Assembly (NCBI GenBank): GCA_905234185.1
Contig: CAJOGC010000002.1
Coordinates: 103,949 to 167,948 of the forward strand
Reading direction: 5' to 3'
Length of the DNA: 64,000 nucleotides
DNA from: an uncultured Alphaproteobacteria bacterium
GTDB taxonomy: Bacteria > Pseudomonadota > Alphaproteobacteria > Rs-D84
Of the stretch, positions 1 through 64,000 are shown piece after piece (positions within the stretch are counted from its first letter, which is position 1; every line of letters begins with the position of its first letter). The notes below the pieces were generated by a model that saw nothing but the letters and a program-made list of their open reading frames with translations, was not told the origin of the DNA and searched no databases. The position numbers were made by a program, and so were the translations under genes.

Positions 1-1212
1 GTCCAGGGTGGCGATACAAATATGATTGTTTCTGGGAAATCTGGCAATCAATACATATTTTATTTGCGGGCCGAACCGACTAATTCGTCCGAAATCACCT
101 ATTCCCAGGTAGAGATTATAATGGACGGCAACGCAACTTTGCCTGGTGCGATTGGTACGACCCCGGCACCATCTGGCGGAATGTCATCTGTATTTAAGAA
201 GTCCAGATCTGCTTCCAACACAGTTGGTGTTGATGGTGAAGATTTTGGTTGGATAAAATCTATGAAAATCGACCCATCCGAATTCCGGTTTGATTTGGAT
301 ATATTTGTTCCGAACCCGGACGATTATGTAATTGCCCCGGAACGCGTGTGGCATGATCGCATATTCACATATATTGACTTTGGGGACAAAGTTATCGCGA
401 TGACCCAACGTCCGGTTGTTTCATTACTGGTCGAAGGTGGCGAATCCCCGGTCGGGTTCCGTACCGACGGCCAAGATGGACGTTTGCTGATTGTCGAGGC
501 GGTTGGTGACATGGTTTTGCGCAGTGGTCAACGCATCGTTTGCATTAAAAAACGTGAAAAACCGTTCCTTATCGCCGACACGAACAGTGTTATGGCCCTG
601 GCCGAGGCTAATGTCGCACAATCTATGATGTCGGGTCAATCATTAAACAATATGGCTTATGGCTATGATATGGCGGCGATAAACAGCGCGGGCATAAATT
701 ATACCGGAACGCCGGTTATGGTTGGCAATACAGCCAACACTGCAACCACTGGCTATTACATGCCGGCCGGCTTTATCGCAGGCCAGGCTTATCCACAACC
801 AACACAAAATGTTGGCACATCATCTGGCGCGGTGACAATGATGCCGACCGAACGCGTGACCGCTGGTTCGTATTTGCCCCAATCCAATATTCCAATTATT
901 TCCAGCAACCAAAGCGGTGTTGCCGTTGAATTGAAGTCCGATACTTCGGTAAAGGCGTTGGACGATTACTGGGTTGGATTATTAGCAAAATTTAGTGGTG
1001 AAAATGGCCAAGGATTATTAACCCCATACAAAGACAAAGTGTTCTTTGCGGTTGATGAACAAGGTGTAGGCGATTTGGGTTCCGGCGCAACAACGGCACG
1101 TCTGTATCGTTTGCGTATCGGGCCAATGGCTGATATTGATGCGGCACAAAAATTGTGCGACCAATTGTTAAAATTCAGTGGCGCCAGTTGCAATGTCGTC
1201 AGAATACAGTAA
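1..1212 (+). CDS. virB9: VirB9/TrbG-like type IV secretion core protein (5' end outside window) with C-terminal SPOR-like domain
   Basis: The frame is open from nt 1, with no stop before the ATG at 22. GNQYIFYLRAEP and PERVWHDRIFTYIDF...GRLLIVEAVGDMVLRSGQRIVCIKK fit the beta-rich VirB9/TrbG domains. A TrbI/VirB10-type gene follows directly. The last ~80 aa (YWVGLLAKF...ARLYRLRIGPMADIDAAQKLCDQL...CNVVRIQ) fit the SPOR pattern. Confidence 0.6.
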   Translation, partial: VQGGDTNMIVSGKSGNQYIFYLRAEPTNSSEITYSQVEIIMDGNATLPGAIGTTPAPSGGMSSVFKKSRSASNTVGVDGEDFGWIKSMKIDPSEFRFDLDIFVPNPDDYVIAPERVWHDRIFTYIDFGDKVIAMTQRPVVSLLVEGGESPVGFRTDGQDGRLLIVEAVGDMVLRSGQRIVCIKKREKPFLIADTNSVMALAEANVAQSMMSGQSLNNMAYGYDMAAINSAGINYTGTPVMVGNTANTATTGYYMPAGFIAGQAYPQPTQNVGTSSGAVTMMPTERVTAGSYLPQSNIPIISSNQSGVAVELKSDTSVKALDDYWVGLLAKFSGENGQGLLTPYKDKVFFAVDEQGVGDLGSGATTARLYRLRIGPMADIDAAQKLCDQLLKFSGASCNVVRIQ

Positions 1213-1233
1213 TTATTTTGGGTGCGGATTAAT

Positions 1234-3621
1234 ATGAGTAAACTTGGCGAACAATTTTCAGAACTGCGCAAATCAACACCAAAATATGTCCAGTGGTTAT
1301 TGCTGGCCGCGGCACTTGTTATCGTTTTAATTTTGTTGACTTTGCTTATGACGGGGCCAAAAAATAAAACGGCCCGGTCTGCCCAAAAATCTATGGACGA
1401 AACGCCTATCGAAGTTCGTATGATTACGATAAATGCCGACAACCAAGAAGTTTCTGTTGATAAAATCGATTGGGCCAATGTGATTGTCGGTGAGAAAAAG
1501 AGTACCACGATAACAATCAAAACAAATGCACCGACACGCGTATCTATGACCCAGAACAAGAATATTGTTGGGTTTTCTGCACAAACCACATGTACGGATG
1601 CGACCGTTATAAATGCAAAACTATCATGCAATATATATCTTAAATTCGAACCGACAACCGCCATGTCTCCGGAAACAGTGACATTGTCTGTTTATTGGCG
1701 CGCTGAAAACGACCCCGAAACAATGAATAACACGAAAAAGATTTCTGTCGTTTTGGGTGCCACCGCACCGGTCGTGCGACCTGAACCACAACCAATTGTC
1801 GAACCAGAACCGCTGTTTTCCGACGATTATGACGAACTTGACGATTATGATGAATATGATGACAATGTCGAACCACACCCAACAATTCGTGCGGAAATAG
1901 AATCAATTGCGCCGGCGTTGCCGTTCAATTCCGATATCGTGGAACCCGCACCCGTTGTGGAACGACCATCTGAATCTTGTTCTGATTTTGCCTTTCCGGG
2001 GTATGGTCCAAATGGAAATCAAATTGGCTGGATAAAACCCGAACGCGGCGGATATTATTTTCATCCTTTCTCGGACAAAGATTGTAAAAATGCAACGGGA
2101 ATCTATAACCCGGCAACCGGTGTTATTACCGATATCAGCGGCAATGGAACACGTATCGGAACCGATGCCGAACATATTGGGTATGCGGCCATAAATGATG
2201 GCGCATTGCCGGCACTAAATCCGGCCCCGCGTAGCGCAAGAACCGCATCTAATACCACGGTTTCTTCGACCAATGTTCCTATTGCTGGCATGGGCAAGGT
2301 TATTGTAAAGAAGGAACCAGATGTTGAATTTGCCTCCAGCGGCACAGACACCGTCACAAATACAGTTGCTTACGATCGCACCTTTATATTGCGTCAATAC
2401 AAACCTATTCCGGCGACAATCGTTTCCGATGTTCGTGCCGACCCATCGTTATACAAGCAGGGAAATACACTGCCTGTACGGGCGACGGTTGATCGCAATG
2501 TATATTCCGATAATGGACGCACTGTTATTATCCCGGCGGGGACAATGTTGTTGGGGTATCTGACCGGCACCATGCCCGGACCATATACGGCTATTGGTCG
2601 GATGGAGGTTAATTGGTATCAATTTGTTTTACCAAATGGTGTTGAGTTTAATTTCAGTGGTGCCAATGATCCGTTTTCTGGCGATGCCCAGGGGCGTGTC
2701 GGCGTTCCTGGTCGTGGCAGCACCGATTATTTGGAACAATTTGTTATGCCAATGTTAACGGCAATTGTGCCGGCGGCGGTGAATATGATTGCCCCGGTTG
2801 CCGACAAATTCGTTAATCAAATTGATTTGGACAATAATACAGTTGTACAAAGCGGAACAGTGCGATCGTCTGAATTGGCAAAGAACGAGATTATCACCGC
2901 ATGGAACCAAGTTGCCCAGAAATTATTGGTTGATATGATGGATAACACCGTGCCACCATTTACAATTCCGGCGGGGACCCGTATCACTGTTTATTCACCG
3001 GCTGATTTACAAGTCACGTGTGGCGCCCCAGGTACCAGTAATAAAAAGTGTGCCGTTGCTAAATACAGCGACGCAAAACGCCAATTGTGGAAAAATAGTG
3101 CCGAACCAGATTACTATGACGGTTCATGGGTGGGCCAGGCGCGTTCGTTCAATCTGGAACAATATTGCACAACAGACACTAATAATTTAAGGCGCGCATT
3201 ACCATACAGCGATGTTGGGGCTGAATTACAAAAACTTGGTTATTCATACAGCACGCTTGTTGCGTATTGCCAGGCAAGTAATTACCAGGCGATAAATAAT
3301 GCGCGTCAGGATGCCATTTATCAAAACCAACAAAACCCAAACAACAAAAACAGTGTTGCAAACGCCACCGCCCAGGGGACCAAAACATATAATGAACAGG
3401 TTCTTGGATTGAAATACAATGACGATGGTTCTATTAAGAATCCGTATCAGTCGGAAAAGAAACCAGAATCACAACAACCGACTAATGTCATCACATGTGA
3501 TGATGGTTTGGCACCGGACCAATACGGGTGTTGCACGGGTGAAATATACACAGATATGGGCGAACAGGGTTTCAATTGCTGTCCCCAATCTGGTGGCGAT
3601 TGTTTCCCGCCGATTTTGTGA
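1234..3621 (+). CDS. virB10: VirB10/TrbI-family type IV secretion protein with extra N-terminal Ig-like region and long Cys-rich C-terminal extension
   Basis: It has an N-terminal TM helix (WLLLAAALVIVLILLTLLM) and an acidic, Pro-rich linker (DDYDELDDYDEYDD, PVVRPEPQPIVEPEP). The TrbI/VirB10 core is present (YKPIPATIVSDV...IIPAGTMLLGYL...GRMEVNWYQFVLPNGVEF...DAQGRVGVPG...IPAGTRITVYSP). ATG 1234 is preferred over GTG 1222 from the ORF track. Confidence 0.75.
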   Translation: MSKLGEQFSELRKSTPKYVQWLLLAAALVIVLILLTLLMTGPKNKTARSAQKSMDETPIEVRMITINADNQEVSVDKIDWANVIVGEKKSTTITIKTNAPTRVSMTQNKNIVGFSAQTTCTDATVINAKLSCNIYLKFEPTTAMSPETVTLSVYWRAENDPETMNNTKKISVVLGATAPVVRPEPQPIVEPEPLFSDDYDELDDYDEYDDNVEPHPTIRAEIESIAPALPFNSDIVEPAPVVERPSESCSDFAFPGYGPNGNQIGWIKPERGGYYFHPFSDKDCKNATGIYNPATGVITDISGNGTRIGTDAEHIGYAAINDGALPALNPAPRSARTASNTTVSSTNVPIAGMGKVIVKKEPDVEFASSGTDTVTNTVAYDRTFILRQYKPIPATIVSDVRADPSLYKQGNTLPVRATVDRNVYSDNGRTVIIPAGTMLLGYLTGTMPGPYTAIGRMEVNWYQFVLPNGVEFNFSGANDPFSGDAQGRVGVPGRGSTDYLEQFVMPMLTAIVPAAVNMIAPVADKFVNQIDLDNNTVVQSGTVRSSELAKNEIITAWNQVAQKLLVDMMDNTVPPFTIPAGTRITVYSPADLQVTCGAPGTSNKKCAVAKYSDAKRQLWKNSAEPDYYDGSWVGQARSFNLEQYCTTDTNNLRRALPYSDVGAELQKLGYSYSTLVAYCQASNYQAINNARQDAIYQNQQNPNNKNSVANATAQGTKTYNEQVLGLKYNDDGSIKNPYQSEKKPESQQPTNVITCDDGLAPDQYGCCTGEIYTDMGEQGFNCCPQSGGDCFPPIL

Positions 3622-3644
3622 TATCACAAAAATTATAGAGACAT

Positions 3645-3671
3645 AAAAACCCACATGCGTGGGTTTTTTTT
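3645..3671 (+). terminator. Rho-independent terminator after virB10
   Basis: The hairpin ACCCAC-atgc-GTGGGT is followed by a T9 run, 24 nt after the virB10 stop. Confidence 0.7.
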
Positions 3672-3923
3672 ATCGGAAAAAGAGGTTGAAAATGAACACA
3701 TCTTGAACCATATATGTGTACAACAATACGTGCGTGCTTTTCATGCGCGCATTTTATTTATCGCAAAACAGCATGTTTTTGCGATTCGTACATCAAAAGA
3801 AAAATTATTAAAACGAATCGAAAAACCGATTCGCACTTCAATCAAAAGTTGTAGTGTTTAATATTATTCTTATTAAGCCCTATAACACAATTGTAACCAT
3901 TTTATAAAACAATGGAGAAATAA

Positions 3924-4268
3924 ATGACACAAACACAAACTGCATACACACCCGAAAAATTCCAGAACGCCGAACAACTATGGTTTTGGTTTCTATATTC
4001 TAAATCTGTTCAGAATGACTATACACGCCGGCGCGAAACCGCCACACGCCGAGTATGTGAATTACTTGATGTAGAAGCACTGATAACAAAACTATATCTG
4101 TGCGGCAAAATAACCGATGAACAATTGGTCGTTATGAAAAAGTTTGGCGATCGCCGGCGTGCCCCACATCAATATATCTGGGCTGAAAATCGTGCCGCCG
4201 CTTTATGGCGATGCGCAATGGAAACAATCGAATCAGCCGCACGCGATCGCGGTTGGATTAATAAATAA
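3924..4268 (+). CDS. hypothetical protein, 114 aa, basic and Trp-rich
   Basis: The ORF has an upstream GGAGA RBS (aatGGAGAaataaATG). I recognise no domain. Confidence 0.5.
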   Translation: MTQTQTAYTPEKFQNAEQLWFWFLYSKSVQNDYTRRRETATRRVCELLDVEALITKLYLCGKITDEQLVVMKKFGDRRRAPHQYIWAENRAAALWRCAMETIESAARDRGWINK

Positions 4269-4287
4269 AACAAGATAGAGGTAAAAA

Positions 4288-4629
4288 ATGATTATCATTG
4301 CATTTTCTGGTAAAACATCGAAATTATTACCACAAATATTCTGCAACCATTTTCGCCATTGTGCACCCATAGTACCCCACGGAAACAAATTGATCATGTA
4401 TCAATTTACCACCAGGAATAATATTGCAACAATCGAATTAAAGAATCGCGATATTGCAATATTGCGCGCACACGGTTGGCAATTTGTCTATATTCCGACC
4501 GATATACAACATGATTTCAATCCCGAGCGCGCATATTCATGTGTCGATTTATCAAAACGCGCCATTGGTATTAATAATCTATTTATACAAACACCATATA
4601 TGCTTTATAAATACATTGCACCACAATAA
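4288..4629 (+). CDS. hypothetical protein, possibly a permuted papain-like (YiiX/C92-type) amidase
   Basis: A GAGG RBS lies upstream. A His-containing block (FRHCAPIV) comes before a C-terminal Cys block (YSCVDLSKRAIGI), the order seen in permuted NlpC/P60-like enzymes. The assignment is weak. Confidence 0.4.
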   Translation: MIIIAFSGKTSKLLPQIFCNHFRHCAPIVPHGNKLIMYQFTTRNNIATIELKNRDIAILRAHGWQFVYIPTDIQHDFNPERAYSCVDLSKRAIGINNLFIQTPYMLYKYIAPQ

Positions 4630-4653
4630 AAAATGCCCGAACGGGCATTTTTT
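4628..4653. terminator. bidirectional terminator between the 4288 gene and yidC
   Basis: AAAAAATGCCCGaacGGGCATTTTTT: a perfect hairpin flanked by A and T runs. Confidence 0.7.
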
Positions 4654-6217
4654 ACTTTTCCATTTTATGTTTAATTATGTACATCTGGGCAATACCAAAC
4701 AGATTTGATACCGTCCAATAAAGTACTAACCCCGCCGGCATCCATGCAAACATAATTGTAAATATAATCGGCATCCAACGCATAGCACGTTGGGTCTGGG
4801 CGGCGACATCGTTTTTATCAGTGGATTTTGTTGCACCAGATTGCAAACGTTGTTGCAACCACATACTTGCCCCCATCAGTATTGGCAATATAAAATATGG
4901 GTCCATTACTGCCAAGTCGGAAATCCAAAGGAAGTGCGCATTACGCATCTGGACCGAAATCAATAATGCTTTATACAACGCAAAGAAAATCGGAATCTGA
5001 ATCAGCATCGGCAAACACCCAGACATAGGCGAAGTTTTATGCGTCTGGTACAGTTTCATTATTTCAATCTGCATACGTTGTTTATCATTCGCATAAAGTT
5101 TCTGTATGCGTTGCATTTCCGGCTGCATTTTCTGCATCGCCGCCATTGATGTGTATGATTTGCGCGTTAATGGCCACAGTGCAAGGCGCAACAAGATTGT
5201 CATTATAATGATCGCAACGCCATAATTCATAACAATCGAATTGATTGTATTTATCAGCCATAACATAGGCATTGCCAAGAACCAGAACCATCCATAATCA
5301 ACTGTTTTATCAATCCCTGGAATCTGGCTCGATGCAACTTTCAACACAGAACTGTCACGGGGACCGGCATACAGCAATGTCTTTATGTTTGCCTTTTCGC
5401 CCGCCACCACATTCACCGCGCGCGCATTAACATCAGATTGATACAAATCACCATATTTCTGGGCACGAATCGTTTGATCGGGCGCATCCACATCAACAAC
5501 CGTTTCCCAGTATTGGTCAACAAACCCCATAAAACCGTTTACCGTTGTATATGCACGCGGTTTCTTGGCCAACACGCGCCAGTCATCATGTTCAACATCA
5601 CCGTTGGCATATACAACCAAGCCGGTATAAACACCCGCGGACGACATTGTATTATTTTCACGTTGAATCCGTGCATATGGAGTAAATGAAAAGTCTTTTT
5701 TTGTATTATTTTTAATCTCGTCATCAATGGTTATAACATAATTATCAATCGCAACGGTTCTGTTGAAAATTACACCGTCCGCATTGCGCCAAGTATATTT
5801 ATCGCCATCGGCTTTCCATACCGTATCGGCGGTTGGCGCAGTTGTTCCAACACCAACGACACCTATTTCGGCATATGCATTTTCACCAGACAATAATTTG
5901 ACCGTTTCATTGCTATTGGAATTGGCCTTGAAATCACGCAAATCAATGTCCGATATACGCAATCCTTGGACATTGGCAGTCATTTTATCAGATGATATTT
6001 CATACGATGGAACATTTGATACATCAACGACCGCAACGGGTGCATCATCAACTGTGACCGTTTTAGTTTGCTTGCCAAACATCACACCAATTGCCCACCA
6101 AGCGGCCATAAACACAATGAACCACCACAAAAAACCACCAATACCACCACGTTTTTTAGTTTGATTCGCGTTCCACGCGGCAAACCCTGAATTATTATTG
6201 TCCAGATATTTAACCAT
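4652..6217 (-). CDS. yidC: membrane protein insertase YidC
   Basis: It has an N-terminal TM helix, a large periplasmic domain, and the conserved C-terminal core (MQKMQPEMQRIQKLY...SPMSGCLPMLIQIPIFFALY...DPYFILPILMG). Confidence 0.9.
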   Translation of the reverse strand: MVKYLDNNNSGFAAWNANQTKKRGGIGGFLWWFIVFMAAWWAIGVMFGKQTKTVTVDDAPVAVVDVSNVPSYEISSDKMTANVQGLRISDIDLRDFKANSNSNETVKLLSGENAYAEIGVVGVGTTAPTADTVWKADGDKYTWRNADGVIFNRTVAIDNYVITIDDEIKNNTKKDFSFTPYARIQRENNTMSSAGVYTGLVVYANGDVEHDDWRVLAKKPRAYTTVNGFMGFVDQYWETVVDVDAPDQTIRAQKYGDLYQSDVNARAVNVVAGEKANIKTLLYAGPRDSSVLKVASSQIPGIDKTVDYGWFWFLAMPMLWLINTINSIVMNYGVAIIIMTILLRLALWPLTRKSYTSMAAMQKMQPEMQRIQKLYANDKQRMQIEIMKLYQTHKTSPMSGCLPMLIQIPIFFALYKALLISVQMRNAHFLWISDLAVMDPYFILPILMGASMWLQQRLQSGATKSTDKNDVAAQTQRAMRWMPIIFTIMFAWMPAGLVLYWTVSNLFGIAQMYIIKHKMEK

Positions 6218-6225
6218 TTTTCATC

Positions 6226-6756
6226 CTATTGTTTATTTGCGCGCATACAACGACGACGCGCCAAAATCCAATTCAAAATATATAAACCAACACCGACACA
6301 AATAAATATGTCCGCAACATTAAATGCCGGCCAATGTGCCCCACCAATATGAAAGTCCAAAAAATCCACCACGGCGCCAAAACGCATACGGTCAATTAAA
6401 TTGCCCAATGCCCCACCAACAATGAACGCCAACGGCAATCGTTCATAACTTTGCGCACGATAAAACAAGTAATATGAAATTGCCCCGATTACAAATGCGG
6501 TCAAAACAATTATGATAATCGGCGCGGCTTCGCCCAATGCACGAAACAATGAAAACGAAGTTCCAGGATTCCAAGTAAACACAACATTAAAGAAATCTGT
6601 CACATGCGACATTAAATATGGTACCGGAATTAATTGCCACGCAGGTGCAAACATCGGAACACGACCCGTAATAAGGTTTATCAATACACCCTTGGTTAAC
6701 TGATCCAGCAATATGATTGCTAAAATAATCAACAGATATCTGAAAATCTTTTTCAT
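6226..6756 (-). CDS. lspA: lipoprotein signal peptidase II
   Basis: Motifs [20 protein letters not shown] and [10 protein letters not shown]...VVDFLDF...[11 protein letters not shown] are present. The start is moved to the internal ATG (MKKIFRYLL) at 6756. Confidence 0.9.
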
Positions 6757-6843
6757 TTGCGCCCTTTTCAATTCGATGATTTTCAATATAGCAATCTGGG
6801 CAATTAAAATCAAATAAAATGTCCCATCATCTGGGACATTTTA

Positions 6844-8562
6844 TTATTCAGATAATTTTACGGAATCATCCAAACATGCATAATCATTTTCACGTAATTC
6901 ATTTAACACACTGTGTATTTTTGTATCGGGCATTCCCATATGACGCAACGCCCGACAACCCAATACAGCGGCTGTTTCAATCGTTTCTGGTAATGCATTA
7001 CATGCACCGTACTTACGCAAAGTCTTGCAATCAGCCAGATTACGCGCACGTGCAAATATTTTGACACGCGGCGCAATAGATTTGACAGTCAACAATGCAT
7101 CTTTGGCGGTTTCCGCATTATCCAGCGCGACAATCACCGCCGCTGTTTTACGCGGATGCAAACCAAAATTGCGCAACACATCGGCATTTTTACAATTACC
7201 GAATACAACATTATAACCCTTTTCACGGCCACGCACGATTGCGTTTACATCCATATCAATCGCAACATATGGGACACAGTTTTGTTCCATTAATTTAGAA
7301 ACAATCTGACCGACACGTCCAAATCCCAATACAATAACTTTTGGTGCGATTTCCAAACCAGATCTGTCCAGACTACGTGGACGATATGCGGCAAAAATCC
7401 ACCCACGGCGGCGCAGGAAATCGTACATCGCCAACAACATTGGCGTTGTCATAATAGACAGTATTATGGTTGCCGTTAAAACTTCGGAACTGGTTGCCGG
7501 GATTGCGTTTATTCCCGCAGTTTTCATCGTCTGCAACATCAACAACCCAAATTCGCCCCCCTGGGACAGCATCAACGCCATAAACACCGCGTCCGGCACC
7601 AACATGCCACGCACGCGCGACACCATGAACAGCGCCATGAATTTTATAAATACCAAACCGCCCAAACCAACCAAGATATATTTCCATTTCATTAACAACA
7701 ACGGCACATTTAAGCCCATGCCAAGCGCGATAAAGAAAAATGCCAGGAATAACATCGAATACGGACTTATTTCCGCACTGATTTGATGGCGATAAATTGT
7801 TTCCGACATTAACATACCGGCCAAGAACGCGCCCAGGCCAACCGGCAACCCCATCATATCTAAAACCGTCGCCCAAATAACGATATTCAGCATAACGGTT
7901 AACAATAATGCTTCGCGACTTTTCAATTTCACAACACGTTTTAACAGCGGATTCAATATAAACCGACCAACAATTACAACCGATATAATCAACAGCAACG
8001 ATAACACCGCAACATCGATTGCCGTCGCACCAAAATTAAATGATTTGCCTGCAAACACCGGCAACATGGCTAAAATAGGAATCGACAATAAATCTTGGAA
8101 CAATAAAATAGAAAACGATTGATTTCCGACATTAGTATTTAATTCGTTTCTGTCTGACAATAATTGTAAATCTTCGGATGTACTGGACATCGCCAAAATC
8201 AGCGCAACCATAATACACCCCAACACCGACCAACGCGTAATACCAAACAATATCGGAAATAACATTACCGCAACGGTCAATACCTGGGACGCACCAAGCC
8301 CAAATATCGTTTTGCGCATAGACCACAGGCGGCTCATATTAATTTCCAAACCAATATTGAACCACAAAAACAAAATGCCCATATCACCCAGTAATTGCCA
8401 GGTTTGATTCATTTCAAAAAGGTTTAATCCAAACGGCCCCGACAAAATACCCGCTGCTAAAAACGCAACCAATGCCCCAATACGTGCGGCGCGCAGGAAG
8501 CATACCAACACAAACAAAATCCCAAAAAATATTAAAAACGATAATGGCATATCTCTCTCCAA
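6844..8562 (-). CDS. CPA2-family K+/H+ antiporter (Kef-type) with C-terminal TrkA-N/RCK domain
   Basis: The N-terminal part is polytopic. It is followed by a Rossmann motif (VIVLGFGRVGQIV) typical of KefB/KefC-like proteins. Confidence 0.85.
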   Translation of the reverse strand: MERDMPLSFLIFFGILFVLVCFLRAARIGALVAFLAAGILSGPFGLNLFEMNQTWQLLGDMGILFLWFNIGLEINMSRLWSMRKTIFGLGASQVLTVAVMLFPILFGITRWSVLGCIMVALILAMSSTSEDLQLLSDRNELNTNVGNQSFSILLFQDLLSIPILAMLPVFAGKSFNFGATAIDVAVLSLLLIISVVIVGRFILNPLLKRVVKLKSREALLLTVMLNIVIWATVLDMMGLPVGLGAFLAGMLMSETIYRHQISAEISPYSMLFLAFFFIALGMGLNVPLLLMKWKYILVGLGGLVFIKFMALFMVSRVRGMLVPDAVFMALMLSQGGEFGLLMLQTMKTAGINAIPATSSEVLTATIILSIMTTPMLLAMYDFLRRRGWIFAAYRPRSLDRSGLEIAPKVIVLGFGRVGQIVSKLMEQNCVPYVAIDMDVNAIVRGREKGYNVVFGNCKNADVLRNFGLHPRKTAAVIVALDNAETAKDALLTVKSIAPRVKIFARARNLADCKTLRKYGACNALPETIETAAVLGCRALRHMGMPDTKIHSVLNELRENDYACLDDSVKLSE

Positions 8563-8573
8563 TTATTGATTAA

Positions 8574-9416
8574 TTATACCACACTCTTGGCAATTTTTAC
8601 AAATGTTTCAGGTGTTAATTCCTGGGCTCGTTCGGTTCCCGACAACCCAAATTGCTTCCAATCCATACCCGGCATAATTCCGCGTATCATTTTGCGACGC
8701 TGGCCGAAAAGTTTTGCGGTTATATTTTCTATTTTTGATAAATCGCCAATCTGTTTCATCTTTTCCGCATTCGGAATAATTTGCACAACCGCACTTTCAA
8801 CCTTTGGTCGCGGGACAAAAGCGGTCGACGGCACACCAAACAATATTTTTGCATCCGCAATTAACGATGTTAACACCGACAAGCGACCATATTGCGCGTC
8901 ACCAGGCTTTGCAACAATGCGTTGTGCAACCTCGCGCTGGAACATTAGTGTCATAGAATTTATGATTTCTGATTTATGATTTCTGATTTGTTCATAGGAT
9001 AAGTGCAACCAATTTAATAATAATTCCGTCCCCACATTATATGGCAGGTTCGCGCAAATCGCATATTCCGTCACCCCCAGCGCACCAAAATCTACTTTCA
9101 GCGCATCATCATAAATTACTTCCAAGCGACCATTGGACGCATCAATAACCCGCGACAAAATTGGTGCGGTTGTTTTATCTTTTTCAATCGCAATAACACG
9201 TGGTGCACCCGCCAACAGCAATGCGCGGGTTAACCCCGCGGGGCCTGGTCCAACCTCTATCACTGGAATCTTTTTAATATTCGGCACGCTGCGTGCAATC
9301 CGTCCAGTCAGATTTAAATCAAACAAGAAATTCTGTCCGAATTGCTTTTTCGGTTCCAAACCACATTCGCGCATCATTTCGGATACGGGTGGCAAAGATT
9401 CTATTTTCATCGTCAT
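8574..9416 (-). CDS. rsmA: 16S rRNA (adenine1518/1519-N6)-dimethyltransferase RsmA/KsgA
   Basis: Motifs KKQFGQNFL, VIEVGPGPAGLTRAL, NLPYNVGT and MFQREVAQR are present. The start overlaps the recR stop (ATGA). Confidence 0.9.
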   Translation of the reverse strand: MTMKIESLPPVSEMMRECGLEPKKQFGQNFLFDLNLTGRIARSVPNIKKIPVIEVGPGPAGLTRALLLAGAPRVIAIEKDKTTAPILSRVIDASNGRLEVIYDDALKVDFGALGVTEYAICANLPYNVGTELLLNWLHLSYEQIRNHKSEIINSMTLMFQREVAQRIVAKPGDAQYGRLSVLTSLIADAKILFGVPSTAFVPRPKVESAVVQIIPNAEKMKQIGDLSKIENITAKLFGQRRKMIRGIMPGMDWKQFGLSGTERAQELTPETFVKIAKSVV

Positions 9417-10006
9417 AATGGCCGCCGCCCCCCAAATGCCAATGATAACGTTCCGTCATCGATATAGTCTAAATCACCGCCCAACGGCACACCGGATGCC
9501 AATTCGGAAAACCGAACACCACCACCAATCACCGACATAATATAGTGCTGGGTCGTTTTACCCTCTACCGTATTTGGTAATGCAAAAATAATTTCCGTAA
9601 TATTTTCTTTTTTTATACGGTCGGACAAATTTGCAATATTCAAATCGTCCGGCATTGTCCCCGCCGTTCCGGAAATCAGCCCGCCAATAATATGGTACCG
9701 CCCATGAAACACAGATGATTTTTCCAGTGTCCAAACATCGCCCATATCGCGCACGACACACAGCCCGCCATTGGCACGCGACGTGTCACGACAAAATTCA
9801 CACACACCCACACTTTTATCGGTTAAACAGCCACATATATTGCACGGAACAACATTTTCGGTCGCGTCCAGAATAGCCGCCGCCAGGTTTTCCGCCCGCC
9901 CATCACGCGTCTGTAACAATGACAACACAATTCGCACAGCCGCGCGATTTCCCACGCGCGGCAACTTTGCAAATTGTTTGATTAATTTTTCTATTTTTTG
10001 GTTCAT
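9413..10006 (-). CDS. recR: recombination protein RecR
   Basis: The N-terminal HhH region (LPRVGNRAAVR), the Cys4 zinc finger (CNICGCLTD...CEFC) and a Toprim region are present. Confidence 0.9.
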   Translation of the reverse strand: MNQKIEKLIKQFAKLPRVGNRAAVRIVLSLLQTRDGRAENLAAAILDATENVVPCNICGCLTDKSVGVCEFCRDTSRANGGLCVVRDMGDVWTLEKSSVFHGRYHIIGGLISGTAGTMPDDLNIANLSDRIKKENITEIIFALPNTVEGKTTQHYIMSVIGGGVRFSELASGVPLGGDLDYIDDGTLSLAFGGRRPL

Positions 10007-10016
10007 ACGCTATCCA

Positions 10017-11183
10017 TCAATGAAACACATAGCAATCGATTCCGTTCGCGGTCGCGGTCGCTTTTAACGACTGCGCCGCGCTTTCCGTCAGCCCATATGC
10101 ACGCACACGGAACAGTCCACTTGGCGCAGTTTCGATAATTGGTGTTGCGCCAGTCACACGTTGAACGGTCGCAATCATTTTTGATGCGGCATCGCGCGAT
10201 GAAAACGCCCCGAATTGAACCCCTGGACCACTGTGCGATGCGGTTGGCACATGATTTGTTGCCGCATGATATGCCCCCGCAAAAGTGTTCACCGCTGTTG
10301 CGCTTTCATAATTTTGATTCTGTTGTTGTGGTTTGCTTTCTACTGGTGTTGCCACTGGGGTTTCACGCACAACCATTGCCGGTGCCGGATTTTTTTCAAC
10401 CATTGCGAAACCACGATTCAGCAAATTTGTTGCCACCGCGGCACGTACATCTTTGTTTTCCGCCCCCAAAACAACCGCCATAAGATGTTTATCACCACGT
10501 CGCGCGGTTGCAACCAATGAATATTTTGATTTATTTGTGTATCCGGTTTTCATACCATCACAGCCCGGGAAAGATCCCAACAAACGATTTCCATTGGTAT
10601 ATGTTTTACCACCATACGTCCATGTTTTGATTCCAAAATACTTCCAATATTGCGGGAAATGTTTATACACCGCCATCGACACCAACGCAATATCACGCGC
10701 CGTTGATAAATGGTCATCATCCGGCAGGCCCGAACTGTTTTCAAAATTAGTCCGCGACAGCCCTATTTCGCGTGCGACACGCGTCATCAGGGACGCAAAA
10801 TTGCCCTCTTTGCCACCTTTCAGATTTTCCGCCAACACGCGTGCGATATCGTTCGCACTGTGCACCGCGACCGCCTTGATCGCATCTTCTACTGTAATTT
10901 TGGAACCCGCCGGAATACCAAGTTTTACCGGTTCCGCATTCGCCGCCGCATTGGACACAATCAGATAGTCATCCAAATGCAACCGCCCATGTTCCAACGC
11001 ATCAAACGTCAGATACAGCGTCATAATTTTTGTTAAACTTGCCGGATAGTTCAAATCAGTTGCGTTTTCCGAATACAGAACCCGCCCCGAATCCATATCG
11101 GCGACCATTGCCGCGCGGTAATTTGCCGCGTGTGCAATCGATGCTATAAACAGCATCGGTAAAATAAGAAATCTTCCCTTCAT
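10017..11183 (-). CDS. D-alanyl-D-alanine carboxypeptidase (S11, PBP5/6-like) with C-terminal SPOR domain
   Basis: It has a signal peptide and the SxxK (ASLTK), SxN (SANDIA) and KTG (KTGYT) motifs. The C-terminus (GVQFGAFSSRDAASKMI...LFRVRAYGLTESAAQSL...CYVFH) is SPOR-like. Confidence 0.85.
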   Translation of the reverse strand: MKGRFLILPMLFIASIAHAANYRAAMVADMDSGRVLYSENATDLNYPASLTKIMTLYLTFDALEHGRLHLDDYLIVSNAAANAEPVKLGIPAGSKITVEDAIKAVAVHSANDIARVLAENLKGGKEGNFASLMTRVAREIGLSRTNFENSSGLPDDDHLSTARDIALVSMAVYKHFPQYWKYFGIKTWTYGGKTYTNGNRLLGSFPGCDGMKTGYTNKSKYSLVATARRGDKHLMAVVLGAENKDVRAAVATNLLNRGFAMVEKNPAPAMVVRETPVATPVESKPQQQNQNYESATAVNTFAGAYHAATNHVPTASHSGPGVQFGAFSSRDAASKMIATVQRVTGATPIIETAPSGLFRVRAYGLTESAAQSLKATATANGIDCYVFH

Positions 11184-11278
11184 AGCAATTAAAGTTTAGT
11201 AAAATTTTAGTGCGTGGGTCAATAGAGAAATAGAAAACTTTATTTGATTATTATTGCACAATCCTTATAATTTATGCC

Positions 11279-12961
11279 ATGAAACAAAAGTCATACATTA
11301 TTGACGATAAACAACTGATGTCCGAATGGGACTGGGATGCCAATGTTGGTTTAGATCCGAAAACATTAACCCGTGGATCAAATAAAAAGGCATGGTGGGT
11401 ATGTTCGGTATGTGGGCATAAATGGTGTGCCGATATACATCATAGAGCCGTAAGAAAACAAGGTTGTTTAAACTGCCGATATGTATATAAAAAACAACTT
11501 GCTTCTATTTTGTCTGAAACACATCCAAAAGTCCTTAAATACTGGGATTTTTCAAAAAATAAATTGATAACCCCCGAAATTGTCAGCCAGAATTCGCGTA
11601 AAAGCGTTTGGTGGCATTGTCCAGATTGTGGCCATGAATGGGAAGAAAAAATAAAAAATCAGGTTAAAAAATTAGTTTGGTGCCCACATTGTAAGAAGGG
11701 AATTAAAGATTTGGCTTCTGTGGAACCAGAACTTGCAAAAGAATGGCATAAAACAAAAAATACTGATGCCCCAGAACATATTTCGTATGCTTCTAACAAA
11801 TATGCATGGTGGAAATGCCAAAAGTGTGGTTACGAATGGAAAGCCAGAATAGCCAACAGGTCAATATTGAAACGGGGGTGTCCTTGTTGTTCTGGTGGTG
11901 CGGTTGTCGTCGGAATAAACGATTTAAAAACAAAGTTTCCGCATATAGCAAAAGAATGGCACCCTACAAAAAACGGTGAACTTTTACCAGAACAAGTCAC
12001 TTCTGGTACAAGAAAGAAAGTTTGGTGGCAATGCCCACTGGGACACGAATACCAAGCAACGGTAGGACACAGGACATCACAAAATGGCACAGGGTGTCCA
12101 ATATGTTATTCAGGACGTCAAACATCATTCGCTGAACAGGCTGTATTCTTTTATGTAAAACAATTATATCCCGACGCACTAAGCAGGTATAAGGCAGACT
12201 TTTTGGGAAAATTTGAATTGGATATTTATATCCCATCAATCAAATATGCGATAGAATACGATGGTGAAGCATGGCATAAAGCGAATAAATTAGAACGCGA
12301 AAAACGAAAGTATCAATTGTGCAAACAGAACGGCATCACATTACTCAGATTACGAGAAAAGGAACCAGAACATGATGCTGAAGTGGCAGATGATATAATT
12401 TGTGTGAAAAATCTATACGAACACAGAAATCTTGAAATGGTATTAAGACGGTTATTGGTGAAATTGAACCCGCAATCGGTAATGCCTGACAACTTTGTTA
12501 ATTTGGCCAGGGATAATCATAAAATCTTGGAATATAAAAAATCGGCCATATCAGAATCATTGATGTCCGTCAGACCAGATATTGCGATGGAATGGCATCC
12601 AACAAAAAATGGTAACCTGTTACCAAGTATGTTTAAAGCAGGTTCTGAACATAAAGTATGGTGGATTTGTCCAAAGTGTGCCACCGAATATCAAACAAGT
12701 ATTGCTCATAGAACAGATAAAAAGGTTCCAACAGGATGCCCAAAGTGTGGCAAAGAGCGAAGTGACTTAGCGAAAAGTGTCGCTGTAAATATGTTAGATT
12801 TGAAAACGAAAAAAGTATTAAAAACATTCGTTTCTGTATCAGATGCATCAAGGCAAATGAAAATCAATTTATCTAACATATGTATGGCTTGCAAAGGCCA
12901 ACGCAACCAAGCTGGTGGGTACGGTTGGGAATATAATTTAAAAATATGCAAAAGAAAATAA
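11279..12961 (+). CDS. multi-zinc-ribbon protein with central DUF559/Vsr-like PD-(D/E)XK nuclease core and C-terminal NUMOD1-like HTH (homing-endonuclease-like)
   Basis: There are five repeats of [EW..KN...P + WW.C..CGH.W......R....CP.C]. The central block FELDIYIPSIKYAIEYDGEAWH...GITLLRLRE resembles the DUF559 core. The tail (FVSVSDASRQMKINLSNICMACKG..NQAGGYGWEY) resembles NUMOD1/IENR-type DNA-binding modules. Confidence 0.75.
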   Translation: MKQKSYIIDDKQLMSEWDWDANVGLDPKTLTRGSNKKAWWVCSVCGHKWCADIHHRAVRKQGCLNCRYVYKKQLASILSETHPKVLKYWDFSKNKLITPEIVSQNSRKSVWWHCPDCGHEWEEKIKNQVKKLVWCPHCKKGIKDLASVEPELAKEWHKTKNTDAPEHISYASNKYAWWKCQKCGYEWKARIANRSILKRGCPCCSGGAVVVGINDLKTKFPHIAKEWHPTKNGELLPEQVTSGTRKKVWWQCPLGHEYQATVGHRTSQNGTGCPICYSGRQTSFAEQAVFFYVKQLYPDALSRYKADFLGKFELDIYIPSIKYAIEYDGEAWHKANKLEREKRKYQLCKQNGITLLRLREKEPEHDAEVADDIICVKNLYEHRNLEMVLRRLLVKLNPQSVMPDNFVNLARDNHKILEYKKSAISESLMSVRPDIAMEWHPTKNGNLLPSMFKAGSEHKVWWICPKCATEYQTSIAHRTDKKVPTGCPKCGKERSDLAKSVAVNMLDLKTKKVLKTFVSVSDASRQMKINLSNICMACKGQRNQAGGYGWEYNLKICKRK

Positions 12962-13042
12962 AAAACACCGGTGTTCTTGTCTCGGCGTAGTCGCGGCATC
13001 GCTGTGCGATGACGGACGAAGACGGATGCCGGTGTTTTTTTT
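12961..13042. terminator. bidirectional terminator hairpin carrying a ~55-nt palindromic insert in its loop
   Basis: AAAAACACCGG...CCGGTGTTTTTTTT encloses TGTTCTTGTCTCGGCGTAGTCGCGGCATCGCTGTGCGATGACGGACGAAGACGGATG, which contains the inner hairpin CATCGC-tgt-GCGATG. Confidence 0.5.
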
Positions 13043-13056
13043 GTATTTTTTTACAC

Positions 13057-13467
13057 CTATTCTACCAAATGCGCATCCAGAAACATTGATTGCGACAGGG
13101 CGTTAAAGAAGTTCTGATATGCGGCTGGGGCGGTTATTTCATGCAAACCTGCCGATGCATTGGCACGAACCAACATTTGCTTTTTACCAGATGGACGAAC
13201 CGAAACAGTCATCTTGGAATTATTGGTGAATGATGTCCCGCTGACCGTCCCCAGTGTTTCATCTGCACGATCAATAATGAAACCCAAATCTTGCATTGTG
13301 GAAATCACACTGCGCAGCACCATTTTTTTATCCGATGTGTCAAACATACGCGATTGATAATTGCGCGTCGCCACCTGAGAATTAGCGGTTCCCAAAACAC
13401 TTTGACTGGTTGTCATACAACCGGTTAATAATGTTAACCCGAAAATCGCAATAAATATTTTCTTCAT
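13057..13467 (-). CDS. lipoprotein, paralog of the next gene
   Basis: A lipobox is present (LTLLTGC). The start is moved to MKKIFIAIF (ATG 13467, AGGGGG RBS). It shares the ...QDLGF.(I/L)D...LG... block with the 13478 gene. Confidence 0.7.
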   Translation of the reverse strand: MKKIFIAIFGLTLLTGCMTTSQSVLGTANSQVATRNYQSRMFDTSDKKMVLRSVISTMQDLGFIIDRADETLGTVSGTSFTNNSKMTVSVRPSGKKQMLVRANASAGLHEITAPAAYQNFFNALSQSMFLDAHLVE

Positions 13468-13477
13468 ATATAACCCC

Positions 13478-13993
13478 CTATATTTCATGCGCGGTCAAGA
13501 ATAACGACTGGCTTAACTTATCAAAGAATTCGCGATATGTTTTTTGATCTGTTATCTTTTCGTTACGCGTTTCATGCATATTATTTGTCACCGCGCGTGC
13601 GAAAGTTATGCGGACATTGTATCCTTTGGACTCTTTACTTTTTGTTGATACCAATGTTGTGTAAATCTTTTGTTCGGTATCGTAAACAGGTTGGGTATCA
13701 CTCATTGCCGCCAGCAATATTATTGCCGCCTTGGCACCGGTGGAACTGGCCTCGCGATTTTTATATGCAGTAATAAGGCCCAGTTTTGTTTCTGTTTCGT
13801 CCAGCGTAAAGCCTAAATCTTGCAATACACCGGCGGACGCGGCCAGAATTGTTTCTTCTTTATCCGTTTCAAACCGCATGGTTTCCATTTGACGACGGGC
13901 CAGATAGTCGCTGTCCAATTGATAATAGTTATCATACGACACACAACCAGACAAACCGAATACGCACAAAAAAATCGCGATTAGCCGTTTCAT
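13478..13993 (-). CDS. lipoprotein, paralog of the previous gene
   Basis: A lipobox is present (FGLSGC), and the block ILAASAGVLQDLGFTLDETETKLGLITAY is shared with the neighbouring gene. Confidence 0.7.
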   Translation of the reverse strand: MKRLIAIFLCVFGLSGCVSYDNYYQLDSDYLARRQMETMRFETDKEETILAASAGVLQDLGFTLDETETKLGLITAYKNREASSTGAKAAIILLAAMSDTQPVYDTEQKIYTTLVSTKSKESKGYNVRITFARAVTNNMHETRNEKITDQKTYREFFDKLSQSLFLTAHEI

Positions 13994-14003
13994 TTACGCC
14001 CTA

Positions 14004-14384
14004 TTAAAATGTTGATGTCCGATATGCAAAGTCGCGAACGCGATTGTCTTCGTCAAACTTTACAATAATGGTCAATGTGCGTTGGTTGCTTGATGCTTTG
14101 GCACTTTCCGCGCCCGCTATCAATAACCACACACCGGAACTGGATTTAGAAACATTGCTGGACACGCGGTCATACACCCATGTTTCGCGACGTTTATCGT
14201 CGGTTGTCACCATGTTTGGCGACCCCAGAACCTCAACCACTTCGGCGGATGTCATACCAACCTTTATTTCACGTTGTGCCTTTGCAACCGTCATTTGTTC
14301 TTCGCGAATCGGGTCCGTTCCCGTTGTGCACGCGGTTAATAGTGGTGTGGTTGCTAAACAAATTGCCAATAATACTTTTTTCAT
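14004..14384 (-). CDS. BamE/SmpA-OmlA-like lipoprotein
   Basis: A lipobox is present (LLTAC). IKVGMTSAEVVEVLGSPN...ETWVYD...RTLTIIVKFDEDNRV fits the SmpA/OmlA pattern. Confidence 0.55.
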   Translation of the reverse strand: MKKVLLAICLATTPLLTACTTGTDPIREEQMTVAKAQREIKVGMTSAEVVEVLGSPNMVTTDDKRRETWVYDRVSSNVSKSSSGVWLLIAGAESAKASSNQRTLTIIVKFDEDNRVRDFAYRTSTF

Positions 14385-14438
14385 ATATATCTCCTTTTGT
14401 GTTTTTGATTATATAATTTTAGATAAATAAAGCAAATG

Positions 14439-15824
14439 TTAATCCAGTGTTCTTAAACTTATTTTTTCATCATCGACAATCACCAGTTTACCGGTGTGAA
14501 TACCGAATCGGCGGGCGGAATTAAACCCGTCGCGCATACCAAATAACTGTGTATCAAACAACGATGAAACGCCACGCAATAAACATAATTGATTTGCAAC
14601 CATACTGTCATTACATACCGCGATGATTGGAATATCGGGCTTGCGACAAGAAATCTGAATCGTCGCATCTGTATCACGCGCAAAAACAACAATCGCCGAC
14701 GCATGATTTAAAAACGCCATTGACGACACCGAACGTGACCAATCGTTTTGCGGCACGTTATCAACACGCGACCAATCATATGGATTCGCAATTGTGTCGG
14801 AATCCGAAAAAGTCAAAATGCGCGCCATTGTTTCGACTGTATTAACCGGATTTACACCAACGGTTGTTTCTTCACTGGTCATTGCCGAATCGGCGCGCAG
14901 ATATGCCGTGTTCGCAACATCCGATATTTCCGCACGGGTTGGAAAATCACTTTCCACCATCGATGCCAGCATTTGCGTCGCGATTATTACCGGTTTATTC
15001 ATCATGCGACAAACACGAATTATTTTGCGAGTGATTGCCGGCACTTGCTCATACGGAACCTCTACCGCTAAATCGCCACGCGCAATCATAATACCGTCGG
15101 ACACCGACACAATTTCATCAATGCGTTCCACCGCATTTGGACGTTCAATCTTCGCAATAATTTTTATCGGGTATGCAGTGCGTCGCGCAATGAAGTCACG
15201 CACAAACGCAATGTCGGACGCCCGTTGCACAAACGATATTGCAACATAGTCCGGCCGTTTTGTGATTGCGTATTCTAAATCTTCCCGGTCCTTTGCGGTT
15301 AAAACAGATGTTGTAATTTCCGTATCCGGCAAATTAAATCCGCGTCGCGACCATATTTCCGTTCCACGAACGACGGTTGCAACGACTTTGTGTTTAGAAA
15401 CCGATTCCACACGCATTTCAATCTTGCCATCATTCAACAAAATGCGGTCATCAACATTAAGTGATTTTAGAACATCGTTGTCCGGCAAATAAACACGTTT
15501 TGAATTGCCCGGTGTTGGGTCATCATCAAATGTGAAACGCCCACCAACCTTTAATGGATAATGTTCATCAGTTTCAAAATCACCAATGCGATGTTTTGGT
15601 CCCTGAATATCAACGATTACACCAACTGGTTTTTGTAATTCAGTCGCAACATCACGAATTAAATCAATCTTGTGTCCCTGGACACGTCCGGTATCATGGC
15701 TAAAATTAATACGAAAAACATCGGCACCCGCCACAACCATATCGCGTATGGTTTTGCGTGTGTCGCTGTTTGGTCCAATAGACGCGACTATTTTAGTAAA
15801 ATTATACACTCCCTCAGACGACAT
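14439..15824 (-). CDS. pyk: pyruvate kinase
   Basis: Motifs TKIVASIGP, VFRINFSHD, IIAKIE, MIARGDL and ATQMLASM are present. The true start is ATG 15824 (MSSEGVYNF). The longer track ORF runs through the divergent DUF2312 gene. Confidence 0.9.
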   Translation of the reverse strand: MSSEGVYNFTKIVASIGPNSDTRKTIRDMVVAGADVFRINFSHDTGRVQGHKIDLIRDVATELQKPVGVIVDIQGPKHRIGDFETDEHYPLKVGGRFTFDDDPTPGNSKRVYLPDNDVLKSLNVDDRILLNDGKIEMRVESVSKHKVVATVVRGTEIWSRRGFNLPDTEITTSVLTAKDREDLEYAITKRPDYVAISFVQRASDIAFVRDFIARRTAYPIKIIAKIERPNAVERIDEIVSVSDGIMIARGDLAVEVPYEQVPAITRKIIRVCRMMNKPVIIATQMLASMVESDFPTRAEISDVANTAYLRADSAMTSEETTVGVNPVNTVETMARILTFSDSDTIANPYDWSRVDNVPQNDWSRSVSSMAFLNHASAIVVFARDTDATIQISCRKPDIPIIAVCNDSMVANQLCLLRGVSSLFDTQLFGMRDGFNSARRFGIHTGKLVIVDDEKISLRTLD

Positions 15825-15897
15825 TGATTTTTCTTTGTCTTGATTTTTCGATTTTATGATATAACATATTGCCATAACATAACAAGGGGAAAAATAC

Positions 15898-16146
15898 ATG
15901 AAAAACGCAAACCATGGTGCAATTGATAACGCACAGTTAATCAGCATTATCGAACGAATCGAAAAATTAAACGAAGAAACCGCCGCAATCGCCGCCGATA
16001 TCAAGGAAGTGTACAGCGAGGCCAAGTCCGCCGGTTTCGATCCAAAATATATTCGCCAAATGATACGTTTGCGTAAAATGGATCCAGACGAACTGGACGA
16101 AGCGGACGAATTAACACAAATGTATCGTTCTGCATTGGGGTTATAA
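15898..16146 (+). CDS. DUF2312/GapR-family nucleoid-associated protein
   Basis: QLISIIERIEKLNEE...IKEVYSEAKSAGFDPKYIRQMIRLRKMD is the characteristic DUF2312 sequence. Confidence 0.85.
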   Translation: MKNANHGAIDNAQLISIIERIEKLNEETAAIAADIKEVYSEAKSAGFDPKYIRQMIRLRKMDPDELDEADELTQMYRSALGL

Positions 16147-16460
16147 TGAAACGTTTTACAAAACGTGTTGAAGATTTTACATGCGCACATTGTGGCGCAA
16201 ATGTTTCGGGCAATGGATACACAAACCATTGCCCGAAATGCTTATATTCACGTCATGTTGATAATACACCGGGCGACCGCGCGTCGAATTGCGGTGGAAT
16301 GATGGCACCAATAAGTATTGAAAAGTCGGGAAACGATTTTATCATTACGCACCGCTGTGAAAAATGTGGCAAAACAATTCGCCAACACACCGCCGAAAAT
16401 GACGACATGGACACAATAATTTCCATTTCCACCAACGATTCGTTTGTGTTTGGAAAATAA
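16146..16460 (+). CDS. RNHCP domain-containing zinc-ribbon protein
   Basis: FTCAHCG...GYTNHCPKCLYSRHVD...NCGGMM...HRCEKCG is present. The start overlaps the stop of the DUF2312 gene by 1 nt. Confidence 0.8.
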   Translation: MKRFTKRVEDFTCAHCGANVSGNGYTNHCPKCLYSRHVDNTPGDRASNCGGMMAPISIEKSGNDFIITHRCEKCGKTIRQHTAENDDMDTIISISTNDSFVFGK

Positions 16461-16472
16461 GCACAATTTTCT

Positions 16473-16506
16473 AAAAAAAAACACCGGCAAACGCCGGTGT
16501 TTTTTT
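16473..16506. terminator. bidirectional terminator
   Basis: A9-CACCGGCaaaCGCCGGTG-T7. Confidence 0.7.
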
Positions 16507-16897
16507 ATTCCCAATAGTCATCATAATAATCCGTTTTGGTTGTTTTTTTCTTCATAACAGGGGTTGTTTTTTGTTTCGTTTTCTTCTTTTTTTCCGTATA
16601 TGCAAATTTCCATTGTTTATAACTTAATGGTGTTTTTCCTTGTTTATCACAATTTACTAAATATTTTCTGTATTTTTCTCGTTGATTTTTACGCTTTTTG
16701 TTTTCTTGTTTTCCATATTCTATACCAATAGATAGCATTGTTATTGCGAATATTACCGCAATATAACCAATAGATAATATTATCCAAAACAAAGAACGAA
16801 TGACAACATCATCTAAACTGGCAAAAGCAGGAAAAGAGCAAGTTAAAAATAAAGACACAAAAAAGATGATTTTTTTCATTTTCTTTTCCTCTTTCAT
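16505..16897 (-). CDS. small membrane protein with Lys-rich tail
   Basis: It has a signal-like N-terminus (MKKIIFFVSLFLTCSFPAFA), one further TM helix, and a strongly basic tail (KKRKNQREKYRK...KKKKTKQK...KKK). It overlaps the upstream gene by 4 nt. Confidence 0.55.
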   Translation of the reverse strand: MKEEKKMKKIIFFVSLFLTCSFPAFASLDDVVIRSLFWIILSIGYIAVIFAITMLSIGIEYGKQENKKRKNQREKYRKYLVNCDKQGKTPLSYKQWKFAYTEKKKKTKQKTTPVMKKKTTKTDYYDDYWE

Positions 16898-17169
16898 TCA
16901 TCTAATAGATCATTTAAAATCTCTATCGCCATTTTTCCGAATCTGGCGCCATTGAAAGAAACTTTATTACTTAATACATTTGCTTGCAGTTGATGTCTTA
17001 GAGCTCTGATACTGTCCTTGCTTGGGATAGTATTAAAATAATTGTTTATTATATAATTAAAGAATTCTTGACTTTGGGCATGTGTTATTTGGTTTGCCAC
17101 AAACCGTACGTTTGATTTACCGCCCATAGAAAAATAAATCCCTTTTACGATATCATCTAGTATGAACAT
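16894..17169 (-). CDS. hypothetical protein, 91 aa
   Basis: The start is moved to ATG 17169 (MFILDDIV), which has an AAGGGG RBS. The track start TTG 17214 lies inside the upstream terminator hairpin. Confidence 0.5.
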   Translation of the reverse strand: MFILDDIVKGIYFSMGGKSNVRFVANQITHAQSQEFFNYIINNYFNTIPSKDSIRALRHQLQANVLSNKVSFNGARFGKMAIEILNDLLDE

Positions 17170-17195
17170 TATCAGCCCCTTGGTGTATATTTTAT

Positions 17196-17403
17196 AAAAA
17201 ACAAAACCGCCCAAGAAAGAGCGGTCGGGGAGTTAGAAAATCAGTTAAGTATGACTCCGCGGTCTTTAGATATACACACGCGGCTCCCCAACCATAGGTC
17301 AGGGATGATTACGGTGCAAAAACACCGAAACATCATTTTAACGATGCTTTCGCACCGACTTAACAGGACTTTCTACAGCCCGAACCCAATCTCTTGGATT
17401 CAT
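17196..17403 (-). ncRNA. candidate structured leader/attenuator RNA, copy A (unclassified)
   Basis: It starts downstream of a TTGCAA-16-TATAAT promoter and ends in a hairpin plus U-run just 5' of the RBS of the 16894 gene. It shares ordered conserved blocks and covarying helices with copy B at 26766..26982. Confidence 0.55.
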
Positions 17404-17408
17404 TTCTT

Positions 17409-17436
17409 ATTATACCTTATTTATGCCTAATTGCAA
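17409..17436 (-). promoter_or_regulatory. sigma70-like promoter of leader RNA A
   Basis: On the minus strand: TTGCAA (17436..17431), a 16-nt spacer, then TATAAT (17414..17409). Confidence 0.6.
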
Positions 17437-17449
17437 ACAGATTGATTTA

Positions 17450-17483
17450 TCATTGCGAGGGAGCATAGCGACCGCGGCAATCC
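17450..17483. repeat. short palindromic repeat (CATTGCGA...CAATCC type)
   Basis: tCATTGCGAGGGAGCATAGCGACCGCGGCAATCC. A related unit lies at 24971..25002. Confidence 0.6.
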
Positions 17484-17489
17484 ATAAAA

Positions 17490-17616
17490 ACTACCCCGCC
17501 ACTTCGTGACACCCCTTCGCTCGCGAAGGGGATTTTACTTTCTGGAATCATAGCATAAATCCCCTTCACTGTGTGAAGGGGTGGATTGCGAACGTTAGTG
17601 AGAAAGACGGGGTAGT
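17490..17616 (+). repeat. PAL-A palindromic element, copy 1 (~127 bp)
   Basis: The terminal inverted repeats are CTACCCCG...CGGGGTAG. The internal hairpins are CCCCTTC..GAAGGGG x2 and a central CTGGAATCAT. Related copies lie at 25701..25835 and 27027..27100. Confidence 0.8.
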
Positions 17617-17618
17617 CC

Positions 17619-17686
17619 CCTGCCCCCTTGTGGGGCGGGATAGATTTATTTACGAACAAAGTGAGTTAATAAATCTTGGGTGGGGG
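17619..17686 (+). repeat. PAL-B element arm (CCTGCCCCC...CTTGGGTGGGGG)
   Basis: It has the same conserved ends as 39430..39501. It forms an inverted pair with 17707..17786 across a 20-nt spacer. Confidence 0.8.
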
Positions 17687-17706
17687 AATTATAGGCGTTC
17701 TGTTTG

Positions 17707-17786
17707 CCCCCACCCAAGAGTCGCTAGTTCACATACGTTCACAAGCCGACTCTGTCCCGCCCCGCACGCTTTGCGCGGGGGCAGGT
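17707..17786 (-). repeat. PAL-B element arm, inverted orientation
   Basis: CCCCCACCCAAGAGTCGC...GACTCTGTCCCGCCCC...GCGCGGGGGCAGG. Its reverse complement aligns along nearly its whole length with 39430..39501. It abuts the pyrG stop codon. Confidence 0.8.
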
Positions 17787-17789
17787 CAA

Positions 17790-19364
17790 TTAATGCTTGT
17801 GTTTCTTTGCTGCGGCGATGAATGCGTTAAACATCGGGTGGCCGGTGTATGGGCTGCTTTGGAACTCTGGATGGAATTGTCCGGCAATAAAGAACGGATG
17901 GTTTTTCAATTCCACTATTTCCGGCAGGCGTCCGTCGGGACTGCGTCCCGAAATTATCATGCCCGCGTCCGCGAATTGCTTTTCGTATTCTATATTCATC
18001 TCGTACCGATGACGGTGCCGTTCCGAAATATGTTCCGCGCCCCAAATACTGTGCGCCAGTGTCCCCGGCGTAATGTCGCACGGATACGCGCCCAATCGCA
18101 ATGTTCCCCCCATATTTTTCGAATCGTGATCTGCCATAATGCCAATCACTGGGGTGCAATTCTTGTTAAACTCGGTCGAATCGGCATCCGCAATGCCCAA
18201 AACATTACGCGCAAATTCAATGACGGCAACCTGCATCCCCAGGCATATACCCATATATGGCACGCCGTTTTCACGCGCATAACCCGCCGCGGCAATTTTA
18301 CCCGCGACCCCGCGCGAACCGAACCCGCCGGGCACCAAGATTCCGTCAACATCGCTACACGTTTCCGGTGTGAATTCTTCGGCATTTATCTTTTTAATCT
18401 TTACATGCACATTGTTTTGGATGCCGGCGTGAAACAGTGCCTCGTTCAGCGATTTATACGCATCCGGCACATGAAAGTATTTTCCCACCATGCCGATTGT
18501 GACCGTCGGCAAATCCGCATCCAGGTAATGTTCAATCCGCCGAAACCTGTCCATATTGCCCGCGGCGTTTGGCAAACCAAAATGGTCGGCAATTATATCA
18601 AAGACATGTTGTGCGTCATATGCCAATGGAATCTTGTAAATATTATCAACATCAATGCCACTAATTACATTCTGCGCCGGCAAATTACAGAACATACCGA
18701 TTTTTGCGCGTTCATCCGGTTCCAACATGCGCGGTGTTCGCACGATTAGCATATCTGCCTGAATCCCGTTTTCAAGTAAGTTCCGCACCGACATTTGTGT
18801 TGGTTTTGTCTTTAATTCGCCACTTTTTTCCAAATATGGTGCCAATGTTAAATGAATAAACATAACATTGCGGCGACCAACATCGTTCGCAAATTGACGG
18901 ATTGATTCCAAAAATATCTTGCCCTCGATATCGCCCACCGTTCCGCCGATTTCACAGACAACGAAATCAGTATCGGTTGGTGCGGAAATATATTCTTTTA
19001 TCTTATTACTGACGTGCGGAATCATTTGCACTGTCGCGCCCAGATAATCGCCGCGTCGTTCCGCATTTAGAACATCCCAATATATGCGCCCACCAGACAC
19101 AGAATCGGCGCGACCCAATTTTGCACCCAAAAACCGTTCGTAATATCCCAGATCCAAGTCCGTTTCAAAACCGTCGTTTGTCACATAAACCTCGCCATGC
19201 TGAAACGGGGACATTGTGCCCGGGTCTATATTCAAATAAGGGTCAAATTTTCGCGCATGAACGGTATATCCGCGCGATTGTAAAAGGGCGCCACAACTTG
19301 CCGCCGCGACGCCCTTGCCTAAACTGGAAACCACACCACCGGTAATGAATATATATTTCGCCAT
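17790..19364 (-). CDS. pyrG: CTP synthase
   Basis: MAKYIFITGGVVSSLGKG and a C-terminal glutamine amidotransferase domain (GICLGMQ, HRHRYE) are present. Confidence 0.95.
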   Translation of the reverse strand: MAKYIFITGGVVSSLGKGVAAASCGALLQSRGYTVHARKFDPYLNIDPGTMSPFQHGEVYVTNDGFETDLDLGYYERFLGAKLGRADSVSGGRIYWDVLNAERRGDYLGATVQMIPHVSNKIKEYISAPTDTDFVVCEIGGTVGDIEGKIFLESIRQFANDVGRRNVMFIHLTLAPYLEKSGELKTKPTQMSVRNLLENGIQADMLIVRTPRMLEPDERAKIGMFCNLPAQNVISGIDVDNIYKIPLAYDAQHVFDIIADHFGLPNAAGNMDRFRRIEHYLDADLPTVTIGMVGKYFHVPDAYKSLNEALFHAGIQNNVHVKIKKINAEEFTPETCSDVDGILVPGGFGSRGVAGKIAAAGYARENGVPYMGICLGMQVAVIEFARNVLGIADADSTEFNKNCTPVIGIMADHDSKNMGGTLRLGAYPCDITPGTLAHSIWGAEHISERHRHRYEMNIEYEKQFADAGMIISGRSPDGRLPEIVELKNHPFFIAGQFHPEFQSSPYTGHPMFNAFIAAAKKHKH

Positions 19365-19444
19365 AAGAACACCTTTCCTTATGGACTTTTATCATAGGAA
19401 AAATATCGTTGCGATGCAATCAAATAAAATCCTATACTGGAACT

Positions 19445-21376
19445 ATGAATGAAACATTGGAAAATCAACGGCCTAATCTGTTTTTGTGGGTGCCATTTGT
19501 AATGGCGGCGGGGGCGGCGTTATATTTTTCGTGTTCGCATGAACCGAAACTGCCGTTTTGTTGGTTGTTTGCTATTATTACATTTTGCGCCGCGGCGTTT
19601 TTGCGCACGCCAATCATTATTCGCGGAATATTACTTTTTGTTTTTGGTTTTTGTTATGCGAACGCTTACACAAATATGCTTGATACACCAATTATGCCAC
19701 GCGACATGCACGATATAAGTATTACTGGTCGCATTACGGCAATTGACCATACACCCGACAAAGCCAGAATTTTTATTCGTGTGCCAAACCCAGTCCTTAA
19801 TATAAAAGCGAATGGCGATTCAATTGTTCGTGTTTCTGTTGAACTGGATACTGTTCCGAAACCAGGCGACATAATATCAACAACCGCGACACTGTTCACG
19901 CCAACCCCACCAGACATATATGGCGGGTTCGACTTTGCACGATGGGCATATTTCAACGGAATTACCGCGACGGGATATGCGGACAATATAACAATATCAT
20001 CGAACGGCACAACAAATAATATTCGTGATTGGTTGCACAATAAATCAGATTCCATATTAGTGGACAGTTTAGTACTGGGGTATAAAAACACTTTACCAAA
20101 GGCGGAACGCGCAACTTGGGTGTCCGCCGGTGTCGGACACATTTGGTCAATAAGTGGTTTTCATATGACATTAATCGGTGGTTGGCTGTTTGCGATTTTC
20201 TATTTTATATTTCGTTGCATACCGTCCGTTGTTCGTCGCATACCGGCACGACACATTGCGGCAATATTCGCATGGATTGGCGTTATGATTTATTTATTCG
20301 TATCAGGCATGGGGGTTGCAACAATTCGCGCCTTTTTAATGGCAACGTTATTAATGGTCGCCGCGATTATGGGACGGTCCGCTTTTTCATTACGCAATGT
20401 ATGCTTGGTGTTTTGTTTAATATTTTTGATAAACCCATATTATGTGATGACCGCCGGTTTTCAATTATCGTTTTCCGCAATATTCGGATTGGTATGGTTT
20501 TGGACCGTGGTTAACCCAAAACTGCCTGAAAATAGAATATTGCGCACATTGTGCACCGCTGTTTTGACAGCGACAATCGCATCACTTTTTACTGCACCAT
20601 TTGTCGCATTGCATTTTTATTCGGTACCATTATACAGCATTATTGGCAACCTGGTCTTGTTACCAATATTTTCATTTGTAATAATGCCGCTGGTAATAAT
20701 TGGATCACTGCTTGCATTATTTAATGTTTATTTTCCATTACATATCGCGGATTATGCTTACCATTGGGCGCTGGACATTGCGAATCACATATCACATTTG
20801 CCGTTTGCAACAATGACACCGGCACATGTTTCCAACACTGCAATTTGTTTTATCGTTTTTGGCATGATGTGCATCGTTTTTGTTCGCCCGGTCCGGCTAA
20901 AGATTAATTATATTCTAGGTGCAATTTTTATCTTAATCGGCACAATTATTGTTGCCGCAACCCCACGACCTGTTTTCTTTGCGACACCGGATCACGAACT
21001 GGTTGGTGTTGTACAAAATGGTGAAATATTATTTAACAAATCACGCGCATCAAACCACTATTTTGCATTTGATATATGGAAACATTTAACCAACAGCGAT
21101 ATAAATACACAAAACAATCGTGCAAAACATAATCGCGGATTGTATATCTTTGAAACGCCGAAATATAAAATTGCATATATACAGAAATTCACAGCATTAC
21201 AAAATAACATCGCTAAACTTTGCGACGATGAAAATATAGATTTTATAGTTTCATATCTGGAAATAAATGGCGACCGTTGTGCAAACAAGATTTTGCATGG
21301 TGGTTTTACAATTTATGAAAACGGGAAAATTATTTATGTACCGACATCTCGTCGTTGGAATAATCTGCACCAATAA
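19445..21376 (+). CDS. comEC: ComEC/Rec2-family DNA internalization channel protein (no recognisable metallo-beta-lactamase motif)
   Basis: The protein is polytopic and has a competence-domain block (VGHIWSISGFHMTLIGG). ATG 19445 (MNETLENQRPNLFLW) is preferred over TTG 19409. I see no HxHxDH motif in the C-terminal part. Confidence 0.8.
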   Translation: MNETLENQRPNLFLWVPFVMAAGAALYFSCSHEPKLPFCWLFAIITFCAAAFLRTPIIIRGILLFVFGFCYANAYTNMLDTPIMPRDMHDISITGRITAIDHTPDKARIFIRVPNPVLNIKANGDSIVRVSVELDTVPKPGDIISTTATLFTPTPPDIYGGFDFARWAYFNGITATGYADNITISSNGTTNNIRDWLHNKSDSILVDSLVLGYKNTLPKAERATWVSAGVGHIWSISGFHMTLIGGWLFAIFYFIFRCIPSVVRRIPARHIAAIFAWIGVMIYLFVSGMGVATIRAFLMATLLMVAAIMGRSAFSLRNVCLVFCLIFLINPYYVMTAGFQLSFSAIFGLVWFWTVVNPKLPENRILRTLCTAVLTATIASLFTAPFVALHFYSVPLYSIIGNLVLLPIFSFVIMPLVIIGSLLALFNVYFPLHIADYAYHWALDIANHISHLPFATMTPAHVSNTAICFIVFGMMCIVFVRPVRLKINYILGAIFILIGTIIVAATPRPVFFATPDHELVGVVQNGEILFNKSRASNHYFAFDIWKHLTNSDINTQNNRAKHNRGLYIFETPKYKIAYIQKFTALQNNIAKLCDDENIDFIVSYLEINGDRCANKILHGGFTIYENGKIIYVPTSRRWNNLHQ

Positions 21377-22088
21377 AATACAGACCCGATGCCGGTGCGG
21401 TCGGTCCCGCCGCACTACGATTTTTCGCTTTCAGAACCTTTTCAATATCATATGGTTTACCAATACCAATTTCAACCAGTGTTCCAACCATATTACGAAC
21501 CATGTGATGCAAAAATGACCGCGCAGAAAATTCAAAAATAATTTCATCGCCACGACGCGTGATTTTACATTCGTCCAATGTTTTTATTGGGGACTTTGCC
21601 TGACACTCCGATGCGCGAAAACTTGAAAAATCATGTTTACCAATTAACTTTGCGCCCGCGCGTTTCATTGCCGCAACATTTAATTTACGTGGCACCCACC
21701 AAACACGATTTTTATCCAGCACCGGCATTGCCGAACGATTCAGCACGATATAAATGTAATGTCGTTTGATACAATCAAACCGTGCATTAAAATTGTTTGC
21801 AGCAACTTCACAATCCAAAACCGACACCGGCTTATTCACCAAGTAGAAGTTCAAAGCACGCATAACCGTATTCGCGTCCCGCTTACCTTTTAAATCAAAG
21901 TGCGCAACCATTGCAATCGCATGAACCCCTGCATCGGTCCGCCCCGCGCCAACAATATCGGGGCGTTCACCACAAAATGCAAAAATTGCATCGGACAGAA
22001 TTGATTGCACAGACGGCCCCTGGCGGTTTTCCTGCCACCCTATTAAATCTGTACCATCGTATTCCAAGATTACTTTATATCGTGTCAT
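21330..22088 (-). CDS. truA: tRNA pseudouridine(38-40) synthase TruA
   Basis: RYKVILEYDGTDLIGWQ and GAGRTDAGVHA are present. The 3' end overlaps the convergent comEC gene by 47 nt. Confidence 0.9.
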   Translation of the reverse strand: MTRYKVILEYDGTDLIGWQENRQGPSVQSILSDAIFAFCGERPDIVGAGRTDAGVHAIAMVAHFDLKGKRDANTVMRALNFYLVNKPVSVLDCEVAANNFNARFDCIKRHYIYIVLNRSAMPVLDKNRVWWVPRKLNVAAMKRAGAKLIGKHDFSSFRASECQAKSPIKTLDECKITRRGDEIIFEFSARSFLHHMVRNMVGTLVEIGIGKPYDIEKVLKAKNRSAAGPTAPASGLYFIGADYSNDEMSVHK

Positions 22089-22312
22089 CTTTGGCCATTA
22101 TAGTATTCGCATTTACTGCACCTCATTCGTTGCAGAAATTTTAGATCTATCTGATACTTAGCAGACAACTTGTATATATCACATGTTGAACATTTGTCGC
22201 CAAAACATGATAGACACGGACAAATAGCACCATTTGAACCATTTAATAAATTTGCGTATTCTTCCGCTGTTGCATTGCGACAAAACTGCAAACAATCAAA
22301 ACTTTTTGACAT
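22085..22312 (-). CDS. small Cys-rich protein, 75 aa
   Basis: It has ten Cys residues, including CPCLSCFGDKCSTC and CSKC. Its stop overlaps the truA start (ATGA). Confidence 0.5.
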   Translation of the reverse strand: MSKSFDCLQFCRNATAEEYANLLNGSNGAICPCLSCFGDKCSTCDIYKLSAKYQIDLKFLQRMRCSKCEYYNGQR

Positions 22313-22329
22313 TCTTAATTCCCGCGGCT

Positions 22330-22611
22330 TTATCTTAATTTACCATTCTTTTTATATTGCGCCATACATTTAACACACCTGTCGCCACCGCCATATATCA
22401 GCCAATCTGGGTAATCACAATTTTTACAAAGAATTTTACTTGTTGCACCACAAGTAAGACATTTACACGCACCCGTGCCATATGCGATATAGGCTTCCCC
22501 ATTTTGTGGTTCATGATAAAATGGTTTTAGTGGGTCACCATTAAATTCAGATTCACAGACCCATTTCCCTTGATACGCACACCAAAAATCACGTCCTATG
22601 TCCAAACTCAT
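22330..22611 (-). CDS. small Cys-rich protein, 93 aa
   Basis: CKCLTCG...CKNC...CVKC are zinc-ribbon-like Cys pairs. The gene starts 3 nt after the fmt stop. Confidence 0.55.
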   Translation of the reverse strand: MSLDIGRDFWCAYQGKWVCESEFNGDPLKPFYHEPQNGEAYIAYGTGACKCLTCGATSKILCKNCDYPDWLIYGGGDRCVKCMAQYKKNGKLR

Positions 22612-22614
22612 TTT

Positions 22615-23451
22615 TTATTCCCCTATCTTTACTTCTGCGCCATGCAGACCATTTACAAAACTTTTCCAATCCATCGGTTTTTTACCGGCTGGCTGGACGG
22701 TTAATATTCTCAACTCGCCATTATCTACTTTGGTTTCCAAAATCTTGGCATCGATGCCGTTTATCTTTGTCCGACCGGCCCCCAGTGCACGAATCTGGTT
22801 GTGAATTGCACGCGCGTCGCGCGACCAATCAATAATTTCATCGTCACCCGTAAATTTACGCGTAAATGTTGCATCGCCTGTCTGTGCCACTGGTTTATAT
22901 TTTTCCGGCGTGTCCAGGTATTCAACCAACATTTTTGCGCCGATTTCCGAAACGCGTTTTTCCACTGTTTCGTTGGTGTCGTTTTCATCGATTTCAAATG
23001 GGGTTCGCATAAGGATTGGTCCCGCATCCATTTCCGCGACCAGTTGCATTAAACACACCGCACTTTCCGTATCGCCATTATAAATCGCCGTGCGTATTGG
23101 TGACGGGCCACGATATTTTGGTAAATCACTTGGGTGAATATTAATAATTGGTGCGGAATTTAATACATTATCACAAAGAATCACGCCATAGGAAACAACC
23201 ACAACCATATCTATTTTTGATTTCTGATTTTCGATTTCTGATTGTAATTCATCATATTGTTTTATTGATGTAAAAACACGCAACCCATGTTCGTTTGCCC
23301 ATAAATGCACTGGCGACGGGGTTAATACCTGTTTGCGTCCAACTGGTTTTGGCGCGCGCGTAAATACCGCGACAATTTCATGCCCCGATAAACACACCGC
23401 TTCAAAGATTGGAACAACAAAATCATTTGTTCCCATTAATATCAGTTTCAT
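22615..23451 (-). CDS. fmt: methionyl-tRNA formyltransferase
   Basis: MKLILMGTNDFVVPIFE and NIHPSDLPKYRGPSPI are present. It overlaps the def stop. Confidence 0.9.
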   Translation of the reverse strand: MKLILMGTNDFVVPIFEAVCLSGHEIVAVFTRAPKPVGRKQVLTPSPVHLWANEHGLRVFTSIKQYDELQSEIENQKSKIDMVVVVSYGVILCDNVLNSAPIINIHPSDLPKYRGPSPIRTAIYNGDTESAVCLMQLVAEMDAGPILMRTPFEIDENDTNETVEKRVSEIGAKMLVEYLDTPEKYKPVAQTGDATFTRKFTGDDEIIDWSRDARAIHNQIRALGAGRTKINGIDAKILETKVDNGELRILTVQPAGKKPMDWKSFVNGLHGAEVKIGE

Positions 23452-23951
23452 TTTTTATGCTTCCGTACCTTGCGCATAACCATTTCGCGTTTTACCGGCG
23501 AAAGGTAATCTATAAATAGTATCCCGTCCAAATGATCCGTTTCATGTTGCACGATTCGTGCGGGCAACCCCGACATATGTGCCGCCATTTGTTTCCCATT
23601 TTCGTCCATCCATTCAACATCCACAGACGATGGTCGCGTCACATCGGCAAAGACCGGCAAATCATCGGGGCCCAATACCGACAGACACCCTTCCTCCATA
23701 GAAACGACATCATCACTTTTCATAACAATTTTTGGATTAATCATTTTGAATATTTCTTCGGTATCTGGGTTCATCATAACCAGGAATCTTTTTGTAATAT
23801 TAACCTGGGGCGCGGCAAGTCCAACGCCATTTTGTTCGCGCATCATTTGTACCATTTCGTCCATGGCACGCAAAATATCGGGGGTTATTTCACCCACGGG
23901 CGCGCATTTTTCACGCAGAACCAAATCGCCACAAAGTTTCATTTGCAACAT
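23448..23951 (-). CDS. def: peptide deformylase
   Basis: The GVGLAAPQ, EGCLSV and HETDHLDG motifs are present. Confidence 0.9.
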   Translation of the reverse strand: MLQMKLCGDLVLREKCAPVGEITPDILRAMDEMVQMMREQNGVGLAAPQVNITKRFLVMMNPDTEEIFKMINPKIVMKSDDVVSMEEGCLSVLGPDDLPVFADVTRPSSVDVEWMDENGKQMAAHMSGLPARIVQHETDHLDGILFIDYLSPVKREMVMRKVRKHKK

Positions 23952-23972
23952 TTATAAAACCTCTTATAATGA

Positions 23973-24863
23973 ATGATAGCAAAGGATTACCAAATGACAA
24001 CCTATATTTTAATATTGCTTGGATTAATTGTAATTATGCTGCTTATCCTGCTTTTTCGCCGTCCAACGGTGGATATTTCGGGTCTGCGCGAAGACAATGC
24101 CCGTCTGCGTGAACGCTTGGCGGAACGCCTGGGCGCACTGTCGCAAAACGCAATTGAATTAAAGAACATCAGTGCCGATATCGCGAATTTCAAAAATATA
24201 CTTATGGGCAACAAACAGGCGCGTGGAACATTTGGTGAACGTCAGTTGGCGGATATTGTGACCGACATTATGCCACCAGAAACCTATGATTTTCAGCACG
24301 TTTTGCCAACCGGCGTTCGTCCCGATTGCATTATTCGCCTGCCGTATCCGCCGGGGGATATGATTATTGACAGCAAGTTTCCACTGGAATCATACAACCG
24401 CATGGTCGCGGGCGATGACGGTGCCAAGAAGCAATTTGAATTAGATGTTCGTAAGCATATTGATGCAATTGGCGAAAAATACATTATTTCCGGCACAACT
24501 GCGGAATCGGCGATGATGTTTATTGCATCGGAATCTATATTTGAATCATTGCACCGCGATTTTCCGGCGACGATTGACTATGCCGCGCGTCGTAAAGTAT
24601 TCATTGTTTCGCCATCAACATTATGGGCGACATTGAACACAATTCGTGCGGTATTATCCGACATAAAAATCAAACGCGTTGCCGCCCAGATAAAAAAAGA
24701 ATTGGAATACTTGATTGCTGATCTGGACCGTCTGTCTAAACGCGCGGGGGCAATTGATCAACATTTCGCATCGGCGCAAAAAGACCTTGATGAATTACAA
24801 ACATCTATTGGAAAAATTGCACCGCGCGCCGAAAAGATTCGCGAACTTGATTTCGGGGAATAA
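23973..24863 (+). CDS. rmuC: DNA recombination protein RmuC (short form)
   Basis: It has an N-terminal TM helix and the conserved RmuC nuclease-like core (RPDCIIRLP...MIIDSKFPLESY...FIASESIF). Confidence 0.85.
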   Translation: MIAKDYQMTTYILILLGLIVIMLLILLFRRPTVDISGLREDNARLRERLAERLGALSQNAIELKNISADIANFKNILMGNKQARGTFGERQLADIVTDIMPPETYDFQHVLPTGVRPDCIIRLPYPPGDMIIDSKFPLESYNRMVAGDDGAKKQFELDVRKHIDAIGEKYIISGTTAESAMMFIASESIFESLHRDFPATIDYAARRKVFIVSPSTLWATLNTIRAVLSDIKIKRVAAQIKKELEYLIADLDRLSKRAGAIDQHFASAQKDLDELQTSIGKIAPRAEKIRELDFGE

Positions 24864-24871
24864 CCGCAATG

Positions 24872-25002
24872 TCATCCCCGCGCAGGCGGGGATCCACTGC
24901 GCCGCAGGCACTATAAATTTGTCACTGCGCGGCAATGGATACCGGCCTTCGCCGGTATGACCCAAAGAGTGGATTGTCATTGCGAACAATGCGAAACAAT
25001 CC
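24872..25002. repeat. cluster of short palindromic repeats
   Basis: Three hairpin units are present: GTCATCCCCGCGCAGGCGGGGATCC, ATACCGGCCTTCGCCGGTAT and GGATTGTCATTGCGAACAATGCGAAACAATCC. They are related to units at 17450 and 27105. Confidence 0.7.
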
Positions 25003-25009
25003 AGTATTT

Positions 25010-25621
25010 TTATTTCTCAATTCGACAACCAGTTTTTCGGTCAATCCACACCTGTTCACCGGCCAATTTCATTATCGGCATATCGGACGAACTGTCGGAA
25101 TAGGAACGCACCACAACCGGCGCAACTTTATTTTTCTGGGCCCATTTGTTTAATGCAACAACTTTATTTTTGTTATAGCACAGAAAATGATATTTCCATG
25201 GGTATTTCGCATACATTTCGGAACAAATAACATCGTCAAATTCCATGTCCGCCACCAATGGCCGCAACAGGTAATTTGGCGATGCCGAAATTAATAAAAC
25301 AATGTTTCCCGCCGCGCGTTCTGCGGCAACCCTTTCCGCCGCCCACCCAAAGCGATTTAATTTGTGTTGTTTGATGAAACCGGGGCCCAGGCGTTTAACC
25401 ATTTTTGCATTGATAAAACGACGTCCTATCTCTCGCCACCACTTTGCGTTTGGTGCAAAATGCCGAAACGACATTCCGAACGCGGTCAATGGCAAAAACA
25501 GCCACGCACGAAAACTGTGCCGAAAACAGTATTTACCAAATTCATAATTTGCATCGTGCGCCGACAACGTCCCATCAAAGTCAAAAATAACAACATTAAC
25601 TTTCTTTGCTTTACTTGGCAT
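25010..25621 (-). CDS. HAD-superfamily hydrolase (subfamily IB-like)
   Basis: The start is moved to ATG 25621 (MPSKAKKVNVVIFDFDGTLS). The DxDGT motif I and a late SDSSSD motif are present. Confidence 0.75.
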   Translation of the reverse strand: MPSKAKKVNVVIFDFDGTLSAHDANYEFGKYCFRHSFRAWLFLPLTAFGMSFRHFAPNAKWWREIGRRFINAKMVKRLGPGFIKQHKLNRFGWAAERVAAERAAGNIVLLISASPNYLLRPLVADMEFDDVICSEMYAKYPWKYHFLCYNKNKVVALNKWAQKNKVAPVVVRSYSDSSSDMPIMKLAGEQVWIDRKTGCRIEK

Positions 25622-25700
25622 TTCGTGCTCCTTTACTTCTACGATTATAACAATATTTCGCACAACAGCAAATCTAAAAAACACCGACGCCCGCCGTCAC

Positions 25701-25835
25701 CACTACCCCGCCTCGTTCCACTCGGCACCCTTTCACTGGAGTGAAGGGGAATTAAATTATCTGGAATCATATACCAGGTAATAAAAAATCCCCTTCATTG
25801 TATGAAGGGGTGGACGCGTAGCGGACGGGGTAGTG
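25701..25835 (+). repeat. PAL-A palindromic element, copy 2
   Basis: CACTACCCCG...CGGGGTAGTG termini with internal CCCTTTCACTGGAGTGAAGGGG and CCCCTTCATTGTATGAAGGGG hairpins. Confidence 0.8.
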
Positions 25836-25883
25836 ATGAACCAGAGTGTAGCATTCCCCCTTTAACGAATACAACAAATTGGA

Positions 25884-26747
25884 TTATTCATCCACACCGT
25901 AAATAAAATCGCCTGTGCCGGAATTACCATAAAACTTCTGTCCAACAACATCCCACATGCCATTTGCCGGAACCGTATAATTACCAATCACCATACCGGC
26001 GGGGACCGGAATAAAGTGTCCCAACAAAGTATCACCATTATATATCACAACATCATACCAATTCATCGTTCGTGACCAATATTCATCCCACCACGAACCA
26101 AAAACAATTGTATCTTCACCAGTTGCGACATAATTAATATCAAATGTTTGTTTAGTTCGTTCTTTGAATTGTGCACATGTTAAATCAGGAAAAACACGTA
26201 ATAATCTTGGGGCCCTATTATTCAACGACACTATACCACTGCTATAAGTTATGTAATTTGTCCCCAAAACGTTAGGGAAGGCACTACTACTGGCAAAAAA
26301 CATTGCGCGGTCTTCATAGCCTCTTGGTGGCGTTTCTATGTGTCTGTATCCAACTGTAAAAACGACCCTGCTGGAATCCAACCAATTTACACCTGTATCT
26401 ATATTATTTAAATACCCGTTTGTTACATCGTTTTGTATTTTCAAATACACATCGTCGTCCGCACCAACCAGACAATCACCAACAAACCAATGATGCCCCA
26501 CGTGTGTCTTGGTGCCAATGCATGCACTGTATACAGCATTATCATACATAACATGCAATGTATTTGTCAGATTTTTTCGAACCATTGGTATATGATAAAC
26601 ACTGCCGTTATCGGTCATTATATTAAAAGATGGCATTCCGAACTTTTCAGCATGTGCCGGTATGGACGCATTACCAATGCGCAATGCATAGCCCCAACAA
26701 ATTGTTGGTGCCAATATCAATAAAAATATTACTAATATTTTTCTCAA
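25884..26747 (-). CDS. secreted hypothetical protein (~287 aa)
   Basis: A signal peptide is present (RKILVIFLLILAPTICWGYA). The start is uncertain: TTG 26747 is preferred because TTG 26768 lies in the U-run of the upstream terminator. The C-terminus ...GQKFYGNSGTGDFIYGVDE recalls beta-sandwich tail-fibre or lectin-like proteins, but only weakly. Confidence 0.6.
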   Translation of the reverse strand: MRKILVIFLLILAPTICWGYALRIGNASIPAHAEKFGMPSFNIMTDNGSVYHIPMVRKNLTNTLHVMYDNAVYSACIGTKTHVGHHWFVGDCLVGADDDVYLKIQNDVTNGYLNNIDTGVNWLDSSRVVFTVGYRHIETPPRGYEDRAMFFASSSAFPNVLGTNYITYSSGIVSLNNRAPRLLRVFPDLTCAQFKERTKQTFDINYVATGEDTIVFGSWWDEYWSRTMNWYDVVIYNGDTLLGHFIPVPAGMVIGNYTVPANGMWDVVGQKFYGNSGTGDFIYGVDE

Positions 26748-26765
26748 CCCCGAATTCCCCAACCG

Positions 26766-26982
26766 CAAAAAATAACCGTCAATCTGTGGACTGACGGTCG
26801 GGGTGTTCGAAAATCATATACAACAATGACCCTGTGATTTTTACACCACAGCACCCCGACCTTTTATATCGGGGTTTGGTAACGACACAAATGCGTATGA
26901 TTTCTTAAGCGATTACGGACGCACTTGCACCGGTTGTATATGGGCTTTCGACGGCCCCGAACCTGTGCCACCACAGATTCAT
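26766..26982 (-). ncRNA. candidate structured leader/attenuator RNA, copy B (unclassified)
   Basis: It lies downstream of a TTGCAT-18-TATAAT promoter. It ends in CCGTCA-gtccacagat-TGACGG + TTATTTTTT immediately 5' of the 25884 gene. Its blocks are conserved and its helices covary with copy A. Confidence 0.55.
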
Positions 26983-26987
26983 TTCTT

Positions 26988-27017
26988 ATTATAAAACATT
27001 TGGTATATTTTATGCAA
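26988..27017 (-). promoter_or_regulatory. sigma70-like promoter of leader RNA B
   Basis: On the minus strand: TTGCAT (27017..27012), an 18-nt spacer, then TATAAT (26993..26988). The 18 nt from the -10 box onward (TATAATAAGAAATGAATC) are identical to copy A. Confidence 0.6.
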
Positions 27018-27026
27018 TATTAAAAA

Positions 27027-27100
27027 CACTACCCCGTCACTTCGTGACACCCCTTCGCACGGCAAAGGGGATTTTTAGTATCTGGAATATGATTCCATAG
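27027..27100 (+). repeat. PAL-A element, truncated copy 3 (left half)
   Basis: CACTACCCCGTCACTTCGTGACACCCCTTCGCACGGCAAAGGGGATTTTTAGTATCTGGAAT... matches the left half of copies 1 and 2. Confidence 0.7.
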
Positions 27101-27104
27101 AACT

Positions 27105-27129
27105 GTCATCCCTGCGATGGATGGGAATT
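27105..27129. repeat. short palindromic repeat (GTCATCCC...GGGAAT type)
   Basis: GTCATCCCTGCGATGGATGGGAATT, related to 24872..24896. Confidence 0.6.
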
Positions 27130-27130
27130 A

Positions 27131-27176
27131 TTACTTTTTCAATTTATCGGTTATTTTATTACGCAGGATTCCCCAT
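27131..27176 (-). repeat. relic copy of the 3' end of the RND pump gene
   Basis: The minus strand reads ATGGGGAATCCTGCGTAATAAAATAACCGATAAATTGAAAAAGTAA. The true RND 3' end (27750..27712) reads ATGGAAAACCTGCGTAATAAAATAACAGGAAAGAAATAA, with an identical 18-nt core. Confidence 0.65.
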
Positions 27177-27251
27177 ACTGTTTGATAGATCTTGTGTAAG
27201 AGTATATGATGAATAACCCCATAAAAAATACCAGCATTTGCCGGTATTTTT

Positions 27252-27710
27252 TTATTTTTGTAATTCACGGCGGATGGCCATCAGGGTTTTTCCGATTCTG
27301 TTTTCGCCACTGCCGATTCCAAACCCACATTTATAGCAAACTGGGCATGCTTTTATCAAAATCGCATCGCCGGTACTTTTTAACAATTCTGCCGCGTCTG
27401 CATTTTGTTGAAACTTTGCATGCAATGCGTTTTCCATAATTTCAAATTTACGTTTATCAAAGTCCGCGCGACGATTGACTTTATATTCCGGTGTTTTTGT
27501 TATCAGACGGGCATCATCGGCATTTTTCATATTCAAAATCACATCAAAACGCGGGTCCGATGCGTAAAACTTCATTGCCTGGTAATAATGTTCCGCGGAC
27601 GGAAATACAAAATCGCGTCCATCAACATTCATTTTTATTGGGAACGATGCCAACGGTGATAAAAACCAGTATTCGCCCACTGGCGCACAAAATCGTATTT
27701 CCGTTGCCAT
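27252..27710 (-). CDS. NADAR (DUF1768/YbiA-like) family protein
   Basis: YWFLSPLASFP...FPSAEHYYQAMKF...KFEIMENALHAKFQQN...LLKSTGDAILI...GFGIGSGENRIGKTLMAIR fits the NADAR pattern. It starts 1 nt after the RND stop. Confidence 0.8.
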   Translation of the reverse strand: MATEIRFCAPVGEYWFLSPLASFPIKMNVDGRDFVFPSAEHYYQAMKFYASDPRFDVILNMKNADDARLITKTPEYKVNRRADFDKRKFEIMENALHAKFQQNADAAELLKSTGDAILIKACPVCYKCGFGIGSGENRIGKTLMAIRRELQK

Positions 27711-27711
27711 A

Positions 27712-30700
27712 TTATTTCTTTCCTGTTATTTTATTACGCAGGTTTTCCATCACCACGAATAATGCCGGGGTTAATGTAAATGTCCAAACCATGGATGCCA
27801 ACATACCGCCAATCAAAACCGCCGCCATTGCGATTTTCATATCGTCACCACCGAACAACTGGGGTGCCATACCGGCCGCGACAGCGATTGATGTCATCAA
27901 AACCATATTCTTGCGTCCGGTTAATTCGGTCCACAGTGCTTCGGCAACCGACGCACCGGCACGAATACGATTAATCGCCGGTTCCAACACCAAAATACTG
28001 TTATTAACCACTAAACCCACCAACATAACAAACGCCAACATAGCCCCAACATTCATTGATGCGCCCGAAATAAACAACATTAAAAACACACCCGCAAAAC
28101 TGGTTATAATTGCCGTTGAAATGGTTAACGGATGAATCAGCGAATTTAAAATCGCCGCCAATAACATAAATGTTAATAGCGCAGCAAGTAAGAATGCCTG
28201 GCCTATTTCACTGGTCGAATCGCTTTGGGTTTCCGACATCCCGCCAAATTCATATGTGTACCCCGGTTGCCAATCCATATTTTTCAATACTTTTTCAATT
28301 TTTGCCTGGACCGGTCCCAAAGTGGATTTGCCAAGGTTAATATCGATTTCGGTAATTCTGTTTTTATCCAAACGACGAATATCCGGTGTTGCGGGTGCTA
28401 TTTCACGACGCCCCAGTTGCGACAGTGCAACCATACCTTTGTTTGAATTAACGTATACAACATCAAATAAATTTTGTGTTTTAAACGGTTTTGCAAATTC
28501 CAAAATTATCGGATATTCGTTCCCGTGTTCTTTATACTTATATGTATCATTTCCATACAGCGCATAACGCAACACGGTTCCTGCATACGAATTTTTTACG
28601 CCCCAAAAGTCCATTTTATCGGCATCGGGTATAAAACGAACCTCGTTTGCGGGTTTCTGTTGCGCAAGTACCGCCGATTGAATTTCCTCTATTTTATTTA
28701 TTTCCGCAATGATTTGATTTGCATAGTCTTCACGAATGTCATCGTTTTCACCATAGACATTTAATACAATATCGCTGGATATACTGGACATAGACATACC
28801 CGCACGAATTTGTATTTCCGCATCAACAATATCTTTCAGCATTGGCAACATTTCCTGGGCCAATTTTTTATCGGATTTGAAACGTTTTGATTTATCAATT
28901 AATTCGACACGCATGGTTATGTTCTGCAGCCCTTGGTCGCCAATTTTTGCGGTTAATGATTTTACCTCTGGCAAATCGGATAACCGTTGTTCAATCGCAT
29001 TTGTGATTTCCAGCGACTTTTCATATGTCGCCCCCATTGGGGCACGCGCGGTAATTGTAATTTCATTTACATCAGTTGCCGGCGAAAATTCGTTTCCAAC
29101 AAATCGCATCAAAAATGTCGATGCAATCAATACTAAAAACGCAAGTCCAACAACACGTCCCGCGTGCGCCATTTGATATTCAAACCACCGGCGCAACCAT
29201 GACGATTTTCGTTCTGTCTTTTTAGCGGCCGCTTCTTTGCGTGCAATTTCGCGTTTGTTTTCATCGGTTAATCGCAGGAATTTTGCAATCATCATTGGGG
29301 TTAATGTAAAACTAAATATCAACGACAGTACGGTTAAATACACAACTGTCAAACCAAACTGAATCATAAATTTACCAACAATACCGCCCATAAATGCCAA
29401 CGGTAAAAACACCACAACATTCGTCCCAACCCCAGCCAGAACGGATACAGCAACATTTTTCGTACCGTCGATTGCGGCAGTTTCTGAATCTTTGCCGGCA
29501 CGCATTTCTTGCAATGCGGATTCAATCAAAATAATGGCGTTTGATACCAGTGTCCCCAATGCCGACGAATATGCCAACAATGTCATCGCATTGATTGTAA
29601 AACCACTGGCATACATAAATTCAAACCCCGCAAACAATGATGCCGGAATTACAACACCCGCGATAACGGTGGAACGCCAATTTCGCGTAAACGCCAACAA
29701 CACCAAAATTGTGAATACAACACCAAGAATAATTCCGTTAATCGTGTCGTTTGTATCGTTTAAAATCTCGGTCGAGGCATCGGAAATAATTTCCATCTCT
29801 GCATTTTCATTTGGGAAATGCACCGCAAAATCCGCATTTAATTCCGGCAATTTTTTACGCAGTGCACGGGAAATTTTGATCGCATTACCATCATTCGCTT
29901 TTTCCACAGAAGCAATAACCACATCTGTATTATTATAGCGCGCGCCCTTTTCAATATCGCGCGCCGCATCGGTGACGGATGCAACATCTGACAATCTGAA
30001 ACGGATGCCTTCGTTTGTCGTTATTGGCAAATCTGCGATTTCATCAACAGATGAAAATTCACCGATAAAGCGCACATTTTGTGATGTCGCGCTGTATTCG
30101 ATTTTACCACCCGGCACATTTAAATTTTTATTCCCCAGCGCCGTTAAAACATCCATTATCGTGACACCATGCGCCGCCAACAAATCAGGATCCATCGCGA
30201 CACGAATTGCACGTTCACGACCACCAAATGTAGAAACCTTGGCCACACCATCAATCGCGGTAATTTTGTTCGCCAAAACATCATCAATGTATTGATTAAT
30301 ATCCGTCGCCGATGGGCCACGCAAAACTATATCAACCACCGCCTGTTGCAATGGGTTCATTTTTTCCACAACCGGCTGTTTCAAGTCATCTGGAAATTCA
30401 GACGCCAAAGCGTCTATTTTCGTTTTAACTTCGGCTGCTTTATCATTTGCATCAACCCCCAGGTTGAATTCGGTCATGATATAACCGCCGTTTTCAAAAA
30501 TACGCGAAGTAATATGTTTTATACCCGGCACTTCGGATATGGCATCTTCGGCGCGTTTAATAACCTGGGACTCTATTTCATCACTTGACGCACCGGGATA
30601 CACAAATGTTGCCGTAACCATCGGAAAATCCAGCGACGGCGTACGTTCAATGTTCATTTTAGGATATGCAACCACCCCCAGCAACACCCAAACCAAAACG

Positions 30701-30744
30701 AACATCAATGTGGTAATCGGACGACGAACAAAGAACTTTAACAT
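27712..30744 (-). CDS. RND-family efflux transporter, inner-membrane pump (AcrB-like)
   Basis: At 1010 aa it has the 12-TM architecture with two large periplasmic loops and a typical N-terminus (FFVRRPITTLMFVLVWVLLG). Confidence 0.9.
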   Translation of the reverse strand: MLKFFVRRPITTLMFVLVWVLLGVVAYPKMNIERTPSLDFPMVTATFVYPGASSDEIESQVIKRAEDAISEVPGIKHITSRIFENGGYIMTEFNLGVDANDKAAEVKTKIDALASEFPDDLKQPVVEKMNPLQQAVVDIVLRGPSATDINQYIDDVLANKITAIDGVAKVSTFGGRERAIRVAMDPDLLAAHGVTIMDVLTALGNKNLNVPGGKIEYSATSQNVRFIGEFSSVDEIADLPITTNEGIRFRLSDVASVTDAARDIEKGARYNNTDVVIASVEKANDGNAIKISRALRKKLPELNADFAVHFPNENAEMEIISDASTEILNDTNDTINGIILGVVFTILVLLAFTRNWRSTVIAGVVIPASLFAGFEFMYASGFTINAMTLLAYSSALGTLVSNAIILIESALQEMRAGKDSETAAIDGTKNVAVSVLAGVGTNVVVFLPLAFMGGIVGKFMIQFGLTVVYLTVLSLIFSFTLTPMMIAKFLRLTDENKREIARKEAAAKKTERKSSWLRRWFEYQMAHAGRVVGLAFLVLIASTFLMRFVGNEFSPATDVNEITITARAPMGATYEKSLEITNAIEQRLSDLPEVKSLTAKIGDQGLQNITMRVELIDKSKRFKSDKKLAQEMLPMLKDIVDAEIQIRAGMSMSSISSDIVLNVYGENDDIREDYANQIIAEINKIEEIQSAVLAQQKPANEVRFIPDADKMDFWGVKNSYAGTVLRYALYGNDTYKYKEHGNEYPIILEFAKPFKTQNLFDVVYVNSNKGMVALSQLGRREIAPATPDIRRLDKNRITEIDINLGKSTLGPVQAKIEKVLKNMDWQPGYTYEFGGMSETQSDSTSEIGQAFLLAALLTFMLLAAILNSLIHPLTISTAIITSFAGVFLMLFISGASMNVGAMLAFVMLVGLVVNNSILVLEPAINRIRAGASVAEALWTELTGRKNMVLMTSIAVAAGMAPQLFGGDDMKIAMAAVLIGGMLASMVWTFTLTPALFVVMENLRNKITGKK

Positions 30745-30753
30745 TTTTTACCC

Positions 30754-31371
30754 TTACTTTATAACCCTTACTAAATCACCATCGGCAATGTGCGATGTAA
30801 TAATAATGTCACCATCGGACACACCCGTTATCATTGTGTGTTCACCATCGCCGCGCACAATATCAATTGAAACAGCATGCGCCACCCCATCGCGCACAAC
30901 GAACACTGTCCCATTTTTAACCGCATCCGTCGGAATATAAAAACCATTTTCGCGAATCTCGACAGTATGCGCGCCATTTGTTGCACCACGTGTACGCACA
31001 ATATGCATACCCGTATCCAGATCCAGCGATGTCGACACAGATACTACTTCGCCGCCACCTGTAATTTTTTGGCCTGGTTTAAACCGTGCGACACGCATGC
31101 CGGAAACATAGCCCCGATTATCATTCACAAATAATGGTTCGTAAATAATACCATCTGACTTTTGGGCGCTCATAACACTTACCGGCACACCATGCAGTTC
31201 CGAATCGCGTGCCATATTGAATACGGATTTATAATGCTCTACGCCGAACGCAACGAAGCGATATATTACCAATATTATAAACATCGCGCCACCAATCTGC
31301 ATCACGATATGATTACGACGATGCGAGTCCATATTCTTAATTTTTACTATTAACTTTTTCATATTATTCAC
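30754..31371 (-). CDS. short periplasmic adaptor (MFP)-like protein of the efflux operon
   Basis: It has an N-terminal TM anchor followed by beta-barrel and membrane-proximal-like sequence. It sits between the OMF and RND genes. At 205 aa it lacks room for the usual lipoyl and coiled-coil hairpin. Confidence 0.6.
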   Translation of the reverse strand: MNNMKKLIVKIKNMDSHRRNHIVMQIGGAMFIILVIYRFVAFGVEHYKSVFNMARDSELHGVPVSVMSAQKSDGIIYEPLFVNDNRGYVSGMRVARFKPGQKITGGGEVVSVSTSLDLDTGMHIVRTRGATNGAHTVEIRENGFYIPTDAVKNGTVFVVRDGVAHAVSIDIVRGDGEHTMITGVSDGDIIITSHIADGDLVRVIK

Positions 31372-32707
31372 CCAATTTTTTCACGGATTCTGCCGCCATT
31401 AAAATTTGATATTTAGAGTTAAGCAATGCTATATCTAATTGATACAGACCGGACGAAGCTTCGGCTAATTCAATAGCGGATGTTTGACCGGCGATAAAAC
31501 GTTGACGCGAAAAATCGTATGCACGCGCCGCCAAATCACGCGCATTTTGCAATGTTGTCAAATTACTGCGCAAATGGTCATATTGTAAAACAGCAGTATT
31601 ATATTTTTCGGTTGTGATTTTTTTCGACTTGTCTAAATCTTGGCGCACAGCTTCGGCATTCATGGCATCGACCGTGGCGTTTGCCCGATTCAGCCCACCG
31701 GAAAAAATCGGAACCTGTAATGCCAGCCCCCAATACGCCGACTGATTACCCTTTTTATCAAACAATTCACTGCTGGCATTTCCAATACTGGTATAACTGT
31801 ACGATGCGGTGGCCGCCAGTGTCGGCAACGCACCATCGCGTTTAGACCGCGCAGATTTTTCATACATACGAATTTGCTGATTCAGAATGTCCCATTCGGG
31901 GGTATTTGTTAATGGTTTTGCATTTAAATTCGCGAAATCTTTTGGGAATTCCGTGGTAAGATTTATTTCCGCATCCGCATCGATTCCCGCCAAAATTTTA
32001 AGCATACGATACGCCGTATCACGATTGAATTGCGCATTTGACAGTTGTATTTCTTTGGTTGCAATATCAGATTCAATTTTTACCAAGTTTCCACGACTGG
32101 CGCGCCCCGCCGATGCCAAATTACGACGCGCATCACGTGCAGACTTTAAGTCTTGTTCGGAAATTTTCACAATTTCATCGGTCATTTTCGCGGTCCAATA
32201 CAGGTCAACCGCGCTATATTTAACCTCTCGACGGACCAATTCGCGGTTTGTTTCGGACATTTTAACGGCACTGCGAACAGATTCAACCGCGTTACCAATT
32301 TTACCGAATGTATAAATAGGCTGTGTTAATGTTAAACCCGCCATTAAAATATTATCGGGCATTTCAATTTGTGTGACCGGACCTTCTGCCTGCATCAATT
32401 GTCCAACCAACCCGCCCAATTGTGGGGGCAATTGCATATTCATAGAACCACTGAACGGATGCGCAACATCAACAAGGTTCATGTATGTCGCCGACCCCTC
32501 TAATGTAAACCAACGATTGGCATTCGCAGCATCCAACGAAGCCTGGGCTTTCTTAATATTTGCGTCGGCCTTTTTAACATCTTGGGATTCCGCCAAAATT
32601 TTAGCAACCACATCGTCCAACGACAATTCTGTTGCAAGGACCGGCGTTCCGGTCATAGCCAACAATACGGCAAATAAAACATGCGTAAATTTTCGCATTT
32701 TATGCAA
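31364..32707 (-). CDS. TolC-like outer-membrane efflux protein
   Basis: It has a signal peptide and the duplicated OEP repeat architecture with coiled-coil-rich sequence. Confidence 0.85.
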   Translation of the reverse strand: MHKMRKFTHVLFAVLLAMTGTPVLATELSLDDVVAKILAESQDVKKADANIKKAQASLDAANANRWFTLEGSATYMNLVDVAHPFSGSMNMQLPPQLGGLVGQLMQAEGPVTQIEMPDNILMAGLTLTQPIYTFGKIGNAVESVRSAVKMSETNRELVRREVKYSAVDLYWTAKMTDEIVKISEQDLKSARDARRNLASAGRASRGNLVKIESDIATKEIQLSNAQFNRDTAYRMLKILAGIDADAEINLTTEFPKDFANLNAKPLTNTPEWDILNQQIRMYEKSARSKRDGALPTLAATASYSYTSIGNASSELFDKKGNQSAYWGLALQVPIFSGGLNRANATVDAMNAEAVRQDLDKSKKITTEKYNTAVLQYDHLRSNLTTLQNARDLAARAYDFSRQRFIAGQTSAIELAEASSGLYQLDIALLNSKYQILMAAESVKKLGE

Positions 32708-33143
32708 CCTCCATATTCGATAAAACCTTGTTGATTGTCGTCATGGCATCGGTTAATTTCTTTTCGTCTTCGCGGGAAAGTTTTGCGAAAACCGTGCTGA
32801 TATTATTCTCGAAATCGGCAATCATATTACGCGCAACATCGGCACCAGCGGGGGTGACGCTGTACCAAGTATTGCGGCGATCTTTTGCATCCACCTCGCG
32901 CAGGACCAAACCTTTGGCCTCCAGGTTTTTGAATGTTGCACACAAATTTGGTGTGGTTGTAAATTCGCGATATGCAATATCTTTCAACAGTGCGCGTCCC
33001 CCAAGGTAAAGCCGCACCAAAACACTCATTTGCGAACGCGTATATTCCATATTTTTTATCATTTTGGACTTCATACGGTCCATCAACCGATCCATTATCG
33101 TCATATTTTCTTCGATTAAACGAATAAATTCTTTGCGCGCCAT
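32700..33143 (-). CDS. MarR-family transcriptional regulator
   Basis: The start is moved to ATG 33143 (MARKEFIRL). The winged HTH is present (MSVLVRLYLGG...LKDIAY...NLEAKGLVLREVDAKDRRNTWYSVTPAG). Confidence 0.8.
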   Translation of the reverse strand: MARKEFIRLIEENMTIMDRLMDRMKSKMIKNMEYTRSQMSVLVRLYLGGRALLKDIAYREFTTTPNLCATFKNLEAKGLVLREVDAKDRRNTWYSVTPAGADVARNMIADFENNISTVFAKLSREDEKKLTDAMTTINKVLSNMEVA

Positions 33144-33274
33144 TTTATCCCCCTTTTTATCAAAAAACACCGGTAAATGATTTAAATCGCCAATCATTAT
33201 ATGTTTTAACAAAATTATTTCAAGCCCTATTTTTGAAAAAATTCGCATTTTTTGAGCCGGACGGAAAAATATTA

Positions 33275-33302
33275 TTGCAAAACGAACAAAGAATATTATA
33301 AT
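33275..33302 (+). promoter_or_regulatory. sigma70-like promoter upstream of the tRNA-Gln unit
   Basis: TTGCAA (33275..33280), a 16-nt spacer, then TATAAT (33297..33302). It lies 13 nt upstream of the 11-nt tRNA 5' fragment, not of the intact tRNA. Confidence 0.55.
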
Positions 33303-33314
33303 TTGCAATACCTT

Positions 33315-33400
33315 TGGGGTGTCGTTCCGTTTCCTCGGCTAACGCCTCGCCCGGAATGACAACGACTATGTCATGTGGATATAGTTCGTTCCAAGTTCAC
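33315..33400 (+). repeat. copy of tRNA-Gln nt 1-11 followed by PAL-C palindromic element
   Basis: TGGGGTGTCGT is identical to the first 11 nt of the tRNA. It is followed by TCCGTTTCCTCGGCTAACGCCTCGCCCGGAATGACAACGAC and 34 nt of spacer. Confidence 0.75.
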
Positions 33401-33474
33401 TGGGGTGTCGTCTAATGGTAGGACAAGAGATTTTGGTTCTCTTTATCATGGTTCGAATCCGTGCGCCCCAACCA
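33401..33474 (+). tRNA. tRNA-Gln (anticodon TTG)
   Basis: Manual cloverleaf: acceptor TGGGGTG/CGCCCCA, D arm GTCT-AATGGTA-GGAC, anticodon arm AGAGA-TTTTGGT-TCTCT, T arm CATGG-TTCGAAT-CCGTG, and an encoded ACCA. Confidence 0.9.
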
Positions 33475-33697
33475 AAAATTCAACCGGCATTTTTGCCGGT
33501 TTAATTTTTGATCGCGCACGGATCGGTCAGAGTGCCAACGGCACGCATGACCAATACGAGAATACACAATTAGAAAAATCTTAAAAAATCGACGGATGGA
33601 GATTTTTTTGATTTTGATTATTGCGTATCGAGGCAGCGGCGCCCCAACCAAAAATTAAAACCGCCCATCTGGGCGGTTTATTTTATTGTGTCGACAA

Positions 33698-34261
33698 TTA
33701 TAACCATTCACCTGCCCAGGTTTTCAATTCTTCGACGGGTACATGAATATCGAAGCGAGCACCATTCACAACATTGGCATTCGGTATAATTTCATGAATA
33801 CTTGTTGCGGCTTCGTCGGTTGTTGGGGTGCTGCCCGATGTTGCGAACGGAACAATCGTTTTACCTGTGAAATCATAACTTTCCACGAATGTATCGATTA
33901 TGGACGGTTCACGACCCCACCAAATTGGAAAGCCCAGGAATATAACATCGTATTGTTCAATATTATCGATTGTGTTTGCGATTGCGGGACGGCTGCCGCG
34001 ATCAGCCATTTCAACAGATGCACGGCTTTCTTTGTTGCGATAATCCAAATCTGCTTCTGTATATACTGTTTCTGGTTCAATCGCGAACACATCGGCATTA
34101 ATCGCGTTTGCTAAACGGTCGGCAACCGCCGCGGTATTGCCAGTCGCACTGAAATACGCAACCAGTACTTTATTTTGTGTCGCGTTTGATTTTCCCGAAA
34201 ACACCCAGATTATCGCAAAAATCGCCACAACCGCCGATACTATATATAAAAGTTTTTTCAT
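33698..34261 (-). CDS. flavodoxin-family protein with N-terminal hydrophobic anchor/signal
   Basis: VLVAYFSATGNTAAVADRLA is the FMN-binding loop, and ...IFLGFPIWWG... is also present. The N-terminus is MKKLLYIVSAVVAIFAIIWVF. Confidence 0.8.
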   Translation of the reverse strand: MKKLLYIVSAVVAIFAIIWVFSGKSNATQNKVLVAYFSATGNTAAVADRLANAINADVFAIEPETVYTEADLDYRNKESRASVEMADRGSRPAIANTIDNIEQYDVIFLGFPIWWGREPSIIDTFVESYDFTGKTIVPFATSGSTPTTDEAATSIHEIIPNANVVNGARFDIHVPVEELKTWAGEWL

Positions 34262-34329
34262 TGTTTCTCCTTTTGTTTTTGTTCAATTTGTTTATAGCAA
34301 ATAAATCATAACCCATACAAGAAAAAACA

Positions 34330-34358
34330 TTGCAACCAGTAATAATTATGTCTAGAAT
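34330..34358 (+). promoter_or_regulatory. sigma70-like promoter upstream of the tRNA-Glu unit
   Basis: TTGCAA (34330..34335), a 17-nt spacer, then TAGAAT (34353..34358). The first 11-nt tRNA fragment begins 11 nt downstream. Confidence 0.55.
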
Positions 34359-34368
34359 ATTGCCACAC

Positions 34369-34498
34369 GGTCCCATCGTTCCGTTCCCTCGCTCCGCTCG
34401 CCCGGAATGACAACGACGACGGGACGATAGACGGTCCCATCGTTCCGTTCCCTCGCTCCGCTCGCCCGGAATGACAACGACGACGGGACGACATAGAC
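34369..34498 (+). repeat. tandem 64/66-bp units: tRNA-Glu nt 1-11 + PAL-C palindromic element, x2
   Basis: Each unit is GGTCCCATCGT + TCCGTTCCCTCGCTCCGCTCGCCCGGAATGACAACGACGACGGGACG(A/ACA)TAGAC, at 34369..34432 and 34433..34498. The intact tRNA follows directly. Confidence 0.85.
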
Positions 34499-34573
34499 GG
34501 TCCCATCGTCTAGCGGTTAGGACATCGGATTCTCATTCCGGTAACATGGGTTCGATTCCCATTGGGACTGCCA
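34499..34573 (+). tRNA. tRNA-Glu (anticodon CTC)
   Basis: Manual cloverleaf: acceptor GGTCCCA/TGGGACT (G1-U72 wobble), D arm GTCT-AGCGGTTA-GGAC, anticodon arm TCGGA-TTCTCAT-TCCGG, T arm ATGGG-TTCGATT-CCCAT, and an encoded GCCA. Confidence 0.9.
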
Positions 34574-34664
34574 AATTTTGTTATTATGCACAATTAAGAA
34601 ATTTGAATATCATATTTTTGTAATGTAATTTTTATAAAAAACACCGGTAAAAGCCGGCGTTTTT

Positions 34665-35228
34665 TTACCTTTTTGGCGTTACAAAATAAATATCCGCTAC
34701 ACGTGGCGGGATTTCGATATTTTTTGAATCATAAATATACTTTTCCCCGGCTTTTTTTATCGCTATTTCACCAATACCGACTCCGGTTTCATTTTTACCA
34801 CGACTATCGTTTTGATGTGGATAACGCGTACTGTCAATAACACGCATTTGAAAACTATCCATATCACAACGCATAATTTTATCAACAAACATACAGTGCC
34901 CATTACCATCGGGAAACACCACAACTAAAATACAATTTTCTGTGGGTTGATTGGTGAATTGCCAATACTTAAAATCATCTGCGTGTTCATGTATAAACGC
35001 AAAGTCTTTACAAAACAGGCGATTTATCTTTATAAAATTATGTTTTCGCAGAAACGCACGCACTTCGACCAATGCGCGTTTATACCCCGATTGTTCAAGA
35101 CACCAATAAACAAAACCACTGCAATCCATATAAAAAAATCGTCGATCATCAATCAAATCTATTCGATTATCATGACTGTATTCAGATTGAAAATCATTGG
35201 TCAAAAATTTTTTGATAAAATCGTTCAT
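34665..35228 (-). CDS. NlpC/P60-like cysteine peptidase-fold protein without signal peptide
   Basis: A catalytic-type block (FYMDCSGFVYWCLEQSG) and a later His block (GNGHCMFV) are present. The start is moved to ATG 35228 (MNDFIKKF) because the track N-terminus translates the flanking terminator hairpin. Confidence 0.6.
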   Translation of the reverse strand: MNDFIKKFLTNDFQSEYSHDNRIDLIDDRRFFYMDCSGFVYWCLEQSGYKRALVEVRAFLRKHNFIKINRLFCKDFAFIHEHADDFKYWQFTNQPTENCILVVVFPDGNGHCMFVDKIMRCDMDSFQMRVIDSTRYPHQNDSRGKNETGVGIGEIAIKKAGEKYIYDSKNIEIPPRVADIYFVTPKR

Positions 35229-35276
35229 TTTATATTCCCAAAAAAACACCGGTAAAAGCCGGCGTTTTTTCATTTA

Positions 35277-35663
35277 TTATTCCAGAATCGCTTTTGCCTG
35301 TTGCAAATAACTTATTGCGACCGCAATTGCGTCTGTATCGATATTGGCACCCGACCGTATTGGTTCCGCCGGTGCAACGGGCTTTGGTTTAACCGCGCGA
35401 ACTTCGGCACTTAATTCGCCGTCATGTATCATTTTTTTTACGCCATTGATTGTCATACCGCGGTCATACAATAGCGATTTTATTGTTTCCAACTTGGTAA
35501 CCGTTTCTGGCCGATAATAACGACGGCCACCCGCGCCCGTTGTTGGACGAATTGCGGTTGGAAATTGCTTTTCCCAATAGCGCAGGGTATGTGCCGGCAC
35601 AGACAGACGTTTTGCAACTTCATTTATCGAAACAAAATATTCTTTGTCCATGTCGGCCCCCAT
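35277..35663 (-). CDS. MerR-family transcriptional regulator
   Basis: The HTH is present (FVSINEVAKRLSVPAHTLRYWEKQF...GGRRYYRPETV). The alternative start is MDKEYF at 35651. Confidence 0.8.
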   Translation of the reverse strand: MGADMDKEYFVSINEVAKRLSVPAHTLRYWEKQFPTAIRPTTGAGGRRYYRPETVTKLETIKSLLYDRGMTINGVKKMIHDGELSAEVRAVKPKPVAPAEPIRSGANIDTDAIAVAISYLQQAKAILE

Positions 35664-35666
35664 ATG

Positions 35667-38414
35667 TTATTCTGCAACTGGTTCACTTGGTGCATCCGCT
35701 GTGGCTTCGTCTGTCGATTCTTCTTCGTGTTCGATTGAAATCGCAGACATAACCCGTTCATTTTCCGCCGTACGGAACAGTGTCACGCCCGCCGTTGCGC
35801 GGCCCGCAATACGAACATCCGCAACCGGGGTACGAATAATCTTGCCGCCGTCCGTCACCATGATTATGTCGTGATTATCGTCAACCGGGAACGAACCCGC
35901 CACCGCGGTATTTTTACCCCCCAGTTTAATGTTCGCAAATCCCGAACCGCCACGGTGCGTAATACGATATTCATATGACGATGTACGTTTTCCAAATCCA
36001 TTTTCAGAAATCGTCAAAATGAATTGTTCGTTTGCCGCCAGCTCGGCCATCTTGGCATCGTCCAGCACCAAATCTGTTGTCTCTTCTTCGGCATCTGCTT
36101 CTTCTTCGATACCGGTTGCGGCACGACGTGCGGCACGACTCTGTTTAATATATGCGGCACGCACTGCGGAATCTGTTTCACCATGGTTCAGCATTGCCAT
36201 ACCGATAATACGATCATCCTTGGCCAATGTTAATCCACGAACACCCGTTGAATTACGTCCCGCAAAGATACGAATTTCGTTCACCGGGAATCGAATGCAG
36301 CGCCCACGATATGTCGCCAAGAACACATCTTGGTCTTCGGTGCACGGCAGAACGGAAATCAAACTTTCGCCGTCGTCCAATTTCATTGCAATCTTTCCGT
36401 TTGCACGGATTGAATCAAAGTCCGACATACGATTACGACGCACCGTCCCGGACGAAGTCGCAAACATAAGGAAGTGCTCTTTACCGCTTTCGGCAACACG
36501 TTGCACTTCTTCTTCGGAAACAGGCAAAATTGCGGTAATTGTTTCGCCCGCCTCTAACGGCAACAGGTTCACCAACGGACGCCCCTTGGCCGCCGCCGCG
36601 GCTTCGGGTAATTTATATGTTTTCAATTTATAGCATAAGCCCTTGGAACTAAAGAACAACAACGGTGTGTGTGTATTTGCAACGAACACCTGGACCACAT
36701 AGTCGTCGTCCTTGGTCGTCATGGCATTGCGTCCCTTGCCCCCGCGTTTTTGTGCACGATATGTATCCAGCGCAACACGTTTGATATAGCCTGTATTCGA
36801 CACTGTCACAACCATATCTTCGCGTGCAATCAAATCTTCCATATCAATGTCGATTTCCGCATCAGAAATTTCGGTTCTGCGCTTTGATGACCAGTTATCA
36901 CGTTCGTCTATCGTCTCTTCGCGAATAATTTGAACGATACGCGCATGACTGCCCAAAATATCTAACAAATCTTTAATCTGGGCACCCAAGTCAACCAAGT
37001 CACTGTGAATCTTGTCGCGTTCCAAACCGGTCAAACGGTGTAATTGCAATTCCAGAATTGCGCGCGCCTGATCTTCGGACATGCGGAACATACCGTTTTC
37101 ATATTCGGTATTTGGATCATCAATTAACTTAATATAACTTTCGATATCCGCCGCGTGCCAAGTACGAGAAACCAACTGTTCACGGGCAACATCGGGATTT
37201 GGACTTGATTTAATAAGTTCGATAACTTCGTCCAGATTGCCAACCGCAACGGTTAAACCCAACAAAGTGTGTGCACGATTACGCGCCTTGTTCAAATCGA
37301 AAATAGTTCTACGACGAATAACCTCTATACGAAAATCAATGAACGCATCCAACACGCCACGAATATTGAACAACATCGGGCGACCACGATTCAACGCCAT
37401 TAAATTCACTGGGAAATTCGTCTGCATTTCAGTGTATTGGAACAACTGATTCAGCACGACATCCGGAATTGCGTCGCGTTTTAATTCGATAACAACACGC
37501 AGACCTTCCTTGGACGATTCATCACGAATTTCGGCAATACCCTCTATTCTTTTATCCTTGGCCAGTTCCGCAATTTTGATAATCATTTGCGATTTATTAA
37601 CCTGGTACGGAATTTCATCAACAACAATCGCCGGATGATCGTGGAAAGTTTCCATATGTGTTTTTGCACGAACGATAATTGATCCACGACCCGTTGTGTG
37701 CGCCTTGTACGCGCCGCTGCGCCCCATAATAACAGCACCAGTCGGGAAGTCCGGTCCTGGAATAATTTCAAACAATTCATCATCGGAAATATTCGAGTTA
37801 TCCAAAATTGCTAAAATACCATTACACAATTCGCCCAAATTGTATGTCGGAACATTTGTCGCCATACCAACGGCAATACCAGAACCACCGTTTACCAAGA
37901 AGTTTGGAAACTTGGTCGGCAAAACAACCGGTTCTTGTAAAGTGCCGTCAAAGTTCGGTTGCCAATCAACGGTATCTTTATCTAAATCGTCCATCATTGA
38001 CGCGCCAAGTTTTGACAGGCGCGCTTCGGTATAACGCATGGCCGCCGCTTTATCCCCGTCGCGCGAACCGAAATTACCCTGACCCTGGACCAGCATTTCA
38101 CCCATGGAAAAATCCTGACCCATACGGACCATAGCCTCGTATATAGAACTGTCGCCATGCGGGTGATATTTACCCATAACATCACCGACAATACGTGCCG
38201 ATTTAACCGTTGCACGTGTCGCCGGCGCAACATCATTCATAACATACAAAATGCGGCGATGCACCGGTTTACAGCCGTCGCGAACATCCGGCAACGCACG
38301 ATCAACAATAACCGACATTGCGTAATCCAGAAAACTTGTTCGCATTTCATGTTCCAATGAAGATTGTGGAACTTTTATTTCGTTTATTTCGTTTGTTTCG
38401 ATAATTTCAGACAT
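35667..38414 (-). CDS. gyrA: DNA gyrase subunit A
   Basis: [34 protein letters not shown], the active-site region [10 protein letters not shown], and C-terminal beta-pinwheel repeats are present. The start is moved to ATG 38414 (MSEIIETN). Confidence 0.95.
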
Positions 38415-38553
38415 CCTTAGATTCCCTTGTTTTTTAGCATATAAAGCATAGCAAAATTTTGTCGCACGGGTCAAGACATAAAGCCTAAAAATTACATTGA
38501 CAAACCACATTTTTGTAATACAATAAACCGCAGAATTCAGGGAAAAACATAAA

Positions 38554-38667
38554 ATGAATGCAACAAAAAGTTTATTTTTACCGTTGTGGCAGTTTTTTGC
38601 CGCGGTTTTTGTGTATTATTTAATACTGGAAGCGTTAAAGAAAGTTGGATTAATAAAATCTAAATAA
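38554..38667 (+). CDS. possible 37-aa small membrane protein
   Basis: It is not in the ORF track because it is under 60 aa. It reads [37 protein letters not shown] and is preceded by TTGACA-16-TACAAT and an AGGGAAAA RBS. This is speculative. Confidence 0.25.
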
Positions 38668-38723
38668 AAAGGTTGCGTTTTATAAAAACCTGTGATTAAA
38701 TAGGTGCGCAAAAGGATTTAGTT

Positions 38724-38876
38724 ATGGCAACAAAAAGAACATATCAACCGTCAAAAACACGCCGTGTAAAGACACACGGGTTCCGTGAAAAAATGGCAAC
38801 GAAAAGCGGCCGCGATGTTTTGAATCGTCGTCGGGCGAAGGGTCGCGCACGCATTGCCGTTTCCGCGGTTAACTAA
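38724..38876 (+). CDS. rpmH: 50S ribosomal protein L34
   Basis: It is not in the ORF track (50 aa). The translation [50 protein letters not shown] is the canonical L34 sequence. Confidence 0.9.
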
Positions 38877-38979
38877 TACGGTAAAACCCAAAACGGTTTT
38901 TATAAAAAATCCGGCAATCGCCGGTTTTTTATTTATAATAAAATCTTAAAATAAATGGGGCAAATGCCCCATTTCCAAT

Positions 38980-39309
38980 TTATTTCTGATTTTTCTCACC
39001 AGCCAACAAAGCCAGTGTTTTTTTATCTTGCGCACTCAGCTGTTTACTAACCTTGTTGCTTCCATCGCAGCGAACACGCAACGCTGTAGCGATTTCATCA
39101 AAATCTTTATCTCCCACCGCGATTTCTTCGCCACCAATTTTCAACCAACGTCCATAGCCACTGTCCCAATCATTAAAAATTTCTATCATAACACGGCCCG
39201 TCGGCGATGTCAGAGTCATCTCTTCATCCCCCATACGCGCGAATCTCTTGGGTGTGTTTTCCGGATTTTTTATTTCGGTAATAATCTGCCCTTTTACATA
39301 TGGATTCAT
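38980..39309 (-). CDS. hypothetical protein, 109 aa
   Basis: The start is moved to ATG 39309 (MNPYVKGQ), which has an AAAGGAG RBS. I recognise no domain. Confidence 0.5.
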   Translation of the reverse strand: MNPYVKGQIITEIKNPENTPKRFARMGDEEMTLTSPTGRVMIEIFNDWDSGYGRWLKIGGEEIAVGDKDFDEIATALRVRCDGSNKVSKQLSAQDKKTLALLAGEKNQK

Positions 39310-39429
39310 AATAAAACTCCTTTGATAATTCACTATATTTACGGAAATAATTGTATCACAAAAAACATAATAATCAAACAAAAACGGATAGGGTTGTTGG
39401 CAGGTATAAAAAAACGCGTAGCGTTTTCG

Positions 39430-39501
39430 CCTGCCCCCATTTTGTGGGGCGGGACAGAGTCGGCTTATGAACGCAGTGAATTAGCGACTCTTGGGTGGGG
39501 G
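39430..39501 (+). repeat. PAL-B element arm flanking the DUF559 gene (left)
   Basis: CCTGCCCCCATTTTGTGGGGCGGGACAGAGTCGGCTTATGAACGCAGTGAATTAGCGACTCTTGGGTGGGGG. It ends 2 nt before the DUF559 stop codon. Confidence 0.8.
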
Positions 39502-39503
39502 CA

Positions 39504-39890
39504 TTATTTTCCCCATCGCGACACAAAAAATTCATTAAAATCCAAATGTTCGTTTATACACATGTGCAATGTATCAACAACCGTTTTCATACCTTGTTTC
39601 GTTAATTCTGCATTTGCAACACGAATAACTTTATAGCCCTGTGATTCTATAAACTCTGTGCGCTTGTTGTCGTATTCAATATTTTCTGCGTGTTGGTTGC
39701 CATCAAGTTCAATAACCAATTTCAATTCATTACACACAAAATCAACATAATATGGACCAAACGGTTGTTGCCGGCGGAACTTTACCCCCAGTTTGTTATT
39801 ATTAATTTGATACCAGAATTTGCGTTCTGGGTCAGACATATTTTTACGCAGGTTTTTTGCACGAATAATGTTTGCTGGGTGATTTGTCAT
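39504..39890 (-). CDS. DUF559 (Vsr-like PD-(D/E)XK) endonuclease-domain protein
   Basis: AKNLRKNMSDPERKFWYQI...KFRRQQPFGPYYVDFVCNELKLVIELDGNQH...YDNKRTEFIESQGYKVIRV is the typical DUF559 sequence. Confidence 0.8.
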   Translation of the reverse strand: MTNHPANIIRAKNLRKNMSDPERKFWYQINNNKLGVKFRRQQPFGPYYVDFVCNELKLVIELDGNQHAENIEYDNKRTEFIESQGYKVIRVANAELTKQGMKTVVDTLHMCINEHLDFNEFFVSRWGK

Positions 39891-39902
39891 AATACAATTT
39901 TA

Positions 39903-39985
39903 CCCCCACCCAAGATTTTCATCAACATTAAAAATGTTGTGAAAATCTGTCCCGCCCCACACGCACAATGTGCGCGGGGGCAGGT
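39903..39985 (-). repeat. PAL-B element arm flanking the DUF559 gene (right, inverted)
   Basis: CCCCCACCCAAGATTTTCATCAACATTAAAAATGTTGTGAAAATCTGTCCCGCCCCACACGCACAATGTGCGCGGGGGCAGG. It starts 12 nt upstream of the DUF559 ATG. On the minus strand it supplies TTGATG-17-TAAAAT. Confidence 0.8.
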
Positions 39986-40010
39986 GAAAAATGCACCAAA
40001 CGGCGCATTT

Positions 40011-40742
40011 TTATTCCCTTTTTGCCCAACGACAAATTACAATCGCGTGGTCGGCGGAATCGGTGCGGATTTTGTGATAAGATGTATTGCCGTCTATTTT
40101 AACATCAACAAATACTTCCGGGGTTTCTGGATTTATTTCTTTCTTATAGTTTAATTCAATACCACACAATTTATGTTCATTGCGATATACATACCCAACA
40201 CTTTCCGTTGCCCATACCGCATAAACCGCATTGTTAATATGCTGATTCACATCGATATCATCGAAACGGCATTTCATAATATGTGTCTTTTCCGCATCAA
40301 AATCGGGAAACTTATCAAATGTCCGATTAAACGCGCGTTCGTTCACCAAAATATCCGCCGGCAATTTATCTTCCAATAACACAGGACGCCGACGTTCCAT
40401 ATCAATCAAAACCCACTGGGACGTCGCGCGAACCATTAACCGATTATCAGACCCACGAATTTCAAAATCGCGCACCGTACGCAAAGCGTCCGATATCGAC
40501 GGCCATGTGGTAAATTGTAATTCCTCGTTCTCGTGTGGCAATTCAACGATATCCACCAAATAATGCGTCACCACCCACGCCAAATTGTTTTCCAACAAGA
40601 ATGTGCGCCCAACGCCTAACAATTCCGCATGCGTGTCCGCCATTGATTGCAATTCGTTCATCAAAATAAGTGGACGAACATTGCCATAGCGGTCACATTG
40701 ATACGCCTGCAACTTTCTAATCTCGGTGTATTTGTCCGCCAT
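40011..40742 (-). CDS. acyl-ACP thioesterase-family protein
   Basis: It shows a double hot-dog pattern (RYGNVRPLILMNELQSMADTHAELLGVG...LAWVVTHY and ...DIDVNQHINNAVY). It overlaps the valS stop by 1 nt. Confidence 0.7.
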   Translation of the reverse strand: MADKYTEIRKLQAYQCDRYGNVRPLILMNELQSMADTHAELLGVGRTFLLENNLAWVVTHYLVDIVELPHENEELQFTTWPSISDALRTVRDFEIRGSDNRLMVRATSQWVLIDMERRRPVLLEDKLPADILVNERAFNRTFDKFPDFDAEKTHIMKCRFDDIDVNQHINNAVYAVWATESVGYVYRNEHKLCGIELNYKKEINPETPEVFVDVKIDGNTSYHKIRTDSADHAIVICRWAKRE

Positions 40743-43147
40743 TATTTTTCCCCGTTATTTTCGGCAACAACAAAATCAACAGAATCGCCCAAAACAATTT
40801 CATTCGCACGCGCGGCGGATTTAATTACACCATGCAAGACAGACGGCGTGTCACTTGGAATCGTCAATGTTTCCAACTTTGCACCGTTACCAACCTTGCG
40901 TTCTGTGCGCAGGCCACGCACCGTTTTCAGAATATCCAGTGCAATCTGCATTTCAGAAACGTCCGTTTCACGTGCCGCGTCCACTTCCGGATACGCGGTT
41001 AAGTGTAATGTTTCGCCACCTTCGACATCTTTGTAAATTTTTTGCCATAATTCCTCGGTAATGAACGGTATGAACGGTGCATACAAACCAATTATGCTGC
41101 GCAACACTTCCCACAATGTCCACTGTGCTGCTAATTTCGATTCCGCACTGTATTTTTCCGGCGACCAAAATCTATCTTTGATAAACTCCAGATACTGATC
41201 ACAGAATATATCCCAGAAGAATGTATCAATCGCCACCCGGGAATTATAGTTATCATATTTATCAAGATTCCGACGCGTTTCCACAATCGTCTTATTCAAT
41301 TCAGACAACACCCAACGATCTTCAACGAAACGATTTTCAATTTCGATTTTCTGTGACGCACGCGGATCAAAATCTTCCAAATTCATCAAAACATAGCGCG
41401 ACGCATTCCACAACTTGGTTAACAATTTAGAACCACGTTTTACTTCATCATCACTGTATCTTAAATCGGTTCCAATTGGCGCGGTTGCAACCCAATAACG
41501 CAACGCATCAGTTCCGAATTTTTCAACCGTCGTTAATGGGTCAACACCGTTGCCCTTGGTCTTGGACATCTTTTGTCCCTTGGAATCACGAACAAGCCCA
41601 TGAAAATTCACTGTTTTGAACGGCACATCGCCCATAACATAGATACCCATCATAATCATACGCGCAACCCAAAAGAAAATAATATCGGCCGCGGTGTACA
41701 ATAAATCGGTTGGATAATATTTCTTTAATTCGGGTGTCACATCTGGCCAACCCAATGTTGAAAATGGCCACAGTCCAGACGAAAACCATGTATCCAAAAC
41801 ATCTGGATCGCGGTTCAGTTTTTTACCGCCTGATTGTTTAATCGCCTCTTCTTCGGTTTCGGCGACATACACATTACCATCCGCATCATACCAGGCCGGT
41901 ATATGGTGTCCCCACCACAATTGCCGCGATATTGCCCATGGACGAATTTCACGCATCCATGCCATAAACAGGTTGTAACGATGTTCTGGCATAAACTTTA
42001 TCTTGCCCTCTTCTACCGCTTTGATAGCAGGCTTGGCTAACTTTTCTGCATCAACGAACCATTGATCCGACAACCACGGTTCAACAACCACCCCGCCACG
42101 TTCGGAATATGGTGTTGGAATAATTTTATCTTCGACCTTGACCAACAATCCAGCCGCTTCAATATCCGCCATAACCGCCGCGCGCGCATCGTATCTATCC
42201 ATACCCCAATATTTTTCGGGGACCGGCGCGCTTGACACCATTTTCGCGGTTGGTGTTAAAATACAAACCGGGGTCAAATTGTGACGCAGGCCAACCTCAT
42301 AGTCATCAAAGTCGTGCGCCGGTGTAATTTTCACCGCACCGGTTCCTTTTTCCGGGTCGGCATGAACATCACCGATAATCGGAATTTCTATATCGGTCAG
42401 CGGAATAATCGCCCGCTTCCCGATTAAATGTTTCAATTTTTCATTTTCTGGATGAACCGCAATTGCCTGATCACCAAAAAGTGTTTCCGGGCGCGTTGTT
42501 GCAATTTCAACAAAGCCACCGTCAACCAATGGATAGTTGAAATAATAAAACTTGCCGTGTTCTTCGCGCGTTTCAACCTCTAAATCAGAAACCGATGTTT
42601 GTTGTTTCGGGCACCAATTCACCATGCGTTTTGCACGATAAATTAACCCCTCAGAATACATTTGGACGAACAGTTTTGTGACCGCACGCGACAACCCATC
42701 GTCCATTGTAAACCGTTCGCGTTTCCACACCGGCGTCACACCCAAAATATGCAACTGATTTATAATCTGGCCACCCTTGTCATTTTTCCATTTCCACGCA
42801 ATATCTAATTTTTCATCGACCGATAAACTGTGTGGGTTAATGCCGCGCTTGGACAAATCGCGTTCCACCAATAACTGTGTTGCAATTGATGCATGGTCGG
42901 TTCCGGGTTGCCATAAAACATCATATCCGCACATACGTTTATAGCGGCAAACTATATCGCTCAAAACATTATCCAGCGCATGCCCCATATGCAGATTTCC
43001 CGTCACATTTGGTGGCGGCATCATCATACAGAACGACTTTTTAGCCGATTTCACATCATTTGCCCAAAAATCGTTGCTATCCCAGAATTCCTGGATTCTG
43101 GTTTCAATTTCGCGCGGACTGATATTTTTACCCAATTCTATTTTCAT
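40742..43147 (-). CDS. valS: valyl-tRNA synthetase (short, 801 aa)
   Basis: The HIGH-type motif (PPPNVTGNLHMGHA), the KMSKS motif (KMSKTKGN) and the editing-domain region are present. No long C-terminal coiled coil is visible. Confidence 0.95.
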   Translation of the reverse strand: MKIELGKNISPREIETRIQEFWDSNDFWANDVKSAKKSFCMMMPPPNVTGNLHMGHALDNVLSDIVCRYKRMCGYDVLWQPGTDHASIATQLLVERDLSKRGINPHSLSVDEKLDIAWKWKNDKGGQIINQLHILGVTPVWKRERFTMDDGLSRAVTKLFVQMYSEGLIYRAKRMVNWCPKQQTSVSDLEVETREEHGKFYYFNYPLVDGGFVEIATTRPETLFGDQAIAVHPENEKLKHLIGKRAIIPLTDIEIPIIGDVHADPEKGTGAVKITPAHDFDDYEVGLRHNLTPVCILTPTAKMVSSAPVPEKYWGMDRYDARAAVMADIEAAGLLVKVEDKIIPTPYSERGGVVVEPWLSDQWFVDAEKLAKPAIKAVEEGKIKFMPEHRYNLFMAWMREIRPWAISRQLWWGHHIPAWYDADGNVYVAETEEEAIKQSGGKKLNRDPDVLDTWFSSGLWPFSTLGWPDVTPELKKYYPTDLLYTAADIIFFWVARMIMMGIYVMGDVPFKTVNFHGLVRDSKGQKMSKTKGNGVDPLTTVEKFGTDALRYWVATAPIGTDLRYSDDEVKRGSKLLTKLWNASRYVLMNLEDFDPRASQKIEIENRFVEDRWVLSELNKTIVETRRNLDKYDNYNSRVAIDTFFWDIFCDQYLEFIKDRFWSPEKYSAESKLAAQWTLWEVLRSIIGLYAPFIPFITEELWQKIYKDVEGGETLHLTAYPEVDAARETDVSEMQIALDILKTVRGLRTERKVGNGAKLETLTIPSDTPSVLHGVIKSAARANEIVLGDSVDFVVAENNGEK

Positions 43148-43276
43148 GTTTTGACCCCGATATTGCGATACACTTAACCGCCCAATCTTAGCATATTAAA
43201 ATCAGATTTCAAGCATACAAAATACGCCCCAAACAAACCATTGACAAAGTATAATTATGTGTCAAAATTGCTTTTA

Positions 43277-43693
43277 ATGACATCGAATGATATTATTTTG
43301 CTAAAATATTTTGCGACAACGGAAAACATTTCCGTGCATTATTTTGATGGTGGCAAGTATTATGAAATTCCTGTGGCCGCCTGTTTGTTTGATGACGGGG
43401 ATAATCCATCGGATGACTTTGACGACTGTATTGATATGATTGTTGCTTGTTGGTATGTAATGCAAATGGGAATACCCTTTATTCGTTGTGAAATAGGATC
43501 CAAAACATCTAATTCAACCATAGAGCAAATTTACATTCCATTGGATCCGGCCCGTCGTGATAAACATCAACGCGAAATAATGTCATTGTTAAACGCATGT
43601 TCTAAACGCGTCATAGCGATGGAAATGGCACGTAATAAATACGCAATTACAACCGCATTGGAATCTGCAAACGCAAACAAACAATACAGCTAG
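43277..43693 (+). CDS. hypothetical protein, paralog of the 44146 gene
   Basis: The start is uncertain. The track start TTG 43241 is part of a TTGACA hexamer, and ATG 43277 gives MTSNDIILL. The C-terminal block LLNACSKRVIAMEMARNKY parallels LMRKCSDKIIAQEQAAQKY in the third gene. Confidence 0.5.
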   Translation: MTSNDIILLKYFATTENISVHYFDGGKYYEIPVAACLFDDGDNPSDDFDDCIDMIVACWYVMQMGIPFIRCEIGSKTSNSTIEQIYIPLDPARRDKHQREIMSLLNACSKRVIAMEMARNKYAITTALESANANKQYS

Positions 43694-43706
43694 AAAAGGT
43701 CCCCGA

Positions 43707-44129
43707 ATGAGAAAAATTGTATATCAAAACATTATGAAACTTATCAAAGAAAACCATTCGTCTGCTAGACAAACGCTACATGGTACAAGATATGTATTGC
43801 GTGGCGAATATGGCACCACGATTCTTAGTTTATATCGCGACCCCTATAAAATTAAATTATTTATAAATGATGTTTTATTTGCATCTGAATCATTGAAAAA
43901 GCGCGTAATGCCGTTTGATCAAACATATGAGCATCTTCAACAACTATACAAAATTGAACGTGCATTAAAAGGTGAACCAACACAATATGCGATTGCACCC
44001 AACTTTTCTGCCAAATGTCGTGCTCGTTGTGGTGCGACCCCAAAACAAACCGGTGAATTACACCTTGCATGGTCTAAATCATGCAAAATAAACTATGTAA
44101 TGTATGACGCACTGGGCAACAGCCGTTAA
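43707..44129 (+). CDS. hypothetical protein, 140 aa
   Basis: The ORF lies between the two paralogs. I recognise no domain. Confidence 0.5.
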   Translation: MRKIVYQNIMKLIKENHSSARQTLHGTRYVLRGEYGTTILSLYRDPYKIKLFINDVLFASESLKKRVMPFDQTYEHLQQLYKIERALKGEPTQYAIAPNFSAKCRARCGATPKQTGELHLAWSKSCKINYVMYDALGNSR

Positions 44130-44145
44130 TAAAAAAGCATCCGTT

Positions 44146-44652
44146 ATGAACAAACCATTAAAAAACTATTTACAAAGAATAATAAAAAACGAATATGTTT
44201 CTGTATATCATGACTATGATGGTCAAAAAACTACATATTCTATTCCATATAACGCATCGCTTGCACCACGATCGGTAAGGTTGACATTGATTCGCGCGCT
44301 GGGGTTGGACTATGACGATGATTTTGATGAAAACAATCCGCAAGACATAGACAAAATGTCATACAACCTGATTGCGGACGAAACCCCATTGTTTTCGTTA
44401 ACATCCGATCATTATATAAACAATCGTGGCACTCTTATGACCCACTATATTTTGGACTTTGATGGTCAGGTACTTACCGAAAAATCCTATAAGTCGGATA
44501 AATTAAGCGGGAAAAATCCGCTAATCCAATTAATGCGCAAATGTTCCGACAAAATAATAGCCCAGGAACAGGCCGCCCAAAAATACAAAATGGAAAAAAT
44601 GTTTGTATCAACAAATATATTTACACAGAATGTGCAACACGACAGAATGTGA
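44146..44652 (+). CDS. hypothetical protein, paralog of the 43277 gene
   Basis: The start is moved to ATG 44146 (MNKPLKNYL) to avoid overlap with the previous gene. It shares an acidic DDDFD(E/D) patch and the C-terminal helix with the first gene. Its 3' end overlaps the convergent comF gene by 32 nt. Confidence 0.5.
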   Translation: MNKPLKNYLQRIIKNEYVSVYHDYDGQKTTYSIPYNASLAPRSVRLTLIRALGLDYDDDFDENNPQDIDKMSYNLIADETPLFSLTSDHYINNRGTLMTHYILDFDGQVLTEKSYKSDKLSGKNPLIQLMRKCSDKIIAQEQAAQKYKMEKMFVSTNIFTQNVQHDRM

Positions 44653-45352
44653 CCCCATATACCGCAACTGCGCCCGCATCCACCAACACACGTCGCAATT
44701 CGTTAAATGTCGCACCCGTTGTCATAACATCATCAACCAATAAAATTTTCTTGCCCTGGATTTTATCGGGTTTACACACGGTAAAAACATTACGAATATT
44801 TCGTGCGCGTTGGGCACTGGTTTTATGTCCCATATTTTCACGATATTCGCGCGACACAGAATCTAAATCCATTTTTACACCAAACACATGTGCAATTGGG
44901 CGCGCCAGTAATGTCGCCTGGTTATATCCACGTTGGAACAATCTGCGCCGTGCAAGTGGAACCGGCATAACTATATCAGGTTCTATATCGACATCACGCA
45001 ACGCCCAAATCATCGCACGCGACATAAAACGTGCATACTGAATGTGTCCCGCATGTTTATATGGCAACATCGCCGCACGTGATGCATCATCATATACACA
45101 TGCCGACCGAATTAAATCCAATTCACATTTTCCAGACGCGCATGTTGGACACATCATATTTGGCCCCATATCAAAACTGGACGCAAACGGGAAACCACAA
45201 TGAATACATTTTGCACCATCAATCCAATTAAACGATGCCCAACAATCAACACATAATTCACCATGCGTTTCGACATGCGCATTACACAACGGACACGATG
45301 GTGGAAAAATAAAATCTATTAAATCCTGCAAATACCGGCGCCCAGATTTCAT
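44621..45352 (-). CDS. comF: ComF-family phosphoribosyltransferase-domain protein
   Basis: The N-terminal Cys clusters (PPSCPLCNA...CVDCW...CIHCG...CPTC) and the PRTase loop (ILLVDDVMTTGAT) are present. The start is moved to ATG 45352. Confidence 0.8.
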   Translation of the reverse strand: MKSGRRYLQDLIDFIFPPSCPLCNAHVETHGELCVDCWASFNWIDGAKCIHCGFPFASSFDMGPNMMCPTCASGKCELDLIRSACVYDDASRAAMLPYKHAGHIQYARFMSRAMIWALRDVDIEPDIVMPVPLARRRLFQRGYNQATLLARPIAHVFGVKMDLDSVSREYRENMGHKTSAQRARNIRNVFTVCKPDKIQGKKILLVDDVMTTGATFNELRRVLVDAGAVAVYGVTFCRVAHSV

Positions 45353-45359
45353 CGCGCAA

Positions 45360-46661
45360 TCACCAAGACATATTTTTATATGTTTTTCTGTTAACACTGT
45401 CGCCGAACATATTGCGTTGCTGTTGTGTCATTGATTCAAACTGCTCATTCGAAATAATCCGCAATACAAACGCATCTTCACTGCGTGACGACAACACCGG
45501 CAGCACCCGATGTTCTGCGACACCCGTATCGCGTAATACTTGTTCGATAATTGCCAATCTGCGTGCCGCCAACTTGCGGGCATCGGCATTGTTTGTCACA
45601 CTTTCTGGAATTGCAACCTGAATTGCGCGTTTCGGATTACTGACCACAATGGATGCATATTCGGTTAACAAAGTATAATTATCGCGTGACAACGCAGAGT
45701 CTTCATTACGGAAATGTATTTTTATTTCCAACGGACGAATACCACCCGATTCAGACAAATCACGAACGGCGGTAAATCCTTCTATATTTCTGGACATGTC
45801 ACTTGCCACATCGAAACGATCATCTATTTGGAAAGTTGAAAGATGTTTGTTTTCCGACAAAAATGTCTTACGAAATGCGCGACGCAATTCGGATGGTGAC
45901 ATTTTTGTCATATCATTACGAACCGAACTTATCGTCGGCGAAGTGTTTTTTTCGACGCTGCGCACAATAACATCGTTATTGTCCATCGGCACAACCAGGC
46001 GCGACAACTTTACCGGTGTACTCTGTACATTTTCTTTGCGCGATTCTTGGGCAATCGTATTATCATTTACAACCGGCATCATGGGTTCGGCAACAATCTG
46101 GGACGGACGCGCAATGATACTTTCATCGGCCCTGCGTTGTAATTCGGCAATCCGTGCAATTTGATTATCAAATTCACTTAAATTCCCATGCACAGCACCA
46201 GATTCATCATCACGCACCGCAACGGTGCGAACCGACATATTCATATCAAGGTTTTCTTCGGGTAAATCAAATTCTGGTGTTAACACCGAAAACTCTTCGG
46301 GGCTTGGCATACGCAACGGCATATCACTTTTTACCCACAAATCAGAACTGGGGCGATGCGGAATCAACACATCGGCAACATTTGCGATTTTTTCGCCCGC
46401 ATCAACAGATGGGCGCGTTGTACTTGCCGTGCGTGACGCAATATTTCGTGTATTTGTTTTTTGTGACGCCACGGCGGTCCGCCTTGTCACGGGGGCAACA
46501 GTGACGTTTGGCGCAACAGAAACGGGACCGTATCCCGATTCCCCAAACGCAGCACGTGCCGACACAGCAGTCGAAGCAACATTAACAACCGGTAAACGGG
46601 CATCCCCCCATGCGGGAATTACCACAAAAACCGCCAACAAAGACGCAGTAATTCGATGCAT
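45360..46661 (-). CDS. secreted hypothetical protein with degenerate OmpA/MotB-like C-terminal region
   Basis: A signal peptide is present (LLAVFVVIPAWG). The C-terminus (IKIHFRNEDSALSRDNYTLL...LAARRLAIIEQVLRDTGV) loosely fits the OmpA_C pattern. Confidence 0.55.
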   Translation of the reverse strand: MHRITASLLAVFVVIPAWGDARLPVVNVASTAVSARAAFGESGYGPVSVAPNVTVAPVTRRTAVASQKTNTRNIASRTASTTRPSVDAGEKIANVADVLIPHRPSSDLWVKSDMPLRMPSPEEFSVLTPEFDLPEENLDMNMSVRTVAVRDDESGAVHGNLSEFDNQIARIAELQRRADESIIARPSQIVAEPMMPVVNDNTIAQESRKENVQSTPVKLSRLVVPMDNNDVIVRSVEKNTSPTISSVRNDMTKMSPSELRRAFRKTFLSENKHLSTFQIDDRFDVASDMSRNIEGFTAVRDLSESGGIRPLEIKIHFRNEDSALSRDNYTLLTEYASIVVSNPKRAIQVAIPESVTNNADARKLAARRLAIIEQVLRDTGVAEHRVLPVLSSRSEDAFVLRIISNEQFESMTQQQRNMFGDSVNRKTYKNMSW

Positions 46662-46733
46662 ATTCCTTTCCTTCCGATAATATCATAGAACAAATGACGA
46701 ATCGGGGGCAAGCACAAAATGCATCACTTTAAT

Positions 46734-47780
46734 TTATTTTTCGACCGCATCCGAAATTAATTCAACGGCCATGTTTTCCACACGCGATTTTTCCGCCATT
46801 TTCTTTAACCGTGACGGATTATCAAATAATTCGTCTAATGTGGCCGTTAACCATTTCTGCGTAAACTTGGACTGTTCTATTGCGAAACCACCGCCCAGGC
46901 GCGCGTATGACGCGGCATTTGCGGCCTGGTCCGGATTAATTCCCAATGGAACAATTATCGCCGGACGACCAATTGTTTCCAATTCAATAACGGTGCTGGC
47001 GCCACCACGCGAAATTACTAAATCAGAATCCGTGATTACACCCGCCATATCACGAATAAAAGACAAAACATTTGCGTGAATTTTATGTTTGGCATAAAAC
47101 ATCTGTAATTTTTCAACGTTTTCTGGCCGCGTCTGGTGCGTGACAAAAACCTTTTTATTTTTCATTGCGGCAACCGCGATTGGCACCACTTCATCTAATA
47201 TTTGTGCACCCAGCGAACCGCCGGTCACCAACAAATGCGACTTACCTGGCAATTTTGCGCCTGCACGTTCAATAAAATCACGGCGGACCGGCAAACCGGT
47301 ATAAATTATTTTTGCCGATGATTTTTTCGGCATACCGTCAACGGTCGGAAAACTGGTCATCAATGTTTTAACCCAACGCATAGTAAACTTATTCGCGCGA
47401 CCGATTGCCGCATTCTGTTCATGCAAAAATGTCGGAATATGCCAAACATGTGCGGCAAACACCGCCGGCACAGATGCATACCCACCGAACGCAACAACGC
47501 GACTGGGGCGCGAAAATATAAAACGCAATGTTAATGCAAATGCCGACACCGCGATTTTAAACAAAGCGAACATCTGTTGTGCTTTACTTTTTGCGCCAAC
47601 ACCCGATGCCCAGATATGAATTTTTTTTGCACCCGCCGGCATACCTTCACGCACCATTTTATCAACACGACCATCACACGAAATCGCAATTTTATGTCCA
47701 CGCGATGCTAATTCGCTGGCAACCGCTAACGCTGGATACACATGTCCACCCGTTCCACCCGTTGCAATAAGTATTTTCAT
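46734..47780 (-). CDS. murG: UDP-N-acetylglucosamine--N-acetylmuramyl-(pentapeptide) pyrophosphoryl-undecaprenol GlcNAc transferase
   Basis: MKILIATGGTGGHVYPALAVA and ...GGSLGA... are present. The gene sits in a dcw context. Confidence 0.9.
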   Translation of the reverse strand: MKILIATGGTGGHVYPALAVASELASRGHKIAISCDGRVDKMVREGMPAGAKKIHIWASGVGAKSKAQQMFALFKIAVSAFALTLRFIFSRPSRVVAFGGYASVPAVFAAHVWHIPTFLHEQNAAIGRANKFTMRWVKTLMTSFPTVDGMPKKSSAKIIYTGLPVRRDFIERAGAKLPGKSHLLVTGGSLGAQILDEVVPIAVAAMKNKKVFVTHQTRPENVEKLQMFYAKHKIHANVLSFIRDMAGVITDSDLVISRGGASTVIELETIGRPAIIVPLGINPDQAANAASYARLGGGFAIEQSKFTQKWLTATLDELFDNPSRLKKMAEKSRVENMAVELISDAVEK

Positions 47781-47798
47781 ATTCGTCTCCTGATATAT

Positions 47799-48968
47799 CT
47801 ATTTCCATTTATCTTCACGAATCAATGCCATCACCATACCAAACAGTAAACAATATGCAACAAACGAACTGCCCCCGTGTGATATGAATGGCAAAGTCAT
47901 CCCCTTGGCCGGCATAATACGCAAAGTCGATGCCAGGTTGATGCACACTTGGATACCAAACATCGCGGCCGTTCCAACAATTGCATTGGTGGTAAAATCG
48001 TCATGCGAATATTTCGATTGATGCAAAAGTCGCCAAAACACAAACCACAACAGAACAATAAGCCCGCAAGACAAAATTGCACCAAAGTTCTCGCATATTA
48101 CGGACAAAACAAAATCGCTTTCTGCCATCGGCAGATTTTCGACCACATGAGCCTTGTCCCCTGCGCCGGTCAGACCCCCATTACGAATCGCCCGCAACGC
48201 AAAACCTATTTGGCTGTGCGGATCAACCGGCGCAAAAAGTGCAAAGGTTCTTGACCGAACGTGTGGCAAAAACGCAACGCCCAATGCAAACAGTCCGCCA
48301 CCAATACCAATCATCGACGCAATCCATTTTCCGGGCAACCCCGCCAGAATTAACATCACAAATACCGTCCCCAGATAAAGCACCAGTGTACCAAAATCCG
48401 GATGCCAGAATTGAATTGCTAATATTACAATCAGTGGTGCTAAATACCATGCCCACGACCATGTTTTTACCTGGAACAATGTGCGCTTCAAGTTGAACAT
48501 GTCGCCCTTATACACCGAACGCATTTTTGCAATGAACCATGCGGTTATCATAACAAAACCGGGTTTCATTAAATCAGATGGCATAATATGTTGTGGCACA
48601 CCGGGCAACACAAACCAACGATAAGAATTATTTAGTTTATGCGGGAATAAAACAGTTCCTATTAACAATACAAAGAATACTATCAAATCCCCCCACGCCC
48701 ATCGCATAACATTTTTTTTATTGGTCATACTTATACCGATCATCATTGTAATGCCGACCAGATAATACGGAATCATACGAACAAAAAATTCATACCACTT
48801 TACTTTATGCGTCATATTTATTGTTCTTACGAACATCGCAGAACCACTGGATATAGCCATAATCATTGCGACCAATATCAATCCAAAAACCATAATCAGT
48901 AATTTACGGTCTATTTCGAAATACCAACTGGTTAATTTGCTTTCTTCGGTTCTGTTTATTCTGAACAT
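47799..48968 (-). CDS. ftsW: SEDS-family peptidoglycan polymerase FtsW
   Basis: It is a polytopic FtsW/RodA/SpoVE-type protein (PESHTDF-like ...MAESDFVLSVICE..., GMTLPFISHGGSS) located between mraY and murG. Confidence 0.85.
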   Translation of the reverse strand: MFRINRTEESKLTSWYFEIDRKLLIMVFGLILVAMIMAISSGSAMFVRTINMTHKVKWYEFFVRMIPYYLVGITMMIGISMTNKKNVMRWAWGDLIVFFVLLIGTVLFPHKLNNSYRWFVLPGVPQHIMPSDLMKPGFVMITAWFIAKMRSVYKGDMFNLKRTLFQVKTWSWAWYLAPLIVILAIQFWHPDFGTLVLYLGTVFVMLILAGLPGKWIASMIGIGGGLFALGVAFLPHVRSRTFALFAPVDPHSQIGFALRAIRNGGLTGAGDKAHVVENLPMAESDFVLSVICENFGAILSCGLIVLLWFVFWRLLHQSKYSHDDFTTNAIVGTAAMFGIQVCINLASTLRIMPAKGMTLPFISHGGSSFVAYCLLFGMVMALIREDKWK

Positions 48969-48987
48969 AACATTGTCCCATTATGAT

Positions 48988-50076
48988 TTATGCGAATTTC
49001 AATATTACCAACGCCAGACCAGCGAACATCACAGACAGGATAAAAAACCTGTCTACAATTTTTGTTTCGGTCCAACCCAGTTCTTCGAAATGGTGATGCA
49101 ATGGCGCACGACGAAATACCCGGCGCCCGGTTCCCGTGGCGATACGCGTTGCCTTGAACACCATAGTTTGTATAAACGATGACAGCAATATTAAAACCAT
49201 CATTCCCGCAGCAACCCCCATGATGATTTCAGATTTCAATAACATGGCGACCGTCCCCATAAAACCACCCAGGGCAAGCGAACCAACATCGCCCATGAAT
49301 ATAGACGCGGGTTTTGCATTAAACCACAAAAATCCCAAAACCGCGCCAAAGGTTGCCCCCAAGACAGCATACAAACCACTTGCTTCGGGCAAGAATATTA
49401 CCGTATCCATAAATCCGATTCGTGTTGCACCATATAACGCGACAACCAGAACAATTAATACCGGCATATAGAGTTTTGACAACATTCCATCCAACCCGTC
49501 GGTAATATTTGTTGCATTTGCGGAACCACAGATCACAAAATATGCGAACACATAATAAAGCAAACCCAACGGCCACGCAATCCACGAACCAAACGTCAAT
49601 GATAAATCGGGAACATATGCCGGCATCGTTTTATTTATAAGATACGCCAATATCACAACAAACACACCTTCGACAAACAATCGTGTCGATGGTTTAAGGC
49701 CATTTGCGGCCTTTACCGATTGCGAAGTGACCTTTTTATAATCATCGATAAAACCCAATGTTGCGAACATCACCAACGCCAACAATGCAACCCACCCAGT
49801 AGGATTATTCATGGGCATAAAAAGCACACTTGCAACTACTATTGCCAGCACGATTAGAATTCCGCCCATTGTCGGGGTTCCCGCCTTGGCCCGATGAGAT
49901 TCTGGGACATTTTCACTTATTGGCTGACCTTTCTTTTGCCATGTATGCATTGTGCGTATAAACGGGCGTCCGAACAACAACAATATCAAAAACGCCAGCC
50001 CAAAACCGCATGCAAATTGGGTCCAACCACTGGCAAAAAACATTGCGCCCCGCGCCAGAAAAAAATCAGTCAGCAT
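48988..50076 (-). CDS. mraY: phospho-N-acetylmuramoyl-pentapeptide transferase
   Basis: KAGTPTMGG, NATNITDGLDG, GDVGSLALGG and APLHHHFE are present. The start is moved to ATG 50076, which has an AAGGAG RBS. Confidence 0.9.
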   Translation of the reverse strand: MLTDFFLARGAMFFASGWTQFACGFGLAFLILLLFGRPFIRTMHTWQKKGQPISENVPESHRAKAGTPTMGGILIVLAIVVASVLFMPMNNPTGWVALLALVMFATLGFIDDYKKVTSQSVKAANGLKPSTRLFVEGVFVVILAYLINKTMPAYVPDLSLTFGSWIAWPLGLLYYVFAYFVICGSANATNITDGLDGMLSKLYMPVLIVLVVALYGATRIGFMDTVIFLPEASGLYAVLGATFGAVLGFLWFNAKPASIFMGDVGSLALGGFMGTVAMLLKSEIIMGVAAGMMVLILLSSFIQTMVFKATRIATGTGRRVFRRAPLHHHFEELGWTETKIVDRFFILSVMFAGLALVILKFA

Positions 50077-50130
50077 AAAAATCTCCTTTCTATGCTGACA
50101 TTTTATCACAAAGTTTGTGGAAAATAAATC

Positions 50131-50430
50131 TTATTTACCACTACATTCGATAATTGTGTCATCGTCCAGAATCAGAGTCCAGTTTTCACCACGATTCCAC
50201 AAAACGACCACTGTATCATTTAATATTCCAGCAAATTTAGCACCAGACGCCGCAACAACATTGGATAATTCCAATTCATCACCGTTTATATTGGCCGTCA
50301 TCGTGTCACCATTTTCAGAAAACTGCATTTTAACATCGTATCCACCACACGTTTGGTGTTCGTCGCCGTTTCCACGATTGCATGCAACCAACATAAATGC
50401 ACACATGACACAAATTAGTATTTTTTTCAT
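50131..50430 (-). CDS. MliC-like lipoprotein (lysozyme-inhibitor family)
   Basis: A lipobox is present (FMLVAC). ...AASGAKFAG...VVLWNRGENWTL....IIEC resembles the MliC pattern. The start is moved to ATG 50430. Confidence 0.55.
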   Translation of the reverse strand: MKKILICVMCAFMLVACNRGNGDEHQTCGGYDVKMQFSENGDTMTANINGDELELSNVVAASGAKFAGILNDTVVVLWNRGENWTLILDDDTIIECSGK

Positions 50431-50489
50431 AAAACCACCCCTTGAATCACTTTCTGGGGTATTATAGCACATTTTTTTGGAATATTAAA

Positions 50490-52529
50490 TTAAAATACAC
50501 CACCGACAACGGGACTGGTATCCATGGTGCCGCGATTTGGGGCCGGGTTTGGTTTCTGGCCGACTTTGAACGCTTCGGTAATGATGGTTCCATCTGGGTC
50601 AACGGATGCAGATGCCCCACTGCGTCGATTAACACGAACAAAACTTAATCCATCCGGCACAGGGAACGGCTGATTTTTTTCGTTTTCCAGCGCAACCCGC
50701 ATAAAGTCCGCGAACACACGTGCGGCCATATGGCTGCCAGCCCCCTTACCCAGCGGGGTTGGTGTATCATATCCCAGGTAAACCCCGGCAATCATGTTTT
50801 TGGAAAAACCGATAAACCATACATCTTTGACTTCGTTGGTGGTTCCGGTTTTGCCGGCAATAGTATGACCTTCGACACGCGCCTGGCGACCCGTTCCCCG
50901 TTCGACCGCGCCCTGTAATATTGAAACAATTTGATAAAGACTCTGGGCATCCGCCAATGGTTCAGATTCCGTATCGGTCTCTGGGGGCAACAAATCTGGC
51001 GACCATTCGACAATTTCGGTTTTGGTTCCATCAACGGTGCGCCCGTACCTGTCTTGGATATAATCCACCATTTGTGGCTTTATTTGATGTCCACCATTTA
51101 CAAATGCCGCATATCCCAGAACAAGTTTTTCCAGCGTTGTTTCGCCCGCGCCCAATGCCATTGCGATATTTACATTTTTCATGTTTTGTGGATAAACGCC
51201 GAATCGCTGGGCCATTTCGATGGCGTTTTCCGGACCAATTTGCTGGGCCAGACGCACAGTCGGTACATTACGCGATGTTTCCAACGACAACCGCAATGGA
51301 ATATCCCCAAGAAATTTCTTGTCATAATTTTCGGGTTTCCATTCCATACCACTTTCACGAATTCCTACAATTGGCGCGTCCAACAATAATGCTTCGGGCG
51401 ACATACCGCGCTCCAACGCGGCCAGATATACAAATGGTTTAATAGTACTGCCTATTTGGCGATACGCCTGGGTTGCACGATTAAATGAACTTTCGGCAAA
51501 GTTGCGGCCACCAGTCATGGCCAAGACGCGCCCTGTGTGTGGATTCATCGCTATAATAGCCCCCTGGATTTTATCGGTGCGTCCGGCATTATAAGCATCC
51601 AGTTCTTTGTTCAGTGCTTCGGCTGCGGCGCGTTGTAGTTTTGGGTCGATTGTTGTTTTTATGTATAATCCCTGGTTATACAGCACTTCACGCCCCAATT
51701 TATTTAACAATTGTCGCCGCACATCTTCGGCAAAATACTGGAATTCTGGGGCCATTTGTTCGGTAAACCCACTATTAATATTTAACTCTTCGGCAATGGC
51801 GGCATCGGCCTGGGGCTGGGTAATATATCCCTCCTCCAGCATACGGCGGATAACATAATTCCGGCGTTCAACCGCACGGTTGCGATCATTTGGTGCCTTT
51901 GGCAAAGATGCCAAAAACGCGCATTCCGCCAGCGATAATTCCGCCACCGGCTTGTTGAAATACATTAACGCCGCCGAACCGACACCATATGCGCGCGCGC
52001 CAAGGAATATTTCATTCATATACAATGTCAAAATATGTTTTTTGGAAAAAGTGCGTTCCAAACGTAATGCTAATATCGCCTCTTTTATTTTACGCGACAA
52101 ACTGCGTTCCGAAGTCAGGAAGAAATTTTTTGCCACCTGTTGCGTAATGGTTGATGCGCCCGAGAAATTCGTATTAAATCCCAACATGCGCGCCCCATTA
52201 TTAACGATCGCGCGGATTATCCCCTGGGCATCGATACCGGGGTGGGTCCAGAAATTCTGATCTTCGGCCGCGACAAACGCATTGACCAATTGAGACGGCA
52301 TATCATCAAAATCGATGAACACACGACGTTCTTCGGCATATTCTATTAACAACGAACCATCGGCCGCATAAAGCCGTGTTGCCACCGGTGGCGCATATGT
52401 CGCCAATTTGCGATAATCCGGCAAATCATTTCCATAAACAAATATCAGTGCTGCCAACGCAGCGATTCCAGCCGTAAAAGACCAAAATACAACATGCAAT
52501 AAAATACGCAGAATTTTTCTGAATTTCAT
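50490..52529 (-). CDS. mrcA: class A penicillin-binding protein (PBP1A-type transglycosylase/transpeptidase)
   Basis: The GT51 motifs (AAEDQNFWTHPGID, RKIKEAILALRLE) and the transpeptidase motifs STIKP, SRN and KTGTT are present. Confidence 0.9.
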   Translation of the reverse strand: MKFRKILRILLHVVFWSFTAGIAALAALIFVYGNDLPDYRKLATYAPPVATRLYAADGSLLIEYAEERRVFIDFDDMPSQLVNAFVAAEDQNFWTHPGIDAQGIIRAIVNNGARMLGFNTNFSGASTITQQVAKNFFLTSERSLSRKIKEAILALRLERTFSKKHILTLYMNEIFLGARAYGVGSAALMYFNKPVAELSLAECAFLASLPKAPNDRNRAVERRNYVIRRMLEEGYITQPQADAAIAEELNINSGFTEQMAPEFQYFAEDVRRQLLNKLGREVLYNQGLYIKTTIDPKLQRAAAEALNKELDAYNAGRTDKIQGAIIAMNPHTGRVLAMTGGRNFAESSFNRATQAYRQIGSTIKPFVYLAALERGMSPEALLLDAPIVGIRESGMEWKPENYDKKFLGDIPLRLSLETSRNVPTVRLAQQIGPENAIEMAQRFGVYPQNMKNVNIAMALGAGETTLEKLVLGYAAFVNGGHQIKPQMVDYIQDRYGRTVDGTKTEIVEWSPDLLPPETDTESEPLADAQSLYQIVSILQGAVERGTGRQARVEGHTIAGKTGTTNEVKDVWFIGFSKNMIAGVYLGYDTPTPLGKGAGSHMAARVFADFMRVALENEKNQPFPVPDGLSFVRVNRRSGASASVDPDGTIITEAFKVGQKPNPAPNRGTMDTSPVVGGVF

Positions 52530-52574
52530 AACGAAATAATTTTAATACAACTAATTATGTATTGCAAATAAAAA

Positions 52575-52601
52575 CAAAAAAACGCCCAAACGGGCGATTT
52601 T
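52575..52601 (-). terminator. Rho-independent terminator after the IMPase-like gene
   Basis: The minus strand reads AAAATCGCCCGtttGGGCGTTTTTTT. Confidence 0.65.
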
Positions 52602-52625
52602 ACAAGCCACTTCAATAACAACAGC

Positions 52626-53342
52626 CTATAATTCAAAACGACCGTTCGTCGCGATTAAATCCGCACCCATTTCTATTTTACCGCCCGCTTCATGCACCAT
52701 TAACTCACCGGCGGCGATTTCCGCAAAATCCAGCGGTTCAGACACAAAACCATCAAACTTGCCCGATGCAACCCACGCCAAATCTAATGCCGGGCATCCC
52801 GTCCGACGAACATCACCAACCGTTTTGCGGTTATCGGTCGTGTTATACGCGACCGTCAAATCCGATTCGTCTGCAATATTTGACACACGAACACGCGATG
52901 AATGAAACGCCGAAAACGCATACGCACCATGGCCGCGTTCGGCATAATACAGCCGTTCATCTATTGGTGAATAAATCAATGCAATCTGGGTTTCGTCATT
53001 TGTCCGCAACGCCAAAGAGATTGCAAAATGTGGATTTGCACGAACAAAATTCGCCGCACCAGACAAAGCCAAAACAAATTCGTCACGACCATCACCGGCA
53101 TGCGACACATTAGGGGTAAGCAAACCCGCACTTGGGCGAACCAACATCAAATCAGACAAGATACTTTCTTCGATTCGCGCTTCTGCCTTGGCCACAAAAT
53201 CACGCGCCCCGCGCAACGATTGTTGCAAATTTTCCACTTCGCCAAAATCATGGCGCAAACCGGTTGCCGTGCGTTGCAACGCCATAAACATTTTGTTTAA
53301 TTCCGTTGAACCCTTAATCAGCAATTCCATTTGCGCCCCCAT
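52626..53342 (-). CDS. inositol monophosphatase/SuhB-family protein with degenerate metal-binding motifs
   Basis: Family blocks NFVRANPHFAISLAL, ALIYSPIDERLYYAERGHGAY, CPALDLAWVASGKFDGF and AAGELMVHEAGG are present. The position of the DPxDGT motif reads LALSGA. Confidence 0.7.
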   Translation of the reverse strand: MGAQMELLIKGSTELNKMFMALQRTATGLRHDFGEVENLQQSLRGARDFVAKAEARIEESILSDLMLVRPSAGLLTPNVSHAGDGRDEFVLALSGAANFVRANPHFAISLALRTNDETQIALIYSPIDERLYYAERGHGAYAFSAFHSSRVRVSNIADESDLTVAYNTTDNRKTVGDVRRTGCPALDLAWVASGKFDGFVSEPLDFAEIAAGELMVHEAGGKIEMGADLIATNGRFEL

Positions 53343-53353
53343 AACCGGTTGGT

Positions 53354-53566
53354 TTAGAAATTAAATCCGGCAAATTTGCTCTTGAATTCCGCCGCGCGCT
53401 GACCCTTATCCCCGGCATTTGCACGTTGTCCGGTCCACGCAGAATGGTTCAAGTTATCGGTTGACAAAACCAAATCCTTCTTAACCGAAGAATACATTTT
53501 AACCGTTTTACCATCAGTCATTGTGACATTGATTTCATGGTATTCTGGATGAATTCCTTTTTTCAT
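53354..53566 (-). CDS. rpmE: 50S ribosomal protein L31
   Basis: MKKGIHPEYHEINVTMTDG... Confidence 0.9.
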   Translation of the reverse strand: MKKGIHPEYHEINVTMTDGKTVKMYSSVKKDLVLSTDNLNHSAWTGQRANAGDKGQRAAEFKSKFAGFNF

Positions 53567-53639
53567 ATTATAACCCTTTTGATTTTTTAGCCCCGTGATT
53601 ATACAAGGATTTTTCGATAAATCAAGCGATATTCGCTAA

Positions 53640-54149
53640 TTAATAGCGTCCGATACACCCTAAATAAGAATTACCGGTCGATTCGAGAATATTTATAAAC
53701 TGATTCTGATTTTTACCGGAAAACAGTGCCAAAATAGTTCCGGCATCTGTGGCCAGCATATCCGCCACCGTTGCGATGGACGAATTCATTTTCTTGAAAA
53801 ATCCACTGGCTGGGTATATTTCCGCGGCAAACAATTGATGACCACCACGCGTATTTGCGGAATTTTCCGCGCGGATAACCATCAGTTGACATTCCGGTGA
53901 AATAATAACTTTGTCCGTCACGACGGCACCGCCACCAAGCAATTCGCCCCACCAGCCCGTCGATTCGCAAAACACGGGATAGTACACGATCGCATCTGGG
54001 TTTGATTCGAATATAGAAGGCAAATCCAAATCCGTTGATATAACATCCGGCATTTCGCCCGTTGCGGTATTTATAACCTTGCGTGCCAACTGATATGTTG
54101 CATCACCATTTGTTTTGCGTGGCCAATAAAGAATCGGAAACTGCTTCAT
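53640..54149 (-). CDS. hypothetical protein, 169 aa, no signal peptide
   Basis: The ORF lies 68 nt downstream of the divergent VirB6-like gene on the same strand. I recognise no domain. Confidence 0.5.
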   Translation of the reverse strand: MKQFPILYWPRKTNGDATYQLARKVINTATGEMPDVISTDLDLPSIFESNPDAIVYYPVFCESTGWWGELLGGGAVVTDKVIISPECQLMVIRAENSANTRGGHQLFAAEIYPASGFFKKMNSSIATVADMLATDAGTILALFSGKNQNQFINILESTGNSYLGCIGRY

Positions 54150-54217
54150 TGATGTGAATTATATCAGATTCGGAACACATAAAAAAGGGGCATATGTAAA
54201 ATAAAGCACTTGATTTT

Positions 54218-55504
54218 TTATTTTTTTATAACTTTCCAGAGTTTCTGCAGGTTTGCCCACGTCACTTCCAGGTTCTTTTTTGTCGTCTGATAGAATTTAT
54301 CCGATATTTTTACATTGAACAATGTTTCGATAAGTGCGGGAATAGATGTCATAAACATAGCGATAAATATCCCCATAAGGATGATTGTCACAATGCTGTC
54401 ATTACGCATCATCAATCCATCCATAAGAATTGTCGAATCGTTCTGTGCAAGTGCCGTCACTAATGCATTCGCCCCGCCCCAATCACCAAACATCGCGTCC
54501 AAGAACATTATTGCAAATGTCACAAATATACCAGTCAATGCCAGTCCCAATGTCCCCTTGACCACATCATCGATAATCGATTCGATATTTTTTCCACCAC
54601 CCGGCAATATTTTCCACCCATTAAATATCCATGCCAATAAGTTTAATGGCAACATTATCAAATCCAGTGATAAATTTATGAATATTTCCAAGAAAAAGAT
54701 GGGTATCGGCAATAATGCCGCAAAAAACAAAACCAGTATTAGTAATCCGCTAAAAAATATTAATACATTCGGGAAAATCGGAATATCCAGAATAATTTTG
54801 TGCATATACTTTTCATTAAATGCCATATTCAGCATCGTCCATCCCACCGCCATCCCAAGCCCGGTCATTTGATGAACAACCCCTAATTCACATGCCAGAT
54901 TATGACGCAACTTTGGTGAAAATGCCCCGCGCGACGCCGCATCCACAGACACAGATGCCGGATCCGCAATTGCGGTCGCAATGATACAATTATTAAATTC
55001 ATCATCGCCAACAACGATATGATTCATTGACATGCCTACATTAAATATCGGTTCTATTGCTATATCATTTATCATTCGTGGCAATGGCGCGACCAATAGC
55101 CCACAAACAACCGCTAATTTTATAACACGCACGCCAAAATCACCGGACAATGACCATGGTTCAATATTTTTTGCATTCATATAATTTGAAAGTAATTGCC
55201 ACGCAAACCAAATTGCCAAAAATGCCGCTGCAAACGGGATAATTACCGCACCAATCGCACTGTACACCCCCGGCAAAATATCAGACATCGTTCCAATTAC
55301 ATCCGAAAACATCTGGCACGACCAACATGTCGAAAAGAAATTAAGCGCGTCACTCATGTTAACCGGAACGGCCGTACGGTATATTGCAAACCCGGCTAAA
55401 ACGCCAACCCCTGCGATTGCGCCGACGACCCATGGTGCCACCGCCCCCGCCGCAAATGGCAAGAACGATAAAAACACTATCCAAAACTTTCTAAACCTAT
55501 TCAT
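54218..55504 (-). CDS. VirB6/TrbL-like polytopic membrane protein, paralog 1 (divergent)
   Basis: It has multiple TM helices and an N-terminal CWSCQMF motif. The central loop carries a Cys pair. The late block IMLPLNLLAWIFNGW resembles the VirB6/TrbL ...PL....Y.F....W region. The tail is Lys-rich. Confidence 0.5.
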   Translation of the reverse strand: MNRFRKFWIVFLSFLPFAAGAVAPWVVGAIAGVGVLAGFAIYRTAVPVNMSDALNFFSTCWSCQMFSDVIGTMSDILPGVYSAIGAVIIPFAAAFLAIWFAWQLLSNYMNAKNIEPWSLSGDFGVRVIKLAVVCGLLVAPLPRMINDIAIEPIFNVGMSMNHIVVGDDEFNNCIIATAIADPASVSVDAASRGAFSPKLRHNLACELGVVHQMTGLGMAVGWTMLNMAFNEKYMHKIILDIPIFPNVLIFFSGLLILVLFFAALLPIPIFFLEIFINLSLDLIMLPLNLLAWIFNGWKILPGGGKNIESIIDDVVKGTLGLALTGIFVTFAIMFLDAMFGDWGGANALVTALAQNDSTILMDGLMMRNDSIVTIILMGIFIAMFMTSIPALIETLFNVKISDKFYQTTKKNLEVTWANLQKLWKVIKK

Positions 55505-55515
55505 ATCATAATAAG

Positions 55516-55545
55516 TATATCACATTTTGTCCCAAATGTGATATA
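55516..55545. promoter_or_regulatory. perfect 12-6-12 palindrome in divergent promoter region (putative operator)
   Basis: TATATCACATTT-tgtccc-AAATGTGATATA. The right arm overlaps a TATAAT hexamer (55542..55547). The left arm overlaps TATACT on the opposite strand. Confidence 0.5.
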
Positions 55546-55578
55546 ATTGAAAAGATAAAAATGTAAACACGAGAGAGA

Positions 55579-56817
55579 ATGAATATCATCCGGCGGATTT
55601 TACCGTGCATATTTTTGGCGGCAATGTTTGTTGTGCCCATGCCTGCATTGGCCGAATGGGGTGTTGTTGACCGATTAAATCTTGCGCCGTTTATACCACT
55701 GGTATTGGACGCAATGATGGCAATTGCATCCGGCGGATATGAATTCTTTGTTGGGAATGGCGACGGTATTATTTATCTTTTGGTATGGGGATTTTTAGCG
55801 ATAACGATTGCATTATACCTTGTAAAATTATATTTACCAAAAAATTGGTCGGGAATATTTGGTTTTTCTGGTGGTGGCGAAATGGCGGACGGAAAAATCG
55901 GGGTCCAAACCATCATTTACAATGTCCTTAAGCCATGTATGCGTGGAATAATCGCGGCCGCAATTCTATTACAAATTCGCCCGGTTATGTTGACCGAAGT
56001 GCTTGTTAACCCGTTTTTACAGTTTGGCGCACTGTATACCCATGCCATTACGGAAACCATTAATGACACCGGTGTTAATACGCAAAAAATCAAATGTCCT
56101 GAATCCATAGTGCAAAAAGAATGGATTTCGGAATCTTCGTGCAATTTTCTGATTCAATCAGTATCTGATTTGTCGGCGGCAAACAATACCATTATTAAGC
56201 GCGGCTTCGAATACATTACATCTGGATTTGCCGGATTAATGACAATATTTCCGCGTGGCGAACACGCATTTCTGAATATTATTACCGGTGTAATTTTAGT
56301 TGCGACTTTTTTCAGCAGCAATCTTTTCATGGCATTGCTGATTATAGAGGCAATATTTAGATTTGGTATGGCATTGGTGTTATATCCATTTCATGTTTTA
56401 TCATATGTTGCAAAGCCTAATGATAAATGGCTGGACATATGGCCTGCATTCGCCGGTATTACCAAAGAATTGCAAAGACTGGTTATCACAATGATTATGT
56501 GTTCATTTATGCTGTGCATAAACATTGCAATTATACGGGCACTGTTCACATGGAACACATCCATATTTACGGTTGCGTCCGATGGTGTCGTACCCGGCGG
56601 ATTCGGATCACATTCTATATTGTGGCTGTCATCGATATTAACATTTTATCTGATGTTCAAATTATTTAACATGACACAAAGACAACTGGAAACATATGTC
56701 GGTGGTCGCGGTGAATTGTATGACCAAGTGATTGGCGACACAAAAACACTTTGGTCACGAATCAAAGATACAACAAAAACAATCGGCATGTCCGCTGGAT
56801 GGATTAAAAAGAAATGA
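55579..56817 (+). CDS. VirB6/TrbL-like polytopic membrane protein, paralog 2
   Basis: It has a signal peptide (FVVPMPALA), multiple TM helices, a central-loop Cys pair (KCPES...SSCNF), the block LVLYPFHVLSYVAKPNDKW, and a KKK tail. Confidence 0.5.
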   Translation: MNIIRRILPCIFLAAMFVVPMPALAEWGVVDRLNLAPFIPLVLDAMMAIASGGYEFFVGNGDGIIYLLVWGFLAITIALYLVKLYLPKNWSGIFGFSGGGEMADGKIGVQTIIYNVLKPCMRGIIAAAILLQIRPVMLTEVLVNPFLQFGALYTHAITETINDTGVNTQKIKCPESIVQKEWISESSCNFLIQSVSDLSAANNTIIKRGFEYITSGFAGLMTIFPRGEHAFLNIITGVILVATFFSSNLFMALLIIEAIFRFGMALVLYPFHVLSYVAKPNDKWLDIWPAFAGITKELQRLVITMIMCSFMLCINIAIIRALFTWNTSIFTVASDGVVPGGFGSHSILWLSSILTFYLMFKLFNMTQRQLETYVGGRGELYDQVIGDTKTLWSRIKDTTKTIGMSAGWIKKK

Positions 56818-58025
56818 ACAATATCGCAGGCAATTTTATCGATGGCGTTGTGCAGTGCTATGGCTGTCCGATATTTGATCGGCTTTTCCAGATTGTATCC
56901 AGCGCCGCCGCCGCGGTTTATAATAAAATGGCATTTTTGGCCACATTGATATTCTGTGTATTGTTTGCATTTTTTGTAGTCAATGCGGTGTGGCAAAACA
57001 TTAAAAAAGATATTCCCGATCCGTGGTACCAAAAATCCGTACGACCGGTTATAATTAACTCTTTGGTGGCGCTGACATTTTTATGGATGGGTGTCGGATT
57101 GCCACGGCTTATCACCACAGCAACATTTGAACCCGTCGCCCAGATATCATTAATCTATACACAAAGCATGCTTAATATCGACGAAAAAATTGTTAATGAG
57201 CGCGTCACATATCAACCCATCCAGATGAATGACGATGGTTTTTTCACAGTCGGTTTACGCGACAAAGTAATTATGCTTATGAAAACAACAATAACGCAAT
57301 TCCAGTCTTATATGAAACTGGGCATCGCGGTTATGGATACCGCATTCTCTTGGCGCGCATTGCTGGGGGTTGGTGCATTAATTAAGCATATAATTTTGTT
57401 CTTTATCGGATTGTATATTTTTTGGGCATTTTTTAGATTGTTTTTCAGATTCTGTTGTTATTTTGCAGATATAATTGTCGCGATGGCCATGTTTGCATTT
57501 TTCTTTCCTTTATCATTAGTGCTTATCGCGTTTCGTGGCGCAGATAGTGTTCCGTCTTGGATATCGGGGTTGGGCAAAGATGTTGGTCTAAATCAATTGA
57601 AAAATCTTGTTAATGCAATCATCGCATTATCTGCCGCGGTTATAACATATACGGTTGTCATGGTAATCATCGCAAAGTTTTTTGCATCCCCAGATGCGTC
57701 CGTCAACGATATTATGAATGCAATTACAACGGGGAATATATTCGACCTGGATTTATCGGATGACAACCTGGCAATGCTTAGTGTTACGGGAACGCTTGTG
57801 CTGGTTTATGTTGTGAATTTTATAACAAGCAAAAAACAAATATCCGAAGTCACTAAAATGATATTATCTGCATTTAATGTAAGCACCAAAAATGATGTTA
57901 GCGAACAATTAGCAAATGATGCAATGCAATTAACATCGGCGGCATTAAAAACCGCGAAACAAATTGGCACAACCATCATATCCGGTGGTGATAAAAAGGA
58001 TGACAAAGCACCAGATAAAAAATGA
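56814..58025 (+). CDS. VirB6/TrbL-like polytopic membrane protein, paralog 3
   Basis: The start overlaps the previous stop (ATGA). It has an N-terminal CYGCPIF motif, the block FFFPLSLVLIAFRG, and a Lys/Asp-rich tail. Confidence 0.5.
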   Translation: MNNIAGNFIDGVVQCYGCPIFDRLFQIVSSAAAAVYNKMAFLATLIFCVLFAFFVVNAVWQNIKKDIPDPWYQKSVRPVIINSLVALTFLWMGVGLPRLITTATFEPVAQISLIYTQSMLNIDEKIVNERVTYQPIQMNDDGFFTVGLRDKVIMLMKTTITQFQSYMKLGIAVMDTAFSWRALLGVGALIKHIILFFIGLYIFWAFFRLFFRFCCYFADIIVAMAMFAFFFPLSLVLIAFRGADSVPSWISGLGKDVGLNQLKNLVNAIIALSAAVITYTVVMVIIAKFFASPDASVNDIMNAITTGNIFDLDLSDDNLAMLSVTGTLVLVYVVNFITSKKQISEVTKMILSAFNVSTKNDVSEQLANDAMQLTSAALKTAKQIGTTIISGGDKKDDKAPDKK

Positions 58026-59458
58026 AAGCACAGGTAATATTAATTCTTGTTCGTTTTATTATGGGCGCAATCGCGTTGGGACTGGGCATTTGGTATCTGT
58101 CGTCATCCATTAGCGGTGATTCGATAACATACACCAGTATGGACAACTTTCTGAATGCTATTGGTGCAGGTGACGATATTGCCAACGCAAACGGTTGCTT
58201 TATGTGCAAATACATTACCGAATTATTTGGGGTATTGGGACGTGCAACGGAATTATTCTGGAATGCGATTGTGGGTCATCTTTGGTTATTAATGGCATTG
58301 GGATTTGGTGTGTTTTTGGTTGTATACACGGGACGCTATATTTTCGATGCGGCCAAAAAGACTGCGACATTGGACACATCTGAAAAGAAAATAGAAATCA
58401 TGACATGGTTCAACCGTGTATGGCGCCAAGGTGTACGTGTTTTAATTGCCGGCGCGTTTCTTGGCGTATTTGGCATGGGTGGCACAACCGCACTAAAATA
58501 TGTGACAAAAATCACCGTGACTCCGGTGATGTTTGTCGGGGCTGAATTAGGGATGGTGGCATCCGGCGTATCAAGTGCAACCCAGTGTGGCGCAATGGGA
58601 ACCGTTGCTGATTCGGATGATATACTTAATCCTGTATTACAGCCGTTTATGTGTTCGATTGGAAACCTGAATGCCGTGATGCTTGCGGGTGCCGGTGGCG
58701 GTTTTTCATTAATGAATTATGCGTGGTTGGGTATGGGCGGCGGTGCGATTACCTGGGTCGCGGGGCTTGCACTGGTCATTATGTTTTTGATTATCGGATT
58801 TGATTTATTTTTTCAGGTATTAAGTATCGTTATGAAATTAATATTCATTATTATATTCATGCCGTTATTTATCGCGGCATATGCGTTTGAACCCGTATGG
58901 AAAGCCATGTCAAATTTGACATCCCGTGCATTAGACATGCTGGTATCATCCGCTGTAAAAATTGTCGGCATATCATTAAAGGTCGTGATTTTATATGCAA
59001 CCGTATCATATTCTGCTGATGCGTTTTTCCCGGGACCCGTTGATGGGTTTAGTACTATTTTACCGCCAATGATGGGTCAAACGGTTGAAAATCCAGATGC
59101 ACAAACACTTTCTGTAATAAATACATTCCGTGAATGCGAACATGTTGCATTGGTTAATGGTGAAATGGATAAAGATTTATTCAAAAATTGCTTTACTGCG
59201 CACCGCGCAACCGTAGAGCGCAAATATCCCGGTGCTTTTGACTTTATGGGCGACGGGTGGGGATTTATGATGCTGATGATTGGTCTGTTTGCGTTGTATT
59301 ATTGGGTCGTTTCGCCAAAAATCGATGCTATACTAACACCCACAAAGGGAACAGAATCATTCGATTTCGGCACTAATATAAAGCAACTTGGTAAAAACAT
59401 TTGGAAATCTCCCATCCAAATAACGGAAAAAATAATATCTGTATTCGGCAAAAAATGA
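58022..59458 (+). CDS. VirB6/TrbL-like polytopic membrane protein, paralog 4
   Basis: The start overlaps the previous stop (ATGA). It has a CFMCKYI motif, a loop Cys pair (QCGAM...FMCSIG), and IIFMPLFIAAYAFEPVWKAM, which is close to the VirB6 ...GPLILTGYIFDRT...W pattern. Confidence 0.55.
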   Translation: MKAQVILILVRFIMGAIALGLGIWYLSSSISGDSITYTSMDNFLNAIGAGDDIANANGCFMCKYITELFGVLGRATELFWNAIVGHLWLLMALGFGVFLVVYTGRYIFDAAKKTATLDTSEKKIEIMTWFNRVWRQGVRVLIAGAFLGVFGMGGTTALKYVTKITVTPVMFVGAELGMVASGVSSATQCGAMGTVADSDDILNPVLQPFMCSIGNLNAVMLAGAGGGFSLMNYAWLGMGGGAITWVAGLALVIMFLIIGFDLFFQVLSIVMKLIFIIIFMPLFIAAYAFEPVWKAMSNLTSRALDMLVSSAVKIVGISLKVVILYATVSYSADAFFPGPVDGFSTILPPMMGQTVENPDAQTLSVINTFRECEHVALVNGEMDKDLFKNCFTAHRATVERKYPGAFDFMGDGWGFMMLMIGLFALYYWVVSPKIDAILTPTKGTESFDFGTNIKQLGKNIWKSPIQITEKIISVFGKK

Positions 59459-60765
59459 TGAAATATATTAAACAATTTTTATCAAAAATGCTTATCGCGA
59501 TTATGTGCATATCGCTGTCGTTTTCTGCGATTGCTGCATCGGATACACCATCTGGGGACATGGGCGAACACGAAACATTCGTGACCGAACACAGCATAAC
59601 AATGTTTAATAGTTCATTGACCGATGACGTCACGCAATTCCAAGACGGTTTCCAGAAACAACTTGTTCGTGATTATGTCCCAATCGAAGCACGTGTTGGC
59701 ATCGCCATGATGAATGGGTTAACACATGTTGCAAAAATATTGGATACTTCTCTTGTCCATTTTATGGTTATTTTCATAATCGTAATGTATCTGTTCTGGA
59801 TAATGTTCGAAGGATACAATTTTGTCCAAAAAGGCGATGGTAATATTAAAAAGTTAATTATGGACATCGGTAAAAAAGCAATATGGATTATCATTTGGGT
59901 TTCTGTTCTTGAATTCGGACCAGCACGTTTATTCATGTGGGCGATGGGTCCAATTGTTTCGATTGGAACAGCATTGTCGGATTTTATACTAAACGCGGTT
60001 GCATCTGTATCTGGTGCAATTTTACCGGACACATGTGGGGCAATTCGCGAATATGCCGTGGCAAACACGGCCCCGGACATGCTTATTGACGCAACCGCCG
60101 CGGCCGATTTAATGTGTGTTCCATCGCGCTTATCTGGATTCTTTACAACTGGTATTGTTGCGGGTTGGAAATGGATGATTGCCGGTATTGGCCACAGCGC
60201 ATTTAGTTTTACCATGGGCGCAATATTTATAATAGTCTTTGCATGGAACGCATGGAAATTCGCATTAATGGCACTGGGGGTTATAATGGATTTGTTTTTA
60301 GGGGTATTGTTGCTGCCATTTACGGCGTTTGCTGAAACAATAACCCCGACATCGTACAAGGGGCTGGCCGGGAATATATTTAATGGATTTCTTAAACTAT
60401 TTAATCCAGGATCGGTTAAATTGGACGCGCAAATAAATCGTTTTATAAATGCAGCGATTTATTTTGTATCATTGTCGATTGTAATCGCTGTTTGTGCGGC
60501 GTTGCTTTATGGCGTAATTGGGTCAGATTTATCGGCCACGGTTCCAACGCTTGAAAACGATGGTTTTATTCCGACATTGCTTACCGGGTTATTAGTCGGA
60601 TATTTTGCAAATATGGCCGGCGACATTGCCAAGAATGTTGGCGGTGGTGCGTCTGTTGACGCCACATTTGGCAACAATTTTGGCGAAGATGTAAAAACAT
60701 TAGCAAAAGATACATATAAAGTCGCCAAAGACTGGGCCAAAGCCATCGCAGAAAGCAAGAAATAA
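59455..60765 (+). CDS. VirB6/TrbL-like polytopic membrane protein, paralog 5
   Basis: The start is moved to ATG 59455 (MMKYIKQF..., signal peptide SFSAIAA), overlapping the previous stop. It has a loop Cys pair (DTCGAI...LMCVPS), the block LLLPFTAFAE, and a Lys-rich tail. Confidence 0.5.
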   Translation: MMKYIKQFLSKMLIAIMCISLSFSAIAASDTPSGDMGEHETFVTEHSITMFNSSLTDDVTQFQDGFQKQLVRDYVPIEARVGIAMMNGLTHVAKILDTSLVHFMVIFIIVMYLFWIMFEGYNFVQKGDGNIKKLIMDIGKKAIWIIIWVSVLEFGPARLFMWAMGPIVSIGTALSDFILNAVASVSGAILPDTCGAIREYAVANTAPDMLIDATAAADLMCVPSRLSGFFTTGIVAGWKWMIAGIGHSAFSFTMGAIFIIVFAWNAWKFALMALGVIMDLFLGVLLLPFTAFAETITPTSYKGLAGNIFNGFLKLFNPGSVKLDAQINRFINAAIYFVSLSIVIAVCAALLYGVIGSDLSATVPTLENDGFIPTLLTGLLVGYFANMAGDIAKNVGGGASVDATFGNNFGEDVKTLAKDTYKVAKDWAKAIAESKK

Positions 60766-60767
60766 TT

Positions 60768-62831
60768 TTATAAAACCGTTACGAAAGATTTCATAACATT
60801 TTTCATACCGTGTCGTCCAAATGCAACGGTCAACACATCGCCGTTTTCGGCAATTACCGTTCCATGCCCCAACTCTTTATGTTCCACCAACTTACCAACC
60901 ATTGTTGTCGGCATGACACGCGGTGTGACACTACGTGGCATCGATGCATACGAAGTACGCGTTGGACGGGCACCACCCTGGAAATCCAGATATCGTCCGT
61001 CCATTTCCGCAATAAACCGCGAAGGAGAATTATATTGACGCGACCCAAAAACCATTCGCGACATGGCATTCGAAATCACCGCACGTCGACGTGCGCGCGT
61101 AATCGCAACATATGCCAACCGGCGTTCTTCTTCCAATCCACCTTCGTCTATGGACTTTTCATTTGGGAATGCCCCCTCTTCCCACGCGGGCAAAAATACA
61201 GAATCAAACTCTAGCCCTTTGGCCGCGTGTATAGTCATAATACTGACAGCGTTTTTATCGGCCATGATTTTATCGTCTTCGTCATCATCGGTCGTCATTA
61301 ATGCCGCCTGCTCTAAAAACTCTGGCAAAGTGTCATATTTTGCAATTACATCTGTGATAAGTTCACGCACATTGTCCAAACGTTCGGCACTATCAGAATC
61401 CTTGGAATCGCGCCACATTTGTAAATATCCAGATTTTTCCAAAATATTCTGGGCGGCGTCACGCGGGGACATATCCATCCAGTCGAAATTAAATGCATCT
61501 AGAAAAGCGTCTGCATTTTCGCGTTGTTTAGCACTAAGTTGCGCAATCCTTAATGCCGCCATTAAATTTGGACCCGCCACCCGCAATTTATCGATTGCGG
61601 ATGCACCGAATCCGCGTCGTGGTTTTCCGATAACGCGTTGAAACGAAATATCATCAAATGGGTATACCAACAAACGCAGATATGCAATCGCATCACGTAT
61701 TTCCATCCGGTCATAGAATTTAGTCGCCCCGATTAAACGGTATGGAATGCCACGACGCGTAAATTCTTCTTCAAAAAGACGGCTAAAGCTACCTGCGCGA
61801 ATTAATATTGCATTTCTGGAAAAATCCCCTTCGCGCATAATTGCATCTGCAATAACACGCACTTCATCTAAATCTGATGGCACGGTTAAAACATATACCG
61901 GTTCACCCGATACATCTGAATGGACACTGCGTAAATCTTTGCCCAAACGCCCATTATTGTGACGAATTAAAGAGTTTGCCGCCCCAAGAATATTTTGTGT
62001 GCTGCGATAATTTGTTTCCAGTCGAATAATTTTGGCCTTTGGATAAGACTTATCAAATTCAAGAATATTTTTTATCTCGGCCCCGCGCCAAGAGTATATC
62101 GATTGGTCATCATCACCGACACAGCAAATATTCGGACTATCTGTCCCCCGGGTTAACATTTTCAGCAATTGCATTTGCGCGGCATTGGTATCTTGGAACT
62201 CATCGACCAAGATATACCTAAATTGATGTTCATAACGCGCCAAAATTTCGGGCTGGGCGTTAAAAAGTTGCAACACGCGCAAGATTATATCACCGAAATC
62301 AATCGCCCCCAAACGAGCCAATTCTGCATTATATGCAACAAACATCTTGTCAGTATTATCAAGCGCGCCCAATCCCCGGTCTTTAATAGCCGAGAATTGT
62401 TCGACATAGTCAGCGGGTGTTTTGGTTGTCTTTCCCATGTCCACCAAAAGCGACTTTACGACCGCCTTTTGATCATCTTCACCAAAGATAATAAAATCCT
62501 GACGCAGTCCAGCGGCGGCGGCATTGGCACGCAAAATGCGCAAGCATATCGAGTGAAATGTTCCGCACCATAAATCGCGCGCATTCCACCCCGCACCACT
62601 TTCCGCCAGCGCGACAATACGATTTTTCATTTCATTTGCGGCCTTGTTGGTAAAAGTTAACGCCAACACCTGCCATGGTTTGGCCAGACCACTGTTCAGA
62701 ATGTATGCAACGCGTGTTGTTAAAACGCGTGTTTTTCCAGTTCCGGCCCCAGACAGCACTAAAACCGGTCCTTCGGTCGTTGTGACCGCATCTAATTGCT
62801 CTGCATTAAGATTTGCTAGCATTGATTCCAT
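60768..62831 (-). CDS. uvrD: UvrD/Rep-family ATP-dependent DNA helicase
   Basis: Walker A (GAGTGKT), DEFQDTN, the YRS.Q.I block, and the C-terminal ...VAITRARR... are present. Confidence 0.9.
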   Translation of the reverse strand: MESMLANLNAEQLDAVTTTEGPVLVLSGAGTGKTRVLTTRVAYILNSGLAKPWQVLALTFTNKAANEMKNRIVALAESGAGWNARDLWCGTFHSICLRILRANAAAAGLRQDFIIFGEDDQKAVVKSLLVDMGKTTKTPADYVEQFSAIKDRGLGALDNTDKMFVAYNAELARLGAIDFGDIILRVLQLFNAQPEILARYEHQFRYILVDEFQDTNAAQMQLLKMLTRGTDSPNICCVGDDDQSIYSWRGAEIKNILEFDKSYPKAKIIRLETNYRSTQNILGAANSLIRHNNGRLGKDLRSVHSDVSGEPVYVLTVPSDLDEVRVIADAIMREGDFSRNAILIRAGSFSRLFEEEFTRRGIPYRLIGATKFYDRMEIRDAIAYLRLLVYPFDDISFQRVIGKPRRGFGASAIDKLRVAGPNLMAALRIAQLSAKQRENADAFLDAFNFDWMDMSPRDAAQNILEKSGYLQMWRDSKDSDSAERLDNVRELITDVIAKYDTLPEFLEQAALMTTDDDEDDKIMADKNAVSIMTIHAAKGLEFDSVFLPAWEEGAFPNEKSIDEGGLEEERRLAYVAITRARRRAVISNAMSRMVFGSRQYNSPSRFIAEMDGRYLDFQGGARPTRTSYASMPRSVTPRVMPTTMVGKLVEHKELGHGTVIAENGDVLTVAFGRHGMKNVMKSFVTVL

Positions 62832-62896
62832 CTTTTATTTATAATAGACTAAACTTTACGGAAAGACAATTCAACACATCTTTTTATGAGCGGATT

Positions 62897-63574
62897 ATGA
62901 AAAGAATCATTTGTTTTGATATTGAAACAACAGGGCTGGAATACATGCGCGGCGACCGCTGCATTGAAATTGGCGCGGTTGAAATTGCGGACGGAAAAAT
63001 TACAGAAAACACTTTCCATGAATATATAAATCCAGACGGGAAAATTATTCCACCCGATTCGTACATGGTTCATAAAATTTCTAATGCGTTTCTAGAAGAC
63101 AAACCAAAAATGTCGGTAATCGCACCGCGATTTCTTGAATTTATTGGTGACGCGCCGATTGTCGCACATAACGGATTGGATTTTGACTTTAAATTTATGA
63201 ATCATGAACTGGAAATGCTTGGGTTGCCAATAATCCCACGACAACAACAACTAGATTCCATTGTAATCGCGCGCAATCGTGTATTTGGCCCCAAAAGTTA
63301 TTCGCTGGACGCCCTTGCGAAATGGTATGGGATTTCACTAACTGCCCGCGCAGATGCGCACGGCGCCCTTATTGATGCCGAAATTTTAGCCAAGGTGTTT
63401 TTGGAACTTGAAAACACCGCCCCCGCACCGGATATAAACGATATAATTGCGGACCAGCATGCGGCTTTTTTATCGCACCCTAAAATAGGTGCTGATTTCC
63501 CACGTCGCACATTTGCCGTTCACGATGAAGAAATGGCTAACCACAACGCACTTATGGCAAAAATAGCTGGCTAA
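62897..63574 (+). CDS. dnaQ: DNA polymerase III subunit epsilon (3'-5' exonuclease)
   Basis: Exo I (ICFDIETTGL), Exo II (VAHNGLDFDFKF) and Exo III (HGALIDAEILA) are present. The start is moved to ATG 62897. Confidence 0.9.
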   Translation: MKRIICFDIETTGLEYMRGDRCIEIGAVEIADGKITENTFHEYINPDGKIIPPDSYMVHKISNAFLEDKPKMSVIAPRFLEFIGDAPIVAHNGLDFDFKFMNHELEMLGLPIIPRQQQLDSIVIARNRVFGPKSYSLDALAKWYGISLTARADAHGALIDAEILAKVFLELENTAPAPDINDIIADQHAAFLSHPKIGADFPRRTFAVHDEEMANHNALMAKIAG

Positions 63575-63584
63575 ATAAGTTCAA

Positions 63585-63610
63585 TAAAAAATCCCGCGTT
63601 TGCGGGATTT
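63585..63610. terminator. bidirectional terminator between dnaQ and rpmA
   Basis: AAAAAATCCCGCgtttGCGGGATTT. Confidence 0.7.
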
Positions 63611-63612
63611 AA

Positions 63613-63879
63613 TTATTTAGATTCCTGTTCCGGTTCAACCGATACAGTTTTTCGATCGCCCAGACCGCGTTTGAACTTCACAATTCCCGCGATTTTCGCG
63701 AAAATGGTGTGATCTTTACCCATACCAACATTCAACCCCGGGTGCACCGCGGTACCGCGTTGACGAATGATGATATTACCTGGGATAACGTGGCTGCCGC
63801 CAGACTTCTTAATACCAAGTCTGCGTCCGGCTGAATCGCGTCCGTTACTGGTTGACGTACCTGCTTTCTTATGTGCCAT
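63613..63879 (-). CDS. rpmA: 50S ribosomal protein L27
   Basis: [25 protein letters not shown]... Confidence 0.95.
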
Positions 63880-63891
63880 AGTTCAAACTCC

Positions 63892-64000
63892 TTAGCCCTT
63901 GATATCCGTTATTTTCAGAACAGTAATGAACTGACGATGCCCCCGTGTCCGACGATAGTTTTGACGACGTTTTTTCTTGAACACCAAAACCTTATCAGCG
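63892..64000 (-). CDS. rplU: 50S ribosomal protein L21 (3' part; 5' end outside window)
   Basis: Manual translation of the minus strand gives ...[35 protein letters not shown]. This is a typical L21 C-terminus, and the gene lies upstream of rpmA. Confidence 0.85.

Follow-up and report, generated by a model that had tools for sequence, protein, structure and literature searches.

Between positions 25701 and 27135 of the 64-kb window (the window being the whole stretch of DNA that was analysed) lie a full copy of the palindromic repeat PAL-A, a cargo gene, the leader in front of it and a half PAL-A. The locus raises the question of what belongs together here. The first-pass annotation had taken promoter, leader, cargo gene and PAL-A for a modular, possibly mobile or recombination-shuffled unit. 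We find that the stretch is a real accessory single-gene transcription unit in a reduced-genome gut alphaproteobacterium of the Rs-D84/Enterousia type. These are uncultured gut bacteria with genomes under 1 Mb which are thought to live off other cells and about whose regulation little is known (PMC12306168). The window is assigned to this group indirectly, by way of GapR, of HAD relatives labelled Alphaproteobacteria and of leader copies in Enterousia and termite-gut MAGs.

Layout of the locus

The full PAL-A at 25701-25835, a partial copy starting at 27027, a promoter, leader B and an open reading frame of 287 aa are all present where the first-pass annotation had placed them. From high to low positions the locus is composed as follows.

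27216..27254: bidirectionally readable terminator, hairpin and T-run, which ends the AcrB-NADAR operon and lies upstream of the unit; member of repeat family D1
27024..27135: composite repeat of a half PAL-A and a small GGGATGACAG/CCCTGC palindrome; the half-PAL has the terminal repeat CACTACCCCGTC at 27027-27038 and the hairpin CCCCTTCGCACGGCAAAGGGG
26988..27017, minus strand: sigma-70-type promoter of the unit, TTGCAT-18-TATAAT, as read from the sequence
26770..26984, minus strand: leader RNA B, about 215 nt, fold z = -7.2; seed of covariance model R1
26774..26799, minus strand: intrinsic terminator of leader B, GACCGTCAGTC-CACA-GATTGACGGTT and then ATTTTTT
25884..26747, minus strand: cargo gene, 287 aa
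25701..25835: full PAL-A, two inverted halves of about 45 nt around a central hairpin
25790..25810, minus strand (the cargo sense strand): terminator-like hairpin within PAL-A, CCCCTTCATACAATGAAGGGG then ATTTTTTATT
25622..25700, minus strand: second hairpin with T-run (25699-25685), HAD promoter TTGCTG-16-TATAAT and AAGGAG ribosome-binding site

The neighbours of the unit are HAD (PF12710), NADAR and AcrB, and RmuC is also listed among them. The composite repeat abuts the unit promoter, 9 nt from the -35 box. A simple promoter scan omits this promoter, since its -35 box agrees with TTGACA in just 3 of 6 letters; the loci L010, L009 and L067 have a conserved promoter at the matching position. 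At the other end of the unit, the terminator hairpin inside PAL-A lies 74 nt past the stop codon of the cargo gene.

A second leader unit is found in the same window.

17486..17616: full PAL-A upstream of the second leader unit
17409..17436, minus strand: leader A promoter, TTGCAA-16-TATAAT
17201..17405, minus strand: leader RNA A, fold z = -8.5, covariance-model score 77.7 bits
16505..17169, minus strand: leader A cargo region, with a terminator (16475-16505) at its end
17169-16894, minus strand: orphan open reading frame of 91 aa under leader A
16879-16505, minus strand: protein of 124 aa under leader A, with a signal peptide and a transmembrane segment

Both leaders share the exact 18-mer TATAATAAGAAATGAATC, and both leader motifs occur twice each in the window (0.03-0.2 occurrences expected). 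As had been noted before, this second leader cassette also has a PAL-A upstream of its promoter, about 50 nt before the -35 box. At the same site L143 carries an orthologous but diverged PAL.

The unit is accessory

In one relative, whose HAD is 88% identical, the gene order is AcrB-NADAR-PNP-HAD and a PNP_UDP_1 gene occupies the site of the unit. In another relative, with an 81% identical HAD, AcrB directly adjoins HAD and the unit is absent. The comparison with related genomes which the first-pass annotation had proposed thus finds the site empty or differently filled in two close relatives, and for this reason we consider the unit accessory. In relatives HAD follows the preceding gene after only 13 nt.

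The housekeeping genes that border homologues of the cargo gene differ in all genomes examined, and the leader stands in front of each homologue; elsewhere unrelated cargo genes are preceded by the same leader family. The units are homologous to each other from about 10 nt before the -35 box as far as the stop codon. Therefore PAL is excluded from the homologous unit. Of the modular cassette proposed earlier, the promoter, the structured leader and the gene for a secreted protein stand as an accessory unit, but PAL-A is neither a part nor a boundary of it.

PAL-A is an independent intergenic repeat

Both full copies carry terminal inverted repeats of 11-12 nt at 25701/25835 and 17486/17616, as is typical of MITEs; those of the copy at 25701-25835 are 12 nt long (CACTACCCCGCC / GACGGGGTAGTG). 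The 11-mer ACTACCCCGYC is present six times in the window, whereas 0.8 occurrences are expected by chance. PAL-A ends in GGGGTAGT and shows the REP/REPIN features of a GTAG-type motif beside a hairpin and of inverted doublets, which span 61-231 nt. The first PAL hairpin varies in sequence and is palindromic throughout the copies (GACCTTCGGTC, CGCTTCGCG, GTCACTTCGTGAC and others). No target-site duplication is visible at either copy, the flanks being GTCAC and ATGAA for the copy at 25701 and ATAAAA and CCCCTG for the copy at 17486.

The partial copy had been called a truncated PAL-A. It does start at 27027; it is, however, not simply truncated but a recurring composite which extends to 27135. 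This composite (repeat family D9) is 84% identical to 17486-17536, and the same combination of half-PAL and GGGATGACAG/CCCTGC palindrome is found downstream of cargo homologues in L006 and L009. Little meaning attaches to the claim that the PAL-A copies have the same orientation, because a palindrome matches both directly and inversely, and indeed both direct and inverted matches are found (repeat families D9, D14, I2 and I18).

The 45-nt core of PAL is present, nearly identical, in at least 115 stretches across many phyla. An almost unchanged 45-nt palindromic module over such a range is unusual for REP-like repeats. The recurring association with the leader, which had been suggested from the window, does not hold up in this larger set, and the two are distributed independently of each other. 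Among the 115 PAL-containing pieces searched, the leader was found in L067, L100 and weakly in L118, and a search without filters through 12 PAL loci of gut alphaproteobacteria gave one more weak match (L076), in all 2-4 of 115 pieces. In the other direction, the available flanks lack a PAL in 11 of 21 leader units. The 115 loci show no enrichment of any protein family beside the PAL copies, and no RAYT or other transposase adjoins them; a full-text literature search for the PAL sequences gave chance matches only. We conclude that PAL-A is an independent REP/MITE-like intergenic repeat and not a component or boundary of a module. The copies at this locus are insulators at most, the downstream copy supplying the terminator of the cargo gene.

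A family of structured leader RNAs

We read the leader of about 215 nt as a previously undescribed family of cis-acting structured RNAs, with an attenuator or riboswitch-like function. It has a covarying structured domain and lies, together with a terminator, in the 5' UTR on the strand of the gene, as attenuators do. Its architecture comprises a 5' hairpin P1, the long-range helices P2 and P3, which close a junction with the hairpins P4, P5 and P6, and then the terminator. Both leaders of the window fold far better than shuffled sequence (z = -7.2 for leader B and -8.5 for leader A).

RNAalifold picked an alternative fold on three leaders, and the helices came out wrongly paired in MAFFT alignments of the leaders. 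We therefore worked with a single-sequence covariance model and with alignments based on this model. An alignment of 18 leader sequences has 94.4% of its cells paired, with compensatory changes at 63 of 72 pairs; since these alignments are fitted to the model structure the paired percentages are inflated, a bias which is small to judge from the slid controls. Slid alignments reach 38-46% pairing, and none of 500 shuffles attained the observed values. An earlier version of this covariation test used an alignment of 11 sequences. Compensatory differences in P3 and P6 are also seen between close orthologues, and leader A differs from its orthologue in L143 by compensatory changes. The hairpin followed by a U-run is kept in 17 of the 18 aligned leaders.

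Twenty clear copies of the leader were found in gut alphaproteobacterial (Rs-D84/Enterousia-like) sequences, including Enterousia and termite-gut MAGs. All searches used the single-sequence model R1, so that divergent members were probably missed. Without exception the clear copies are found 1-50 nt (in a few cases up to about 150 nt) upstream of an open reading frame on their own strand, and no leader without a downstream open reading frame was among the copies found. The reading frames behind the leaders fall into seven or more unrelated families, among which secreted and membrane proteins predominate. They comprise secreted proteins, lipoproteins, small membrane proteins and Cys-rich secreted proteins, and the families have no mutual similarity; a small HTH protein follows one divergent leader copy. 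No family of Rfam 15 reached its gathering score on the leaders, and a scan of viral contigs gave no match.

Three of 12 matches to the leader pattern in metagenomes (L130, L132 and L133) were discarded as false positives, as they lie inside coding sequence and are not matched by the covariance model. We also considered a leader peptide. The 5' AUG is not conserved (GUG, UUG or CGG stand there in other leaders) and the substitutions track base-pairing and not codons, and this candidate was rejected.

A putative terminator switch

Two pairing partners are open to the 3' arm of P5 (GGUCGGGGUG): the 5' arm of the same hairpin, or else a segment termed S4 (CACCCCGACC), which lies between P2 and the terminator. 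In the second case the alternative helix takes the GACC which forms the lowest 4 base pairs of the terminator stem. In the alignment this helix shows 92% pairing and 4 covarying pairs (slid controls 35-57% paired), a signal which is partly confounded by the resemblance of S4 to the P5 5' arm and whose covariation stems from few changes in related sequences. The fold with the intact terminator is favoured over the alternative by 6-20 kcal/mol in every member of the family. Given this difference, a factor may always be needed for the alternative fold to form, and it could be that the RNA is just a terminated small RNA.

We suggest that regulation could proceed as follows. The leader would be transcribed from its own sigma-70-type promoter towards the intrinsic terminator, which stands a few nucleotides before the ribosome-binding site. 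With the terminator in this position, the downstream gene would be made only when the polymerase reads through. The fully folded junction would keep the terminator intact (OFF), and this would be the thermodynamic default. Pairing of the P5 3' arm with S4 would remove the bottom four base pairs of the terminator and part its stem from the U-tract, and read-through would result (ON). Some signal, be it a small ligand, a protein or another RNA, would have to shift the balance between both states. We infer this attenuation mechanism and the direction of the switch, and read-through is assumed throughout.

Many unrelated genes, most of them coding for secreted proteins, lipoproteins and small membrane proteins, follow this leader, which for this reason is probably a common control for a set of surface and secreted proteins; such a regulon is, like the mechanism, our reading of the pattern. 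One could go further. The leader might be a new riboswitch class or a factor-dependent antiterminator which senses a metabolite, a second messenger or a partner cue and, via read-through, co-ordinates the whole secreted and surface repertoire of the obligately partner-dependent Rs-D84 gut alphaproteobacteria with their sub-1-Mb genomes, its conserved sequence doubling as a portable homology block that recruits new cargo. We put this wider proposal forward tentatively and would ourselves lean against it at present. No candidate ligand emerges from the gene content of the cargo.

The cargo protein

The cargo protein of 287 aa starts with a signal peptide (MRKILVIFLLILAPTICWGYA); its N-terminal domain and its C-terminus are conserved, and the middle between them is variable. 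By eye, the n-h-c pattern typical of Sec signal peptides can be recognised in MRKILVIFLLILAPTICWGYA, which is a helix in the predicted model. The middle is a swapped, recombining region. Searches of the cargo against Pfam, PHROGs and the PDB sequences gave nothing significant. AlphaFold2 reached a pLDDT of only 39.6 with an alignment of 9 sequences and worked with 44 sequences from an exhaustive profile search; the fold then predicted is a lectin jelly-roll of the LamG/pentraxin/concanavalin type. A comparison of the model with the PDB by Foldseek gave no match below E = 0.1. LamG, pentraxin and concanavalin-A-like lectin domains and phage receptor-binding proteins are among the closest known systems for this protein.

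The cargo had been suggested to be effector-like, given T4SS genes in this organism. A T4SS effector is normally a cytoplasmic substrate with a C-terminal or internal signal and without a Sec signal peptide, whereas the cargo has a Sec-type peptide and a predicted lectin fold of extracellular type. A TrbI/VirB10 gene is indeed present in the window, but nothing ties it to the cargo protein. Judged from the predicted model, the protein looks like a secreted binding protein and not like a typical T4SS effector, so that the suggestion is not borne out.

Alternative explanations

That promoter, leader, cargo and PAL-A move, or are shuffled by recombination, as one module, with the PAL-A copies as ends or recombination sites, is suggested by the window itself, where all three PAL-A copies touch the two leader units and the half-PAL directly abuts the unit promoter. 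In winB, L006, L009, L067 and perhaps L127 the cargo is also followed by a PAL within about 80-500 nt, L006 and L009 share a nearly identical PAL-containing 3' flank despite differing upstream genes, and the unit is missing from the same site in relatives. Yet the density of PAL near the units is about that in the intergenic gaps of the window (11 gaps longer than 120 nt, 3.7 kb in total), and the homology between units stops before PAL on both sides. The core repeat is spread over many phyla, mostly without a leader, and the leader units which lack a nearby PAL include L010, whose leader is the closest to leader B. With no target-site duplication visible and no adjacent transposase or integrase gene, we consider a PAL-bounded module improbable. 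Still harder to believe is that the RNA is a guide or template of a mobile element, such as an IS110 bridge RNA, a TnpB/IscB omega RNA, a retron msr-msd or a fragment of a group II intron. This would explain the scattered sites and the different housekeeping contexts of the units in related genomes, and one related genome does contain a DGR-type reverse transcriptase. The proteins downstream of the leader are, however, mutually unrelated, mostly carry signal peptides and match no recombinase, nuclease or reverse transcriptase model, and the cargo studied here has a predicted lectin fold. No Rfam family of the intron, retron or HEARO type was matched, and no leader was found in the viral contigs scanned. 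Since no nuclease or recombinase is present, we regard a guide RNA as largely refuted.

The structured RNA could also be a free-standing small RNA gene, acting in trans or as a decoy, which merely tends to adjoin accessory genes. A near-consensus promoter, a strong terminator and the clear free-energy minimum of the terminator-intact fold are what one would expect of such a gene. So is the far better conservation of the leader: in the winB/L010 pair it is roughly 88% identical (by eye from the alignment), compared with 42% identity of the cargo proteins. On the other hand, the RNA always lies on the same strand and immediately upstream of a reading frame, across unrelated cargo and without a single solitary copy among those found; the 1-50 nt between them leave no room for another promoter; and the putative alternative helix, which is conserved, takes in part of the terminator stem. 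We thus hold a free-standing small RNA to be unlikely, though a more serious contender than the two mobile-element readings. The explanation which we prefer, and consider rather probable as a whole, is an accessory single-gene unit with an attenuating leader RNA and a secreted cargo of lectin fold, next to PAL-A repeats that are independent of it.

Comparison with known systems

An integron gene cassette resembles the unit in being a single promoter-proximal accessory reading frame between imperfect palindromes which varies among relatives. It differs in that our unit has its own promoter and that the units are single and scattered and not arrayed. The ends of PAL-A (CACTACCCCGYC / GRCGGGGTAGTG) contain no attC core sites (RYYYAAC / GTTRRRY), and there is no integrase among the neighbouring genes AcrB, NADAR, HAD and RmuC. 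PAL-A itself is best compared with named families of palindromic repeats, namely REP/BIME/REPIN, the Correia elements of Neisseria and the Rickettsia palindromic elements. With these it shares features: it is a short intergenic palindrome of two inverted halves with a GTAG motif beside a covarying hairpin. Like REP-type elements it is multicopy per genome, often lies just after genes and has terminator-like hairpins. In contrast to the species-specific REPs its core is near-identical across phyla, and an adjacent RAYT and a target-site duplication are lacking.

Among known RNAs, sRNA-Xcc1 (RF02221), an integron-associated RNA of Xanthomonas, was tried as a candidate relative of the leader and rejected, as it scores 26.9 and 28.8 bits on the leaders of the window with a gathering score of 53 and has no match at E <= 1 on seven other leaders. 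The likeness is that of the 3' third of the leader in its alternative fold, where a G/C-rich stem closes two hairpins; the match covers about 75 of 215 nt, and the leaders have no integron context.

The leader is most like riboswitch and attenuator leaders. It has its own promoter, a covarying multi-helix domain, an intrinsic terminator right before the reading frame and a putative mutually exclusive helix over this terminator, and it occurs in several copies per genome before different genes. It differs in size, since about 215 nt and five helices are more than most aptamers have, and in an alternative fold which is much less stable than the default. Its cargo, too, consists almost entirely of functionally uncharacterised secreted and membrane proteins. 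Secreted proteins are unusual as riboswitch cargo; the nearest parallel is offered by the c-di-GMP-I and c-di-GMP-II riboswitches, which control genes for adhesins, pili and secreted proteins. The leader points to an RNA-based control circuit for just those proteins which are likeliest to mediate contact with a partner or host. With the covariance model, the full putative regulon could be catalogued for every genome of this lineage, and the leader takes its place as a candidate of the orphan-riboswitch type with a clear putative expression platform.

Organization of the leader–cargo unit

The first-pass annotation had described a PAL-A palindrome, a promoter, a leader RNA, a gene for a secreted protein and a partial PAL-A copy in this region. 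Reading the sequence of 25400–27500 together with the ORF listing gives the same anatomy, with all features on the minus strand.

Features of the unit, in the direction of transcription
27252, minus: end of the AcrB–NADAR operon (sequence reading and ORF listing)
27216–27254, minus: hairpin and T-run after the AcrB–NADAR operon (sequence reading)
starts at 27027, minus: partial PAL-A, first bases CACTACCCCGTC (sequence reading)
27017–26988, minus: promoter TTGCAT-18-TATAAT (sequence reading)
3′ of the promoter, minus: non-coding stretch of about 215 nt (leader B) with a terminal hairpin at 26799–26774
26799–26774, minus: leader B terminator GACCGTCAGTC-CACA-GATTGACGGTT, then ATTTTTT
26747–25884, minus: 287-aa cargo ORF with TTG start codon (ORF listing)
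25835–25701, read on the minus strand: PAL-A, a 135-nt palindrome, 48 nt beyond the cargo ORF
downstream of PAL-A, minus: second small hairpin with T-run, a separate promoter, then the HAD gene

Pfam matches were obtained for the neighbors of the unit (HAD, NADAR, AcrB, RmuC); a Pfam search with the 287-aa cargo protein gave no match. A second non-coding stretch of the window, 17405–17201 (leader A), is homologous to leader B. The 18-mer TATAATAAGAAATGAATC is identical at the starts of both leaders, and a full PAL-A lies about 50 nt upstream of the −35 box of leader A. In total, the 64-kb window contains only three PAL-A copies and two leaders, and the terminal 11-mer of PAL-A occurs six times versus 0.8 times expected by chance.

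The leader is a conserved, structured RNA

Both window leaders share one architecture (folding z = −7.2 and −8.5 versus shuffled sequence), which consists of a 5′ hairpin P1, the long-range helices P2 and P3 closing a junction with the hairpins P4, P5 and P6, and a terminator. The covariance model R1, seeded with leader B alone, places a leader directly 5′ of every examined gene of the 287-aa family, with 32–172 bits versus at most 31 bits for the next-best noise. R1 also finds the leader before unrelated genes in a Candidatus Enterousia MAG (L067) and in a termite-gut "Rickettsiales" MAG (L100), where two copies lie beside a virB11-like gene. It further matches nine metagenome contigs recovered by a degenerate DNA pattern; in the viral contigs searched, no copy was found.

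In a model-based alignment of 18 distinct leader sequences (11 in an earlier version), standard pairs are present in 94.4% of the cells and 63 of the 72 pairs have changes on both sides. None of 500 shuffled controls attains the observed pairing and covariation values, and pairing falls to 38–46% when the partners are slid by 1–3 columns. A close orthologue of leader A (L143) carries compensatory differences in P3 and P6. No family of Rfam 15 attains its gathering score on the leader. The only recurrent weak match, sRNA-Xcc1, was rejected, as it reaches 27–29 bits versus a threshold of 53 and is not reproduced on other leaders.

Genes behind the leader

Every clear leader is followed, 1–50 nt past the U-tract (up to about 150 nt in a few), by the start of an ORF on the same strand. 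The products belong to at least seven families without mutual similarity: lectin-fold proteins (287–335 aa), Cys-rich secreted proteins (145–344 aa), a signal-peptide protein (318 aa), a protein with Listeria-Bacteroides-type repeats (250 aa), a lipoprotein, small two-helix membrane proteins, and the orphan pair of 91 and 124 aa in the second unit of the window. Nearly all begin with a signal peptide or membrane segment, apart from one HTH case. In L076 (2179–2544, minus strand) a divergent leader of 26.9 bits precedes a small XRE-like HTH ORF, not a secreted protein, and is followed by several small palindromes and a PAL half.

Homologous small Cys-rich ORFs (87–106 aa, E = 2e-5) immediately precede leader units in L003 (9472–9735), L004 (6413–6691) and L011 (413–733), in two different contexts, and may encode an associated factor. 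In L131 a palindromic element (1387–1529) is found about 60 nt upstream of the leader; its similarity to the Wolbachia sRNA WsnRNA46 of Rfam is below threshold on both strands (45 bits versus a gathering score of 65.3).

Residues ~100–287 of the cargo form a domain of about 190 aa, which an exhaustive profile search detects in 6,317 representative proteins at E < 1e-3. Proteins of 1,000–2,500 aa, some with Flg_new repeats, carry as many as nine copies in tandem; many members of this large family, to which the cargo relatives P0133–P0275 belong, are giant multi-repeat proteins. No Pfam model covers this LamG-like domain. Given the domain and the signal peptide, we read the cargo as a secreted, concanavalin/LamG-like putative binding protein with a predicted variable face. 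The earlier idea of an effector-like cargo is probably wrong: the window does contain a TrbI/VirB10 gene, but nothing ties the cargo to type IV secretion. The presence of GapR, the labelling of the HAD relatives as Alphaproteobacteria MAGs, the leader copies in Enterousia and termite-gut MAGs, and sample names that seem to derive from gut or rumen studies all point, indirectly, to the uncultured order Rs-D84. Genomes of this order are smaller than 1 Mb, and a dependence on partner cells has been suggested for its members (PMC12306168).

The unit is accessory and its cargo gene a mosaic

The 287-aa family is small (11 clusters in a word-indexed search), and its genes have different housekeeping neighbors in each of the contigs examined: they lie between NADAR and HAD in the window, and elsewhere between RNase HII and GIY-YIG, KAS and AMP-ligase, or RuvX and AI-2E, after FtsH, or before a CDP-alcohol phosphatidyltransferase. 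These varied contexts, and the leader standing before family and unrelated genes alike, bear out the proposal of a modular unit with a recurring leader.

The window HAD gene has many close relatives. A relative with 88% identity in HAD has the arrangement AcrB-NADAR-PNP_UDP_1-HAD, in which the gaps measure 57 and 13 nt; in a relative with 81% identity, HAD follows AcrB after 13 nt, and the same contig bears a cargo homologue elsewhere. Thus, the related genomes show the unit to be accessory, and at this site the leader and cargo, the flanking repeats and the new HAD promoter are specific to this genome.

DNA similarity between units extends from about 10 nt upstream of the −35 box to the stop codon. 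Within the cargo gene, conservation is seen in the 5′ third and over the last 130 nt (the latter with 94% identity to L006 and L009), and the middle is unalignable, which suggests that the mosaic arose by recombination between copies.

PAL-A is an independent repeat

We searched a collection of species-representative genomes for the PAL-half pattern, that is, ACTACCCYGYC, a short variable hairpin, then CACCCCTTC-loop-RAAGGGG. At least 115 stretches matched. Among the matches listed, the hosts are Rickettsiales and other alphaproteobacterial MAGs as well as Ignavibacteria, Kapaibacterium, Deferribacteraceae, Bacteroidota, Polaromonas, Methylotenera, Francisella, Caedibacter taeniospiralis, Saccharibacteria, Bacillota, Verrucomicrobiota and Spirochaetia, and no consistent protein family lies next to the PAL copies. 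Full elements (61–231 nt) have a variable centre flanked by two halves in inverted orientation, and the stem of the first hairpin is retained despite sequence change among copies. Across loci L012–L126 a 45-nt core is almost unchanged in many phyla, and the genomes that carry it include those of Caedibacter taeniospiralis and Francisella isolates. This conservation might reflect a mobilising enzyme common to the hosts or horizontal transfer.

PAL-A had been proposed to belong, with the leader, to a modular and possibly mobile or recombination-shuffled unit. The co-occurrence holds for both window units, but elsewhere the two elements are distributed largely independently. The available flanks of 11 of the 21 leader units have no PAL, and the 115 PAL-containing pieces searched have clear leaders only in L067 and L100 and a weak one in L118; when 12 gut alphaproteobacterial PAL loci were searched without filters, one further weak match appeared. 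The proposal is wrong as regards PAL-A. Intergenic gaps above 120 nt number just 11 in the window and total 3.7 kb, and the two leader units take 28% of this space, so that the clustering of three PALs is only weakly surprising (~0.02 for random placement within the gaps). Around leader units PALs are about as dense as in intergenic DNA generally. The "truncated" PAL-A copy represents a recurrent composite that includes another small palindrome. PALs that accompany a leader unit usually lie shortly past the cargo stop codon. On the cargo sense strand the window PAL-A reads CCCCTTCATACAATGAAGGGG then ATTTTTTATT, a textbook intrinsic terminator.

Other repeats

Small palindromes of the GTCATTCC-GCGCAGGC-GGAAT type, unlike PAL-A, are found at 24871–24961, 27100–27135 and 17446–17480. 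They adjoin PALs in L076, L107, L063 and L100 and also occur within the 3′ flanks of L006 and L009; several repeat families thus nest together. A second palindromic family (I3/I4; 17620–17790 and 39443–39510) has arms that are 94–96% complementary, and its copy beside PyrG looks recently inserted since it is missing at the orthologous site of L143. An exact 64-nt tandem duplication (D5, 34367–34491) ends 7 nt before tRNA-Glu (34499–34573). The D4 direct repeats fall inside a gene (11279–12961) whose 560-aa product carries DUF2726 and five DUF4379 treble-clef zinc-finger repeats. L003 encodes a 343-aa reverse transcriptase (1041–2170, RVT_1) whose IGNLTSQ motif is characteristic of diversity-generating retroelements; the stop codon of the gene marks the start of a PAL-like element of 95 nt.

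A possible terminator/anti-terminator switch

S4, the segment that lies between P2 and the terminator, has the sequence CACCCCGACC in the window; two further subgroups have CUCCAACC and CCUGACC, respectively. S4 duplicates the P5 5′ arm and covaries with both arms of P5, so the P5 3′ arm could take S4 as its partner in place of the 5′ arm. This alternative helix is paired in 92% of the cells, with four covarying pairs, versus 35–57% in slid controls. The last four bases of S4 (GACC) also form the base of the terminator stem, so that the alternative helix would break the contact of the terminator with the U-tract and leave a detached 7-bp stem, the presumed anti-terminated state. In every member the terminator-intact fold is favoured by 6–20 kcal/mol, which makes OFF the likely default state and the alternative dependent on a factor. 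Some factor, responding to a signal, would then shift the leader to the alternative fold.

The main rival explanation is that of a free-standing small RNA rather than a cis-acting leader. Against it stand the fixed position and orientation before ORFs, with no space for another promoter. The alternative pairing follows the scheme of a transcription-attenuating leader, and we regard a terminator/anti-terminator switch as plausible.

In summary, the main result is a new and well-supported family of structured leader RNAs, with a plausible predicted terminator/anti-terminator switch, before genes mostly for secreted or membrane proteins. PAL-A can act as a terminator and is, in our view, not the boundary of a mobile cassette; we conclude that it is a REP/MITE-like intergenic repeat which accumulates in the scarce spare DNA of compact genomes.

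Follow-up and report, generated by a model that had tools for sequence, protein, structure and literature searches.

The DNA stretch analysed here, which we call the window (64,000 nucleotides), carries on its minus strand a non-coding region (positions 26766-27017) immediately upstream of a gene encoding a putative surface protein, and a similar region (copy A) is located elsewhere in the window. An earlier note had interpreted both regions as copies of a covarying leader RNA, in which one segment may pair with either of two partners ahead of a terminator. This locus thus raises the question of whether the region (copy B) encodes a conserved RNA and whether such an RNA might control transcription of the gene that follows.

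Parts and fold of copy B

We found that copy B is one copy of an uncatalogued folded RNA of about 210 nt, which lies between a promoter and a terminator and precedes a cell-surface gene. Its parts, together with the second copy, are the following:

26766-27017, minus strand: region of the copy B leader, whole feature
26988..26993, minus strand: -10 box TATAAT, an exact hexamer; transcription predicted to begin at the foot of P1, about 7 nt downstream
26959..26980, minus strand: P1 hairpin GAAUCUGUG-GUGG-CACAGGUUC, from the minimum-energy fold and both-side changes in the family (helices 1-4); the terminator loop has its complement in the 5' strand and loop of P1
26953..26958, minus strand: G1 run GGGG plus CC (GGGGCC); C26953 is in a lone covarying pair with G26831
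26945..26951, minus strand: P2a 5' strand UCGAAAG, from covariation and multi-base compensations
26933..26942, minus strand: P2b 5' strand CAUAUACAAC, from own-partner preference and family pairs (helices 6-7)
26883..26932, minus strand: P3 hairpin CGGUGCAAGUGCGU...ACGCAUUUGUGUCG, the CGGTGC stem of the earlier note, from fold and covariation
26869..26875, minus strand: segment 1 (C1) ACCCCGA, which forms hairpin P4 (helix 11) with segment 2
26852..26861, minus strand: segment 2 (G2) GGUCGGGGUG, partner of segment 1 or segment 3
26832..26851, minus strand: P5 hairpin CUGUGGU-guaaaa-AUCACAG, immediately adjoining segment 2, from fold and covariation
26831..26831, minus strand: G26831, first base after P5, in a lone tertiary pair with C26953
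26815-26824, minus strand: 3' strand of P2b GUUGUAUAUG, from fold and covariation
26807-26813, minus strand: 3' strand of P2a UUUUCGA, from fold and covariation
26796..26805, minus strand: segment 3 (C2) CACCCCGACC, which pairs with segment 2, or with its CCCC part to G1
26774-26799 (hairpin) and 26766-26773 (U-tract), minus strand: intrinsic terminator, from the terminator scan and a covarying stem (helix 13)
25884..26760, minus strand: cargo gene of copy B with its SD (GGGGAA, 26755-26760), TTG start at 26747, 287 aa
17195..17415 (about), minus strand: copy A, same RNA family by fold, motif and profile match

The folding energy of copy B was -92.8 kcal/mol, as compared with -57.7 ± 4.5 kcal/mol for shuffled sequences (z = -7.85), and none of 200 shuffles folded as well. 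Copy A exhibited the same architecture with a folding energy of -91.4 kcal/mol (z = -8.40). The window contains the motif GTTCGGG..GTNGAAAGNCC at two sites only (0 expected), and an nhmmer profile recovered copy A (E = 1.4e-47), copy B (E = 2.1e-41) and no third copy.

Most of the anatomy described in the earlier note was recovered. The 18 nt from the -10 box onward (TATAATAAGAAATGAATC) are identical in the two copies, and the coordinates given for segment 1, segment 2 (GGTCGGGGTG) and segment 3 are exact. When checked on the minus strand, segments 1 and 2 form a perfect 7-bp hairpin (1:2) and segments 2 and 3 a perfect 10-bp helix (2:3). At the site where a terminator had been claimed, the terminator scan recovered GACCGTCAGTCCACAGATTGACGGTT with the tail ATTTTTTG (11-pair stem, 4-nt loop), which is a G+C-rich hairpin directly followed by a U-tract, and the last ACC of segment 3 constitutes the base of its stem. 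The sequence AATCTGTGG (26971-26979) is, as proposed, exactly complementary to CCACAGATT in the terminator loop. In contrast to the short loop that had been assigned to the CGGTGC stem of copy B, the fold and the family alignment indicate a 50-nt hairpin (P3), in which CGGUGCAAGUGCGU pairs with ACGCAUUUGUGUCG. This length is about equal to that of P3 in copy A and the argument drawn from a hairpin of variable length is wrong for copy B. The earlier note had also overlooked the long-range helix P2, which is dominant in copy B and joins UCGAAAG-CC-CAUAUACAAC (26933-26951) to GUUGUAUAUG-A-UUUUCGA (26807-26824).

The gene following copy B starts with TTG 19 nt past the terminator (gene call in locus L001) and encodes a 287-aa protein with a signal-peptide-like N terminus (MRKILVIFLLILAPT...). 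This protein gave no match in Pfam or PHROG.

A family of covarying leaders in gut and rumen bacteria

Relatives were collected by scanning one genome per species with the exact pattern GATTTTCNAACNCCCCGACC, which yielded 101 stretches with the conserved blocks, most of them true relatives by profile search. A metagenome scan anchored at the other end of the RNA added 48 stretches holding the conserved blocks. The 3' block, for which the metagenome copies had not been selected, matched exactly in 23 of 33 cases, and of the remaining 10, 7 had one mismatch; segment 3 is almost invariant even among relatives not chosen for it. An nhmmer search over all stretches gave 145 matches, corresponding to 114 unique full-length copies, and some 8-kb loci contained two copies. 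For the family tests, nhmmer and anchor-based procedures were used; they were carried out on an alignment of 73 sequences (A2) and on a second set of 114 sequences, and the counts for the 2:3 helix refer to 110 copies.

The hosts are nearly all metagenome-assembled genomes (MAGs) of gut and rumen Alphaproteobacteria (Candidatus Enterousia, 'uncultured Azospirillum' or Rickettsiales, RGIG and RUG bins), and several MAGs carry five or more leader copies. Candidatus Enterousia, which has no cultured member, belongs to the order Rs-D84, whose genomes are mostly smaller than 1 Mb (PMC12306168).

An Rfam scan had been suggested in the earlier note together with the homolog collection. With Rfam 15 (4227 models), only two tRNAs scored above the gathering threshold in the whole window, and among 18 other family members only tRNAs elsewhere in those loci were found. 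Permissive scans of copy B and of the relative L017 yielded no match above 31 bits and none above 27 bits over the RNA itself. Three collections of phages, plasmids and viral contigs contained no similar DNA. In the literature we found no description of this RNA, which may be an unnamed entry in a big candidate-RNA catalogue. We conclude that the leader family is real and so far uncatalogued, and it is strongly supported as a structured RNA.

A nested model of P1, GGGG:CCCC, P2a, P2b, P3, P4 (the 1:2 pairing), P5 and the terminator was evaluated on alignment A2. Over the 73 sequences, 89.5% of cells were paired as compared with 78.2% after shuffling (0 of 500 shuffles as high), and when the partners were slid the paired fraction was just 39-51%. 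Changes on both sides were observed in 45 of the 66 pairs, and compensatory changes support the hairpins P1, P3 (helix 8, 9 of 10 pairs with both-side changes) and P5 (helix 12, 7 of 7) as well as the terminator stem, where L140 and L121 compensate a C-to-U change in CCCCGACU with GCAGU on the 3' side. For P2a, an alignment-independent comparison of the variable base in GU[N]GAAAG with that in UUUUC[N]AAC gave C-G in 60, A-U in 9 and G-C in 4 cases. Rare variants in the second family copies of loci L054, L098 and L038 carry multi-base compensations of the same helix (UCACAG/UUGUGA, UACCAAG/UUUGGUA, UCGUAAG/UUUACGA). P2b strands paired better with their own partner (-9.8 kcal/mol) than with foreign ones (-2.3 kcal/mol; median rank 0.000). 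The predicted GGGG:CCCC helix, which closes P2 in the minimum-energy fold (helix 5), is invariant across the family.

A further element is a lone pair, C26953:G26831 in copy B, which joins the base after GGGGC to the first base after P5 and lies 1 nt before P2a. At the corresponding columns of A2 (64:310) we found U-A in 65 and C-G in 8 sequences, so that 73 of 73 are paired, and in the alignment of 114 sequences there were 104 U-A, 8 C-G and 2 U.G. The scan of all column pairs was too permissive, since G-U combinations dominate it, and it served only to spot this lone pair.

G.U pairs were tolerated on the leader strand only (columns 72:331, G.U in 72 of 73; columns 214:247, C-G in 36 and U.G in 34), and this one-sided tolerance points to RNA rather than DNA. 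It bears on the possibility that the conserved unit acts as DNA, i.e. as the end of a mobile element, as a MITE or as a recombination site that shuffles surface-gene cassettes. For such an element speaks a strain polymorphism, in which a cassette of about 1.5 kb with copy B is missing from the otherwise matching contigs L003 (1250-1330) and L004. In these contigs, which encode an identical peptide deformylase, the NADAR and HAD genes are 82 nt apart, whereas about 1.57 kb separate them in the window (25685-27251). The inserted sequence holds a half repeat, the promoter, leader B, the 287-aa gene and a full repeat, and the 125-131-nt repeats that flank the cassette have terminal inverted repeats. 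However, these repeats lie outside the RNA and are absent from most relatives; they account for the similarity of about 70 nt upstream of both leader promoters. The RNA itself has no terminal inverted repeats, as a MITE would, and the phage, plasmid and viral collections provided no match. Because the helices covary, we consider a DNA element highly improbable as the main function, and the RNA is not a mobile-element end, which the earlier note had named as an alternative identity.

The MITE-like repeats are located at 17491-17615 and 25703-25833, with a half copy at 27029-27095; their ends are inverted repeats of 8 nt (CTACCCCG...CGGGGTAG), and two CCCCTTC..GAAGGGG hairpins lie inside. Other repeats were also seen in the window. 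A terminator-like palindrome (AAAAAACACCGGC-AAAC-GCCGGTGTTTTTTT) is present in five copies that are 72-100% alike (16469-16507, 27216-27254, 34629-34667, 35234-35272, 38896-38934). It is flanked by A-runs and T-runs and could work in both directions, and weak Rfam matches to STnc430 and BSnc120 near 27200 stem from its hairpin. A 61-nt sequence occurs in two identical copies 64 nt apart (34367-34491) just upstream of the tRNA at 34499-34570, and its 21-nt core recurs at 33346-33366 upstream of the tRNA at 33401-33471. In addition, the minus-strand reading frame 14439-16229 (596 aa) carries a pyruvate kinase barrel domain only from residue 145, and its N-terminal extension gave a weak PAN-domain match (E = 0.0036).

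The covarying positions also bear on a trp-type attenuator controlled by a leader peptide. In copy B an ATG (26981-26983, minus strand) opens MNLWWHRFGAVESPYTTGASASVIA with two adjacent Trp codons, and copies A and B share an in-frame ..AVESP.. with differences at third codon positions. These apparently synonymous differences, however, coincide exactly with the positions that are compensated in P2a and in the lone pair. An in-frame ATG was found in just 32 of 73 members, and any start codon is missing in 28 of 73; the peptides are between 11 and more than 80 aa long and share no conserved residues beyond AVES. The short 5' reading frame is thus not conserved in the 73 members, which refutes an attenuator of the trp or his type and leaves this explanation with virtually no probability.

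Alternative pairings at the terminator

Segment 2 covaries with both of its partners. For its pairing with segment 3 (GGGG[N]G : AAC[N]CCCC), we observed U-A in 24, A-U in 23, G.U in 20, G-C in 3 and U.G in 3 sequences, and thus 73 of 73 can pair. For its pairing with segment 1, the variants CCCCAA/UUGGGG and CCUCGG/CCGGGG as well as extended stems were found. Two metagenome copies that are nearly identical to each other (L151 and L139) have changes in all three segments at once (CCCCGG / GGCCGGGG / CCCCGGCC). As both pairings use segment 2, they are mutually exclusive.

In 103 of 110 copies the 2:3 helix runs without interruption for 9-13 bp. Its overlap with the terminator stem amounts to 2 nt or more (A and the first C of ...GACC) in 103 of 110 and to 3 nt or more (ACC) in 63 of 110, and the nucleotides taken are those of the bottom stem pairs beside the U-tract. 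Comparing the 5' flank of segment 2 with the variable terminator positions, we detected no covariation of a 2:3 extension beyond the invariant ACC. Because 2:3 covers the bottom of the terminator stem, the order of an anti-antiterminator (1:2), an antiterminator (2:3) and a terminator holds on anatomy.

The 1:2 and 2:3 pairings and the terminator of the earlier note stood. Since P2a/P2b crosses 2:3, however, the RNA is pseudoknotted or bistable rather than a plain three-hairpin attenuator. RNAalifold alone selected 2:3 and missed P2, whereas folding of single sequences selected P2 and 1:2, and each method by itself captured just a part of the structure. Forcing 2:3 in nested thermodynamic models cost about 10 kcal/mol, and a state in which 2:3 forms would therefore need a pseudoknotted fold or kinetic control. 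Walking along the strands closes a four-arm junction: it runs from the first pair of P2a over an A to the last pair of 2:3 and the first pair of P5, and continues via the lone pair and one G back to P2a, with linkers of 0-1 nt. Because the lone pair covaries and the junction closes, we think that a pseudoknotted fold accommodates 2:3 and P2 together with P5 and the lone pair. Such a fold would pull tight the 6-9 nt that link P5 to the 3' strand of P2b.

The complementarity between P1 and the terminator loop (AAUCUGUGG/CCACAGAUU) turned out to be a family-wide trait. P1 paired with its own terminator loop at -9.2 kcal/mol versus -6.6 kcal/mol with foreign loops (median rank 0.17), whereas a control region had no own-partner preference (rank 0.54). 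This signal sits in the top of P1, and tests of strands only (P1 5' strand against terminator 3' strand, and the reverse) gave no own-partner preference. The partner site in P1 varies among members and may be the 5' strand, the loop or the 3' strand. Before the 3' strand of the terminator exists, the minimum-energy folds of copies A, B and L017 open P1, which pairs instead with the loop and the 5' strand of the terminator; the global energy optimum of full-length L017 is a long 5'-3' helix. The terminator loop was also considered as an anti-Shine-Dalgarno sequence. Here, own (-5.10 kcal/mol) and foreign (-4.94 kcal/mol) partners did not differ in preference (rank 0.49), and this role was rejected because the loop does not covary with the SD region.

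The nearest precedent for the pairing of P1 with the terminator loop is the corrinoid (cobalamin) riboswitch, in which the sensor loop L5 kisses the expression-platform loop L13 and thereby decides between terminator and antiterminator (PMC10653944). Unlike that system, the partner in the leader is the loop of the terminator hairpin itself, the sensor side is the 5'-most hairpin P1, and the pairing comprises 6-9 bp and shifts along P1 between members. The Rfam Cobalamin model did not match the window or the 18 other members.

Downstream genes and the proposed switch

The position of the RNA relative to promoters and genes is well defined in the family. In 51 of 73 members a -10-like hexamer (5 or 6 of 6 matches to TATAAT) ends at most 12 nt upstream of P1, in 48 of these at a distance of 5-8 nt, and an upstream TG is present in 30 of 73. 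Because the -10 box ends just upstream of P1, the RNA should start at about +1. A same-strand open reading frame of at least 70 aa, starting within 100 nt of segment 3, follows 58 of the 73 copies, and the median distance of its start beyond segment 3 (CCCCGACC) is 47 nt. This gap offers too little room for a promoter of the cargo gene itself, and in the absence of a separate promoter the cargo genes must be transcribed through the terminator.

Signal-peptide-like N termini were detected in 44 of the 58 cargo proteins (about 76%) by a crude hydropathy test. Most cargo proteins gave no Pfam match; those that did included glycosyltransferases (GT2 in six cases, GT8, GT1, GT9), Stealth, pyruvyl transferase, sulfatase and Listeria-Bacteroides repeats. 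Further members of this mixed cargo are two DNA methylases as well as small proteins that lack a signal-peptide-like N terminus. PHROGs yielded glycosyltransferases and methylases only, with no tail fibres despite N-terminal TSKNYVD..ATKQ motifs. Most cargo consists of single short genes and not of long operons, and its context suggests no obvious ligand. A conserved, covarying leader with alternative 1:2 and 2:3 pairing, a terminator, a 5' end complementary to the loop of that terminator, and unrelated cargo, as initially proposed from the two copies in the window, holds over 73-114 relatives.

The cargo genes have additional sequence peculiarities. Homopolymer runs are located in the SD region of many of them, such as T11 G8 before the start codon in L008 and G6 runs in L006, L030, L037, L067, L079, L088 and L101; such runs could vary by slipped-strand mispairing and toggle surface proteins on and off. 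In L034 and L016 the terminator is directly followed by runs of GTTAGTG-like heptamers, which occur in some members with a more distant ORF start.

Like riboswitches and attenuators, the RNA is a promoter-proximal structured 5' leader with an intrinsic terminator just before the regulated gene, and one of its segments has two possible partners, with one pairing overlapping the terminator stem. It combines a conserved, covarying structured domain in the 5' UTR with an expression platform whose alternative pairing overlaps the sensor domain at segment 2. Unlike those systems, it has no known aptamer, ligand or leader peptide, its antiterminator 2:3 crosses P2, which would give a pseudoknotted four-arm ON fold, and the overlap with the terminator concerns only the bottom 2-6 nt. 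Riboswitches for c-di-GMP (GEMM-I/II) occur in many copies per genome before unrelated genes for adhesins, surface and secreted proteins. The leader is similarly multicopy and precedes unrelated genes for surface and secreted proteins, but its architecture is different and Rfam indicated no match in sequence or structure.

Taken together, we consider it probable (about 0.6) that the family is a riboswitch-like, cis-acting transcription attenuator for cell-envelope genes. From its anatomy we infer regulated termination, the identity of the ON state and the existence of an effector. Each copy would constitute a module of its own promoter, a folded RNA at or beside +1, an intrinsic terminator and an envelope gene. 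In the OFF state, segments 1 and 2 would pair to hairpin P4 and leave segment 3 free apart from the short GGGG:CCCC closure of P2; the terminator could then form completely and transcription would stop. In the ON state, 2:3 would take the A and C (often ACC or ACCG) at the base of the terminator stem near the U-tract and would abut P5, P2a and the lone pair within the pseudoknotted four-arm junction. The terminator would thereby be disabled, and RNA polymerase would enter the gene. A candidate effector, which may be a small molecule, an ion or a protein, would set the balance between the two states at the conserved junction core. By pairing with the terminator loop, the top of P1 may link the 5' end of the RNA to the choice between termination and read-through, in favour of either outcome.

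The same anatomy could belong to a multicopy gene for a free-standing sRNA, the terminator of which is constitutive and the product of which (about 210 nt) is stable and acts in trans, its position before cargo genes being secondary. The CCCC segments of such an sRNA might pair with G-run SDs of envelope-gene mRNAs, or the RNA might titrate a protein. The RNA has its own promoter and a good terminator, and full-length L017, at minimum energy, folds into a closed 5'-3' helix of the kind typical of stable RNAs. SDs with a run of GGGG or longer precede 27 of 58 cargo genes as compared with 4 of 38 long ORFs of the window, although start calls were naive. Moreover, among the Rfam models that stayed below threshold, the one scoring highest over the 3' domain (segment 2, P5, segment 3) in both copies tested is an sRNA, namely sRNA-Xcc1 (RF02221), which lies in integron cassettes of Xanthomonas ahead of symE (bioRxiv 10.1101/2025.06.18.660453). 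The scores were 26.9 bits (copy B, 26789-26860) and 21.2 bits (L017, 2493-2570) versus a gathering score of 53 for a model of 87 positions. Both RNAs have a G-rich/C-rich outer helix (GGCCGGGG...CCCCGGCC-like) around two hairpins and precede a gene in a mobile cassette. In contrast, the match spans about 70 of the roughly 210 nt of the leader, and the second inner hairpin of sRNA-Xcc1 corresponds to the 3' strand of P2b, which pairs elsewhere. The 3' domain may be distantly related to sRNA-Xcc1. A free-standing sRNA, however, does not account for the 58 of 73 copies that are followed by a same-strand ORF within 100 nt of segment 3 and lack room for a promoter. The C-rich segments sit in stems and not in loops, the alternative 1:2 and 2:3 pairing over the terminator would have no role, and the SD regions do not covary with the terminator loop. 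For these reasons, we regard an sRNA gene as unlikely.

EAR (the epsC motif) and JUMPStart/ops are leaders before surface-polysaccharide genes that control terminator read-through; they are short elements or act through NusG paralogues. They suggest another explanation, according to which the leader is a processive antitermination RNA of the HK022 put or Bacillus EAR type that would bind and modify RNA polymerase to pass this terminator and later ones inside envelope or polysaccharide operons. Such an RNA would be promoter-proximal, highly structured and multicopy, with unrelated cargo and a terminator to be passed, as is the case here, and the cargo is enriched in polysaccharide enzymes, as for EAR and JUMPStart/ops. 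In contrast to these elements, the leader has no Rfam match to the epsC/EAR family or to any other, and its cargo is mostly single short genes. Processive antitermination also leaves the exclusive use of segment 2 and the pairing of the terminator loop unexplained, and we consider it quite improbable.

Within the preferred reading of a cis-acting attenuator, a more specific version can be put forward tentatively, at somewhat less than even odds. The family might be a new riboswitch class with a pseudoknotted four-arm junction core and a terminator loop wired to P1, which senses an envelope precursor, a host-derived cue or a second messenger and switches the repertoire of surface proteins and glycans. 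If this is true, the signal sensed would be one not so far tied to RNA control, and the RNA would be a master switch in genome-reduced uncultured gut Alphaproteobacteria (order Rs-D84 and relatives).

For RNA biology, the family would add a large orphan class with unusually clear evidence of two exclusive pairings by one segment, a pseudoknotted junction and a terminator loop in a conserved long-range pairing. With 114 sequences, a structure and exact search patterns, it is ready for curation. If the leader is a sensor, it would probably be the main control of surface presentation in the gut for Candidatus Enterousia, and it would make a lineage without cultivable members accessible to in vitro work.

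Follow-up and report, generated by a model that had tools for sequence, protein, structure and literature searches.

Across a 64-kb stretch of DNA (referred to here as the window) from an uncultured gut or rumen alphaproteobacterium, kin of Candidatus Enterousia, the 3' end of an RND efflux pump gene is found twice, i.e., at the end of the functional gene and, in diverged form, beyond the NADAR gene that follows the pump. This locus raises the question of how the second copy arose and whether it records the arrival of the NADAR gene. We drew the history of the locus from about 80 related loci (designated by L numbers) and consider it reasonably probable that a segment composed of pump tail, NADAR gene and terminator recombined from a sister lineage into an allele that carried no NADAR gene.

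Organization of the pump operon and the downstream region

All features described here are on the minus strand, and the anatomy of the locus can be read directly. The operon order is MarR-OEP-(adaptor)-RND pump, starting with a MarR-family regulator (32700..33143; Pfam MarR; a 147-aa gene call in L013), which is followed by an outer-membrane efflux protein (OEP/TolC-like; 31364..32698; Pfam OEP, E 8.6e-41; supported by a gene call) and, after the adaptor (MFP) position, by the RND (AcrB-family) pump of 1010 aa (27712..30744; Pfam ACR_tran, E 1.8e-182). Of the three components of a tripartite RND system, the pump and the OEP are clear by Pfam, and the adaptor slot is occupied by a 202-aa protein (30754..31362) without a Pfam match, the L075 orthologue of which shows a weak YknX_C match. 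The pump gene ends with ATGGAAAACCTGCGTAATAAAATAACAGGAAAGAAATAA (27750..27712); the NADAR gene (27252..27710; 152 aa; Pfam PF08719, E 6.6e-22) begins at 27710, 1 base past the end of the pump ORF, and is followed by a terminator, T1 (27223..27251). These coordinates and sequences are as given in a preliminary description of this DNA. T1 is of the type found in the L072 clade (...GGTATTTTTT) and forms a strong hairpin (-15.7 kcal/mol, z -5.4) with a U-run after it. Beyond T1 lie a 46-nt junction (27177..27222), with ATGGGG at both borders, and the second copy of the pump 3' end, here called the relic (27131..27176). The junction showed no significant similarity to any sequence at the loci compared, and matches to the relatives' terminator-HAD spacers and to pump sequence upstream of the relic were no better than those of shuffles (p 0.14-0.99).

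The relic sits in a 1.6-kb strain-specific stretch (25653-27251) that also carries an unrelated orphan gene. Beyond the relic, this stretch comprises a half copy of a dispersed palindromic repeat element (PE; 27025..27128) that begins 3 nt past the relic stop, a promoter and conserved structured leader ending in a terminator (26769..27024), the gene for the orphan protein ORF294 (25884..26768), a full palindromic PE copy (25697..25839) and T2 (25675..25699), a degenerate remnant of the resident terminator with a 3' arm (CGGTGTTTTTT) of the L052/L010 type. ORF294 is strain-specific, with homologues at unrelated loci in other genomes, and its N-terminus, judged by eye from the translation, is hydrophobic and signal-peptide-like; neither the region nor the leader upstream of ORF294 matched an Rfam family. 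After T2 follows an L052-like promoter of the HAD-IB hydrolase gene (25010..25621), which is the conserved downstream neighbour at nearly all related loci. The gap between pump and HAD is a recurrent hotspot for small insertions, i.e., NADAR, a nucleoside-phosphorylase-like gene, an HExxH ORF, ORF294 and PE.

A relic of the old pump 3' end

The relic, which reads ATGGGGAATCCTGCGTAATAAAATAACCGATAAATTGAAAAAGTAA (27176..27131) and includes a stop codon, is located 575 nt downstream of the functional pump end, past the NADAR gene and its terminator. Its securely homologous part covers 43 of the 46 nt (27131-27173) and, in the pump frame, translates as ...LRNKITDKLKK-stop. With up to 3 mismatches allowed, the 18-nt core (27725-27742) occurred exactly twice in the 64 kb, as compared to an expected count of 0.15, and two matches were obtained in 0 of 100 shuffles. 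This search, together with the alignment of relatives, confirms the earlier observation of a second, diverged copy with an identical 18-nt core.

In ungapped comparisons with the stop codon in register, the relic matched the pump ends of NADAR-less alleles at 37/43 (L052) and 35/43 (L010) positions, while the window's own pump end matched the L052 43-mer at 31/43 positions, i.e., below the relic. When this 43-mer was used as a probe over the whole window, the relic was the top match (background maximum 25/43), and shuffled L052 probes reached 37 in 0 of 200 cases. The encoded tails are ITGKFKK in L052, ITDKSKK in L010 and ITDKLKK in the relic, each followed by a stop. Moreover, the relic is devoid of the G-rich Shine-Dalgarno-like motif that every NADAR-bearing allele has within its pump tail or immediately behind it. 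On its 5' side (ATGGGGAAT), the relic differs from the functional copy at 3 to 4 of about 10 positions, as against an identical 18-nt core, and the divergence is thus more unevenly distributed than simple decay would lead one to expect. The relic represents specifically the former 3' end of the pump gene, in its NADAR-less form, rather than a dispersed repeat, and is itself functionless.

No pump-end relic was found downstream of the pump at any other locus when all ends were compared to all downstream regions (about 60 related loci), and NADAR genes at non-pump sites were not accompanied by a duplicated end of the upstream gene. The NADAR-relic arrangement is shared, with 100% identity, by two assemblies that were made independently from different samples (L013, ENA; L014, Logan), and it is therefore not an assembly artefact.

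The locus combines two allele types

Comparison with the related loci revealed a phylogenetic discordance: the window backbone groups with the NADAR-less loci L022 and L010, while the pump tail (4 codons), the NADAR gene and T1 group with the L072 clade. Among 500-nt tiles from both flanks, L022 or L010 was closest nearly throughout (75-90% identity, as compared to just 72-85% for L075), with the exception of an RmuC patch where L003/L026 lead; the NADAR tile, on the other hand, was 92% identical to L072 and 87% to L075. The identity profiles likewise assign the body of the pump to the L022/L010 clade, and the three closest backbone relatives are all without NADAR. The NADAR gene itself shows 93% nucleotide identity to L072/L073, and the window-L072 pair represents the largest outlier among 66 NADAR-bearing pairs (78.2% identity for the pump vs. 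93.0% for NADAR).

The switch between the two types is inside pump codons -6 to -4, between 27724 and 27721. In the alignment, the window is L010/L052-like through ...AATAAAATAACA and equals L072 from GGAAAG------AAATAA TATGGCAACGG onward; GGAAAGAAATAA-T-ATG through NADAR and T1 is L072-clade sequence. The alignment with relatives separates the functional pump end into the functional copy of the duplicated target (27724..27750; pump positions about -45 to -19), which is of the resident type, and an imported replacement tail, (G)GAAAGAAATAA, encoding GKK-stop (27712..27723). This tail is the same as in L072-L075 and holds an AGGA Shine-Dalgarno-like motif for NADAR. A scenario in which the NADAR gene was ancestral to this locus and ORF294 brought the relic along was set aside in view of the identity profiles and the switch point.

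NADAR is located directly behind the orthologous pump, with a spacing of 1-12 nt and free of a relic, in more than 15 related loci, and close NADAR homologues are also found at non-pump sites. NADAR was thus not new to the operon, and the suggestion of the preliminary description that its tight coupling to an efflux pump is unusual fails within this clade. As NADAR already lies behind the relatives' pumps, the event is better seen as an exchange between alleles. It had also been proposed that NADAR fused to this operon in relic-free relatives would speak against an insertion; such relatives literally exist, but an insertion in this lineage is not refuted thereby. Within each clade, terminator and promoter are common to NADAR-bearing and NADAR-less alleles, and these shared flanks indicate that NADAR is a clean insertion/deletion that is exchangeable via its flanks.

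With a NADAR identity of only 93%, L072 stands for the putative donor clade rather than for the true donor, and the true resident allele is likewise not among the loci sampled. In a search for a closer donor, P0014/L082 (NADAR 91% identical) was found to have PE elements and an HExxH ORF after NADAR and no sequence resembling the 46-nt junction. Among the genomes searched, none combined an intact pump ending in ...ITDKLKK-stop with the PE/ORF294 module; a protein search for the resident allele yielded only partial pumps with identities of at most 88%, and the ORF294 homologues found were at unrelated loci or on contigs of insufficient length for their context to be judged.

A proposed history of the locus

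In the history that we favour, the resident allele would have been NADAR-less (as are L010, L022 and L052), with a pump end ...MENLRNKITxKxKK-stop followed by a terminator and HAD, and at some point the ORF294 module would also have been present between the pump and HAD. The incoming DNA would have come from the L072/L075 sister clade, where NADAR was already behind the pump. If the left joint formed in the last shared pump bases (ATAAC-GG, codons -6 to -4), the incoming piece would have supplied all of what follows, i.e., the GKK-stop codons (including the AGGA ribosome-binding motif of NADAR), the NADAR gene and T1. The right joint would have been illegitimate, with the 46-nt filler, and would have formed about 27 nt farther upstream in the pump gene than the left one. 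As a result, a second copy of pump positions -45 to -19 would have been generated, and the original end (27131-27176) would have been left behind as non-coding sequence. The idea of a NADAR insertion just inside the pump end that brought a replacement end is therefore retained in part: the comparative data favour it, but only about four codons (GKK-stop) were imported, and the other 27 nt or so of the repeat are duplicated resident target. The direction of the event is one that we infer; formally, transfer could also have been opposite, from the window lineage to the L072 clade.

This history would require no recombinase, and its likely route would be homology-facilitated illegitimate recombination or a replication template switch, e.g., following DNA uptake; ComEC and a ComF-like gene are present in the window. 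A linear fragment and a single chromosome cannot yield a duplication, which would call for two sister chromosomes, for an intermediate in circular form or for template switching. Homology-facilitated illegitimate recombination is described for naturally transformable bacteria. The locus resembles it in having one homologous joint and one illegitimate joint with filler and microhomology (ATGG/ATGGGG), in foreign DNA that is of a related strain and in the competence genes (ComEC, ComF-like) of the window; it differs in that the outcome is a short target duplication rather than a replacement or deletion, and both the uptake and the process are ones that we infer here.

Alternative explanations

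Alternatively, the order pump(GKK-stop)-NADAR-T1-HAD may have existed first, with a fragment from a NADAR-less strain inserted after T1 later, which we regard as unlikely, though still deserving of consideration. The fragment would have comprised the last ~45 nt of the donor pump gene, the PE/ORF294 module and the terminator remnant, joined on the right through homologous sequence of the terminator, promoter or HAD and on the left illegitimately; the relic would be a passenger of the ORF294 insertion, and the likeness of NADAR to L072 would be due to a separate exchange. Such a separate exchange has parallels, as inter-lineage NADAR exchange is known elsewhere (e.g., L003 and L024), and a late insertion would agree with the ORF294 homologues at unrelated loci, which imply that the module moves, with the repeated insertion of PE in this terminator elsewhere (L025, L082) and with the lack of the 1.6-kb stretch (25653-27251) in the 99%-identical L015 and L069-L071 as well as in L002/L003. 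However, at least two events plus independent losses of NADAR in L010, L022 and L052 would be required, as compared to one event in the favoured history, and it would be left unexplained why the switch from resident to L072 type coincides exactly with the downstream border of the duplicated segment.

The L015-type strains bear on both readings. L015 and L069-L071 (99-100% identical backbone) have NADAR with the same left joint, are without T1, relic, ORF294 and T2, and carry a different hairpin instead. They do not show the empty site (NADAR-T1-promoter) that would be expected if the fragment had been inserted after T1, and their hairpin has a 10-mer (TTCCCATCCA) in common with the sequence just past the relic stop codon, which suggests that these strains derived from a window-like state. 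Recombination into the NADAR-less allele, the reading we prefer, therefore needs a later deletion or replacement in these strains.

Some integrative elements enter the 3' end of a gene and bring a replacement end, e.g., prophage e14 in icd and islands in tRNA genes. Site-specific integration of a NADAR cassette by a recombinase, with the two pump-end copies as attL/attR (integron-like or as for e14 in icd), would agree with the direct repeat of a gene 3' end that flanks the insert; as in such elements, the insert supplies the functional end, and the displaced partial old end represents the far-side direct repeat. We nevertheless consider this highly improbable. Pfam scans found no integrase or transposase among the 56 ORFs of the window, and no attC-like site was found in the 575-nt unit; the repeats are identical over 18 nt only and contain no conserved att core; repeats are absent from more than 15 further loci with NADAR, and NADAR genes at other genomic sites lack a duplicated upstream gene end. 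Moreover, unlike a 3'-end integrative element, the insert spans 0.55 kb, carries a single gene and stems from the corresponding locus in a sister lineage, and the repeat is mostly target duplication rather than carried by an element. The locus also differs from an integron gene cassette, which would have an attC site and an IntI integrase with attI: no integrase was found, and the hairpin that follows NADAR is the terminator proper to this locus, as it is found in NADAR-less alleles too.

Finally, chance similarity, membership of the relic in the adjoining PE or a chimera of the metagenome assembly might be suspected from the A/T-rich, low-complexity sequence, from the dispersed PE that begins 3 nt after the relic and from the metagenomic source, but can be dismissed almost entirely, given the 37/43 match in register with the stop of orthologous pump genes, which 0 of 200 shuffled probes equalled, the absence of relic-like sequence from other PE copies (window 17480-17620, L017, L016, L076 and L082), and the same junctions in two independent assemblies.

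The NADAR gene belongs to a divergent subfamily

YbiA-type NADARs (PF08719; E. coli YbiA, PDB 2B3W) are known as N-glycosidases of riboflavin intermediates and guanine de-ADP-ribosylases. The window NADAR scored 78.9 bits against PF08719 (cutoff 35.1; residues 15-151), which places it in the superfamily, and its closest solved structure was YbiA (PDB 2B3W, E 2.3e-13). Like YbiA, it is a single 'naked' domain of about 150 aa without an N-terminal extension and keeps the EHYxQxxK motif (PMC11543638, PMC11125620); its N-terminal catalytic pair is present in the AEHYYQAMK motif (Glu40, Lys47), which is invariant in the NADAR alignments and corresponds to E43/K50 in the P. nicotianae enzyme and E88/K95 in E. 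coli C7 (PMC11543638). Unlike YbiA, it has Lys for the subfamily-defining Glu of the last beta-strand and an RND efflux operon as its context. By sequence alignment, the equivalents of the YbiA-subfamily residues E125, D130 and W133 are Lys, Cys and Cys (LIKACPVCYKCG), and the score against the TIGR02464 equivalog (riboflavin-intermediate N-glycosidase) was 62.7 bits, below the cutoff of 73.7. A K-x-C-P-x-C-Y-K-C-G (CPVCYKC) motif and Cys8 are conserved in this NADAR subfamily, which forms a single isolated cluster at 50% identity; the Lys/Cys motif is present in 107/120 closest homologues, and remoter single-domain NADARs mostly have Glu. As judged from these alignments, the NADAR described here represents a divergent, unusual cysteine-rich subfamily, and since Lys and three Cys take the place of the Glu, Asp and Trp that are catalytic in the family, its chemistry may depart from that of YbiA.

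In DarT1-linked NADARs, the key position is occupied by Asp, and the protein is extended at its N-terminus (PMC11543638), whereas the window NADAR has Lys at this position, 152 aa and no extension. It shares with the DarT1-NADAR (DarTG1) and YarT-YbiA pairs the NADAR fold and the character of a small gene exchangeable between strains; unlike in these pairs, no DarT, YarT or other ADP-ribosyltransferase is adjacent or present in the 64-kb window, and the neighbours are the RND pump, ORF294 and HAD. The DarT-like partner envisaged in the preliminary description was thus not encountered (Pfam scans of 56 ORFs in 64 kb). A PADLOC scan of the 56 ORFs matched 65 families and, among the 25 matches listed, almost all were UvrD-type helicase models.

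NADAR is predicted to be co-transcribed with the pump and translated by coupling (TAA-T-ATG). The protein is probably a cytoplasmic N-glycosidase or de-(ADP-)ribosylase that is accessory to a stress/efflux regulon. A more speculative and, in our estimate, doubtful proposal is that the Lys/tri-Cys NADAR is a new functional class that acts jointly with the MarR-controlled RND pump in a detoxification module of the 'enzyme plus exporter' kind. If so, CxxCxxC and Cys8 may hold a metal or Fe-S cluster or be redox-sensitive, and the module might, e.g., strip adducts of ribosyl or ADP-ribosyl groups or cleave a toxic compound that resembles a nucleoside, with the product then exported; the C-terminal pump codons would be co-adapted as the ribosome-binding site of NADAR.

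Conclusions

Overall, the locus documents the gain of a gene clearly, but it is a fairly ordinary case that does not overturn current understanding. It would represent a datable record with both joints legible, i.e., the switch in the last pump codons and the stranded old 3' end, of a single accessory gene that shifted between alleles of one operon, with no mobile-element machinery, in uncultured gut or rumen bacteria. Although the NADAR subfamily is without the residues regarded as defining for YbiA-type catalysis, it is strongly conserved and frequently predicted to be translationally coupled to an RND pump, and it may thus offer the ADP-ribosylation and N-glycosidase field a concrete variant to test.

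Organization of the pump-NADAR locus

All genes treated here, from the MarR gene to the HAD hydrolase region, are located on the minus strand. They encode MarR (32700-33143), OEP (31364-32698), a 202-aa protein in the adaptor (membrane-fusion) position (30754-31362), the RND pump (27712-30744) and NADAR (27252-27710), which starts one base past the pump stop codon and is followed by terminator T1 (27223-27251), whose strong hairpin (-15.7 kcal/mol, z -5.4) carries a U-run. The adaptor-position protein is unusually short for an adaptor and has no Pfam match; its L075 orthologue shows a weak match to YknX_C. The region separating the NADAR stop codon from the HAD -10 box is 1.6 kb longer in the window than in the related loci L002, L003, L015 and L069-L071; the additional sequence comprises, in order, T1, a 46-nt junction, the relic (a second copy of the pump 3' end; 27176..27131), half a dispersed palindromic element (PE), a promoter and leader, the orphan gene ORF294 (25884-26768), a full PE and T2, a degenerate terminator remnant that forms the last part of this window-specific stretch.

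The relic, reported in the preliminary description, was confirmed with regard to its coordinates and its 18-nt core, and in the pump reading frame it translates as ...LRNKITDKLKK*. The exact core (27150-27167) matches the functional copy at 27725-27742, and these are its only two occurrences in the window with 3 mismatches tolerated (0.15 expected). The relic aligned without gaps, and with the stop codon in register, to the pump ends of two NADAR-less relatives, L052 (ITGKFKK*; 37/43) and L010 (ITDKSKK*; 35/43). When the L052 43-mer was used as a probe, its top match in the window was the relic; the functional end of the window, which is two codons shorter, matched at 31/43 (background maximum 25). 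As PE begins 3 nt past the relic, we also considered the relic as a part of PE, and rejected this since the PE copies at 25697-25839 and 17480-17620 and those in L016, L017, L076 and L082 have no relic-like sequence. The relic thus represents the pump 3' end specifically rather than a dispersed repeat.

Distribution of NADAR among related loci

Orthologous loci were obtained from a survey with one genome for each species (12 loci, all from uncultured Alphaproteobacteria of the gut or rumen, in part named Candidatus Enterousia), a metagenome scan (47 loci) and contig look-up (approx. 20 loci). NADAR is located 1 to 12 nt past the orthologous pump stop codon in L002, L003, L004, L007, L012, L015, L023-L026, L065, L069-L075 and L082, none of which carries a relic, and approx. 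40 other loci are without NADAR, including L010, L022 and L052, the closest by pump sequence. Relatives with NADAR behind the pump and no relic, which the preliminary description had considered to speak against an insertion, thus exist (L002, L003 and others), although insertion is still favored for the window. Within each clade, NADAR-bearing and NADAR-less alleles (e.g., L007 and L006) have the same terminator and HAD promoter; NADAR therefore represents a clean insertion/deletion from pump stop to terminator, with AARTAA(A) at its borders. In all NADAR-bearing alleles, the last pump codons contain, or are closely followed by, a Shine-Dalgarno-like motif rich in G; the relic and NADAR-less pump tails are generally without it. 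Homologues of this NADAR at 73-74% identity also occur after rpoD and a 198-aa ORF (L078-L080), and close to a different MarR-OEP operon but outside it (L081). Linkage to the pump, initially regarded as unusual, is therefore frequent among related loci, but not obligatory.

Origin of the NADAR segment

We compared 500-nt tiles over 14 kb of the window backbone with the related loci. L022 or L010 was nearest (75-90% identity) for nearly every tile, across MarR, OEP and the pump upstream as well as from def and fmt onward downstream, with the exception of a patch at RmuC; L075 showed just 72-85% identity to these tiles. The NADAR tile, on the other hand, was 92% identical to L072 and 87% to L075. 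Among 66 pairs of NADAR-bearing loci, pump and NADAR identities usually differed by no more than approx. 3 points, and the window-L072 pair was the top outlier (78.2% for the pump vs. 93.0% for NADAR). In the alignment, the window pump is L010/L052-like through ...CTGCGTAATAAAATAACA (27724) and identical to L072 from GGAAAG------AAATAA-T-ATGGCAACGG on, the L072 type continuing through NADAR (93.0% overall) and T1, which has the L072-clade form GGTATTTTTT; the 3' arm of T2 (CGGTGTTTTTT) and the HAD promoter after it are of L052 type. Our early view that NADAR was ancestral and the relic arrived with ORF294, held because pump and NADAR divergence are broadly parallel, was overturned by the tile identities, the pair outlier and the switch point.

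We infer that a single event accounts for the backbone, outlier, switch point and terminator data. A segment of the L072/L075 clade comprising pump tail, NADAR and T1 would have entered a NADAR-less resident allele, with the left joint at pump codons -6 to -4 and an illegitimate right joint, with 46 nt of filler, approx. 27 nt further upstream, so that pump positions -45 to -19 would have been duplicated and the old end stranded. For such a duplication to arise, a template switch, a circular intermediate or sister chromosomes would be needed. The loci sampled include neither the donor nor the resident allele. The original proposal, insertion inside the pump end with a replacement end, would thus be essentially right, except that just about four codons would have been imported and that a sister lineage would have donated the segment from this very locus.

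The reverse order, in which the relic came in together with ORF294 and the resident already carried NADAR, would take more steps and is considered less probable. Recombinase-mediated integration is unlikely, as the 56 window ORFs yielded no integrase or transposase family and as, in a comparison of all pump ends against all downstream regions, the window alone scored for a relic. Chance similarity is improbable given that 0 of 200 shuffled L052 probes reached 37, and an assembly artefact is hard to reconcile with the same, 100% identical arrangement in two independent assemblies (L013 and L014).

In L015-type strains (L015, L069-L071), which are 99-100% identical to the window, the left joint is present and everything from T1 to T2 is absent, replaced by a perfect 10-bp hairpin (GTTCCCATCCACTGGATGGGAAC, -18.6 kcal/mol; L015 1060-1110, also in L069-L071). 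The 10-mer TTCCCATCCA of this hairpin recurs at only one other site in the sequences compared, directly past the relic stop codon, which points to the L015-type allele having arisen through a subsequent deletion or replacement. The HAD -35 region and 5'UTR are diverged in these strains. Overall, we infer that the locus is the fossil of an allelic gene swap rather than a novel type of system.

The window also encodes CagX/VirB9-like and TrbI/VirB10-like type IV secretion components (22-3621, plus strand, at the window start), ComEC (19409-21376, plus strand) and a ComF-like protein with double zinc ribbon and phosphoribosyltransferase (44621-45397, minus strand), which are compatible with DNA uptake. 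Other plus-strand genes include four consecutive ORFs of 403-478 aa without a Pfam family at E 1e-4 (55579-60765) and a gene whose 560-aa product combines five treble-clef zinc-finger repeats (DUF4379) with DUF2726 (11279-12961).

The pump-HAD gap, ORF294 and palindromic elements

Further insertions mark the pump-HAD gap as a hotspot; they include a PNP_UDP_1 nucleoside-phosphorylase-like gene in L075 (5516-6286), a 231-aa ORF family with an HEFTHYLQG (HExxH) motif downstream of NADAR in L026 and L082, a reverse-strand ORF in L025, a 1.1-kb insert in L005, and PE within the terminators of L025 and L082. The RmuC region (23973-24999) shares approx. 90% identity with L003 and L026, as opposed to only 78-84% with L022, L052 and L075 among the backbone relatives; judged by these identities, RmuC is another putative mosaic or recombination patch next to the hotspot.

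ORF294 has a hydrophobic, signal-peptide-like N-terminus (judged by eye from the translation) and no Pfam, NCBIfam or PADLOC match. In related genomes, its 11 homologues are found at chromosomal sites unrelated to this one, after RNase HII, RuvX and ketoacyl-ACP synthase genes; the gene therefore relocates along with its leader. The conserved promoter and structured leader (26765-27026, minus strand) comprise a leader of about 230-260 nt that has an intrinsic terminator at its end (26774-26799), with a second copy at about 17180-17445 (minus strand) upstream of unrelated small ORFs (16505-17214) and further copies in L076 (73-336) and L016 (5535-5800). The leader is 90% identical to its L076 counterpart, as compared to just 69% for the coding sequences. 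A four-sequence alignment showed compensatory changes in 18 of 65 predicted pairs, antiterminator pairing is possible (GGTCGGGGTG:CACCCCGACC), and no Rfam match was found; the leader is thus a candidate for a new attenuator or other cis-regulatory RNA.

PE consists of hairpins CCCCTTC...GAAGGGG, a central CTGGAAT...ATTCCAG, the ends CGGGGTAGTG, and TCCCTG..CAGGGATGACAG. Copies are located at 27025-27128 (half), 25697-25839 (full) and 17480-17620 in the window, in L017 (5480-5830), L076 (1-72), L082 (1520-1760) and L016, and in the L025 terminator loop, repeatedly in or beside intrinsic terminators. ORF294 is flanked by copies in inverted orientation.

A divergent NADAR subfamily

A search for a DarT-like partner had been suggested; the 56 ORFs of the 64-kb window include no DarT or ADP-ribosyltransferase family. 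NADAR is YbiA-like (structure 2B3W, E 2.3e-13), but its score falls short of the equivalog cutoff for riboflavin N-glycosidase. With residue roles taken from PMC11543638 and PMC11125620, the Glu and Lys of EHYYQAMK are kept, while Lys replaces the catalytic Glu that defines the YbiA subfamily and Cys occurs at the Asp and Trp equivalents, yielding the motif LIK(A/S)CPVCYKCG, which 107 of the 120 closest homologues share; Cys8 occurs in 113 of them. Among 1.8 billion representatives, this subfamily forms a single, isolated cluster at 50% identity, and it has >350 close members. Its four conserved cysteines (CPVCYKC and Cys8) may mark the former active site as a metal or Fe-S site, and this NADAR variant is regarded as the more interesting part of the locus.
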